From Syncephalis fuscata S228 (lineage: Eukaryota > Fungi > Zoopagomycota): DNA of 64,000 nucleotides. The notes below the pieces were generated by a model. It searched no databases and was not told the DNA's origin. It saw only the letters and a list, made by a program, of their open reading frames with translations. The stretch spans positions 186,001-250,000 of the forward strand of contig JAHLTZ010000026.1 of assembly GCA_025786725.1 (NCBI GenBank), written 5' to 3'. Positions within the stretch are counted from its first letter, which is position 1, and each line of letters begins with the position of its first letter. A program made the translations under genes and the position numbers. Of this stretch, positions 1-64,000 are shown piece after piece.

Positions 1-10
1 ATATAGTTAT

Positions 11-102
11 GTTGCGTATAATAGCGACATGACTTCAATTTAAACGAATTTTTTGCTTTAGGGGCGCAAAACTCGGGAGTCAAAATAAAGTTCAACCCAG
101 TT
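11..102 (+). repeat. ~90 bp diverged dispersed repeat; inverted copy at 46144-46224
   Basis: Shared blocks atgactt-aatt..aacgaa-ttt..gggagtcaaa..aagttca..ccagtt in both locations. Confidence 0.55.
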
Positions 103-354
103 TTCAATAAGTGTTAAACATTCATTGCTTTTAGCATGATTATACATTAATCATCATTTTATAACTAAATATCAATAATAAACTCTTGTTTATATGGCTG
201 TTAGTATAATAATAATAATTTTATTATTGGTGCTTTTACTATTGCTGTAAAGTACGTAAGTTAATAGTGACACATAACAAATAAAGAATATGAGTAGTCC
301 TGCAACTTATATTCTTTGATATAGGCTATTTAACTAAAGAATTAATTATAAAGT

Positions 355-966
355 TTATGGAATACGAAATCCAATCTTTAGTTTTGAAAAGAGCTGTGGG
401 CCATAAGTGGGACTTTGATGGCAAGGTATGATGTAGAATTGAGTACTATCGTCATTGCCTGAAAGACAGTAATCAGTCGCCAGATTACGAAGCCAGCACC
501 GTTTATAATCATTACAGCCAAGACGCCACATTTGTTTACTATCAACTCGACTTGAGTCGGCCGGGCATCGATTTACTTTTACTGGACTATGGGATACCAT
601 GGCTTCAATACCCAAGCAAAGGTCTTCGCCAATACGGATAGGCTGATAACCTTGTGTAAAATTGCCATCAAACTTCCAAGTTTGGCCGGGACGCCAGTAA
701 TTCTTTGCACATTCATCAGCCACGACTGAATAGTTGGCACCAAGTCCTTCAGCGTATAAACAACGGGTGCTATTAGTGTTGCCTGTATAGCCAGAGGCCG
801 AGTATTTTGGCGGAGGCAGTTGGCATTTAACATCCGGAAAATTAAGAAGAAATGGCTCTATTCCTGCTTCTGTGGCCGGCACAGAAGTCAGTACAAGTAA
901 AACCAGTCCTACAAATAATAGAGATAGCTTTACAGCTAAAGAGCTTGTTGTAAAACGACTAAACAT
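355..966 (-). CDS. Secreted ricin-B (beta-trefoil) lectin-like protein, 203 aa, intronless
   Basis: Hydrophobic signal peptide (LSLLFVGLVLLVLTSVPATEA) followed by three Cys/QxW-type repeats (CL...C..GQTWKF; CL...C..KQMWRL; CL...C..PQLF). Confidence 0.75.
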   Translation of the reverse strand: MFSRFTTSSLAVKLSLLFVGLVLLVLTSVPATEAGIEPFLLNFPDVKCQLPPPKYSASGYTGNTNSTRCLYAEGLGANYSVVADECAKNYWRPGQTWKFDGNFTQGYQPIRIGEDLCLGIEAMVSHSPVKVNRCPADSSRVDSKQMWRLGCNDYKRCWLRNLATDYCLSGNDDSTQFYIIPCHQSPTYGPQLFSKLKIGFRIP

Positions 967-1756
967 GATTAATTATAAACAGACAATGGAGAGGGATTTA
1001 ACTGTAATAAATTAATGGTATTAGAGGCGTGGCTGGGTGGATGTTTATATAAATGATTGTCCTATCGTTTGTATGAGTATAATGGTAACGAGCAAGCGTG
1101 GACTATTAGGTATAACAAACAATTAAGAACAAAGAGATAAGTGACGACAGGCGAGTAAAGGCAAATAGCCGACAATGGATATTAGTTGGTTAATTGGTTG
1201 GCTTTAACACATACACGGATGTGCAATACACTATAGTTACTGAACTAGCAGCACTAACCAGAGTAATCGAAATAATAGAGGATTGCTAAAACAAGGAAGA
1301 TGAAGAAAAAAGAATGAAGAAAGAAGACAGCATCAATAAATATGGAACTAAATGGAATGGCAACGAGAGTGGCATGCGGTTACATTGACAAAGGAAACTA
1401 CACTCAAGGATTTACATACTGGTGACACGAGCAAACAGGAATATGGATCCAACTTGAATTGTATCATGTTAACATGTGACAATGTCTGAACAGCTTTTAC
1501 TATCAAAACCTGTTTTGTTTAAACTGGTATTAGTCACCATAGTTTATTAAATAAAAACAATAAAAAAACAAGAAATAAGATATGGCTATAGCTAAAGTAT
1601 TAGATTGTGGAATGTAATTACTGCAAATGCAAGGTGTTAAGTATTTGAGTAAAAACATTTTTAAATTAATTACAATTATTTAGTGTGAACAAAACTGGAT
1701 AATTTATAATTACCAAATATGGTAATGCCTATTATTAATAATAGTATTTCTATTAT

Positions 1757-3954
1757 TAGTATCATATTTAATAAACAATTAACATATAAAGCTGACTATT
1801 TTATTAATCAAATAAACAAATTGCTATTTTTCCTATTCATTTGTAAATGTTAATTGTAATACTTTATGCATAATAGCTATGATTGTGATGTGGCTCCAGT
1901 GTCTTTATATTTCTAACAGCTATTACCATTATAAAGTGTAGCATTTTCTATTTATAATATCTATGGCCACCTTAAGTGCTTTCAATGTAATTAAGTGCTA
2001 AAATTACTGAAATGTAAGTTAAAAGCAATAGCAATAGTTAAATTAATAAAGCGCCACTATAATTATTTATGATTTTACGTATAACAAAGCAATTTGTCTG
2101 ATATTTTGCACATGTATACACATAACGTATAAATAGCTATTGGCAAAGTATGTCGTGATTGTATTGTGTGATGGTATAGTTATCATGATGATACGCTAAT
2201 AAATGTATAAAATAGCAGTTTTTACCGTTTATGACATATATACTTCAAATACAGCAAAATGATTTTCAGATTCGAGTTCTCTATGCTTGGATGAATCGTT
2301 TGGTATAAAATATGGAACAATTGTTGCTGTTTGATATTCTAGACAGGATTTTGTGAAAGTGTGCTAAGATATGTACCATGTAATTGGATAACCAGTTAAA
2401 ATTGCATGTGATCGATTACAAGAATAATATATCTATCAAATATTAGTATCGATTACTAGTAACAAACGTCTATTACGGCAATATGACGAGTAGCTACTTG
2501 TTAGTTGTGAGCATATGAGCAGTCACCTAAACTAGCATGCTGCGTTAATGATGAAATACTACAAATACTCAAGTTCTATTATTAGTTATATTTACTATAT
2601 AATGATAGCTTTATTCAATATCAATATAAATTGCTAGTTGCTAATTTTATTTTATTTCTAGTTACTGTCATACATGCTATTCAGTCTACTATAATTAAAT
2701 CATAATAATAAATTATAAATATAAGCAGTTTATTATCAAACAATATTAAGCAGCCAGAACATAATAGAAAAGACCCAGGTAGATTGAAATACACGAAATC
2801 TATGTAGCAAATTGCTGTCCAGCTTGTTTTTATAGCTACTGCTTGTTTACTACTTCAATCATGCTAAACTACATTTTACAATGGCCATGTAATGCTATTA
2901 TTCAATAAACAAATAGGCAATATCAAGCAGTAGTAGGCAGCTGAAACGATTGAGTCATAACATATCGTTGTTTTATTTAAACAAATATTAATTATTGGTA
3001 AAACTTGTTATTTATCATATTCAGTTAGTAGCAGGCTGTCAAGTGGATGTAGATATTCAGGGTACATGTTCAAATACCGCACTTTCTTAGTCGATTTACT
3101 TGCCCTTAGTTTATGCCAATTGTATCTCCATGCTATCTCTTCATTATTATTATCTTTTTTAAAGACATAAGCAGTATATAACTACAAGTAGTGGAAATAA
3201 ATTGTTTATTGACAGTTGTACTAAAGAATCGACAAAAATTGCTTGTTGCTATTGCCAGTAATGCGAAAAGTGTCTTGAATTTAGCGCCAATAGTATTGCC
3301 AGAGACTTGAACCATCCGTACCTGTCATAAATGTATTTATACCTAATGGTTGCACTGTCAATATTCTACTTATGCCATGTGCTCATTATTGATATTATAT
3401 GGCTTCTAGCAAGTGATGGTTCAATTAGCGATATTCAGCTATAAACAAAAATTAGCGCTGCATTCAATTGTGGATTCCTAATTCCAAATAGTAATCATGA
3501 TGATAACACTACTGTTTTGATATCGTAGTCATGCTGTTGTGTTGAAGTAATTAAAATATATTATATGACTAAACAGCATATCATATATGAATAGCCGCAA
3601 GAGTGATATACTGAACATCAATACCGATTACCAATAGAGTAACCACTAAGATAATATAGGTAATAAACATTTGTTAAATGTGGATATGAACAGTCAAATA
3701 AAACGATACGCTGCATTTAAAACAAAAAAAATGCAATTTATTTAGATTCTATCATTAGCTATATTTTCTATAAAAGAATAGCTTTATTCAATACTAATAA
3801 AAAGAGCTATTTCTAATTTCATCTTATCTTTTTAGTGTCATTCAGTTATTCACTTTATTATAGCTAAATTGTAATAAATAGCAACTAACGAGAAATAAGA
3901 TTAGTATAAAAAACAATATCAATCAATTAATACATTGTATTCTAAAGGTTAAAA
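1757..3954 (-). mobile_element. 2.2 kb dispersed repeat, copy 1; probable decayed non-LTR (LINE-like) retrotransposon relic
   Basis: About 98% identical to 59931-62123. The minus strand shows collinear, stop/frameshift-broken RT-like motifs: LGINT..YDR..W..LWQ (~3345-3295), GIN*GQV..LNIYI (~3120-3045), SCLLLLDIA (~2945-2915), IYLGLF (~2785-2768), LY..LEY (~2600-2560). The repeat itself is certain; the LINE origin is a by-eye reading. Confidence 0.6.
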
Positions 3955-4133
3955 TAGCGCTTTTAGTAAATATCAGAAATTAATGTTATAGGATAACACA
4001 GGATAAAATGTTGCTTGGTATATAAGCCACGATCTTTAAACCAAATCTATAAAAATGATTATAATTGCAAGTTATATTTATTATAAGAAATAATAATATG
4101 ATAGTATTATAATATCAGGAATAGAAAAGATGA

Positions 4134-5531
4134 TTACTTGTTATTATTGCCAGTCGATACAAATGCATGTTGTAATAGTATACTAGCAGCAGGACGACTC
4201 TCCGTATCTCTGTTATTATATTGTTATTGTAATTAATACAAATAAACAATTAAATCATTATATTAATACACTTACAGGCTAAATGTATCTTTAAGGAAAT
4301 CTTGTGCATCTTCAGATATGTTACGCGGTATTTCTGGTGATTCATCCGATCCAATCTATATTAATAAGTAGATTACATAGACTATAAGAACTTATCCTGA
4401 TTAGTGTCCATATTACTTACTTTGAAGATTGCTTGCATCTGTGCTAGATTAGGGAATGGATGATCACCAGTAAACATTTCAACAACAAGACAGCCAAGAC
4501 TCCTATAAATAATGATAATGATGATGATGATGATGATGATGATTGTTGTTATTATTATTATTAGCTACTAAATCATTATATAGTTATTCATTGATGTAAC
4601 AAACCATATATCAGCCTTGGGTGTATAGTGTTGTTTTTTTACTACTTCCGGTGCCATCCTATGTATAAATGACATGTAGAATTATCAAAATGATAATTAA
4701 TTATTTCATAATTACATCTATCATATTACTTACCAGAAAACTGAGCCTTGTAATGAAGCACGATGAGTAGCGTTGGTGTTCATCATCTCACCTATTGTTA
4801 TTAGCATTAGCATTAGCATTATTAAAACAAAAAATATAATAAGTAATATAAATCAATCTATTTCAACCATAAACTTACTTTCATCTCGTTTAGAAACACC
4901 AAAATCGGATATTTTAATCACACCACGATTATCAACTAGAATATTACCGCCCTTAATATCTCTATGAATGATGCCTTGCCCATGTAAATAGTCAAGTCCC
5001 AATAGAATTTGTCGTAGATATGATTTAACCAATGGTTCTTGGAATGGACCATAGTTTATAAGCATTGAAGCAACCGAGCCACCTGGTACATATTCAAGGA
5101 AAATGTTCAAATGCTGTTCATCTCGATGCGATCCTAAATAAATAATACATTAATAAATCGATAATATATTAATTAATTGTCGCATCATTTACCTAGATAG
5201 CGCACAATGTTTTCATGATCAAGATCCTTAAGTAAATCAATTTCTCGCTGTAATGCCTTCAACTAATGATTGATTTCATTAATTTCTATATATTATTGCA
5301 GTTATTCGTATTAGCAACTTGCCATCATTTCTCGTCGTTCATCTGATCCAGAACTATTTGGTAATTCCACTTGTTTTGCTGCCAATAGTTCACCAGTTAA
5401 TGGATTCAATCCCAAATAGACATGACCGAATGATCCTGTGCCAATCATTGAACCTTTAATCCATTGTGTAATGCCTTCTTCCTCTATTAATATTGTCATT
5501 ATTATTATCAATATTAGTTACTAATTAATTA

Positions 5532-5569
<38 letters not shown>

Positions 5570-6969
5570 ATAAGCTAATGACTTACTCTTTTGTTCTTCA
5601 ATGGCCATCACTTCTTGATTCATAAGCATTTCAGTAAATGTTTCCATCTCTTCTTCGTCTAGCTTCTCATCGACCATATCTTTAATATCCTCACGCGTTA
5701 AGCGTTTATCGGCCACAGTAGCCTCAGGCACGGGAATAAGTGCTGGCTTTGCCGTAGGTACAAGTGTGGCCGCATCAAGTTCGGGCGACATGGGCAATGG
5801 TTCATTTGGCATAATGTTGGGTGGTCCAACTTTGGCCGCTCGTAACATAGTGACCCGTTTCGCCTTACGATAAATAGTATGCCGAATACGATTCTCGGTG
5901 ACTGTTTCGAGCAATTCTTGCTGTTGATCAGGAAAGAATTCCGATAGATTATTTGAAATCATTTCAGATGCAGGTCGTTCACCAAAGAATGAACTTGTAC
6001 GGCTTGGTGAAACGGCCGGTTCAGGCGCCAACTGTTTTTGTGGTGCAGGCTTTCGTTTACCACCATCTTGCATACCACGTTGTCGCGAATGTTTCACGCG
6101 TAATACCAAACGATTCTTCTCTGGCCGATCAGTACTTCGACAAATATCCATTAATTCGTTATCGTGCAACATACGTGCCACTTGTATAAAAGTCAATTAT
6201 TTAATTATTATACATTGACCGCACCTACCATTACTCTCGCCTGTAGGAACAAATAGACGATATTTGGTTGTATCATCAAGATCAGGGTCAATATGGAATT
6301 TATGCAATACTTTTGTAAGAACTGCTTGTGCACCCATGGCATCGGTAACATTAACAACACACGTCTGATTACCCGGACCTGTCACACGAATTAAATTCTA
6401 CATATTATAAATATTGGCTTGTAAGTATAATTACTAAAATGCCACTTACTTGCTTCAAACGATCTGCTCCCCCTTTATCATTTCCAAACACCATATCATC
6501 ATGGTTGTTTGATGAATAGATAAGTGTATCACCGGCCATTTCATCCTATACAAATTATTCATATTTATAAGTAATCTATTATTAGACTGCTTTCATTTAC
6601 TATATATCTATATCTATATCTATAATATAAACTACTTACCTGTAATGCACGGCGTGTAGCATTGACACACGCTTGACGTAACTTCTTCAAAGCTACCATA
6701 ATCTTTACGCGTTCACCTACAGTTGGCACGTCTAGTTCTTTCAACAGCGTGTTATCCAACTCTACTAGCACTTGGCCATTAACGTCATTCTCTATTATTA
6801 GATGTACAGTTAATTAGTACTCATTAGTAGAGATGTTACCTACGCGACTATGTGACCGCTGTTCCCTCAACTTACCGAGAAATGTATCAGCATAATGGCC
6901 GAACTGGTTCTCGGTTAACCAGGCCACCACCTGCTGTTCAGACCAATTGCGAATATCGTAGTTAAGCAT
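4134..6969 (-). CDS. STE11: STE11/Byr2-type MAP kinase kinase kinase (SAM + Ras-association + kinase domains), multi-exon
   Basis: N-terminal SAM ([23 protein letters not shown]), RA-like region, [21 protein letters not shown] motif, kinase motifs [62 protein letters not shown]. Includes a GC-AG intron at 5263-5322. Confidence 0.93.
5532..5570. repeat. Compound (TA)n(TG)n microsatellite in an STE11 intron
   Basis: Directly visible. Confidence 0.85.
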
Positions 6970-7334
6970 CCGTTCAAGTTCAAATTATTATTCAATAAAA
7001 CAATCTGTCAGTTGGATAGTCGAGTCAGTCGAGTCTTTGACAAGTATCAATAATCCAAAGTATAAGTCAATAGATTGGAATGACCAATGGCAATATAATG
7101 GGTGGGTGGTTAATGTGATAGCAACTAATGAAGATAACTGGGAAATCCTATTGACCAAATTGGCAAATATAAAGCGTGAATGGGTGAATGAGTGAGGAGA
7201 AGTAATAAAACGGAGTCTTAATATTAATTTCTCACTTATTGTACTATACGTTTAAATACTTTAATTTGATAACCATTATTTACTTATTATTAATAAAAAT
7301 AATAATAGGTGGATATATTTTTGTATTTATTTGT

Positions 7335-10271
7335 TTACATATCGCCTGCCCATTCCATACGGCCATGTTCATCAAATCGGCATAATAGCCAGTGGATTAG
7401 TAGGGGTACGCTTTCACTGGCTCTTATTACTTGAGTCATTTTCTGTTCGTGACAGATAGCATCAAGCATGGCCGCTTGTTCGTCGTTCATACTGGTATGC
7501 ATATCACCGATGGCGGTTGGTGCAGCCGTGCTGAAATCGGCTAGACGCTTGACGGCGGGCAGGGCATTCTCGGCCGATACGCTTACCTCGAGACATATAT
7601 AATCAGCCATATTAGGCGGAAGGAATGAAAGAAGGAACGCATGCGGTGGATGATGTACGGCTACTTCAACTCTAATCGATTCTAATAACCAGTATTAATA
7701 TATATATATGTATATATATGTGTATATATGATATACCATTAAGGTGATCATTACTAATAACTTACCATCGATCCATAGTGGATGTTCTATTGGTATTTCA
7801 TCATCTAATTCACTTTCTTTAGCCGTAAATGGTCTACGGGTGACTGGATCAAGTACATGCGCCATTTCAGCTGAAAAACAACTTTTAAATAATGCATTAA
7901 ATACAAGTTGTTGTCTTATTAACTAATAACGTATTAATATGATGAATAGTAACATATTATAACTTACCCGTTCTATTTTAGCCCATTGATATAGATGTGA
8001 TACAGGTATACGCTGTAACCAAATACCAACGGTAGGAGGGCTTGATACAAGTGCATATTCATGCACTATACTTGATGCAGGTAATTTCTAATCATGTATT
8101 AGATCATTTCTTATTATAAAAACAACTACTTACTGTGCGGAAAGCCATTTGATCTGTAAAATATAACGGCTGTTGTTTTGACAATGGCTCATTTGTACTT
8201 TCACGCACCTGAAATAGATGTTATCAATCTATCAATAGTCTAATTTAAGCTTTCGACTTACTAATGCTTCATAGAATGAAAGTGAACTATCCAATGTATC
8301 TAACTGTGGCATTGTATTCTCCAAATCTATTACTTGTTAATTAACTAAACTACCACCTTAATACTACTACTTACTTGTGTTCAATCCAATAACTCGAGTA
8401 AGTTCTGCTGCCATTGTTGACGTAAGAACAACGCCCGGTGACAACCACGCCGTACACTGAATAGAAGCTGGTGTGTTAGGCACAATAAACTTTAATGGTG
8501 CATTTAATAATGCTGCCGAGTCTTCACTGACATACTGTGTTTCTCTATGTATGGATTAGTAGATTAATAATGATTCAGTGTAATTATAGCTATTACTTAC
8601 TCAGTGTCAGTATTTATTGTACTAAGGTCAGTATTAGATGCTTCTTTAGTAGGTGGTGCCAAATAAGTTGTTTGTTTCTTTGATAAAAAGTTATGAGAGG
8701 TCGAGGATAATTCGAGTTGTAAGTGGAAATAATGAAATGATTTTAATGAATCAATATCCGTGTCAATGTTATCATCTATCAATTAACCAATTAATATTAT
8801 TATATTATACTACGCATTAACTACTTACCTTCTGATACAGTAAGACACCGACTAACACGTTCCCAATCAGTGCCAACAAGTAGTGCACGAGGTGCCCAAT
8901 ATGCCACTGCCGGGCCTGGATGTACTCGATCACTTAAAGGTAAGCCGTGACCATAAAGAAGAACCGTTGATATGTCACCTGAACAAATAGACCTGTAATT
9001 TATAGGTTAGCTATTAATATACTTGTACTTGTATTGATATTATAGCTACATTTCTCGTTGAAATATGGTTGACATATCTTGTCGTATTACACGCATGCAA
9101 TGAAAGAAATCAACTTGATCATTCGATTTAGTGTAGCGATCAACTGCTGCTAACCAGGCTATTTGTTCTTCGAATGAGGCCAAATCACCGGATCTATATT
9201 GCACGTTATAAATTATTACAGCATAATTGTGCTACTATTCTTACTTTAAAGTACGTGTTAATAACTGGCCCAACTAATAAATACCATTGAATTATAGTTA
9301 CAAAATATCTATTTAATAGTTATTTATTTACTACTTACCAGTGAACAGTCGATAGTCGTAGCTGATGCTGGCGGATCTTCTGGTAGTGCGTAGGTCACTT
9401 TTGCTTCCATTTGATCAATACCTTTCAATTCCACCTAGATTCATTAATTAGTTGGTATAGTTTATAAATAGTCTACTAGCTAATACTTGCATCAATAACT
9501 ACTACAGCACCGGCTAACATGACAGTTGTATGTGGTTGTCCTTGTGTTGATTCGTCACAATAAGACTCCAACCTATATATATATGTTTATATATATGTTT
9601 ATATGAATATCATTCCATTACATTTAGATTAACATACTTACCCGTGTTGTTTTGCAATAGATTCAAGTTGCGCCACCATTCGTTTACGTCGAGATGCATC
9701 ATCTTGACACGCGTCAGTAATCTTTTTCTGGCAATGCTGTGTAATATCGCGTAGTCGACGTACATCTGCGTAAAGTGTTGCTTCTTCCTATATCACACAC
9801 ACATAATATATACTAGTTAGTTTGTTATTATAGCCAATAATTATTATAAACTTGCTTTTAATAAAGATGAAAAGGTGCGTAGTGATACACAGCCTGTTTG
9901 ACCAGCGGCCACTGCTTGTGGCAATGTAATATCGCGATAACCAATGAGTACGTCGCGTGCTTCGTCTAGACAACGCTTTAACGTTGTTGACAACGTGTCA
10001 AGACTGACAGGTCCCAATGGATGAATAGCTATTGCCACGATATAAATACTTATTAAATAAAGCATTAATAGCCATTGTGCTGCTTACCATTGGCGTAGAG
10101 ATGGCGACGACGAGGACGCGTGCTGTCTTCGACACATTGAGCAATATCTGCTAGTAAAGGTGTGGCTACTAGTGTCGTTGATGTCTCATCCATACCCCAA
10201 AGACTGGCAGCTTTGGCAAGCAAGCCTTCAGCCTCTTCAAGTATCGTATCAAGTGTCCGTACCTGAGCCAT
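7335..10271 (-). CDS. MED1: Mediator complex subunit 1 (Med1)-like, multi-exon
   Basis: Spliced reading gives TVMLAGAVVVIDVEL..AKVTYA, DLASFEEQIAWLAAVDR..DFFHCMRVIRQD, VLLYGHGLP..GPAVAYW, resembling the fungal Med1 domain. Two GC-AG introns (9788-9855, 9435-9490). Confidence 0.7.
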
Positions 10272-10611
10272 TATAGATACTAGCGATATTAAATGAATGT
10301 AACGAATAGTCAGCTAACTATACTACTATGTGAAGTGTAGTAGCAATAGCTTTTAATTATTTATTTATTTACTAATCAAAACTAGAATGAGTCTAAAACT
10401 GACAATATTATTTAATAGTTTGTAGACACTATTGTAAATACATTTACATATTTGATTATAATAACAGTAATAAAATAAAACAATAATAACAATAGGAATA
10501 ACACACAGTTTACACAGTTGAATACAAAGATCAATTTCATTCAATGAAACGACGGTACGCATGTTGTCGTCATACTATCTGCACTCTTGCGACAAGATAC
10601 AAAAGAAAGGC

Positions 10612-12231
10612 TTATTTGAAGACCTTGGCATCGGCGAATTCCTTGCCAGCGAATTTGCCCTCCCAGGCAAATACATCGGCCAATTCTTCGCGGAACTTCT
10701 CATCAGCCAAGTTTTCAACCTTGGTGAAGGTGTAGGACTCAAAATCGGCAGCGTCGGTAACTTCTTCTGGGATTTCCTGGCCACGGATGACAAAGAAACC
10801 TTCGATCTCGTTGGCGTTATCTTGACCCAAAACGCATAGAGAACCGAAAGCGTACTTGCGAGCACGTTCCAAACGGCAAAGAAGCCACCGATCAAGTTGG
10901 AGGACATGAAGACCTTGGTCAACTCGTCGTTGTACTTGTAGACAACACGCCAGATGCTGTAGCCCTCAGCATCAAAGTGCTCCCAGAACCAGTTCATGGC
11001 AGTTGGCTTGGTGTCGTTGTTAGAGTAGACACGCTTCCACTCTTCCAAGTTAAGGGAAGTGGGTGGCAATAGCTCCAACTTGGACTTTGGCTTCTTGGCT
11101 GGCTCTTCGGCTTCGGCGGCGGCTGGAGCAGCAGCTGGCTTAGGGGCCTCCTCCTTCTTGGGTGGAGTGTACTTGGTCTCGACGTCACAGAAAACAACTT
11201 CGCCCAAAGCAGCCTTGAATTCTGGCTGAGCATACAAGGTGCTAACATAACGGTTCAAGTTCTTGTAGGCGACACGGTGTTCTGGAGCCAACACCATCTT
11301 GTAGGCAATGAACAAGGTGCAGGCAACAACAATATCGGCCAGCGTGATGTGTTCACCAACAAGGAAGGTCTTCTTAAGAAGGACCTTGTCCAAAATAGCC
11401 ATAGCGCTCTTGGTATCCTGGACAGCCTTGTTGTGGGTAGCCTTGTTGAATGGAAGGAAGCCTAGGATTGGGTAGACCCAGTTGCCAATGGATTGGTCAA
11501 AGTTGTTGGAGGTGAAGAACAACCACTGGACAACTTGAGCGGTCTCTTCGGCGTTGGTGCCCAAAAGTCTGCCGTTACCTTGGCTGGCAACTAATCAAAG
11601 TAATCAACACATTAGTATATGTCGCTATTAAAATAACACAGTAAATGTTATTAAATAGAGCACCATCAAATACATATTTTCAGATCGAATAAAAGTCCAC
11701 ACGGATAGTTACCTCTCGGACAGGGATAACTGATTAAAATAGGTTCTCATCATGTATATATTTGATGATGCTCTTTAAAATGGCTCCTCCTCTATTGTTT
11801 CTAACTACTCACCATAGTAGGCAATGGCGTTGCTTTCGAAGAGGTTCACCTTGTCGTTCTCAAAGGCTGGGACTTGACCGGTAGGGAACTTGGCAAGGAA
11901 GTCTGGGGTCTTGTTGGTCTTGCCAAACTCAAATTCAGGCTGAGCGATCTCAACGCCATTGTACTGGGCAGCAATGAGTGCCTTGGCGACCCGTGGGTTT
12001 TGTGGGTACGAGTGGACGGTCTAATAGCATAGAACATAAAGGTAAAAGGTTAGTATGGCTGTAGACGTATGTATATATGAATCTATCTATCTATCCATCT
12101 ATCCATCCATCTATACATATATACATATACATATATCTGTTCATACATTCATTCATCCATCTGTTCATCAAGCTATTGCTCGACATATACTAGTATTCAT
12201 CCATGCAATAGACACTTACGCCGAAAGTCAT
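10612..12231 (-). CDS. TEF4: Translation elongation factor eEF1B-gamma (GST-N, GST-C and EF1G domains); 2 introns; one 1-nt frameshift at ~10876
   Basis: [56 protein letters not shown](A)[11 protein letters not shown]; strongly biased codons. The frameshift is gccgt where gcccgt is needed. Confidence 0.95.
11676..11757 (-). ncRNA. snR38: Intronic box C/D snoRNA, snR38 homologue (guide for LSU rRNA Gm, yeast 25S G2815 equivalent)
   Basis: In intron 2 of eEF1B-gamma: box C ATGATGA (11753-11747), guide CAGTTATCCCTGT complementary to LSU rRNA ACAGGGAUAACUG, D' CCGA (11719-11716), box D CTGA (11683-11680), flanked by a ~20 bp stem (11774-11755 with 11676-11657). Yeast snR38 lies in the TEF4 intron. 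Confidence 0.9.
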
Positions 12232-12928
12232 GTTGGAGTGTTCTGGCAAGATGGGAAATACAACAAAGAGAACAACGATGCCAGATGGGAGTGGGGGAGT
12301 ATGACGATTATATCACCACTCAAAATCTTACATTTCACATCATCTACCCATGATAATTTTTACACCTATTTATAACACCATATTAAACGCAATTCATAAA
12401 TTACAAATTGTGCATAAACAACTGAATAAATATTGCCATAATACTAGCCCCATTTAACAGTTAAATATATTAAATGTTACTACTATGCTGTTGTAATTCT
12501 GGCTTTAAAGGGTGTTGCCTATATGACCAAGCAACACCTTATCCTGACACTATCCTATGTTGTTAACCTTTAACGTTTACTAAACTTATTTAGCGCTCAA
12601 AATACAATGTATTGGTTGGTTAATATTGCCTTTGATATTATTCTTATACCTTATTGGCATTAACTATCATATTTTCAGCTATATTGATATAAATAAATTT
12701 TATGAAACTAAAACATTAGCTTTTTACTGGTAGTGATTTAAGGTATTATTTTATAGAGTATGGCTAATGATAGAAATCGGACACTTTTATTATTTGTTTT
12801 TAAACTAAATTATTGGTTTATTTAAACAAGCATATGCTTGCAATTAACAAGGCAATATATTAATACGATATGAATATGTGTCGGCTATTCAAATATTTAT
12901 TTTAAAAGCGTTCTATTTATTTAATAAA

Positions 12929-14008
12929 TCAGGCTTGATTATTGTTAGCCATAAGCAATGTGTCTCGGGACGTGTCGTGGTAATTTGGTAAAGCATTGAT
13001 TTTATATAAAGCCTCATATTTTTTCATTACTTTCTCCTTCAATTTTTTTAGCCTTCCATTTTCGCTTACTTCATTGCCAGTTTTATGCTCGTCCATAAAC
13101 ACGTGAAGTTCAAAAATATTTGTTTCAACGATTTGTTTCATACGGTTGGTCATAATAACATCTGTAGGATCTTCAAAAGTTGAACCTTCAATATATGAAC
13201 CAAAGAATTTTTTAAACACAACGTGCTTCATATCATTGATACATAATACTAATAAAAATGAGTATATACTTAATAATCAATTTGTTTAACTCACCTGGAA
13301 TGCCAAGATACAGCAGGTTAATCTTTCTCAAGTCACGTACACCTAATTAAAATCAAGTTAGCGTTTAGTTGTTATATTGCACACGCTTACCATCAGCAAC
13401 TTGTTTTAGCACATTTTGCACTATTAGTATACGCTTACTGGCTTTCTCATTTTTTAAATAATGAGCAAAACTGTTAAACTGCATATCGCAACGAGTTAAA
13501 GTAACGTAACAGCTGTGGCGAGCAACAGAAATATAATCCACTAATCCAATAGTATACTTGCTGTCCTTTGTCCTTTGGCTATTCAATACACTAGATCTAT
13601 CGATAATATGCTAATATTATCATTAATAGTCGATTTATACATCCATGTCATACAAAATACCTTATATATTTTAATATCGTTAGGCCAATCATCTCTATCG
13701 TTGTTGGCGCATGTAATCATAACCTCTTGTTTTTTCCATGTTCCTTTAGCATACTGAATTCCTTCCTGGGAGTTCGATAGTTCTATATTTTTGATACCAT
13801 GTTCCCTGAATAGCTTGTTGCCATATATTGGGTGGTTAATATCTTAATAATATTCAAGTGAAATTAGTACAGTACATTTTTACATATTATAGTCAAACTT
13901 ACCAGGTTTTTTACTAAAAAGGCCAGGTGCAGCTATAGCGGTATGTGCTATTGACAAAAACACCATTGCACCAATAGCTGAAATAGCGGTAGATTTTAAA
14001 CCAAGCAT
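12929..14008 (-). CDS. Secreted kinase-fold protein lacking catalytic motifs (pseudokinase), copy A, 5 exons, ~290 aa
   Basis: Signal peptide MLGLKSTAISAIGAMVFLSIAHTAIA; then YAKGTWKKQEVMITC, DIKIYKHI, TIGLVDYISVARHSCYVTLTRCD, VLKQVADGVRDLRKINLLYLGIPVLCINDMKHVVFKKFFGSYI in kinase subdomain order. Four GT-AG introns give a continuous frame. Confidence 0.7.
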
Positions 14009-15256
14009 TGTTTCTAAACTTTCTGAGCTGGTTATTCAAAATGAAAAATTGTAATGGTGAGTAAAGCGGATTTTCTAGATAGTAAGTAAAAAGTAAACTA
14101 GTAAAGCAATCAGCAAAGCATATTTATTTATATATGATAATACCATACAACTTCCACATGGCTTTTACGCAATATATTCTTCCGACATTGTTTCAAAAAA
14201 GTTTGTTCAAATAAATGGCTAGAAAGATACAACTAAATCGATGAACTAAATCGTGCTTTTTATTTTCTAAATTTGTAAAGGGGTAGATTAGTGTTATTGA
14301 ATATGGAAGTTGAAACTCGATAGCGCGTGTTGTTTTATTGATTAAGATGTGACTTCCATGTGATCTATTCTCCCATCATTGTTTCAATTTTTTTGTTCAA
14401 ACAAATGATCAAAAATGCACCTAAACTGATAAATAAATGTAACCTTTTATCTTCTAAGTTTCAAATGATTAAATTAGTATTACTGAACATAAACTTTTTA
14501 TAACTTGAACACAGAATTTATAATTTGATAATGTATTGTTATGTTTCTAATTTTAGAAATCGCAACTTGGATGATCAAGCAACATCTTATGTTAGTGTTA
14601 TTGTACAATACTAACTTGCAATGCTTATTGACACTTAAATTGACGCTCAGAATACAATGCGTTGGTTTGTTAATATCACTTTTAATAATAAACTTTTTTA
14701 TTGATCATTAGTTATCACAGCTCAACTATAATAAGCTAAATAACTTTACAATATTAGTAAGATTACCATTATATAGTAAGCATAATTAATAATAGAGCTT
14801 GAATAATTTGTGCTAATTCATCATTGATGCAATGTATCGGTTCATGTAACTACTTATATGCTCGCAATTAACAAGCATTTACTAATTATGTTTTTGTAAT
14901 AGTTGTTTATTTGTTAGCAATTAGTGCTTATACCCGACATATGTGTTAATTTTGCTATCTATTATATGCGACTTTAGCTAAGCATTCAATCACATTGTGT
15001 ATTTATTAATTACACTATCATAGCAAATGACTATTATATTAAAGTTGTAACAATGCCTAGTGTATAATTAAGTATAAAAATTATGAAAAATACTCAGAAT
15101 AGCATTATTTGGTTATTGATAATCATAATCATAATAATATTACTATGCAAATTGGCAAATTAATATACCAGACTTAATTAATAGAATAGTTTATATCTAA
15201 TTTAGTTTTTATTGGATCAATATGCTATAAATATGTCAATTATTCAAATATTTATT

Positions 15257-16357
15257 TTAAAAAAATAATTGTACTGATTGGTTATAAACTTGATCGTTGC
15301 CAGCCATAAGCAATTTATTTTGGGGCGCGTAATGATAATTTGGTAAAATTTTGGTTTTATATAAATCATAATATGTCTTCATTACTTTCTCCTTCAAATT
15401 TCTTAGTCGCATATTCTCCATTACTTCATCGTTGGTTGTACGCTTATGCATAAACAAGTGAAGTTCAAAAACATTTAATTCAATAATCTGTTTCATACGA
15501 TCGGTCATAATAATATCTTCAGGATCCTCAGGATTTGAACCTTCAATGTAGGAGCCGAAGAATTGCTTAAACACAGCATGTTTTTTATCATTGATACATA
15601 TTGCTAATAGAAATAAATATAAACCTAATAATCTATTTGTTTAACTTACATGGAATGCCAAGATACAGCAGGTTAATCTTTCTCAAGTCACGTACACCTA
15701 ATTAAATCAATTAGCGTTTAGTTGTTATATTGCACACACTTACCATCAGCAACTTGTTTTAACACTTTTTGTACCATTGATATAGAATTACCAAATTTCT
15801 TATTTTTTAAATAAAAATAAAATTGCTAAACTGCATATCGCAACGAGTTAAAGTAACGTAACAACTGTGGCGAGCAACAGAAATATAATCCACTAATCCA
15901 ATAGTATACTTGCTGTCCTTTGTCCTTTGGCTATTCAATACACTAGATCTATCGATAATATGCTAATATTATCATTAATAGTGATTTATACATCCATGTC
16001 ATACAAAATACCTTATATATTTTAATATCATCAGACCAATCATCTCTATCGTTGTTGGCGCATGTAATCATGACCTCTTGTTTTTTCCATGTTCCTTTAG
16101 CATACTGAATTCCTTCCTGGGAGTTCGATAATTCTATATTTTCGATACCATGTTCCCTGAATAGCTTGTTGCCATATATTGGGTGGTTAATATCTTAATA
16201 ATATTCAAGTGAGATTAGTACAGTACATTTTACATATTATAGTCAAACTTACCAGGTTTTTTACTAAAAAGGCCAGGTGCAGCTATAGCGGTATGTGCTA
16301 TTGACAAAAACACCATTGCACCAATACTGAAATAACGGTAGATTTTAAACCAAGCAT
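15257..16357 (-). CDS. Secreted pseudokinase, tandem copy B (1-nt frameshift in a T run at ~15815)
   Basis: Same exon structure as 12929-14008; 5' part nearly identical, last exon diverged; frame restored by adding one T to a T5 run. Confidence 0.65.
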
Positions 16358-16868
16358 TGTTTCTAAACTTTCTGAGCTGGTTATTCAAAATGAAAAATTG
16401 TAATGGCGAGTAAAGCGGATTTTCTAGATAGTAAGTAAAAAGTAAACTAGTAAAGCAATCAGCAAAGCATATTTATTTATATATGATGGTACCATACAAC
16501 TTCCACATGGCTTTTACGCAATATATTCTTTTAACATCGCTTTAATCTTTTTTTGTTTAAATAAAAGACTAAAAAGGTGCAACTAAATTGATAGACTAAA
16601 TTGAGTTTTATTTTCTGAATTTGTAAATGGATAAGTTGAGATTACTGGATATAGAATTGGTAATTTGGTGGTTCATGTTGTTATTTTATTGGTTAAATCA
16701 TAATTATTTTTTAAATCGTTGATTGATTATTACGTCTGCTTTGAGTTTTATACGATAAAATAAATATATTATTGAATAAACTATCTATTAGCAATGAGCA
16801 ATAATCGCAGTTAAAGTTGATTTATTAATAATTCAGACATATTGATCTGCACACATTTACAGATTCGA

Positions 16869-17855
16869 TCAAAGCTTAAGCGCAGCCTCAATATCTAGTA
16901 ATTGTTAAATTCGATAGCTATTCAATAGTATGTCGCTTACCTGTTTCTTGACCATTAGCACTATTAGACAACGTGGGCAGTGTGGGCAACGTATCAGTAA
17001 ATTCGGGCATCGGCTCTTCGAGTGTCGTATTCGATTGTAAATACGAAGGAGTTGCATCCTCTTCCAAAAGAAGTTCATCACCCAATGCATCCAATTCTAA
17101 ATAGTCAATAGCAACCAATAATTAATACCTATTCATATTGACAATTATTCATCGTAATCTATTTACCAGCTTCCAAATCAGCCTCATCCAACTCTGCTGG
17201 TACATCATAGCTACGCGCCATAATTTCTTGAACTTCATTTGCTGACTCTAATAAATCTTGCATATCATCTTGCATTTGCTATTTACATTATATTAAATCA
17301 ATACTATTGTTAAAGTGTATCATCATCTTACCTCAATCTTATCAATGCTTAAGCCTTTGTATTGCTTCTTCAAAGCAGTATTGGCATGCTGCATAGCCTC
17401 TACTGACATGGCAGTATGCCGTAGATTATCAGTGGCTAGTTGTGTTTGCTCCATACTAAATATCTGGTCCTGTAGCTGGTCTCGCTGTTGCTCATACCTA
17501 GTGCTAGTTATAATTGCTGTTGTCTAGTCCATCTAAAACTTACTGTCGTTTCTGCTGTAGAATGCGTAGAGCTCGTTGCTTTACCGCATTCTATATGTAT
17601 TTATATTAGGAAGCTGTTCCGACGTCTACGCAGCTTACCTTTGAAGGGCCTTCTCTTAAGCGGCCCAATTGCTCTTTGTAACGAGCCAATTCAACGTCAA
17701 GCTTCTTAATCTTTACTTCAATGCCTTCTACTCGGCCATCTGCCTAGATAGAAACCATTAAACACCGTAGCCTACCGCCAGCAACCTACCGATTGAATGG
17801 CACCATCGAGTGTTGGTGCGGCCACCTTTTTATTGGTGCCAAAAAAGCGATGCAT
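16869..17855 (-). CDS. VPS60: ESCRT-III subunit Vps60/CHMP5, multi-exon
   Basis: MHRFFG..APTLDGAI, IKKLDVELARYKEQL, AVKQRALRILQQKRQYEQQRDQL, IDKIEQMQDDM, RSYDVPAELDEADLEAELDAL. Confidence 0.92.
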
Positions 17856-17955
17856 AGTGGCTGTGTACAGAAGATAACTGATGAAAATAGAGTGTAGATT
17901 TGTATTATATCCATATCGTCCTTTCTTTTTATTTGCAGTTATTACAACCACGACA

Positions 17956-18848
17956 ATGACTGAATTAAAGGCTCAAGCTGCCACGGCTTATCGTCTTGAG
18001 CGAGAGGAAACCTTTCGTGAGGCATGTGCACTCGGCAATGAACGAGTAGTACAGCAAATGCTGCGTACGGGCGGTATAGTTGTCAATGGACAGAATCGTG
18101 TTAATGGCTGGTAAGTAGTTTAAAAGATATTTATTATAAAAGTGTTTAAACATAGCCAATATATCATGTTAAAGGACGGCATTGCATTGGGCAACAGCAC
18201 GCGGACACACTAGCATTATTGAACTATTACTTGCCTATAATGCTGATCCATCAGTGGCAGCTACTGATGGCCGATTACCACTGGATTTGACCAAAGACGA
18301 TGCTATAAAAGCATTGCTATCCACTACGTTAAATGGCTCATTATTGCCATCTCAAAGCAATACGAATGAACCGCTACTCTTTACGCCACATTATCTTGAA
18401 CAGCCCGATCTTGGCCGCGTTTGGGCAACGCCAGAGGAATTTGAACCAGCTTTACCACGCACGACAACGTTAATAGCAACAGCAAATCAAAATATTAGCA
18501 ATACAGATACTAACAATGAGAATAGTAGCAGTATTAGTAATGCTAGCAATACTAGCTTACCACGCGAACTAATTGTTTATAAAGAGGAAGCAAGTCCAGA
18601 TAACATGTGGGGGCCATTCAAGTAGCTCAACAGCATACTATCCGCACTGTACTGCAGCAATGTCAAGAAGAGCTAGACATTGATGATACAACGCCCATCC
18701 AATAAAACGAGTCTCTCGCTTACGCGGCACACTACAAGCAGTGCCTATCAGTGAAAAGCAATATGATAAAACTATGATGGAAATATTTGGTACAACAATA
18801 TCTCCAGATAATGACCCATCCGAATTGATACTTTCTTATCATCCCTGA
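17956..18848 (+). CDS. ANKRD40-like ankyrin repeat protein (1 intron; two 1-nt frameshifts at ~18610 and ~18700)
   Basis: FREACALGN..VNGQNRVNGWTALHWATARGH..GRLPLDL, then FTPHYLEQP (ANKRD40-type FVPNYLxNP) and a C-terminal CQEELDI segment. Confidence 0.7.
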
Positions 18849-19332
18849 ATGAATGACGTCATGTTATAGTGTTTACCCCTTAACAAATATACAATGCATT
18901 ATAAACATTCTCTACAATAAAACGATATAAAATAGTATAATCATTAACCAGTATTAACATACAATGACATTTGATACAATGCTTAAATGTGATTCAAATT
19001 TTCATTTGTTGTGTATCCATCGCGTTATCAATCTATCGACAAATGAGTGGATGAGTAGACTCTTATCTTTCTGGTTATCACTATCTAAGATACGCTCTCT
19101 CCCTCTCCTCTCCCTCTCTCTATTCTTCCATACTTAGTTCACTCTTTTGCTTTCACTGTCTCGTATCGTACTCTTTCTATATCTTGGTAGTTTGTCCTAT
19201 TTCTTGTTATTATTGCGGTCTGCCTACCTATCGGTTGTTGTTTTTGCTTTCTACTCATCGTATAAATGGTTGCTGGTGTGGCACTTGAATACATTTAAAG
19301 ACTTGCAATAAACATATTATCAATTGTTTATT

Positions 19333-22188
19333 ATGACGCCACGTGTTCCTGGTGAAGAAGCAGAGGATACACTCGCGACCGTATCCGCTAGTATTACGAC
19401 AACTACAACTGTAACGACGCCCAATTCGACTACGGGGCGTATTCTTTCACTAACACACTTTCTGCCTATCAATTGCGAATGGCATAAACCTTCAACGGAT
19501 ACACCAGTAGATGGTGCGGTTGACGAAGGTAAATGGCACTTTGGTCGACGTAGAGGACACTCGGCCATGTATGCCGGTATTACATCCTTGTCGTCCTCTG
19601 CACACCCACATTGGCATATTGGCGGGCTTGGTCGGCTACAAACCAATGATGGCGCCATGATACGCTCGTCAATGTTATCCGACCATCAAAAGACTACGCT
19701 TGTCAATGGTTTACGCGAACAGCACTCATCTGTACCGGTATTATTGGATGAAGAGGCCTCTTATGGGCATTATGAAGGCTATTGTAAAGGTGGTAAGTTG
19801 TAGTTATTAGTATTTATTAAAGTTATTTAATCTATCAATCAATAATAATGATAATAGAATTATGGCCTTATTCCATTATCTACCGCCCAACTCGTATAAC
19901 GATAGTAATCTTGCTCAGAGTAACTGGCAAAGTTACATGAATGTAAATCAAGCATTTACTGATGCTTTAGTGCAAGTGTATCGACCTGGTGATTTGAGTA
20001 AGTTTTAATAATAAGCCATCATTTAATAGTAGGATTACTAACGCAATTAACACAATTAACACAATTATAATAGTATGGATTCATGACTATCATTTACTAT
20101 TGGTACCTTCACTAATACGTAAATTGATTCCAAATGCTGCTATTGGATTCTTTCTTCATTCACCGTTTCCTTCATCGGAGATTTTCCGATCATTGCCACG
20201 TAAGTAGTTGTAATTGATCACTATTGTATGCTAACTATAATCAATGATTAGGTCGTAAACAAATTCTTGAGGGCGTACTTGGTGCTAATTTAATTGGTTT
20301 TCAGGTGTGGCTTTATAGTCTAACGACTAGCTATATGATTACTAATTAGCCATCTATTTATATTACAGACATATAGTTATGCACGGCATTTCATAAGCAG
20401 TTGTACACGTGTACTTGGTTTGGAATCAACGCCCACTGGTGTCGATTATCATGGCACACATGTAGCCATTAGTATATTCCCTATTGGTGTTGATGTTAAA
20501 CTTACAGAACATTATCGTCGATCAGCAGGCGTTTTAGAGAAAATTCAACGACTACGCGAGCTATATGCCGGTAAACGTATTATTGTAGGAAGAGATCGAT
20601 TGGATCCAGTTAAGGGGATTCTACATAAGTTAAATGCATTTGAAAAGTTTCTAGAGCGACATCCAAATGGCAAAATAATGTAGTTCTAGTACAGGTAACT
20701 ACACCCGGTCAAGTGGGTCTACCCAAACTAGAAAAGCAGATTGCTGAAGCTGTAGCCCGAATTAATGGTCGATTTGGATCGATTGAGTTCATTCCAGTGC
20801 ATCACTATCGCCAACAGATTGATCGAGATGAGTTCCTTGCTTTGCTATCTATTGCCGATGTTGCACTCATCACAAGTATTCGTGATGGCATGAATACAAC
20901 AAGTCATGAATATGTTATCTGTCAGCATAATGATGGACAAAACCCATTGATTCTTAGTGAATTTACAGGAACAGCAGGCAGTCTTAGTGCTGCCATACTT
21001 GTCAATCCATGGGACTATGTGGTAAGTATTATAAACATGTAGTATTGTAATTAATGAGCTATTACAATATACAGGGAGTGGCCGAAGCTATTCACGAGGC
21101 ACTTACACTGTCGCCAGAAGATAAACGAACAAAACATCAGCATTTGTACCAACATGTCACCACATATACTGCAGAGCATTGGGCACAGTCATTTATTCAG
21201 AGCTGCAAGCCAATCTACGCATACGTGGCCGTGGCAGTACTACACCGGCTCTAAATGCTACAACTATTTGTAATGCATTTAGTAGTGCCAAAAAGCGATT
21301 ATTAATGTTTGATTATGACGGTACATTAACGGCCATTCGTAAAACACCCAATGCTGCAGTGCCGCCGCCAGAAATGATTGAAGCATTAACACAACTGGCC
21401 ACTGATCCACAAAATATGGTGTGGGTAGTAAGTGGACGCGATCAACAAACATTAGAAACATGGCTGGGCTCAGTGCCCAATCTTGGTCTAAGTGCTGAAC
21501 ATGGATGTTTCCTCCGATCACCGGGCAGGAATGGATTAATCTATTGGAGAAAGACGATCTGTCATGGAAGAAAGAAGTAAGCGAGATTTTTGATTATTAT
21601 ACAGAGCGAACACAAGGCTCGTTTATTGAGCATAAATCAAGTTCGATTACTTGGCATTATCGACTTGCTGACCCGGCATTTGGTGAATTCCAAGCGAAGG
21701 AATGTCAAAATCATTTGGAAAATGCCGTTCTTTCAAAATTACCCGTTGAAATTCTTGTCGGTAAAAAGAACCTTGAAGTTAGGCCGGTGAGTATTAATAA
21801 AGGTGGTGTAGTGAGTCGCCTTATTGAAGCGGCCAACAATGAATGTGACTTTGTTATTTGTGCCGGTGACGATAAAACCGACGAGGATATGTTCCGCGCT
21901 ATTCAACGTAATTCCTACCTCGAGGATCCTTCCCGTGTATTTTGCATTACTATTGGCGGTGCCGCAAAGAAGACAGCCGCCGATTGGCATGTACCCTCAC
22001 CTGAACAATTGATTACGATACTTCGTCAGCTGGCTGAATTACCTGCGGCAAAACCCGGTTGGTATCAACACGATGGCGATGACCACGAAGAGAGGATAGT
22101 GAGACGACAACATCTAATGCTGCCGATGTTTAACAACAACAACAACAACCAGGCTAGTAAGACTATTTGGATACTTGATAATTGTTAA
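19333..22188 (+). CDS. TPS2: Trehalose-6-phosphate phosphatase/synthase-complex subunit (GT20 + HAD phosphatase), multi-exon, several 1-nt frameshifts
   Basis: WIHDYHLLLVP, GFFLHSPFPSSEIFR, GRDRLDPVKG, RDGMNTTSHEY, LILSEFTG, LMFDYDGTL, SAEHG, AGDDKTDEDMF. The extreme C-terminus is uncertain. Confidence 0.9.
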
Positions 22189-22474
22189 ATACGGCTATCT
22201 ATACCACGCCATGTATTCATTCTGGATTGGCTTTGTTTATTATCATTTATCAGTTGCTTTAGCACAAAATAAACGCGTGTTCTTCCAATAAGTATAGTGT
22301 TATTAGATTGGTTATTAAAATACTGATTTATTAATAATCAAATTAGTATAATTCTATCTATTTTTATTACTACTAACAACATTGTAATCCACTAATTGAA
22401 TAGTTGCGTAAGTGTTAATTAATTATTTTCTCACGCAATCCATTAAATCTAAAGTAAATAAGTTTGTACATACA

Positions 22475-22887
22475 ATGGATGATAAACAGATCCGTCAACG
22501 CGTTGATACACATATCAATGAACTACGACAAGAATACGATGGTGTGTATTGCAAGTAGTAGTTATTCATAGATATTAATGCATGTATATGCTATGATTAG
22601 TCATAGCAAATGAACTGAAATCTATATTGAAGATCTGCTGAATCGATTTAATAATTGTCTTAAACAACAGTGTGACCAGTTTACTAATCAATATACTGGA
22701 ATGCTTATGATATTCAGCATGCTGAACAAGAACAAGGTAAGTATAGTACTTACCGGCATTTAGTATATTGACTCTATCTTTTATAGAGCGAATAAAGCAA
22801 CAACTCATGGATCTAGTTCAGTTGCTTAACAATGCATTTAGTCTACTATCTCATGATACCGCCACCAGCCAGCATAGTCCAGGCTAA
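22475..22887 (+). CDS. Small (~100 aa) predicted coiled-coil protein, 3 exons, needs two 1-nt corrections; absent from the ORF track
   Basis: MDDKQIRQRVDTHINELRQEYD|VIANELK..IEDLLNRFNNCLKQQC..AYDIQHAEQEQ|ERIKQQLMDLVQLLNNAFSLL; typical-size GT-AG introns (22542-22600, 22737-22786). Confidence 0.45.
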
Positions 22888-23009
22888 TTAAACAAAATTT
22901 GTTTATGGCAACTTATATTTGTAATATTTGCCCATTCAATTACATCCATTTATTCCAATATTACAAATAAAACTATAGCATTTGTATTGCTTAATGTAGC
23001 TACTTTTTA

Positions 23010-24386
23010 TTAACTATCTATGATATTAATGTCACTATTAATGTCACTACTATTAATATTCGGTAACAACTCGCCAAGACTCTTGATACACCTATTTTGT
23101 ATAACATCCTTAGGCACTAGACTATTCTTGTGCTGTTCTCTTTGTAGTAGGACGGCCATTAAACCGGCTGCTTGTGCACCGAGGAAGTCACTACATTTAT
23201 CATACAGAGTAGGCAAAGGAATATTCTTTAATGGCTTCTCTTCCCTCTCTTCCTTTACTCTCTCTCTTCCTTACCGTGCATAATCATCGCCGACATGCAG
23301 CGTATTGGTAGGATTTACCCCAACGGCATTCGTGGCAGCCAGAAAAGTGCGTACATCAGGCTTCTCAAACCCCAGATCTTCACTGCATAGCACAAACTTG
23401 AAGTGGTCGGCAATCTTAAAGCCTGCAATGTCGTGTCTGGCCAACCGCATTACCAACAACAAAACAACAACAGCATTAAAATAGTCATATTGTTGTACAC
23501 AAAAGGGCACGTTAGCCAATCATCTATCGACGTGTGAGAAACATTGTATGGACGTACAAATACGTTTATCTAGATTGGAGAGAATGCCGAGTAGTGGTGG
23601 ATTTGGCAACTCACGCAACGCTTCAATGTAGGCAGTGTGTCAGGATAGAGTGAATAATTATCGGCACAACTAAAGCCATGCCATAATTCATCAAAGATGG
23701 CATTTTTTACTGGTTCAAATACTATTTATTATTAATTAATAAAGTGTGTTTATATAATTTTTAATAATAACAATAACTGACCTTTGGATGCTATACCAAC
23801 ATATAAAAAGTGTTAAATACCACCTTGTAGATCAAATGTTAGCTATAGACGTTGAAATAAATGGCCATCTCTATACAAACATGCACAGAGACACGTATGC
23901 ACACGGCCTTGTTACTTACTTGGCGCCACCATGGCTGTGCACTGCTGTCTAATAGACTGCTATGACTATTATTGTTGTCGCTGCCATCATTGTTGCCGCT
24001 ATTATTACTAATACTTTGGTTGTACGCATAGTCGTGCATATCAACATTCTGTCGTCCATAGACCGGCTGCTTTCTTTGTTGTTCGGCCAGACATTGGCGA
24101 AATACCTCACTTAACATATCAGCATGAGGTAGACCAGTAATGCCATGCTTCTCGGCTACAGCAATCTATGCACAGTATCCATCAATATGCTGCACTGACT
24201 AATCTACAGTATGATATCCATCATCGTCGTCGTCGTCGTCGTCAACAGCATCGACATCATATCACTTACATACTGCTGACTGATGGATAACCGTGGATGG
24301 AATAACGTGCCAAATGCATCAAATAGTATCAATTTCACGGGTAGGCGTGCACTAGCCTTGGATACGCGATAGATTGGAGTTAGCAT
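23010..24386 (-). CDS. HAD-like hydrolase, HDHD3/REG-2 type, multi-exon
   Basis: LILFDAFGTLF (motif I), GILSNLDKR, FVLCSEDLGFEKPDVRTF, LHVGDD..DFLGAQAAG. Confidence 0.85.
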
Positions 24387-25161
24387 ATCTCTGGTTATTG
24401 TTGTGACGAATATACGCAATAAACATAAAATAATGACAAATATTAATCATCTACTCTTTTTAATTGACGTCATTTCTTTATTATATTCTTATTACTTGTC
24501 ATACATCATTACCAATGCCTCCTTTTATAACCATCTATTACCTTCTACTTCCTTCCTTCTCTACATCTATATTTACTCTTTTTCTCTCCATCTCTAGTTA
24601 TGGCCTCAATATTGCATCATTGGGTGCGAAATGGCGTTTTTCTCACGAACAATTCTCATTGGTCGGAAATGGCGTAACTTTTGGGCCAAATGAGGTGCTA
24701 AATCGAGTTGTGTTATTGTTGGAACTGCTTCGTTCGGAGTTAGCATCACTCATGGTTTTACACCAAACAGGACGTGAAATGGACAGACAATGAGTAATGC
24801 GTGATAAATGGATCCATAGACAAAACATACAGAACAGCGATTGGGTGACAATTTGAAGGAAGGCAAGGACACAGTCACACGCTCACTATGATATTTTTCA
24901 TCCAGCCAATAGTTATCTTTTGTAGTGAGTCTATATTTTTACTTTTTACTTTCCGTAAATTTGGTTTGTCAGCGATAAAAGTATTAAAAGCAAGCGAGTA
25001 AATCGCTCTGCCACACGTTTGTTTCGTTGTAAACAATTCATTCTACGCTTTTTCTACTAGCAAGTTTCATTTGCTACTCTACCGTTTATTTATCGGTATA
25101 CGCTACTCTACTACCTCTACTTCCTTTCATTTGATACTGTTTTCTGTCGCTTATTATCAGT

Positions 25162-26546
25162 ATGCATTTGCCATTGAAGATATCGATGCTGGTTTGGATG
25201 GTGGCATTGCTGTTGCATCATCTACTGCCACGGCAGCCAGTGGCACCACCATATTGGCTACTTCAGCTTCGTTAGCCGCACCAACACCATCTGCCTATGC
25301 ACAACCAGAACATTTTAATCCCAATGCTGGCTATGGCTTTGGCACTAAGGCCATTCACACCGGTCAACATCCAGATCCAGCAACCGGTGCCGTTATTCCA
25401 CCCATTTCTCTCTCGACCACCTTCCGCCAATCAGCCGTGGGTGTCCATCAAGGATTCGAGTACTCGCGATCTGATAATCCAACCCGTCATGCTTTTGAGG
25501 AAGCAGTGGCTGCATTGGAGGGTGGCCAACATGGTCTAGCCTTTGCTTCGGGTAGCGCGGCCACAACGACAGTAATGCATGCATTGCCGCGTGCTAGCCA
25601 TGTCATTAGTATCAATGATGTTTATGGTGGTACTTACCGTTTCTTTACCAAAGTGGCAACCGCACTTAGCCACGACATTACCTTTGTTGATTTAACAAAC
25701 GTCGACCATCTCGAAAGCTATTTCCGCGATAACACCAAACTTGTATGGATCGAGACCCCTACCAATCCAACACTTCGCTTAGCAGACATTGCTGCTGTTG
25801 CCGAAGTTGCCCATCGACACAATGCACTCGTGGTCGTGGACAACACCTTCCTATCGCCTTATTTCCAACGTCCCCTCTCTTTGGGTGCCGATCTAGTTGT
25901 TCATTCGGGTACCAAGTATTTGAACGGTCACTCGGATGTAGTTATTGGTGTGGCAGTGACCAATGATGGCGCATTGGCTGAACGTCTACGTTTCTTGCAA
26001 AATGCACTTGGTGCTGTGCCATCAGCATTCGACTGTTTCCTTGCGAATCGTGGTCTAAAGACACTGCACGTACGTATGCGTCAACATGGCCATAATGCTT
26101 TGGCTGTTGCTCGCGCACTTGAGGCCCACCCTGCTGTTGAACAGGTCATTTATCCAGGTCTTGAATCACATCCACAGCACGAATTGGCCAAACGCCAACA
26201 ACTCGGTTTCGGCGGTATGGTCACTTTCCGTGTTCGTGGTAACCTTGCTACCTCTGAACGTTTCCTTTCGGCCGTTAAGATTTTTGTACTTGCTGAAAGT
26301 TTGGGTGGCGTTGAGAGTCTATGCGAGTTGCCTTCACTTATGACTCACGGTTCAGTATCGGCTGAAGACCGCGCCAAGCTCGGTATTACCGACACGTTAA
26401 TTCGTCTATCGTGCGGTATTGAAGATACGGAGGATTTAGTCGCTGATATTAATCAGGCATTGGCCGTTGCTGCACCCGAATTTGCTCGTGAATTCGATGC
26501 TGTATCGACGACCAGCAGCAACGACGAACCTATTGGCTCTCGTTAA
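25162..26546 (+). CDS. CYS3: Cystathionine gamma-lyase (PLP-dependent transsulfuration enzyme); body intronless, start uncertain
   Basis: FGTKAIHTGQ, YSRSDNPTR, VWIETPTNP, VVVDNTFLSP, HSGTKYLNGHSDV (PLP lysine), LAESLGGVESL. ATG 25162 joins the frame if one C is added (MHLPIEDID). Confidence 0.92.
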
Positions 26547-26810
26547 AACGCATATGTAGATAGAGTGGTAGCATTTTGTTGCTGGCTACTACTTTCCATC
26601 ATTTGCGACTTTTATTATTCATGCGTACTCCTTTGGTGTTTATATTTTTAATATTTAGTCTTTACAGGCCGATTACCAGCGTTATATATATATCTATATA
26701 TATACACACATAATAAGCGATTTTCTATTTTGTTACTGCCATTAATTCAACATTTACTGTAGTTGACAATAAACAGTTTCAATAATTTATTCATTTATAT
26801 TATTTTGTTC

Positions 26811-28988
26811 TTATATAGAATTGGTATGATATTGCATCAAATTGACCAAGTATTGTTCATTTGTGCGTATATACTCGCCCATCTGATGCATCCATCGAGC
26901 CAAATTGCCATTCGTCGTTGCTACAATATTGTTGTGCATTGCTGGCTGGTGTGTATGACGTGCTGCGTCCCATGCTTTATTTAATAACGCGATAATCTGC
27001 TGTATGTTTGCTGGTTTGTCGTTATTGGGATCTATACACATAATAGCGAGTTTTGCTGCTGCGTAAAGTCGAATACTAACTACAGGATGCCATAATATAT
27101 GACGTACTTGCCATTACGTGGAACTAATAGTAGAGATTGATAAGCATCAAGCAATTCTTGAGCCATCTCATACGCCAATGGCCATTCAGATGATGTCAGA
27201 GCACGTGTATATCGTTGCTGTGCCGCTTTACGACGTAGATGATGTTCTAGTACTAAATGGCGTTTGTAGATTGTATGAATTTCTGCAAGTTTTGTATCAT
27301 CCATTGATTCTATAACTAGTTGGTTAATAAATAAATAAAATATACAAAGTGATGTAATAACTTGCCATCAGACTGAGATAAGCGTGTTTTATCAATAAGA
27401 TCGGTTATTCTGTTCAGCTGACTTGACTCAACACTACTATCACACTGATTGCATCTGTTTGTGGATTCACCATGCTGTTGAATAAATCCACCACACTGTT
27501 TTGGACACTGCAATGCTTCACAAATATCCGTGTCCATCTATTATAATAGTATTTAATCAACCATTTCGCGTATTATGTTATCATCATCATCATCAACTTA
27601 CTTTACATCGATCACAGTTACAAGTAAAAAGTAATTACTTTTAGTTCATGTTGTCGAGTGGTCGTTGGCATAGTAACATCGATATAGTTGATGGTAAGCT
27701 AATAAACAATCTATTAAAGGCTATTCATTAATACACTATTATTGTTCACCTCTTCATTTTTATCTATCGTATGTAGCGATCTTACAATTGCTATTGTTCC
27801 ATCAAATACAACAGTGCAATTTGGACGACATGATGGTTTAGTTGAGAAAGACCTGGATAAATGCCAACGCCTACATCTTCTAGTTCAGCATCTAGAATAG
27901 CATGGCTATTACAGCCAAATCGACACCAATACTCTATTAAATCGGTGGCCGACCCGGGTAATTCAGCAGTATCTATTAATTCAGCGACATTAAGACTTAA
28001 ACGAGTATAGCTTTCTAAAGTAGTTGCTGACTGGAGTTGCCTATCTAAATATTTAACAAATACAATTATTAAGGTATAATACTGAATATAAATAAATGTA
28101 TCAAGGATACGTCCTACAAGACTATGAAATATCATTTTCTGTATATAACATTAGTAACTACGTTATAGATTATGTATAAATAGCTTACTAATAGTGGATC
28201 TGAATGCTGCAGTCTTAGTAGACGAGCCATAGCACGCGTAGGTGCATCAGCCAATGTTTTTGTATTTAACTTTCGTAATGCAGTACATTCACGTTTATGT
28301 AGCTTCCAATCAGCGCGTTGACAGGTCTTTACCAAAAGATTAATATATATATATACATATATACGCACGTAATAAAAATATAATTACTTACAGTTGAACA
28401 GTAATATAATCGTTCACAACCAGTACATCGACGTAATGAACTATCATTACAAAAACAATGGCTACAGTAATTGGCCAATGTTTTTGTATATAAAACAGCC
28501 ACCGCAGCTGGCTCGGTTAGAACAACCGTTCCTGCAGCCAACAATGCTTTTGCGTAAATACCACGACCTTTTCAACCACACTTCTAAGCTTAATAGAACA
28601 TGTGCAATACTGGTAAGTTGCGTGGCAAGCGCAGTGTCGTTTTCATCAGACATTGGCTTTGGTATATCATTCGATTGATATGTAGCATCTATTGCTATAT
28701 CCTTTTCAGTAGCATGGCTATTCTGTTCTATAGAAGCTGTACTTTTACTCTTATTACTCTATCATAATAAGCTACAGTCGGCAAACAAGTTAATAACTAT
28801 CTTACAAGTTGTTTCTTGTGCTTTTGTCGTCTAGTCGAATCTACCGTGTCCATTTCCTCACCAAAACTTAGTAGAGTTAGATTTGCTCTGACTGTTTCAA
28901 GATTCAAGCTAGAGCTATTCTCTCTCGGCTTTTGCTTCTTTTCGTCATTAGACGCATGTTTTCTTCGAATTGCACTTTTAGGTGGCAT
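26811..28988 (-). CDS. SET and MYND domain (SMYD) lysine methyltransferase, multi-exon, frameshifts
   Basis: GRGIYA, CSHCF..LRRCTGC..YYCS..CQRADWKLHKREC (MYND), GIYPGLSQLNH, LTINYID, post-SET C-x-C-x2-C, C-terminal HPVVSIRLYAAAKL. GC-AG intron at 27316-27365. Confidence 0.88.
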
Positions 28989-29334
28989 TATAATAAAAAA
29001 ATGATAGAAATTGCTGTAACTATACATAATTTAATAGCAATGATCTATTTTTGTACTATCCATCTATCTATTATTTGGTCTTGTGGGCCAATGTTTTACT
29101 CTCGTGGTATATGAATAGTAACGCCTATCATCATTATATTGGTACTAGTCTTTTTGCATTACTTTACAATCAAACAGCCAAATCATAATTATTCGAGCTT
29201 AATACTTTATTAGCAAGTGTTTCGTTATGCAACGATCAATGTTTAATATCAGCAATCAATTGTTAATAACGATACCTGTCTCAGCACTTGATAATACCAT
29301 GCTAAAATAAATAAACCCATTCCAGTGACTAAAC

Positions 29335-29731
29335 TGTAATACCAAATTGAATAATGTGTGGACCAATTGCTATTTTTCATACTTTAAGAAAAACATGGTT
29401 AACTTATGCACAAAATCAATTACATGTAAAGCAGCATAATTCAATGCATTGATATTACTGTTATTTTGGCGTTAAGCATTCTTTAAAATGTATCCAGATA
29501 TTGGAAAGATTGAGTTTGTTAGTAAAAATAATGGTAGAGGCATAAGTGGTATATCATCATTGTTTCTGTAAAATCAATAGATTCAGCTTGTGTCGTATGG
29601 TTGTGTAGTATCATAATACACGTTAATAGGTGCATTTCTACTACATTTATACTGGATGATGACAGTGCTACGTCATCAGCGTAAATACTGAACAGGTTAA
29701 AAAGGATTGGCTGCATAATAGCATACTGTCG
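29335..29731 (-). mobile_element. Degenerate non-LTR retrotransposon reverse-transcriptase fragment
   Basis: RQYAIMQPILFNLF-SIYADDVALSSSS (RT motifs QG..LSPxLFN and YADD with the spacer deleted), then SFQYLDTF (FKYLG-like) and IGPHIIQFG (thumb-like) in the correct order. Confidence 0.65.
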
Positions 29732-29996
29732 ATATATTAATATAAGTACGCTTTAAACTATTACTTGTATGTATTTTATTGGTTATATTATACGCCAATG
29801 TCATAGTTAGTAAAATGCATCATATTAATATTTCGGTATAACCACAGACATAAATAGGTCATACAATACATATAAATAACTAGTGGCATTAACAGCACAC
29901 TCTACTTTCTTCCAAATACACACACTTTATTATTCACTACTCTATTTTACCGCATTTTGTCTATTTCAATTGCTTGTTTAACAAATCAATACTATT

Positions 29997-30101
29997 ATGA
30001 AACTTTCTATTGTCGTCATCTGTACCATCATCGTAGTTTTTGTGGTCAATACAGCCATGGCGAGTGCTATGTCTGCTCAATGCCGTTTTCGTGTGTTGTA
30101 A
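29997..30101 (+). CDS. Putative secreted micropeptide, 34 aa (MKLSIVVICTIIVVFVVNTAMA-SAMSAQCRFRVL)
   Basis: Classic signal peptide with AxA cleavage site, TATAAA at 29871, pyrimidine-rich leader, A-rich downstream region; below the ORF-track size cutoff. Confidence 0.55.
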   Translation: MKLSIVVICTIIVVFVVNTAMASAMSAQCRFRVL

Positions 30102-30322
30102 TTACTATAGATATACAAACTTATTTTATAAACAAGAAAACAAGGTACAAATAAAATCATAAAAAGCAATTTAAAAAATAGCTCTGATAATAAAACACAC
30201 ATAAATATGTAACATAAAAATTAATTGTATACGGGTTTATTATTCAATTTACTCATTGAATACTGTCTAAAAGAATAAACATCTTCATTATCAGGCTAAA
30301 TGTAACAGTAGTAAAAATACAA

Positions 30323-31245
30323 TCAGCTTGCTGATGGTATGACAAAGTTGTCTTCTTCGTTGGCCATAAGAGCAGCCATGCGCTCACCTTCTTTGACGAC
30401 TACAATACTGGCTGTAGCCAAGACCTCGGGTTTGGCAGTCGTTTCAATGTCGCTCAACAAAGCCTCGTCCTTTTTCAAGTAGCGTTTCATCTGGACACTG
30501 CTTAATGACAGTCCACAGCGCTCATAAAAGCCAACATTGTGCTCAGCACAGTTCAGCAGCAGCTTGTAGCATCCTAGTACGGTTGCCATATGGGTAAGCT
30601 GTTTGATAATGCTAAATAGTATAATAAAAGACACAATTAATTATAGTAGGCTGTATACGTGTGCCGTGCTGTCATGGTACCTACCGCGCGCCAAATCCTG
30701 TACCACGTTGCTGTGCATCAACCACGATGTCCTCAATATGGCCAGCCTAGATCCACAATATGAAACAGATACTTTATCAATACAGATAACGCATGATCAT
30801 TCCGATACCACCACTTACGCTTGAACAGCCACGAAGAAACTTTTGTTCTATAACCAGTGTACCAGTGGCGACAATCTTATGAATACGCACGTCTTCAATT
30901 ACTATGACAAGTGTACTGCCATGTCTGCGCATTAGATTGAATTGAGCTATATTATTAATAAATCAGTTAGCTATAGCGATCCTATAGTCTTTACGTATAT
31001 ATCTATATACTTGCCAGTAAACTGCTCACGGGTCACCTTTCCTACTTCGGCCAGCTGTTCCAAGCAAACGAGATAGCCTACAAGCAATGTGAGTAACTGA
31101 CTCGTTGGCGGCTTAGTATGTCATCTCCTTGCCTACCTTTATCGTAATCCTCTACCGCCAAGGGTCTCATTTCGAACCCGGTTGGCATCTGGGCAAGTAT
31201 ATCGGCACAGAGTATGCTTGCGTCAAAGAGTGATGAGATAGCCAT
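30323..31245 (-). CDS. GNA1: Glucosamine-6-phosphate N-acetyltransferase, 5 exons
   Basis: RPLAVEDYDKGYLVCLEQL, IVATGTLVIEQKFLRG, GHIEDIVVDAQQRGTGFG, GCYKLLLNCAEHNVGFYERCG. GC-AG intron at 30947-31014. Confidence 0.92.
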
Positions 31246-32525
31246 GTTGTTGCAAACTGAAAATAGAATAATGAACGATGAAATGCGACGAGAGAATGAA
31301 CGATGTATAAAGTAGCAATAGAGGTAATAGAGTGTAGAAAGAGAATAAGAAGCAGCAGACAGTTAAGCGCGACAAGACTTGCTTAAATCCAAGGTTTCAA
31401 GGCTCTATCATCAACAATTGGCCGTGTTATATAAATCCTTTTAGTGTAGATGTGCCATGCGAGCCTCGTTGGCATGCATTATTAGCGTGTATAGTCCAGA
31501 CTGTGACTGGTGGTTTACCAGTTAACCTTGATACCATTAATCAGTGCTAATTATGGCACAGTAGCTATTCGCTCATTCATTTTCCCGTTCCCTTAGCATT
31601 TCCCGTCTATATTTATTAATATTTACTTGTATATTTATATTTTAATGCCTTTGTAGCCTTTCTAGTCTATTTGTCCCATGAATCTGCCCATGCGATGTGG
31701 TGTGTGTGTGTGTGATGAACATATGGCGGCGTTCCTCTCTCCCCCATGACTGTTAAACGACGTCATATTACTCGCTCTCCTTTTCTACGACTCCAAACTC
31801 TCCTTTTCCAGTTCCTTTACCTGCTTATCAATTCATTCACTGTTATTAATATTGTTTAGTGGACACTTTTTGTAAGACTGTGTCGTCGCTGACGACATAC
31901 CCCGCATCATATTGCTTGCTACTTACTAGGGTCGCCATTGTTACCTTGGTGACAGTCGTGTTAACAACGCTGTTTCTATACGGCAGTACACATTGATAGA
32001 CGACACCAGTCATTTATTATTTTTCGTCTTAGGTACTGTCGAGTTGCGTATTTGTTGTAATCTTAAGTTTGTTGTCATTACTGTCGCTGTCGTCATTCTT
32101 TTTGTTGTTATTGTTGTTACTGGCAGTCTTTGTCTCTAGTTGCTGTCAGTGTTTGTTTCAATCCATTGACGGAGTTTGATTTACTTATTTACAGTAACTG
32201 TAATCAAAACAAGAATCCACCATTTATCACAGTCACTATCATTGAGTAGTGTCATTGTTGGTGTGTACACTTACCGACTTGATCGGTCAGTTATATTCTA
32301 CGGCAAATTGCCATACTGTAGAATTATTAGCCAAATAGTGAACGGTCACACGTCTTAATTGCGCTATCGGGTGTTATCAATACTCCTTTAACGGTTATTA
32401 CTAATTGCCCGATAGATTGTACAACACTTAAGCGGTTGGGTACTTTGCTTTGTCTACTTAATACTGCCTATTTGATTGTCTATCTATCTATCTATTTGTC
32501 GGTTACTCATCTCTATACTGGTACA

Positions 32526-35319
<2,794 letters not shown>

Positions 35320-35487
35320 TATATCATTACCAAACCATGCCCTTTTACTACATGTACTCTTAGATTAAAAATAAATAATGCGTATCAATAGTATATTTCT
35401 TTAGAATAAATCACTCATCATTTTTACATTTAATAATGGGTATTTTAATTTTAATATAATTACTATACTAGAAACTAGAATGAAAGC

Positions 35488-37717
35488 TTAAAACGGTGCA
35501 CTGAAATCATGTATAATTAGTCGTCGGTGCTTATCAATGACCGGTATATGAGTGGCACTTGAGTGAAGATCGCGAGAAACACCGTTTTCTTCAGTTGATA
35601 AATGGCGAATGGGCCGGCCTGTCTCGACATCTATTAAGAAGGCATGCCATCGATCACGGTGTCGATGATTGACGAGTACTAATGGGCCCACCACTACCAT
35701 AGTATGACGATAGGCAAGCGGTGCAAATCGATGAAGCGTATGACCATTACGAATGTCTATAATTACAGTTTGCTGTACACCTGATATAGCAGTGGCCGAA
35801 GAAGTAGTTGAAGTGGCCGAAGAAGAAAGATTTGAAGAAGAAGCAGGAGAAGCAGAAGAGGAGAAACAGAAGAAGTAGCAGAAACAGAGGCAAAATTAGT
35901 CGTAGCACATTGGTTGTTGATGTAGTTGCTGGTTGTGTATCAACGATGGACTCAATATACGTCTCTGTATTAGCAGTATTTGTAGTTGTAGTTGTAGCAT
36001 TATTCGGCCAAATAGATTGCATTACTGGATTGTTGGTAATCATTGTAGAATTTAATAAATTACTTAGTTCCACTATAGCGTTTGGTTGATATTGATGGTC
36101 ATTAGTATTAAATGCTGATAATGGAACAGAATCCGATGCAAATGCTAGTGTATGATAGGTAGATAGAACACTAAACATTGGATTGCCATCAGCAAATGGA
36201 TGAAGTTGTAGTGTAGATGGTACTGTTGCTGTAATTGTTGCAGCTGTCGTAGTAGCAGTAGTGGTGGTGGTGGCTGCAGCTGTTTCCATTGAAGGTGAGG
36301 ATAATGTTGATGATATTGATTCAAGATCAAGTAGTGTTGTTGATGATTCATTAACTAAATCTTCCGGCTCATAGGCATCTATCATTAATAGACCATGGCC
36401 CATAATAAGATTGCCTGGTGCATCTGCTGATCGTCGAATCCATTTCATTTTGTTATTACGTGTCGATAATACCATTTCCCATTTTGAGTTTTCTTGTACA
36501 GCAAGTGTATAAATACAATCATCTTCTGATTCTGCCATACGCATGGTCCAAATATAATCGATAGTGCCTATAATTGGTATTTTAATAACACCACGTCTTA
36601 TACAGGCAGGTGGCCTTTTAGATGCTTTATGATTGCTATAAAGTACCCATTGCTCCCAGGCTAGACTTTCATCTTCTTGGGCATCAACAAGAAATACCGA
36701 TACTTGAGTATCATCTATATGGCCTGTACCGCTTCGCGAATTGGGTTGGATGTGAATACAGCCAGCACGGGCCTCTAATAAAAGTACTGGTTCATTACGT
36801 GAATCCAAAGATAGATCATGGATGAAGAACAGATCTTTGGGACGTTGTCGCGATGAATCATTGCTGTTAAAATGGCTATTGTCGGCACTGGCAAAGAGTG
36901 ATTGAGTCGGTTCGTGACTTATACTTTTACCGTCGGCCATCCATAGCAGCCAACGTCCATATAGATCAACGATAATCGAGTCGTATCCTTGTGGTAGCTC
37001 CCAGTGACCAAGCAACTGTCCTCTAGGATCATCCCAGCGCCATACGCACATAACATCTTCGTCTGGATTGACTAGCATAGCGACCAGGACGACGTACTGA
37101 TCGTTGATGTGAACATAATGCGGCTTATTCACAAATGAATAGGGTGCCATACGAATTTGCTCGAATTTACCAAAGTGTAACTGCAAAGGAGTGGCATTAG
37201 GCCGATTTTCAACCAAGTACAAGGTATTTGTGCGGGACTGCATGTGACATAGCAGACAGCCGGCAGCCGATGCGGCCAATATAAGACCATGCCACCAATC
37301 GGTACGTTCTTCTTCGTTATCGTTGTCGCCGTCGTCGTATGATATACCGGGAAATGTGACCACATGACGTGTTGAATTGCCAGTACGCCAGTTCTTTTCG
37401 AGTAAATAGCGCCGATGGAAAAGATCAAGCCAGTTTATCTCGATTGCCGAAATAGTAGTTGCTTTGTCGATTGAGCAGCCGCGTTGACGAGAGAGCAGCC
37501 AAAGATATAGCTTGCACTCACGATCACAAGGTGGAAATGCCGAATGATAAAAGCGACGCCAAATGAATACGCCATTCTCGCGCGATAGCAGTGCATATAG
37601 CGTACGACAGGTACGTATCAGTCGTAAGGCTGTATGCCAGTCAAGACGACGCACAATATCATCACGCAGCTCGACCGGTAAAGTGATAAGTCGTGCTGTA
37701 GAGCCGTGTGCCGTCAT
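35488..37717 (-). CDS. Intronless F-box protein with divergent C-terminal (probably beta-rich) domain; frameshifts near 35900
   Basis: N-terminal F-box (LITLPVELRDDIVRRLDWHTALRLIRTCRTLY), WLDLFHRRYLLEKNWRTG linker; the frame continues into ORF 35488-35700 ending IIHDFSAPF. Confidence 0.8.
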
Positions 37718-38773
37718 TGGCAAGTAATATTTCTGTACAATGTGGTGATTTGTTTATAATGATTGTCGTTGATGTAAATGTTGTTAGTTTGGACTATTGA
37801 AGAAAAGAATATGCCGCTTAAAGGAGCTAGAAAGACAAGGTTGAAAGTGTATCAAATCAATGTGAGTGTATAAATTTTAGGACCGGTTTACTTGCCGCTA
37901 CCAAACGTGCGAACGCTCAAATGTGAAATGGCCGATGCAGTATTACTATGTGTTGTTTGTGCGTGTATTTAGTTCATAGGCCATATTCTGACCACTAATA
38001 CGTAACGATTACGAGTAATCCACATTATAGCTGGATACGGTGCTTATTAATACACAATAAATGAACTTTACTTTTATTATTATACTGGAAGGTATTGGTA
38101 AGCTATGAATTAGAAGTTATTTTTTAATTGTGTTGAGCATAAAACAATAGAAGCTTAAATGAACAGACAAAGAAAGTGTATAGATATTGGTAATACAGTA
38201 TAGTATGTGTACGACAAGGTGAATCCAATTGAAATGTGTAAAGAACATAACTAGTAGTAAATAGACGACTTTATCAATACAGTATGGATATTGTAGAGTA
38301 AATGAACAAAAGATAATACGCAAATTATAATAGCAAAGTTATAGCAATAAGATGAAAAGTGAAAATAAAGAATACAATGCGTTAGCATATAATAAATACA
38401 GTAGGCAATAAAAAGTAGCTTTTATTATCGCTATTATGTGCCCAGTATATAATAAAACGATGTATCCACACATCTCTCTATTTTTCTATTAGAATGGATA
38501 TACAATGAGAAAGTGTAAATAGTAGTGTTCAGTTTACAGCTTAATAAGTGATATGAGTTAAATTTATAATTAAATACTAATAAATCATACCTTCTTGGTA
38601 TTAAAAGTTAAATATAATTCTATGTTTCTGTATGCATATATTGTACTTCGCTTTCTAGTTGCACACTATTTCTCACATTGCTTGATTCTTGCTCAATTTA
38701 CTTGTTACTTTAATTAGAGCTGTAATAACTTGCATATAGGCTGTCTAGGCGCAGATATCCAGCTATCTACGCC

Positions 38774-41403
38774 ATGGAACACCAGCTTGGGCATACAGCT
38801 GCTTTGGACGGTGGAACGGCGCCGCCTTCTAACGTATTTTTAAACAATAACGATATATCCTATGACGACAGTGTACATGCGCGCCCTCGCTCTATTGCTT
38901 CATCGCGCTCACGTTCTCCTGTAAGAGGAAGATCCCGTTCACCAAGAGGATCGCGATCTCGTTCTCGCTCACCTTCTCGTTCTCGTTCAAGACCTAGTCG
39001 CAGCCGTAGCCGTAGCCGTAGCTATAGTCGCAGCCGTAGCAGAAGTCGCAGCCGTAGCTGGAGTCGAAGTCCCAGTCCAGGTCGTAATTTCGGCCAGCAG
39101 CGGTATTCGCGCGATTGGCAACGACGACCCTATGGCGCACGACAGCGTTCACGTAGTTTTAGTCGCGATCGTCGACAACGTTCGCCAGTTTCAGGCCCGT
39201 ACGGTAGGGCGGTATAGGTGGTGGCGGTGCTGGCCCTTCTAGTGGTGTATATGCTTCGGGGCCTTCTGGCGGTCGTTACAGTGATTATAGAAGCGGGCAT
39301 TATTCCGCGTCACGTGGTGCCTATGGCGATCGACGTAACAGTGGCAGCGGCTATTCTGGCCACTCGCTCTACAACTCAAATCGTGATTTAAATGGGCCGC
39401 GAGGGGGTGGCAATAACGGCACCGATATACTTGCAAATTATATTTGGGGCAAAAAGTCACGCCATGAATGTCGTGTGTATATTGGCAATCTTGCATATAG
39501 AGTTCGGCTGGAAGAGTTGCGTGATTTTATGGAACAAGGTAGGCGATAAATGGTATCTATATGTATTGTTGTTAAGCGTTGTAAATTCACTTATTATTTA
39601 CAGCAGGCGAAGTTGTTTACGTTGAAATTATGACAATGCCTGGTGGACGATCCAAAGGCTGTGGGTAAGTTGGCTAGACAGTATTGGACTAGTATTGACG
39701 CATTTAAAATGGCAGAGTCGTAGAATATAGAGATGCAGATGATGCAGCTAGAGCAATTCGTAAACTGCATGATTTGCCGCTATTGGGTCGTCCTGCTTTT
39801 GTACGAGAAGTAAGTTGTTATACTCGAGCGTTGTAGATTAATACTAATTATTGCTAATAATTAGGATCGAGAAGTAGATGATCTACGGCCTTCGTTTGAA
39901 GCAGATTCCGTTGCTAGTCGAGAACTGTTATTAAGTAATGTAAGTGAATGTAAAGGTAATTATGCTTATAATACTGCTAGCTGATTATTTGATGGTGTAG
40001 TTGCCAGATAAGCTTAGCTGGCAGCAAATCAAGGATTTATTTAAGAACGTGGGGCGTGTTGAACGAGCCGACTTGAATGTAGATGGCATGGGTCGACCTG
40101 ATGGCACTGCTACCGCATTAATGACCTCAACGGCCGATGCACGCGATGCTATTCGTAAGTAAAGTTAATTAGTACAATAATTACTTACCATTAGTTGTAA
40201 ATAGGTATTTACAACGGCTATGAATGGCACGGAAAACATATTGCTGTCAGTTTTGCACGGGCTCGGCCCGCGCCAGAATCTACCTCTACCTTTAATTCGT
40301 CTAATACTGCGTCATTGCCACCACCACCACCAAAAACAATAGACCGGCATCGTATACCACGTAGTCGATCGCGTTCACCAGCTTTTGCACGCAATGATTA
40401 TGGACGGGATGGATATGTGTATCGTTCTAGATCTCCTTTTCCTCCACCACGCGGACGTTCACGTTCACCGTCTCCATTGCGTGGACATGATTACAAATCG
40501 ACAGATATATCTTCCTCAATAAGCGGAGGTCGATATAATGACAGAAGTTATGGTGCACCACCACCACCGGCAGCAGCAGCAGCAGCAGCAGCACCACCTT
40601 CATCGATGTCGGGAGGATATCAAAGTTATTCAGGCCTGCCACCACCGCCTAACATGTCATATTCAGGCCATAGTCGATCATCTTTCTCTAATAATGGTGG
40701 CTATGGCGCACCTAGTCACAATATAGGACCTCCTTCTGCTACACCAAATCCTGGGCTATTTGTAAGAAATGTAAGTGAGTTATGATTGGCGACAAAGTAT
40801 AGTTGTATAGCAATTTAGGCATGATGGAGATATTGGTGGCGCTAATGGTGGCTTTAATGTAAATAATACAACAAATGAGATATGATACGATTCAGTATAT
40901 GAGTTGCACAAACAAACTAAAAATTACAAAGCAGAAAGGTATAATAATGCAAAAGTAAATAGAAGCTGTAAATCAATTGCTATTTATTGAAGCTAAGCAC
41001 TTGGATCATTTTGGCGCTTTTTATTGTTCTAGTTGATTTTTAAATCCTAATAGAATGACACTAATTACCATTGCATCCATTAGCTTCCTTATTCTACTAC
41101 CGACAATGATTTGATCGAGTTATTCCGTACATGTGGTAGGTGCACAATGGTTTCTTAAATTTGCGAATTGCTAATTGTCTGTTCTATAGGTAATATCGTC
41201 CACGCAGAAATTCTAATGCCTCATGGTACACCGCGTGGATGCGGGATTGTTCGCTTTGATTGTGTCGAATCTGCAGAACGTGCCATTTGTAAGTGAATAT
41301 TACATGCCATCTATTTAATTGCTTATAATGTCAACTAGCCAAGTTATCCGGCTATGTGTACGGCGGCCGAGCATTGGATTTGCGGTATGATCGATTTAAC
41401 TAA
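38774..41403 (+). CDS. GBP2: SR-like RNA-binding protein with RS domain and three RRMs (Gbp2/Hrb1 family), multi-exon
   Basis: RS repeats; RRM1 RVYIGNL..SKGCGVVEY..GRPAFVREDRE; RRM2 SWQQIKDLF; RRM3 LFVRNLPYSTTDNDLIELF..GYVYGGRAL. Frameshift(s) around 39210. Confidence 0.85.
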
Positions 41404-41984
41404 CCATCTTACGATGGAACAACTGCATGTTAAATATCCAATACTTTGCAACTATTAGCGATGCATTTGCATTGTTATAATTCAAATTATATTCAATTTG
41501 CAAATTCATCATCCAATCCATGTACGCGTCACAATTAAATTAAAATAACATTATATCTAGTTTATGATTGGCGCTGCGTGTTGTTGAATACTGTTTAAGA
41601 TACATGTAAACATTAAGCATTTTAATTGCTAATGAAAACATTAATGAAAGCATTGTAGTGCACTATTAATAAATCAATATCGGCATAACATTTTTAGCTT
41701 TAAATTCAATTAAACTTGTAGTAATGTTTCTATATGTATATAACAATATTAAGCATGTCTAGCTTGCAGTTAATCTTTAACATAACTAAAATAAACACAA
41801 CAATATTGAATTGATGTTTAATTTACACTAAACCATCTGTCCAGCGACGATCATACTATCATATTGTAACAATTAATGTTTATTTTTGAAACATAACAGG
41901 TTATGATGGTAATAGTAGTTGAAAATAATTAGAAGAAAAAAGCATAGATTAAAAACAGTCAATAATTCGTCGGTCTACATTGGC

Positions 41985-44231
41985 TTAAATGTATCGACCG
42001 GGATGGGCTTCATACATTTCTCGAGAGGTAAGTACGGATATATTAGACATTCTAGAATTGTTTGATGTTGTATAATCCTGTGCAATTGTAGTGTTGGCAC
42101 TTGACGCCACTGGTAGTCCAGACCTTTGAACAGTGGTGTTTGCTACCGATACTGCTGTTGGAAACTTGCTGAATCTAATATTGGCAACGAGCTGACCTTC
42201 ATAGTTATTCAAGGCCTGCTCTTCAAGTTCCATAGCCTCAGCTGTTTCCTCCAGATGTGGTAGTTCAACAATACTTTGAAGAGCGCAATCGGGCTGATTA
42301 GAGAACGGATTTTCCGTGTTGATGGCAGATTCAGTGGCAGGTGCGTTAAGTGTAAAGTCGAATGGCTCTGTGGCCGACATAATAGGTTCCAATGGCCTGG
42401 CATTAATTGATTTGGCAATGGCAACAGACATTTCCTGCAAAGATTTGTTTGGTCCCACTGTCTGCTGTTTGGTAGTTTGGTAGCTTAAAAGCTCTTCACT
42501 TGAAATTTCATCAAATCTCTCGTTACATGTTTGTTCTTCGCGATTTTGCTTGCGCCAATTCTGACAAAATAAAATGCCAATTAATCCTTCCTGCTTCGAA
42601 GACTCATCGCTATCGGTTTGATCGCATAGTGTATCATCGTTGCTTAATGAGTACTCGCCAGTCTTGTTCAAATCATTGCTATCGCTAAATGATCCTATAC
42701 TTTTAATTGGATGCTTGTTGTTCATAAGCTGATGTACACTACGATTTGTTCCTAAGTATTTCTTGTTGGATGAATGATTTTCATTAAACTTTAGCTGATC
42801 CTTCGATGTATACGATTTGGCGTCCCATTTTGAATCATAAACTGCGCGCTTAGGTATTTTAACACCCAGTATACAAAGAATGGCAACAACTCGTACAAGT
42901 GAAATAGTATTACGGAAGAGCATCATGAAGTAGACAAACTTATAATAGGAAACAAGATCATTGGATTTACCTAGGATGATGTTTAAAAGTGCGTTGGCTA
43001 AAAATGATAAAAAGCCGATTAAAGAGAGAAGGAAAAGTTCCATGAATTTGTCGCGGACCATATGAAAGCGATACCAACCATAAGCAAATTTTATGGCCAG
43101 CAAAGCGAATATTGCGGCAATTGTAAATTCCATTACCTGAAGAATTATTGAGGCCACATAGTTGATTCTAGCAGTCTTTTGATTATCAGCGTATGTGTAC
43201 ATAAATCGAACAATTGCCCAAAAGATAACGTGGACAATGGCAAAAGCCAACGTTCCGTAACATTGGAGTTTGAGCAATAAAACGATTTTGCCTGGGTAAA
43301 ACTGATTTAGACGTTGAGCCCACAATAATAACATAAACAAAAATGCTATGGTGCTTAAAAGTGAAGTAATCTGCCACATAACAGTATTGAAAAATCCAGG
43401 ACCAAAAATAATTTGCGTATTCAAATACAAGACACCGGTCAATAAGCCAAGTGCGTAAATATAGACTTTTGATCCCAGTCTTAGTTTACCAGGTCGGAAA
43501 CGTAATAAAAACACGAGGCGGCCTAGCGTGTAAGTTATTACAATAACGCCAATGGAAAACAATATCCAGCAGTAAGCAATATATCCAGTGCTAAATAATA
43601 CGTCATTCCATAGACCTGGCTCATATCGAAAATTAAAAGTGATGGATATAGCTTGTGCAGTGTCCATTAGTTGCTTATAGCGTGCTCCATCGGCAACATT
43701 TATAAACGCAATGTCGATTTCTGGCGCTCCATCAGCTAATCGCCCATTTATAGATTCATATGGCAAATCATACGGACCAGCATTATTTGTTGGATCTAGA
43801 ATCATGAACATGATACGAAACGGCGGGAATACTCCTGATGGGACTGATTTCATAAAATCGGCAGCAGCGGCAGCAGCTTGGGTATATGTTTCGCAGCCAT
43901 TATGGTTAGCGTGTGTCCAGGTAACCATCATGCCCGAAGACTGGTAAAAGTTGGTGAGGTTTGATTGTTGCAAGCTTTCAAGAAGAGGCGGCGATACCGA
44001 CATAAATCGGCATTTGGACTCCATTGGCCATACTATGGTAACTCCACGAACTTCTTTATAGTGTGGAGCTGTTTGTAAAAAACCAACAGTATTAATATTG
44101 AGCGTGGGGCTTGTTTCGCTTGAATTTGCAGAATTAAACTGGAAAACAACATTGGCCGTCACATGGAAAGTCAATAAAGTAAAATAGAAAAAAACTGATG
44201 CTAGCCGACCAAGCGGCAATGTAAAATGCAT
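41985..44231 (-). CDS. Intronless 748 aa orphan receptor-like protein: signal peptide, ~190 aa ectodomain, seven hydrophobic helices, long polar C-tail
   Basis: One ORF; seven TM-length hydrophobic segments between YIAYCWILF and VVAILCILGV; ectodomain ends PEIDIAFINVADGARY (PA-domain-like, tentative). Confidence 0.75.
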   Translation of the reverse strand: MHFTLPLGRLASVFFYFTLLTFHVTANVVFQFNSANSSETSPTLNINTVGFLQTAPHYKEVRGVTIVWPMESKCRFMSVSPPLLESLQQSNLTNFYQSSGMMVTWTHANHNGCETYTQAAAAAADFMKSVPSGVFPPFRIMFMILDPTNNAGPYDLPYESINGRLADGAPEIDIAFINVADGARYKQLMDTAQAISITFNFRYEPGLWNDVLFSTGYIAYCWILFSIGVIVITYTLGRLVFLLRFRPGKLRLGSKVYIYALGLLTGVLYLNTQIIFGPGFFNTVMWQITSLLSTIAFLFMLLLWAQRLNQFYPGKIVLLLKLQCYGTLAFAIVHVIFWAIVRFMYTYADNQKTARINYVASIILQVMEFTIAAIFALLAIKFAYGWYRFHMVRDKFMELFLLSLIGFLSFLANALLNIILGKSNDLVSYYKFVYFMMLFRNTISLVRVVAILCILGVKIPKRAVYDSKWDAKSYTSKDQLKFNENHSSNKKYLGTNRSVHQLMNNKHPIKSIGSFSDSNDLNKTGEYSLSNDDTLCDQTDSDESSKQEGLIGILFCQNWRKQNREEQTCNERFDEISSEELLSYQTTKQQTVGPNKSLQEMSVAIAKSINARPLEPIMSATEPFDFTLNAPATESAINTENPFSNQPDCALQSIVELPHLEETAEAMELEEQALNNYEGQLVANIRFSKFPTAVSVANTTVQRSGLPVASSANTTIAQDYTTSNNSRMSNISVLTSREMYEAHPGRYI

Positions 44232-45462
44232 GGTATCAAGAAAATGGAATGAATAGTCGATGGTACCGTTTTCAAAATAAGCTAGCGATACAAATACTAT
44301 CCGTCAATGTGTAGATGCACGTATACACGTGTGGGTTGGGTTTGGGCCAGCTAGCTAGTGACACGTCCTTAACAAAGAAAGACAATCAATTTAGTAGAAA
44401 AAATACGGGTGCATCTGCCACTAAAATACTGGTAATATAGATAATTAATTATAAGCGTTCAACGCTTAAAGGCTGCAGGGACTTGATGCTGAAACCAGAT
44501 AACAAAGGAACTGCTTTCAGTTGGCAAATACGCGTCAATAACGAATATTAAAATCCAAAATGGAGTATATATGGTATAATGCTAGGCACAGTTATTGAGA
44601 AATAAAACTGATAATAACGGAAATGCGAGGAAATAAAAAATGCGAAAGATAGGGGATCAGGCCGATTAAAAGCCAACGATATACTTGCGAACGTTAGGCG
44701 TAGGGGACATCACGTGTAACGTTGGCGGACACTAAGCCTCGTTTTTCTATACAATGTAACAGAAGTGTCCGTAGAAAAAAGCACATTCTGCAGAGCTATA
44801 CGACAATCACAAGATGATACAATCGATTGGAACGGGGATCATTTACAAGGTGAGCGTAAGTTTAAACCATATAATTTCTATTGTATAAAGGACCTCGCGG
44901 CTCTTTTTCTCGACATATCGTCGATCGCGTACCATAGCCATTTGAATAATCAGTCAAATAAATAGCTATTTAAAGTCTTTATAAATATTGCGCTGTCCAC
45001 TTTTTTTGGTCGATCGTAGTCTGCAATAATTGACATCGTGTCTTTTTTCCCAAATAATGCCATATCCGTAAAGAATAGTCTCAGATGCACAGCTGGCATT
45101 TCAACATCTTAAGCAAAAAGCGCCTCATAGTATCTTATTGTTTTTCTTTTAACAGATAAGCACACTAGCGGCAGGTATACATATTAGTTGGTACTCATTG
45201 ATATGCATAAGCATAGGCTTGAGACAGACGGATCGTTTGTCCATATGGTCTGGCCTTGTCTTTTAAAACAACGTTTTGATTACAGCATAACTTGTTTATG
45301 CAATAATAGGTGTAGCTAAAATTATCATTGTTATAAACCAGACATTAAATGAATACCAGCGTTGATAATTAATAGCGGGGTACTAAATTATTAATAAAAA
45401 CCATTTTACTCTGAGTCCCCATCCTTAAACTGAAGGACAAAAATATTCATAACTCAAATAAG

Positions 45463-46090
45463 CCGTCGATCAATTCTTACTACTGAAAAGTGCTATTTGT
45501 TGTAGTGCCACATCAACTTTAATTAAATCAATCAAAGTCTTAATTAGTCTGCACTATTTTCAATATCCGATATCAGTGTTAATAAATGTTATAGTATTTC
45601 GTGTTGCTTACAATAAAATGTTATGATTTAATTATAATGTTGATGCAACAGTGTCAGTTTGATTTCTTATAATAGCAGGTGGTAAAAATCAAAAGGCTTT
45701 GGCTCACCACTAGCCATTGTACTGAATACAGTGCATGTTTCTGCTGGCATTAACAGCATGTTATTTATTCATTCATATAAATTATTGGTCTATTACTCCA
45801 TCTTCTAGAATATGACTATGTTTTATTATTTTAATAATAGCACTACTTATAACTCCATTTGCCTTTAAAAACATTGGCTTTGATTGTATTTCCTATTACA
45901 CTCAGTAATTTATTGGTAGTATGTTCTATAACAACGACTTTTAGTATTAAATGGCTTTAATGCTTTTATTATACATTTTTTTATTGATAAGCATGTTCTA
46001 TACTAATAACTTGAATAGTAAACCGTCGATCAGTTTTTACTACTGAAAAGTGTGATTTGTTGCAGTAGTGTTATGTCAACTTTATTTGAA
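45463..46090. repeat. Pair of ~60 bp diverged direct repeats (45463-45525 and 46023-46090)
   Basis: ccgtcgatca-tt-ttactactgaaaagtg--atttgttg-agt..tcaacttt in both copies. Confidence 0.65.
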
Positions 46091-46985
46091 TAATCCAATA
46101 GCAAGTAGCAGATGATTCAAGTATTGTAGGCTGGCGTAATTACAACTGGCTGAACTTTGACTCCCACATTTAAAGTCTTTAAAGTAAAGTTCGTTCCAAT
46201 TAAAGTCATGCTGTTATGCACAGCAAACACAGTTATAAAGTTTATTTAATTTCATTAAAACATTTAAGGCTGATTGTTGTTGTTGTTGACCATGCGTAGA
46301 AAGATTGATTGAATACTGATAAAAGCCACTGATCGCGATTCCATATTGTTCCGTATTTGTTGTTATTGTTACTACGTACAGCATGGATTCTTGCATTTTA
46401 ATGGTTGTTCTATTTTCCAATCTTTTATTGTAGTATTTTGGGCATATTTGCAATGTAAAATACTCGTCTATAATGAAAGGAGGGTAGAACGACTAGTGTT
46501 TCTGATGTTCACTATTCTCCTGAGCATTGTTGATATCAACTTGGTAAACGCAGATGCTTTGCTAACCATTGATGAAGCAAATCGGCCTCCATCATACGCA
46601 ATAATGATAGGTTAAGTGTCTTTACCAAAAAGATATTGTGGCGAAAACTGTAACCAGAATATGCGGCATGCTGTTGAGGTTACTTGAACAGGTGTTGATG
46701 TAAAATAAAAGAAATAAAGACTAGGGATTAAATAATATTCTTTATTGATGTTCAAATACACATGTTATTTGTATTGTTATATCCAACATTATAATATAAT
46801 ACATTACTAAATAGAATAATAAGATAGTAATAACAAAAGAAAGTGAAATGAATAAATAAAAAATGTAGGAGTCAAAGTACAGTAGTTCCGAAATTTAATG
46901 TAAATTATAATTTTTTAATAAAAATAATTAATTAATTTGTTACGTTTTTATTTTTCTTGTCGCGTCGTGTTGTGTGCTGTTCATA

Positions 46986-47879
46986 ATGCTGCCATCGTCG
47001 CGTCGACTTTTCCAACGGTGTGCACGCTCGTTTGCCACTGCTTCAACCGCTAATCGTATTGCGTTAAAGTCACCGCGTATTGTTGTTGGCACGATTCTTT
47101 CGCGTCCACCTCAAATCACCCGCGATCTAACCGATTTCGAAACGGCATACTTTGAAAATCGACAAAACGATGCTCGTGCTTCAGCGCCGGCATTCCCCAT
47201 AGAGTTTTACTTTAAAAAGGGCAGCGAAACGGAACGATTATGGCAGCAACGAGAACGCGGCGAATTACCTGCCGAAACATGGGAACAGATGCGTTCTCAA
47301 ATTGAAGGAAAGCAGATTGAACTAACAAAACGCGAAGCACCAGCCGACGAGTACGGACCACGCCAATCGCTAAATAGATCGTTAAAGGATAATCTTTATT
47401 TGGTTGTTAAACGTAATCGCGCCCAATATCAATGGCAATTTCCACAAGGTGGCTTAGAGTCTGAAGAGTTTCTACACCAGGTAAATAGCCAAGTGCTATA
47501 GCCAACTGACTTGTATGACTGACTTTGACTAGGCGGCAAAACGTGAGCTAGTCGAGGAATGCGGGCCTGATATGGATGTCTGGTATGTTGGCCGCCGTCC
47601 AGTTGGCTTCCATCAGTATGCCTACCCATCCGAACATATCAAATCATTTCCTGAACATGACGGAGCAAAGGTTAGCAAATAAAATCGATTGCCGAATTAA
47701 ACGGCTAACATCAAGCATAACTATAGGTATTTTTCATGAAAGCTCATATATTTGCAGGCCAGGTAAAGGTTGACGGCAAAGAGGTGGTCGATTACGCTTG
47801 GCTGACCAAGCATGAATTGGCTCAAGTTCTAGAGCCTGATTATTACGCTGCGATAAAGAATCTGCTCTATTTTCGTTAA
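46986..47879 (+). CDS. MRPL46: Mitochondrial ribosomal protein mL46 (MRPL46 / yeast MrpL17), 3 exons
   Basis: Arg/Ser-rich presequence, ILSRPPQITRDLTDFE, FPIEFYFKKGSETE, SLNRSLKDNLYLVVK..WQFPQG, VFFMKAHIFAGQV..DYAWLTK. Confidence 0.9.
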
Positions 47880-47908
47880 TTAAACAAATAATAAATCATC
47901 GTAAACTA

Positions 47909-47909
<1 letters not shown>

Positions 47910-47939
<30 letters not shown>
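47910..47939. repeat. (TTA)n microsatellite between convergent mL46 and CDC27 3' ends
   Basis: Directly visible trinucleotide run. Confidence 0.85.
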
Positions 47940-47940
<1 letters not shown>

Positions 47941-47972
47941 GTATAATATGCGCGTATTTACAGAAACAAATA

Positions 47973-50593
47973 TTAAACAAAAACTGATTCATCACCGCCA
48001 CCGCCCACCGTCAATACTGTTGTATCATCGTCAGTTTGTGTGGTATTTTCATCCATACGTTGGATTGCCTCCAGAATGACGTGACGACGTCGTGTGGCCA
48101 AATTTAGTGCCCAAGTATAGTGGCGCAATGCCGACTTCCGATCACCAAGTCTTTGGTAAACATGGCCAGTAAAAGGTGAATATTTGCCTCACGCGGTGTT
48201 AACTGATAAGCTGCAGTCAATTCCTTAAGTGCATCGTCATTTCGGCCCAGTTCCATCAATGCTTTTGCATATTTGAATCGTACCAATGTACTGCGTGGAT
48301 CTACTTGTGAAGCACGGGCATATACCATTGCTGCACGTTCTCGGTCGTGTAATCGCTCGTAAACCATGCCCAAACAGCAGATTAATGCTGGATTAGTCGA
48401 ATGAATGGCAATAGCTCGTAGGAAGTGCTTTTCCGCCATATCTGGTCGGTCAAGTCGCAAATAAACCATACCGAGGCCGTACCTAATAGTATAACCATCA
48501 TTACGCGTTAATAGAGTTACATAGTATAGTGGATGTGTTTGCTTATTACCATGCATTGTAATGCCTCGAGTCAAGTCGAATCGCTTTTCGATAATAAGTC
48601 TGAGCATGATCCCAATCTTCTTCTGAAAATCGCTCATGTCCACAGAGCGTATAGGCATAGGCGAAAGCTGGGTCCAGTTTAATAGCCCGTTCAAAACACT
48701 TTAATGCGTTATTTCTATCTCTTTGTAAGCTGAAACAATTGCCAAGAGCACACCATGCCTGAGGACTTTTGCGGTTCATATCAATTAGTTCTCGGGCTAA
48801 TGCGGATATTTTGGCATCACGGTGTAAATGCCATAGTAGCGTTGAGTAATATTCCTGACCGTCCATACGATACGGTTCACGTTCTCGAATCTGTCTAAAC
48901 AACGCTTCCGCCTTTACTTCAATTAGTCTATAAGGAATCTAAATAGAGATAGGCAGCTAACCTCGTTATAGTTGGACATTTCAAAATAAGCGCGTGCCTT
49001 TTGAGTGCAGACCCATCCTGAAGAGCTCTGTGTTTCTGGAAGTTGCGCAAACGCATCAATAGCCCGTTGACATCGATAATGAGCAAGATGCCAAATACCA
49101 ATAGCCATATTTCTCAATAGCTGAGAAAGCTCCGTAAAAGTCGATTGTTCTATCGACAGCGATGGTCCATTTTGATGATCTATAATACTGTTAGTTTATA
49201 ATTAAATAAAAATAGCACATATATACCTATTGTTAAAACTTCTGAGGCAGCTGATGTAGTGTCAATTCGGTATGTGCTTTCCATCGTATCTTGTTCGTGG
49301 CTTGAATCAATACGTGCAAGCTACAAATAATCTGGTTAATCTCAAACAATATTAGTACAAATTTGTCATACTTTCTGTCTTTCTTGTATTTCTTCCATGC
49401 TATCACTGCGGGCCGTAAATGTTCGTTTAGCGCTTTTATTTGTAGATGCAGTTTTATCCATCTGTAATATGTCATTAATAAATCAATGGCTTTTTTGTAG
49501 TTTTACCTTGTGCTTGCCAGTTTGACGAGCAGCTGTTGATTTATTGGCCAATTTGGTTTTTGTTTTGCTACATTAATATTTACTGTCAGATGCAGTTTAA
49601 CGATTGGAATGCATTACTTACCGGTTAGTGACATGAATATAGATACCACCATTCGTTCCATCGTCAATAGATTGATTATCTACATTGTATAGCTCCTTTT
49701 CTTCATTGAACTTGGTAGTATTATTGTCTGGTATTTCATCGTTATCATTATCTGACTGTTTAAATGTATTGTAAAGCAAATCGGCCTTAAAATAGCCTTT
49801 AATTTCAGCTTCTTCAACAGCTATTTCTGTATCTGATAAACCTGTAGTTGTAAACTGATCAAATCCTTGTAGCTGTTCGTTTCTAGCGTCTCCAACACGG
49901 TACAGAGTTTCAAATGCATGCCATAAAAATGGATTGAGTTTTAATGCCTTTTGAGCAGTATTTTGAGCTAGATCAACACGGCCCAATTTACTATTCGTAA
50001 TAATATGTAAAACGGTCTAATTTAAATAAACAACAAACAACACTTACCGATAGACAGATGCTAATAAAGAATAAACAGCAGCCATATCTGGCTGTGCACA
50101 TCGATACTTGTTTGCGTTATATCCTAGATTCATTGGTTGTTATTATCCCTAATATTATTATAACTACAAGTATGGTACATACTAAGATAAGTCGATTCAT
50201 AGGCCAGCTTGTCATTTTGGCCATCGTCTGTATTTAATGTATCGGACACTGTATTCTCATCATTTTCTATTTCTTCTTTGTCGCTGATAAGAGATGTCAA
50301 AGCATTCTCGGCTTCAGATAGATTGTCCAGTTTTACTGCACACCATGCAAACAAATAACGACAAGCAGAGAACGTATTGCCACGTAATAGTTCATACGCT
50401 GCCTTGGTTTGTCCCACAGCACAATAACATCGGGCTAACAGATGAGCATGAACAGGATTACTTGGTTCATAAGCTAGCAATCTCTCGGCAAAGAATAGTG
50501 CATTATTAGCAACATTTGATCAAGTGAATAATAAATGACATCTTGTAAGCGAGCCGCCAACAGGCTGCCTACATTCGTTTCAAGCTGAGCCAT
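47973..50593 (-). CDS. CDC27: Anaphase-promoting complex TPR subunit Cdc27/APC3, multi-exon, frameshifts
   Basis: EYYSTLLWHL, SPQAWCALGNCFSLQRD..ALKCFERAIKLDPAFAYAYTLCGHE, RHYNAWYGLGMVY, ALKLNPFLWHAFETL. Confidence 0.92.
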
Positions 50594-51297
50594 TCTGGTT
50601 GTTGTACTAACGGCGAAGGGTACATGTGCCGATTCACGTCAAAGCGTTTATAAACTAAATAAACGGAATAGAGATGTGATAAAGTAAACAAAGAGTTGAA
50701 ATTGTGTGTAATAATGCGCGAATAAATGCGTGTTTAACACAATCTACTGTTTAGTTTGATGGTTAAACATATAACACTATGATTGCTACAATATATTGTT
50801 TAAAGCAGAACTGATTATATTGTACAGTTATTATTGAGTTAATTAGATGTATATATATAGTAGTTGTAATGCTAATAGTGTTGCTAGATAGTCTGACTAT
50901 TAATCATTAATAGCTAGTATAAAAACCATGTTCATTAAATACTAAATAAATGGCGATAGTTTCCGTATCGCTAGCAAATCGTGCTTTATTAATATCATAT
51001 CTTGTATAAAACATTATTTAACAGTTTATATACAGCAAAAAATGCATTAAATGCCACGTATGCTAATAACTTGGATTTATCGATAGGAACCGGTAATACG
51101 CTTTTTATGGATCTGATTGGTCTCTACAGAATTGTTACTATGATGTTAATAATGAGCTCATTTATCGGAGTTCTGCTATATTTTCCTTTTCCCGTCTCCT
51201 CTTTTCGACTATTTTACAACGATTGTTATCTGGTAAAAACGGCCTATTAAACACGTACTAGGGCGTATGCATTTATTGCTAGGCGATAAATAGCATT

Positions 51298-53826
51298 ATG
51301 AGAGGTTGTTTTTACACACCAAGCCTGGTGTGGAACCAACTCTATGGCATTCTATTCCTCGTAATAGGTGCAAGAATATGGCCAAGTGTATATGGATTCT
51401 ATATAGCGGCTAACGCGCCACATTATTACAATATCAACGATCCAGTTCCCGTATATTGGAACAAAGTCTATCCCAAAAATAACTTGTTGGCATTGCCTTT
51501 GGCCTATACTCAGTTGCCGTTTGTGTGTCAACCAAGCAGACAGATAGCGCTGAACGCAAATATAGGGCAGCGCCTGGCCGGCGATCAGCTTGTACTTTCT
51601 GATATACTGGTAAGCTGTGAAAGCAGCGTTTTCGATTGACTATGGCTAATAGCATAACAGCTAGAGACGGACAGAAATGAAACGTGCAAGATGCTATGTC
51701 GGCAAGATGTTGATGCAGCCACAGTACAGCAAGCCATCCAACTTATTAGAAATAACTACATGGCTGAATGGTAGATACTAAACATAGTATAGACTATTTA
51801 ATTATCTTACCTGGTAATAGGTTTGCTGATGAATTACCAGGTACACACCCTTGGAGTAATATTATGGATAAGCAGAAACGATATGGCGACGGATTCCCTC
51901 TAGGTTATTACGATCCATTGGTAAGTCAACAATAGTCATTTTACGTTGTCTCATCATCAATCCATTGATAGGAAGACAAGCTTTTTATTTATAATCATTT
52001 TATTTTTCAAATATTGTACGAAAGACCACAGCATGCTCCAAATCAGCGTTTAATTGTTGGCTTTGAAATTTATCCAAAATCGTAAGTTATTTATGACCCT
52101 TGCTCTGGCTGTTTCTAATCATTAGCTATCGGCAATTAGTGTAGAAAGTGCAAGCTACACATGCCAGCATGATGCATCTATACCAGGAATACCGCAACAA
52201 GAATTAAATCCCGCTATTAATGGCATTACTTATACTTATTCAGTTTTATGGATTGAGGTATATATTAGACCTATAAGCTATTGACACTGGTATTAATAAC
52301 TATTAACAGGAAACACACATTACTTGGGGTAGACGATGGAACAACTATTTAAATTATGACAACGATAAATCCATTCCTGTATTTTCTTTAATCAACGCGT
52401 TTGCCATATTGGCAATTATGGTTCTTATTATTGCTGTTATTGCTATACGTGTATTTGAGATTCATATACCATATATTTTCCCCGAAGATACGGTATGTAC
52501 ATATACCGTGGATTGGTCAGAGATAGTGACGATACCTGATAAAATAAACAGAGCGAGCAAGATGAATACAATGGATGGAAACTATTACACGGTAATGTAT
52601 TTCGTCCACCCATCTCGTCTACGCTGCTGTCAATTCTAGTTGGTTCTGGCCTACAGCTTTTTGGATCAATTTTGGGAGTTTTAAGTAAGTTTGAATTATA
52701 GATATCGATAGATAGCAATGATTAATTTAAATAGTTTTGGGAATACTTGGCATTGTTAATCCATCCTATCCGGGCGGCTTAGTCACTTGGTTTATTATTA
52801 TCTATGTGCTATCAGGGTAAATAACAAGTGTTATAGTATGTCATAACACTTACTGATACAATTGTTGGCTAGTGTTATTTCGGGATATGTTAGTGCCCGA
52901 CTCAATAGCACCCTAGTAGAAGCTGATTGGTATCGCCATGCCATTCGTGTAAGTCTTTTGATTTAATTAGTATTTATACTTATTCTTATCCTACCATAGA
53001 CGGCTACTCTAGTGCCTGGCAGCTTGCTTGCATTAGCGCTTCTGCTCAATTTTTTTATTTTATCAGAGCATGGTGCCAACACTCTTAGCTTTGGCAGCCT
53101 AATAACACTGTTTGGTCTATGGTTATGCATCGGAGGGCCTGCCACCGTAATTGGCGCTTACATTGGAAATAAACGGGCAAGTTTTTCGCATCCAGTCCGA
53201 GTGAGTGCCGTACAACGATCCATCCCACCTCCCGTGTGGTATATGAGAACTATACCCAGGTAAATATAATAGTACTAGTAACAATACGTAGTAATACATA
53301 ATAACAAAAAACTACTATTAATAATGTAGCGCTTTATTTGCGGGTATCCCATCTTTCGGCACCATATTTCTTCAAGAATATCTTATTTTGCACTATTTAT
53401 GGAGTGATCGATTCTACTATTTCTATGGCTACACACTAGCCTCATTTCTTTTGCTCATCATCACCAGCACGCTTGTAGCAGTGTCAATGACATATTTCTA
53501 CTATGTAACGAGGTAAGTATTCGAACAAAAGATAGCACAAGGCTATTGACGTCATTGGCAATTGGATTCTAATACCGAAATTATAGGATTATCGCTGGTG
53601 GTGGCGCACCTTCTTGTTCGGCGGATCTGTCTCTATATACATTTTTGGCTACGCTATTCTCTATTATCTACTTCGATTGCGGACAACAGGATTTGTTCCA
53701 ACTTTACTTTATCTGGTGCATACATTGGCTATTTCATCGTTAATAGGAATAATGCTGGGCAGTATTTCCTTAATGACTACTTATTATTTTATGCGTAGAA
53801 TATTCAAAGTAGTTAAAGTAAATTAG
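51298..53826 (+). CDS. Transmembrane 9 superfamily (nonaspanin, EMP70/TMN-like) protein, multi-exon
   Basis: Signal peptide + [86 protein letters not shown]. Confidence 0.9.
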
Positions 53827-54040
53827 CTAGTAACAATAAAATTTTAAGTGCTCAATAGTCTGAAATACATTTTATACAATTACGCAATAAATTATTAAAG
53901 CTTTTAATATATGGCAAAGTGTTGTTTATTGCTTGACAGTAGATACACAGCCAATTACAATAAGGCCAATACACGTTTTAAACATTAATCGGCTGATTGG
54001 CTAAGTTGATAAAATGGCCATATAGCTTGCAATGGACATG

Positions 54041-54960
54041 CTATACCAGGTTCATAGGTTTGGTTACAGGTGCGCCAGTTGAACGGGAATAGCCTTCCAA
54101 GGCATTCAACGGATACAGTGTAAATATTCCAATAAGTGGGAAAATAGCAAATTCGGTGTAGGGCACGTTGATTTGAGTGAATATCCGATGAAGTAGCAAT
54201 AGGAAATAGACAGCAATTAGCATGGTAATCTCCTAAATAAATGTAGTAATATCAGTATCAATGCAAATGCAATTTAACCAGCAATCAACTTACACGTCGC
54301 TTACGGTCTTGTTTGAACGCAGTCTTTGTTGGACTCATTTTCAACAGGACGCCAGCCATGATCATCACCATGTTAAGGCCAATAAACTGGGCAATGGTAG
54401 CCAGATCACTTAACCAGTTTTGGATGATGTAGCCTTTACGTAGTAGTGCTCGAGTAAGAACAATAGTAATAAAGGAAAGCATGATGAAAACCATTGAAGT
54501 TACAGAAACCCAACGACCAATTATTGTTGGACGAGGTATCGCATTACGCATCGATTTACACCTATAAATCATATAAACTGGTTAATGACACGTATCATAT
54601 TTGCTTATATTAATTACTTACCAGCTATCAAGCAGTCCAATGACACCGCCATAAATCATATAGCACCAAAACGGCAGTAGTACAGTCGTGCCGTTATTCG
54701 TACCGGCCATAAAGCAGTCTATACCGTACACTAAATTTGCTGGTTAGTCTATGGTCGCCGATCAGCTATTATTATATACATACATATAAACGCCGCTACG
54801 AAAAAAGCGTAGCGTATGTTGTGGTAACGCACAGCGTATACCAGCTGAGCCAGGGCAATTAGTGTGTATATAACCCCATATACAATAAATAGTATTGATG
54901 TCTCGCCATAGAGGCGTTCGTAGGTACCGTCCTGCGGTACTGAGCGTAGGTGACAGCCAT
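54041..54960 (-). CDS. Compact ~245 aa multi-pass (about seven TM) membrane protein, 4 exons, one 1-nt frameshift near the start
   Basis: Spliced reading: ILFIVYGVIYTLIALAQLVYAV, YAFFVAAFILYGI, FWCYMIYGGVIGLLDSW, VSVTSMVFIMLSFITIVL, IAQFIGLNMVMIMAGVLL, MLIAVYFLLLLHRIF, FAIFPLIGIFTLY; GT-AG introns. Confidence 0.7.
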
Positions 54961-56375
54961 GGTGTTAGCGGAGTAGGATGATGGGTGAGTTACAAGTGAA
55001 AACAATGAAGGACGGCAAGGTCCAGCGGAGCAGGATGTATAACAATGGTCAGGCCGTTGCTTGTTGCTTCATTAATTTATACAAGATCATGCGTCTATAT
55101 GTATATACTAACAAAGAAAGTGTGGTCGAATACATGTGGTGTCACCATGCGGACGTTGACCTCAAGCTGCAATGTGGACGCGTTTCATACAAAGGATAGG
55201 CCAAGTTTCATGTGGGTCTGAAAACAATCCGCGTTGCCACACCAATACCACCCAACTTATGCAGCTGCCGTGCCCGGGGTGCATATGTTGCTAGACATGC
55301 ATTGATAACATTTGGTCAAACCAACTAACAGGTCACATGTATTTGTTAATCTGTATTATAGAAAAGCTGTAGAAGCATCAGAAATACATGCTATTCTTGA
55401 CATTATCGACTATGACGGGACACTGATGCTATCTCTACAATTAATTTTTATGTGGTATTTAACATTATTATAAAGTTTTTTAGCTGCTTATTATTATTTG
55501 AGTGTCAAATGTAGTTATTTAATAACACTCATGCAATTAAACTAGAATTTACTCTGTTAAACATAGACTGGACGAATGACGTCAGCCATCGAGATGCTTA
55601 ACATTGTAGATTTATTATCATGTATGCATATATCCTTTATTCATATATACATATATATAATTCCTATTGTATACTCATGTAAGTTGGGATTTATTAATAC
55701 TGAATCTAAAATTAAATTAATAATGGTTTAAGCAGTATGTTCCTGTTATATGGCAGAACAATATTTGATATACTTGCTCTACAATTATAATTATATAATA
55801 AGTATTGCTAATGCTAATTTACATATATTTATGAGCGAATGAATAAAATTAATTTTATTTGATTGATAAAAAGTGATTGCAAATATATTGCCATTACCAT
55901 ATTTGGTAATTCAAATTAATTCAATATTCCCACGGCTCTTTACCTTAAATAAATATTTTGTTCATATTACAGTTGCTATTTTCCACTTATATATTATATA
56001 GCTATATAATCAATTAAATGATGTTAAAAATAGAGCACAAAAGGCTTTTTATTGTTATTTTTATGCACAGGTGTTTTATAACGGTTATATTTTTATTATG
56101 ATTATATACTTATTGCAAATAGTCAACTTTTACTCAGATTGAATAAATATTGCTGTTTGGTATTTCTATGCTAATAATAAAATACAAAAGACTATTTTTG
56201 ATTGCAAGATTTCTTTTTGACAGCTCAACAGGGAGTTTCTTATTTTATCTATAAAACTGTTAAATGACTAGCACAGTAGCTCAAATGATATTGTTTAAAA
56301 GTAGGTTAAACAAAATAAAATAATTTGCTCAAATTTTATTTAAATAATTCGCTTATACTAAACTGTTTATTAAAA

Positions 56376-58996
56376 TTAAGTTTTAGTAATATTAATCGTG
56401 ACGTTAGGTGAGCGCCAAATATCATAATCACTATCCACTGCGGCATCTCCATAGGGACGAAGTGCCATTAATTCAAAGTAGTAAATTCCGTTTGTAAGAT
56501 TGCTGCCTTTAAAGGTGGCTTTATCGTTTATCGTCACACCGCCAGCCCATTTGAATGTATTACTAGGAGGAGACTTGGGCTGTCTTCGGATAAGTCTGTC
56601 TTGGGAAGATCCAGGAATGGCACCAACTACTCTTTTGGTAGCGGCATCATATATGCGCGTTTTTGCGTGTAAACTAGGATATTCGACATCATACGACACA
56701 GTCATGACTTCATGGCCAGTCAATACATAGGGCGTTGTCGTGTTTGATGGTGGAATAAGCTGCTTTGTTAGTTGATCGGCCATTTCGATGGTAGGATTCT
56801 GCTTTAGAACATGTATATCGCTTAAACGTCCCTTAATACCAAGGTATGGTACATATATGGCATCGCTTGATGGCGTGTTGTTTGAGTTTGCGGCTGGATC
56901 AAATACAATATAACCCGAATATACCCATTTCTCAGCTTCAGGCAGCGCACTAGGTGGCGTGATTAACACATCAATACTGCTGATTTGGCCGGCAGCAATT
57001 TTTACATGACTGGATGAAAAGCTAACACTGGCTGGTGCTTCGCGCGTCTCGGGCTGGAACATTACTGAGCCATCAGCGTCAAAACCACGTGCAGCTACAG
57101 CTGGAACGTGGGTAACGGTGTAGACACGATCAGACTTTGACAAATTGGTAATACGCACAGTTCGATTGCGTGCATCACCATTGTGATTGCCAGGATATTG
57201 CGTGTCGTTAAGAGCAAGCCGTGATGGCGTAACAAGCGTGGTGCCAAAAATGGCACGTTCGACATTGAGCATACCGGCGCCTTGAAGTGCAACTGAACTG
57301 ATAAGAGTGTTGTTTTTGACTTCAGTGGCGGGACGAGCAGTGTTTTGGAACAGCTGGTGTAGACGAGTACGATCAATCTTCTCAGCACCAGTGCCCAGTT
57401 TATTATCATACCATTAACTTGTAGATAAAGTGCTATGGATCCGGCAACATATGGAGAAGACATTGATGTACCACTCTTGACGCCGTATTTACCCATTGGC
57501 AACGGAATGGTTGAGTAGATAAAGCCACCGGGACCACCAATATCTGGCTTGATCTCGGCCTTGGAGCCAGGCCCCCATGATGAAAAAGCGGACAAGTGGC
57601 CTGCCGTAGGCACTTCTACTATAATATTTTTATCAAATAAAATCTTCTGATTTGGATTGCTTGCCAGACTCTTAATAATTGCTTCACCGCTGGATTTTTC
57701 AATACTTAATACTGAAATTTTAATATCTGGTGAGATTGAAGGACTCAACGGGCCTGGCTCATTGTTATAGAGAATAGCAACAGCAGCACCAGCCTTTTCG
57801 GCGTTCATGGCTTTGATGTCGAAAGTGCAGTTGCCTCGCTGGATTAATACAACTTTGCCATTTACCTCGGGACCAAACGGCCTGCATCCCAATACGTTGT
57901 CGGCAGGGCCAGCCACAACAATCTCTGTGGCGTTGTGTTCAAAGGATTAAGCTTATTGGATACCGAGTAACCAAACACGGTATCGATTGCCAAACTAAGA
58001 GATAGCCCAGGTGCTGGATACTTGAAGTTATCAAGTGATGCGACTGAGAAAACGCTAGGGGCGACAGAAGGACTACCGACCTCCCAGAGACCGCCATCTC
58101 CCGAGTTGCCGGCTGATGCCACAACAATCAAGCCTTTTCGAGCAAGTATTTCGGCCAGAATAGCATCATCAGACTGAGCCCAGCCACCAGTTTCACCAAG
58201 CGACAGATTCACAATGTCCATACCGTCGGCATAGGCACGATCCAGTCCGGCCTTAATGGCATCGGTTGATGTGTATCGGCCGCAGCCAAATATTTTATAG
58301 GCACCAAATGTAACTTCTGGAGCAACACCAAGAAATGCTTCGTCGTGTGCACCATAATGCCGGCCACATGCGTACCATGTCCATTGCATGTGTCGCGAGG
58401 GTCATCGCTTTGGCTAATGGTACTTGTTGTGCCATTGAAATTGTTGCCAACAAAGTCCCGCCCATAGGCGACACGACAGCTTGGACCAAAGCAGCCTCCT
58501 AAGGCTGGATGCATGTAATCGATGCCGCTGTCGATGACACCGACCTTAACCCTTTTCCGTAGACCTTGTATTTTGTATGCATCACATCCACGCCCGTCAT
58601 ACCATGCGAGTATGGCAATGGATTGTCTTCCTTTAGCTGCTGTCGTTGAACAACAGGACCAGCTACTTGATTAATTGGCCAAATACGCTTTACACCAGGC
58701 ACATCCTCGATAACTTTAAGATTTTTGTTATCAGTGTCGATACTGATGGCGTTCATGGTAGCGGTAAGTGCATAGCGCACACGGAAATTAATGCTAAGCT
58801 TTGTCAAGCTATCACGGAATGCAGCCTGCTGAGTGGCGTCATCCAGCTGAATCAAAAAAGCATTATCGAGTGTGCTGACTTTAGTGGTTGGTGTGGCAGC
58901 AGTGGGAGGTTGGCTTGGAACGCGTGTTTTTGCTTGAGCCAACACGTCACTGGCGGCAAATGCCAGCAATAAAGCGGCTAAAAGGATAGGTTTCAT
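56376..58996 (-). CDS. Secreted subtilisin-like S8 protease with propeptide, PA domain and C-terminal Fn3-like domain; intronless; multiple 1-nt frameshifts
   Basis: Signal peptide MKPILLAALLLAFAASDVLA; catalytic triad motifs VGVIDSGIDYMHPALGG, CNGHGTHVAGI, SGTSMSSPYVAG; PA motif GKVVLIQRGNCTFDIKAMNA; FSSWGP. Confidence 0.9.
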
Positions 58997-59930
58997 TGGA
59001 TGAGTAAATCAACTGAAATCGTTAGTTAATAGCCGTAAATAGAAATATCGTGAATTGTTAGACAAGATAGTAAGAATAAAGTAAATTGTTATTATATGGC
59101 GCGCGTGATAGTGGATGGTTTGTATTGTACATAGTTTAAGCAAAACCGTATGGTTTATATAGAACCAATGGTATCGATATTATTTCTGACTTATGAACAA
59201 CAATTCGGCTATTTGCAAGCAGGCCTTTTCATAGATGGTTTTACAGCGAGTAATTTTATGGCTCATTCTGAAAGGCCTTTATATCTATAAAAGAAAGGCC
59301 TGTCTTTACATAACAGTAGAATTACTCAGAGGTGTTTTGCCCGTTCGCATCAAACATTATAATCATGGCTAAACCTATATTATCTGTGCTATCCATAGTA
59401 ATAAACCTGTGTATGGCCCACATATATATCTTAAGCAGAGCTCTTATCAAATAAAAAAGGCATTACATAGCTTATAAAGCATGCGCTTATATTAAGTTTT
59501 AAGCAACGCATTCTAATATTCTGAGCTTTGTAACTTAAGTGTTTGGCTTAATAATTGTTGTATTGATATAGAAAGTATGTAAACCATTAGTAATGCTAAT
59601 AAAAATGGCATTCAAATGGTTTAGTTGCTTATCTGCTAAAACTAAAAAAATAATCCAATTGGCCTTAGCTAGAAAGGCTGTATAGTACACGCCTAAACCA
59701 CTATCTATTTATTATAATTATTTCGAACTTTGATTTCTACTTGACAAGCATTTCCATTACGCATCCAACAGATCGGTAAAAATTAATCATCAAGCCAAAT
59801 CAATAACAATAATTCAATAAATGTATTTATTTTATCAGGTAAATACTAATATGAACCATCACCTGTAAAAGCCATATAAATGATGACTATGCAAATCACC
59901 ATTACCATTGCAACCATCAAACACTAATAC

Positions 59931-62123
59931 TAGTATCATATTTAATAAACAATTAACATATAAAGCTGACTATTTTATTAATCAAATAAACAAATTGCTA
60001 TTTTTCCTATTCATTTGTAAACGTTAATTGTAATACTTTATGCATAATAGCTATGATTGTGATGTGGCTCCAGTGTCTTTATATTTCTAATAGCTATTAC
60101 CATTATAAAGTGTAACATTTCCTATTTATAATATCTATGGCCACCTTAAGTGCTTTCAATGTAATTAAGTGCTAAAATTACTGAAATGTAAGTTAAAAGC
60201 AATAGCAATAGTTAAATTAATAAAGCGCCACTATAATTATTTATGATTTTACGTATAACAAAGCAATTTGTCTGTTGTTTTGCACATGTATACACATAAC
60301 GTGTAAATAGCTGTTGGCAAAGTATGTCGTGATTGTATTGTGTGATGGTATAGTTATCATGATGATACGCTAATAAATGTATAAAATAGCAATTTTTACC
60401 GTTTATGACATATATACTTCAAATACAGCAAAATGGTTTTCAGATTCGAGTTCTCTATGCTTGGATGAATCGTTTGGTATAAAATATAGAACAATTGTTG
60501 GTGTTTGATATTCTGGACAGGATTCTGTGAAAGTGTGCTAAGATATATATTGTGTAATTGGATAACCAGTTAAAATCGCATGTGATCGATTACAAGAATA
60601 ATATATCTATCAAATATTGGTATCGATTACTATAACAAACGTCTATTACGGCAATATGACGAGTAGCTACTTGTTAGTTGTGGGCATATGAGCAGTCATC
60701 TAAACTAGCATGCTGCGTTAATGATGAAATACTGCAAATACTCAAGTTCTATTATTAGTTATATTTACTATATAATGATAGCTTTATTCAATATCAATAT
60801 AAATTGCTAGTTGCTAATTTTATTTTATTTCTAGTTAGTGTCATACATGCTATTCAGTCTACTATAATTAAATCATAATAATAAATTATAAATATAAACA
60901 GTTTATTATCAAACAATATTAAGCAGCCAGAACATAATAGAAAAGACCCAGGTAGATTGAAATACACGAAAATATGTAGCAAATTGCTGTCCAGCTTGTT
61001 TTTATAGCTACTGCTTGTTTACTACTTCAATCATGCTAAACTACATTTTACAATGGCCATGTAATGCTATTATTCAATAAACAAATAGGCAATATCAAGC
61101 AGTAGTAGGCAGCTGAAACGATTGAGTCATAGCATATCGTTGTTTTATCTAAACAAATATTAATTATTTGTAAAACTTGTTATTTATCATATTCAGTTAG
61201 TAGCAGGCTGTCAAGTGGATGTAGATATTCAGGGTACATGTTCAAATACCGCACTTTCTTAGTCGATTACTTGCCCTTAGTTTATGCCAATTGTATCTCC
61301 ATGCTATCTCTTCATTATTATTATCTTTTTTAAAGACATAAGCGGTATATAACTACAAGTAGTGGAAATAAATTGTTTATTGACAGTTGTACTAAAGAAT
61401 CGACAAAAATTGCTTGCTGCTATTGCCAGTAATGCGAAAAGTGTCTTGAATTTAGCGCCGATAGTATTGCCAGAGACTTGAACCATCCGTACCTGTCATA
61501 AATGTATTTATACCTAATGGTTGCACTGTCAATATTCTACTTATGCCATGTGCTCATTATTGATATCATATGGCTTCTAGCAAGTGATGGTTCAGTTGGT
61601 GATATTCAGCTATAAACAAAAATTAGCGCTGCATTCAATTGTGGATTCCTAATTCCAAATAGTAATCATGATGATAACACTACTGTTTTGATATCGTAGT
61701 CATGCTGTTGTGTTGAAGTAATTAAAATATATTATATGACTAAACAGCATATCATATATGAATAGCCGCAAGAGTGATATACTGAACATCAATACCGATT
61801 ACCAATAGAGTAACCACTAAGATAATATAGGTAATAAACATTTGTTAAATGTGGATATGAACAGTCAAATAAAACGATACGCTGCATTTAAAACAAAAAA
61901 TGCAACTTATTTAGATTCTATCATTAGCTATATTTTCTATAAAAGAATAGCTTTATTCAATACTAATAAAAAGAGCTATTTCTAATTTCATCTTACCTTT
62001 TTAGTGTCATTCAGTTATTCACTTTATTATAGCTAAATTGTAATAAATAGCAACTAACGAGAAATAAGATTAGTATAAAAAACAATATCAATCAATTAAT
62101 ACATTGTATTCTAAAGGTTAAAA
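59931..62123 (-). mobile_element. 2.2 kb dispersed repeat, copy 2; probable decayed LINE relic
   Basis: Direct repeat of 1757-3954; roughly 40 differences by eye, mostly transitions; shared boundaries tagtatcatattt...ctaaaggttaaaa. Confidence 0.6.
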
Positions 62124-62907
62124 AGGCATTAGCAAGTAGCAAAGATTAGTAGTATGTAATAGCACCAAGATCTTTAACCAAAATTACAAATAATGTATTT
62201 ACTGTTTCAATGATATAACTATCAGTATTTGATAGTGCAGATTTAGCACGCCAAAATCAAAATTTATTTGTAATGATTTGCTAACTAAATTAATCAACCA
62301 ATTATATAGATAAATACGTTACTTTATACACAACAGCAAACATACATAATTGATATCTTAATAAACTGAATAATATAACTATTTTGAATATGTGTTTAAT
62401 TCTACAGCATTTTTATTGTATTTCAGATACAGTTATAATACGATTCGCCATTAAAGAGACGCGCTATCATGAATATCATAGGATATTAATAGATAAGAGT
62501 ATATGTATATGTGTGAGTGAATGGATAAATAAATGTGCGTGCTTGGCACACACAACAAATGCGACTGTGCTTCAGGTGCTGAAAGAAAAATGCCATTGGC
62601 AAGAAATCTAGCTCAAATGAAAAGAACTAACTAAATGCGATGTGTTAATTATTAAATTGCTAGAATTAATTTTTGTTTCTGTTGTTGAAAAAAATAGAAT
62701 AAAGCAGAAACAACATTAAAAACAGTCGCGAGGAATCGAAAGCGAAGAAAAATGAAAAGACTAGAGAGAGAGCAGAAAAACGAATATGCAAATGATTTGA
62801 AAAAACAAGAAATTTCTAAAGTCTATTCAGTCATCCACCTCACACACTAATGACAGCATCAATATTATGCAAAATACCAAGAAAATAAAAAAGTATAAAA
62901 GAAAAGA

Positions 62908-64000
62908 TTAAATCATGCTTGATGATGATAATGATGAGGGTGGTATTGTTGTAGCTTGGTTGGTTGAGACAGTTAAGCCTACGCTGGTGGGCACGGAATA
63001 GCCAGTTAGATGACTGCTTAGCCCGCCGGTGGCATGCAGTTTCGATGGACGGCCTACTCCAAATGGATTCGTGGCCACGGCTTGGCCAATTAACTCGGAC
63101 GGATTTAATGGGTGCTGGCCTAGTTCTGTAGCCAGTGCCATTGTGTTAGTAGTCATAGGGCCGGTAACGGCGTTGTTAGAAAATCTATAGGCCATTCCAG
63201 CTGGGATGGAGTAAGCCATGCCGCCGTTTGGCATAGCTGTGTTGCCTCGAGACATCACGTTTGTATTGACGATAGGCGTGGTCGATAGTGATCGATTCGG
63301 CATATAAGCTAATCCGCCTATCGGGCCATTAGGCAAAAAAGATGCAGCCATTGACGATGTTGATGGTATAGATAAGGAACCTGAGGCCAAGGTTGATGAG
63401 GTAGCCCAATAGGACTGTGCTGCCGCTGCTGCCGCTGCCGCTGCTGTGATGGTGTCATTAATCATGGTGGTGGGACGACCTTGAAATGCTACCAAAGGCT
63501 GAATTGGCTTATAAGGCATTGATGTCATTGTTGGCTGAGCTTGCATGTTGGTAGGCAATGTATACATACGCTGAGATGGAGCCTGAACCATTGGCATAAC
63601 AAATGGATAGGTAGTAGCGGTAGCCAACTCTGCCGATGGGCCTGCTTGTAATCCAATGTTGCCAGATGAATGCAGTGGCGTAGGTGTTCTTAATTGCATT
63701 GAGGTAGGACTGGCCTCTTCGCTTGGTAGACGCTCATTGCTTACAAGCAAATCGCCCAACAACTCGTGTGTTCGCTCGTGCTTACGGAGTGAACGGGAGT
63801 GATAGTAAGATTTGCCGCATTGGCTGTATCGACAATGGAATGGGCGAATGTTACTATGCGTTTTCACGTGGGTAGCCAACGAGTCAGGACGCGAAAACCG
63901 CTTGCCGCAGTTATCGATAGTGCACTGGTAGGGACGTTCGCCAGTGTGTGTACGTAGATGGTTGTGCATCTTGTGGCGTTTTGTAAATGGCCGTTCACCA
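62908..64000 (-). CDS. C2H2 zinc-finger transcription factor, 5' end outside the window
   Basis: HLRTHTGERPYQCTIDNCGKRFSRPDSLATHVKTHSNIRPFHCRYSQCGKSYYHSRSLRKHERTH followed by a low-complexity tail. Confidence 0.9.
   Translation of the reverse strand, partial: GERPFTKRHKMHNHLRTHTGERPYQCTIDNCGKRFSRPDSLATHVKTHSNIRPFHCRYSQCGKSYYHSRSLRKHERTHELLGDLLVSNERLPSEEASPTSMQLRTPTPLHSSGNIGLQAGPSAELATATTYPFVMPMVQAPSQRMYTLPTNMQAQPTMTSMPYKPIQPLVAFQGRPTTMINDTITAAAAAAAAAQSYWATSSTLASGSLSIPSTSSMAASFLPNGPIGGLAYMPNRSLSTTPIVNTNVMSRGNTAMPNGGMAYSIPAGMAYRFSNNAVTGPMTTNTMALATELGQHPLNPSELIGQAVATNPFGVGRPSKLHATGGLSSHLTGYSVPTSVGLTVSTNQATTIPPSSLSSSSMI

Follow-up and report, generated by a model that had tools for sequence, protein, structure and literature searches.

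Syncephalis fuscata, a zoopagalean fungus, encodes a family of predicted secreted pseudokinases: proteins that appear to keep the fold of a protein kinase behind a signal peptide, to have lost the residues of catalysis and to be held by a pair of disulfides next to what was the ATP site. Two members lie in tandem on the minus strand of the window, the 64,000-nucleotide stretch of DNA analysed here, and six more paralogues, all from S. fuscata, were identified beyond this pair. The family is tentatively read as a set of kinase folds that bind host molecules. It has been described, in excerpts of two papers, that Syncephalis is a genus of obligate mycoparasites (PMC13188720; PMC6784888), which bears out the guess of a mycoparasitic source made in an earlier note on this DNA.

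The two copies are annotated as BDF19DRAFT_415333 (copy A; P0001, 291 amino acids) and BDF19DRAFT_415334 (copy B; P0002, 313 amino acids), and a protein search with the last exon found both described as ‘hypothetical protein’ in S. fuscata. Copy A consists of five exons separated by introns of 60, 50, 48 and 46 nt, with GT..AG ends in all four cases. Exon 1 (14008–13903) carries the start codon and the predicted signal peptide and has no RNA contig cover. Exon 2 (13842–13661) encodes β1–β3 and the start of αC, with no Gly loop, with Thr79 at the inferred position of the β3 Lys and with Cys80; RNA covers its 3’ part and intron 2 is spliced. Exon 3 (13610–13391), whose flanking introns are both spliced in one RNA contig, encodes αC, an insert, β4, β5 (Cys130), the hinge (Cys137), αD and the start of αE. 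Judging from the alignment register, exon 4 (13342–13295) encodes the end of αE and a degenerate, shortened catalytic loop in which Tyr181 is kept while Arg and Asp are lost. Exon 5 (13248–12929) encodes β7 (Cys188), β8, Lys199 at the position of the DFG Asp, two low-confidence C-lobe helices and the stop; intron 4, which precedes it, is retained in one contig. The coding sequence of 876 nt translates into 291 amino acids identical to P0001, in keeping with the five-exon model of about 290 residues proposed in the earlier note, and all the kinase-like peptides quoted there were found in the spliced protein, in the same order. The region 5’ of copy A (14009–14345, minus strand) is duplicated 5’ of copy B (16358–16696), with 97–100% identity in the approximately 160 nt closest to the start. 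Dispersed AT-rich repeats, with no strand assigned, lie 3’ of copy A (12502–12852) and 3’ of copy B, between both genes (14530–15049).

RNA evidence came from contigs of two runs (X1 and X2), neither of which has a library record; X1 gave three short contigs on copy A and X2 none matching either copy, the contig depth being unfit for ranking expression. One X1 contig of 351 nt (depth 2.4) joins the exons exactly across introns 2 and 3. At 13729, within a run of T, it has a base too many, which was judged a read error because the paralogues align in the genomic frame on both sides. Intron 1 lies outside the X1 contig cover, and a 151-nt contig (13145–13295) reads through intron 4 unspliced. The splicing that the earlier note expected of RNA is thus seen for introns 2 and 3 but not for intron 4, which this one contig retains; the contig may represent pre-mRNA, retention or DNA, and were the intron retained, the protein would end early. 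Intron 4 is supported by GT..AG ends that the two copies conserve, by the alignment of paralogues across it and by the selection seen on exon 5.

A phmmer search with one query sequence against 1.84 billion representatives gave eight matches at E ≤ 0.001, seven of them S. fuscata proteins of the family (hypothetical proteins of 228–311 amino acids, encoded on six contigs as told apart by length). P0008, the eighth, is a repeat protein with no relation to the family, and it was removed before all alignments. Together with P0002 the family has at least eight members, a lower bound counted from protein databases, and the earlier note was right to speak of a family. P0002 was omitted from the paralogue alignments, as frame breaks have led to a faulty model of its start and of exon 3; the seven aligned paralogues share 16–29% pairwise identity. 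Relatives outside S. fuscata were not found at E ≤ 0.001, in a single-sequence search too weak at such divergence to exclude other Zoopagales. Word-indexed protein searches matched only the two tandem-copy proteins, a metagenome scan gave 235 pattern matches and no relatives, and PHROGs returned no named family for the seven members. The profile search was insensitive, recovering three of its own eight inputs, and the blanks of the word-indexed and profile searches are uninformative on absence elsewhere.

Although Pfam gave no kinase family match in nine proteins, structure prediction argues strongly for a kinase fold. AlphaFold2 modelled P0001 (8 sequences) with a mean pLDDT of 57.7 and a pTM of 0.53, residues 41–200 standing at 55–83 per ten residues and the C-lobe mostly below 50 beyond residue 200; the AlphaFold model of paralogue P0003 reached a mean pLDDT of 62.2 and a pTM of 0.55. 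Both models are of middling quality, bilobal and kinase-like, with low confidence in the C-lobe past β8. They contain five N-lobe strands, αC, αD and a long αE, followed by three strands of short length and another two helices. The order of elements in P0001 is that of a kinase (five strands, αC, hinge, αD, αE, β6–8). The C-lobe is short, with about 65–70 ordered residues past the DFG position, and an insert in the αC–β4 loop was modelled with a short low-confidence helix (residues 102–105 in P0001, 112–115 in P0003).

In Foldseek searches of the PDB each model matched at least 500 entries at E ≤ 0.001, the best at 2.1e-6 (P0001) and 7.5e-8 (P0003). By title the matches listed are kinase domains; the exceptions (RNase L, TkArkI, a pre-40S chain and a few complexes) are kinase-fold proteins themselves. 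With VIA, an independent aligner, the best match of P0001 had a Z of 11.8 (rmsd 5.3 over 196 residues) and that of P0003 a Z of 12.5 (rmsd 5.0 over 202); across the 50 matches listed for each, Z ranged over 10.1–11.8 (rmsd 5.3–7.3) and 10.9–12.5 (rmsd 4.0–5.4), respectively. As these fold matches are tied, no parent kinase group can be named. In the Atlas, the top match for P0003 was a kinase cluster (0.94, 185 shared features), and kinase clusters stood at 0.92–0.94 overall by features, which serves as a lead only. Matches to GCN4 coiled-coil, designed-helix and eS4 entries were rejected as helix-composition matches. A viral origin was also considered and set aside: giant-virus and poxvirus kinases in the Atlas and BFVD matched at best at 4.9e-8, like cellular kinases (7.5e-8), with no sign of transfer.

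At the sequence level, matches to kinases were below significance (best E 0.027). The family profile scored 23.75 against a Ste11-like kinase encoded in the same window, compared with 12.1 ± 2.4 (maximum 22.87) for 60 shuffles, an alignment signal that appears weak but consistent. With fold searches of two separate models giving kinase-fold entries in all listed rows, the kinase-like order of segments exceeds chance. The family almost certainly folds like protein kinases, as the earlier note had proposed from motif order and as AlphaFold with Foldseek now indicates for two members (best E 2e-6 and 8e-8).

The residues of catalysis were located using two registers. From αE to β8, the motifs were placed by SGK1 and EGFR (both below significance) and by the Ste11-like kinase, and all three agree; for β3 the register is the author’s reading of model strands and residue pattern, with no significant alignment. 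The invariant Tyr181 corresponds to the H/Y of HRD. The catalytic loop that follows has four residues in copy A and five in the other paralogues, compared with six in kinases, copy B being two short like copy A. No conserved Asp occurs in this loop among the seven paralogues, and none at all in copy A, where the position of the loop Asn is taken by Val186. The position of the DFG Asp is Lys199 in copy A and Gly, Tyr, Ala, Gly, Ile and Phe in the paralogues, P0005 having an Asp one column past it. In the N-lobe, the inferred position of the β3 Lys (VAIK) is Thr79 in copy A and Thr, Val or Ala in all seven, the position of the adenine-capping β2 Val is Tyr or Phe in all seven, the Gly loop (GxGxxG) is absent from all seven and the position of the β3 Ala is variable. 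Exceptions occur in the loop (an Asp somewhere in 3/7, the loop Asn kept in 2/7 and an Asp at the Asn position in 1/7), and some members may retain residual chemistry. The loss of the catalytic motifs claimed earlier is thus supported at the Gly loop, β3 Lys, HRD Asp and DFG Asp, with a loop one to two residues short, and by these residues the family very probably lacks canonical kinase activity. ATP binding would be unlikely too, given the loss of these four features and the change of the β2 Val to Tyr or Phe. Class I pseudokinases, for which TRIB1 is an example, bind neither nucleotide nor metal, and the family is predicted to belong to this class by the definitions given in excerpts of a review (PMC8141879).

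Seven columns are invariant among the seven paralogues, namely the start Met, Ala67, Tyr181, Cys80, Cys130, Cys137 and Cys188; none of them is a charged residue. P0001 has only four cysteines, all four invariant and none after residue 188. These cysteines had been overlooked in the earlier note, which was made from sequence only. In kinase topology β3 and β5 are adjacent strands, and the hinge is close to the β7 residue under the adenine ring. From the strand register in the models, the likely pairings are Cys80–Cys130 (β3–β5) and Cys137–Cys188 (hinge–β7, at the base of the former ATP pocket), and both disulfides are probable. The four invariant cysteines suggest a disulfide-held protein, for which an extracellular interface is no poorer a fit than the cytosol of the host. 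Disulfides speak for a place of action outside a cytosol, though rhoptry kinases keep a cysteine pair even when acting inside host cells, according to excerpts of PMC3682881.

Hydropathy shows a hydrophobic stretch at residues 8–18 of copy A, with cleavage likely after residue 26 or 27. A stretch of this kind lies within residues 6–19 in all seven well-modelled paralogues, small-residue cleavage sites fit in all seven, and the P0001 model has an N-terminal hydrophobic helix at residues 6–23. The hydropathy test is crude, the unrelated P0008 also scoring 2.17. No later hydrophobic stretch of membrane length was found by hydropathy in the seven paralogues, and none carries a C-terminal KDEL or HDEL. 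The signal peptide predicted in the earlier note is therefore backed by hydropathy and by conservation in 7/7 paralogues only, from which the family is most likely secreted.

Copy B (15257–16357, minus strand) has five exons (16357–16253, 16193–16012, 15962–15744, 15697–15650 and 15603–15257) and keeps the same four introns, all with GT..AG ends, the duplicated units being approximately 2.35 kb apart. The tandem pair described earlier holds in this shared five-exon layout; what had been missed is that the frame of copy B is broken twice as assembled. These one-base breaks relative to copy A fall at codon 11, near 16327, and at codon 145, near 15818, and the annotated P0002 bypasses them by starting at the wrong place and cutting exon 3 short. 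They are probably assembly errors, since the adjacent housekeeping gene for EF1-gamma has a like defect that is mended by RNA and exon 5 of copy B is under purifying selection. EF1-gamma switches frame seamlessly (Pfam positions 1–73, then 72–107), its missing base being restored in both RNA runs, and three further seamless switches were seen among 15 chosen ORFs scanned, two of them in the gene for trehalose-phosphate synthase/phosphatase and the third in that for a subtilase. Over the stretch from exon 1 through intron 3 the copies differ by six indels, each of them a single base missing from copy B. Read with X at the breaks, copy B is stop-free over codons 1–285. No contig of either run matched it, an absence that is no evidence against expression. 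Amino acid identity between the copies is patchy (97% over codons 1–140, 54% over 141–165, 100% over 166–185 and 64% over 186–288). The dN/dS ratio is 0.40 in exon 5, the last block, where dS is 0.54, and 0.52 over codons 141–288 (Fisher p=0.010). This pattern would fit a duplication that is older and under purifying selection, in which gene conversion has recently affected the promoter and the 5’ half; the patchiness may also be an assembly mosaic.

As to function, the preferred reading is that of secreted, non-enzymatic, disulfide-held kinase folds binding host molecules at the parasite–host interface, which is held with somewhat less than even confidence; a host-directed role as such is about evenly balanced. 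The proteins would be exported via the ER behind the predicted signal peptide, phosphotransfer having been lost and ATP binding being improbable. The two disulfides would give a rigid scaffold that leaves the surface free to diverge, and the variable surface could then act at the haustorial interface as a decoy or competitor that binds wall, membrane or signalling proteins of the host, the set being diversified by tandem duplication and patchy gene conversion. Such a decoy or competitor mode has been reviewed for pseudokinases (excerpts of PMC8141879). A more specific and rather doubtful version is that a ROP5-like arsenal evolved independently in Syncephalis, in which the ATP site was filled and stapled shut by the β3–β5 and hinge–β7 disulfides, and hypervariable decoys released from the haustorium bind host kinase-pathway or recognition proteins.

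The same proteins might instead serve the parasite itself as components of the spore or hyphal wall, as adhesins or in self-recognition. The signal peptide, likely disulfides, loss of catalysis and family expansion fit this equally well, and disulfides suit an oxidising extracellular site. Fast divergence, species restriction and mosaic tandem copies are more typical of host-interaction genes, and the identity of 16–29%, the lack of relatives outside the species at E ≤ 0.001 and the mosaic tandem pair speak against a role in the parasite’s own biology, as does the lack of a membrane anchor past the signal peptide; such a role is considered unlikely. It is only this pattern of fast, lineage-restricted tandem expansion that separates it from the preferred host-binding reading.

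FAM20A and FAM69/DIPK proteins regulate lumenal kinases in animals. The S. fuscata proteins might likewise reside in the lumen of the ER or Golgi, perhaps by a signal anchor, and control an active kinase that the parasite has there, to which a kinase fold rich in cysteines and preceded by a hydrophobic helix would be suited. The ORF of exon 3 gave a sub-threshold match to PIP49_C, the FAM69 kinase domain (E=0.052), at 13.6 bits against a cut-off of 25.2, and this match was absent for all full proteins. With small-residue cleavage sites past the helix, no KDEL or HDEL, and a fast divergence and species-level expansion unlike those of housekeeping lumenal regulators, residence in the lumen is improbable.

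A use of the kinase fold for some other transfer reaction is quite improbable. Pseudokinases that AMPylate or glutamylate exist, to judge from titles cited in PMC8141879, and the family retains the fold, an Asp or Asn in the catalytic loop of some paralogues and a Ser or Thr at the gatekeeper position in 6/7. Against this, the columns invariant among the seven include no Asp, Glu, Lys, Arg, His or Asn, and in copy A acidic residues are absent from the catalytic loop and from the DFG position. Decay of the duplicates to functionless remnants, with copy B a true pseudogene, is very improbable: the two frame breaks, the lack of RNA contigs for copy B and the scant cover and retained intron 4 of copy A would suit it, but copy B is stop-free despite its dS in exon 5, dN/dS is below 1, the indels are all one-base losses in B, conserved genes of the window show similar frame switches, one mended by both RNA runs, and the cysteines are invariant at such low identity.

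No effector family for Zoopagales was found in the papers searched, whose titles and abstract starts yielded no description of the S. fuscata family; subscription papers, the genome paper and supplements could list the genes as predicted secreted. The word ‘kinase’ was not found in the excerpts of PMC13188720. Host control by biotrophic mycoparasites is poorly known, and a pseudokinase family invisible to Pfam offers small, concrete candidates for expression and pull-down. If host-directed, it would mean that an unrelated parasite had converged on the rhoptry pseudokinases of apicomplexans, and the proteins it targets would be a guide to how early-diverging fungi signal in defence. With its cysteines arranged around the ATP site, the family would show a structurally distinct way of retiring a kinase.

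Microsporidia have been described, in the excerpted text of PMC5423893, to possess large families of paralogues that bear signal peptides, and in two of the species kinases are expanded among the predicted host-exposed proteins; the likeness is that of a fungus-related parasite with such families and with expanded kinases. Their kinases are recognisable by Pfam, whereas the S. fuscata family is not, and no microsporidian was among the eight phmmer matches. FAM69/DIPK and FAM20 proteins are slowly evolving lumenal proteins of animals that have a kinase fold with conserved cysteines. The S. fuscata family is like them in predicted fold, conserved cysteines, a presumably oxidising compartment and the weak PIP49_C match on one exon, and differs in that this match is below the cut-off and lost on the full protein. 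The loss of the Gly loop, VAIK Lys, HRD Asp and DFG Asp is shared with class I pseudokinases such as TRIB1 (excerpts of PMC8141879), which are cytosolic, whereas the S. fuscata proteins are predicted to be secreted and cysteine-held and have a short C-lobe.

The closest parallel to the proposed role is with the coccidian rhoptry kinases and pseudokinases (ROPK family; ROP2, ROP5 and ROP8 among them), described in excerpts of PMC3682881 as expanded, lineage-specific kinase folds with signal peptides, some of them pseudokinases, that occur in tandem repeats and share a disulfide specific to the family. The S. fuscata proteins likewise are expanded, lineage-specific parasite kinase folds with a predicted signal peptide, pseudokinases and tandem copies, and a Toxoplasma rhoptry kinase domain (3byv) ranks 16 among the Foldseek matches listed for P0003. 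Their cysteines lie in β3, β5, the hinge and β7, whereas those of ROPKs lie at the end of αF (WC motif) and in an insert between αG and αH (PMC3682881, in part). S. fuscata is a fungus and not an apicomplexan, outside the coccidian lineage and rhoptry secretion that define ROPKs, and its proteins have no N-terminal extension. ROPKs carry an αC’ helix insert with conserved sites in the αC–β4 loop, and the short low-confidence helix modelled in that loop of P0001 and P0003 may or may not be its counterpart. All seven aligned members look dead, whereas about half of the ROPK subfamilies are active. An effector role has been shown for ROPKs and is putative for the S. fuscata family. With the rhoptry-kinase cysteine pair absent, the comparison with ROP5 made in the earlier note fails as family membership and stands as an analogy of design.

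A dispersed AT-rich repeat, with copies of approximately 300-500 nt, was identified in the window at 2331-2640, 3510-4042, 12502-12852, 14530-15049, 60522-60786 and 61681-62170. Each of the tandem kinase-like genes (copies A and B) has one copy of this repeat downstream, and RNA contigs originating at other loci match the repeat with loose ends. The duplication of the kinase-like genes may have been seeded by this repeat, acting as a non-autonomous element. Two of these repeat copies lie within an AT-rich segment of 2.2 kb that is itself present in two copies (1750-3954 and 59924-62123), which share 98% identity, are separated by 58 kb and contain no ORF longer than approximately 70 aa.

Frame breaks were found in several conserved genes. 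The EF1-gamma gene (10575-12245) possesses a one-base frame break near position 10874 that is corrected in both RNA runs; indel errors are present in the assembly. The trehalose-phosphate synthase/phosphatase gene (20339-22188) has two seamless frame switches, while a secreted-type PA/fn3 subtilase (56376-59008) has at least one, its coding sequence being split across five overlapping ORFs; the switches in these two genes are probably assembly errors as well.

An intronless ORF (355-972) with a ricin-type beta-trefoil lectin domain and a hydrophobic stretch at its N-terminus is a candidate for a further secreted protein besides the kinase-like genes. Another intronless ORF, of 772 codons (41985-44303), had no match in Pfam; its product contains several hydrophobic segments followed by a lengthy polar tail and resembles an orphan multi-pass receptor. 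A long ORF at 35747-37753, which by eye begins with an F-box-like motif, likewise had no Pfam match at E ≤ 0.01. The motifs of the kinase-like family were referenced to a canonical Ste11-like MAP kinase kinase kinase encoded in the window (4250-6200; GC-AG intron at 5322-5263).
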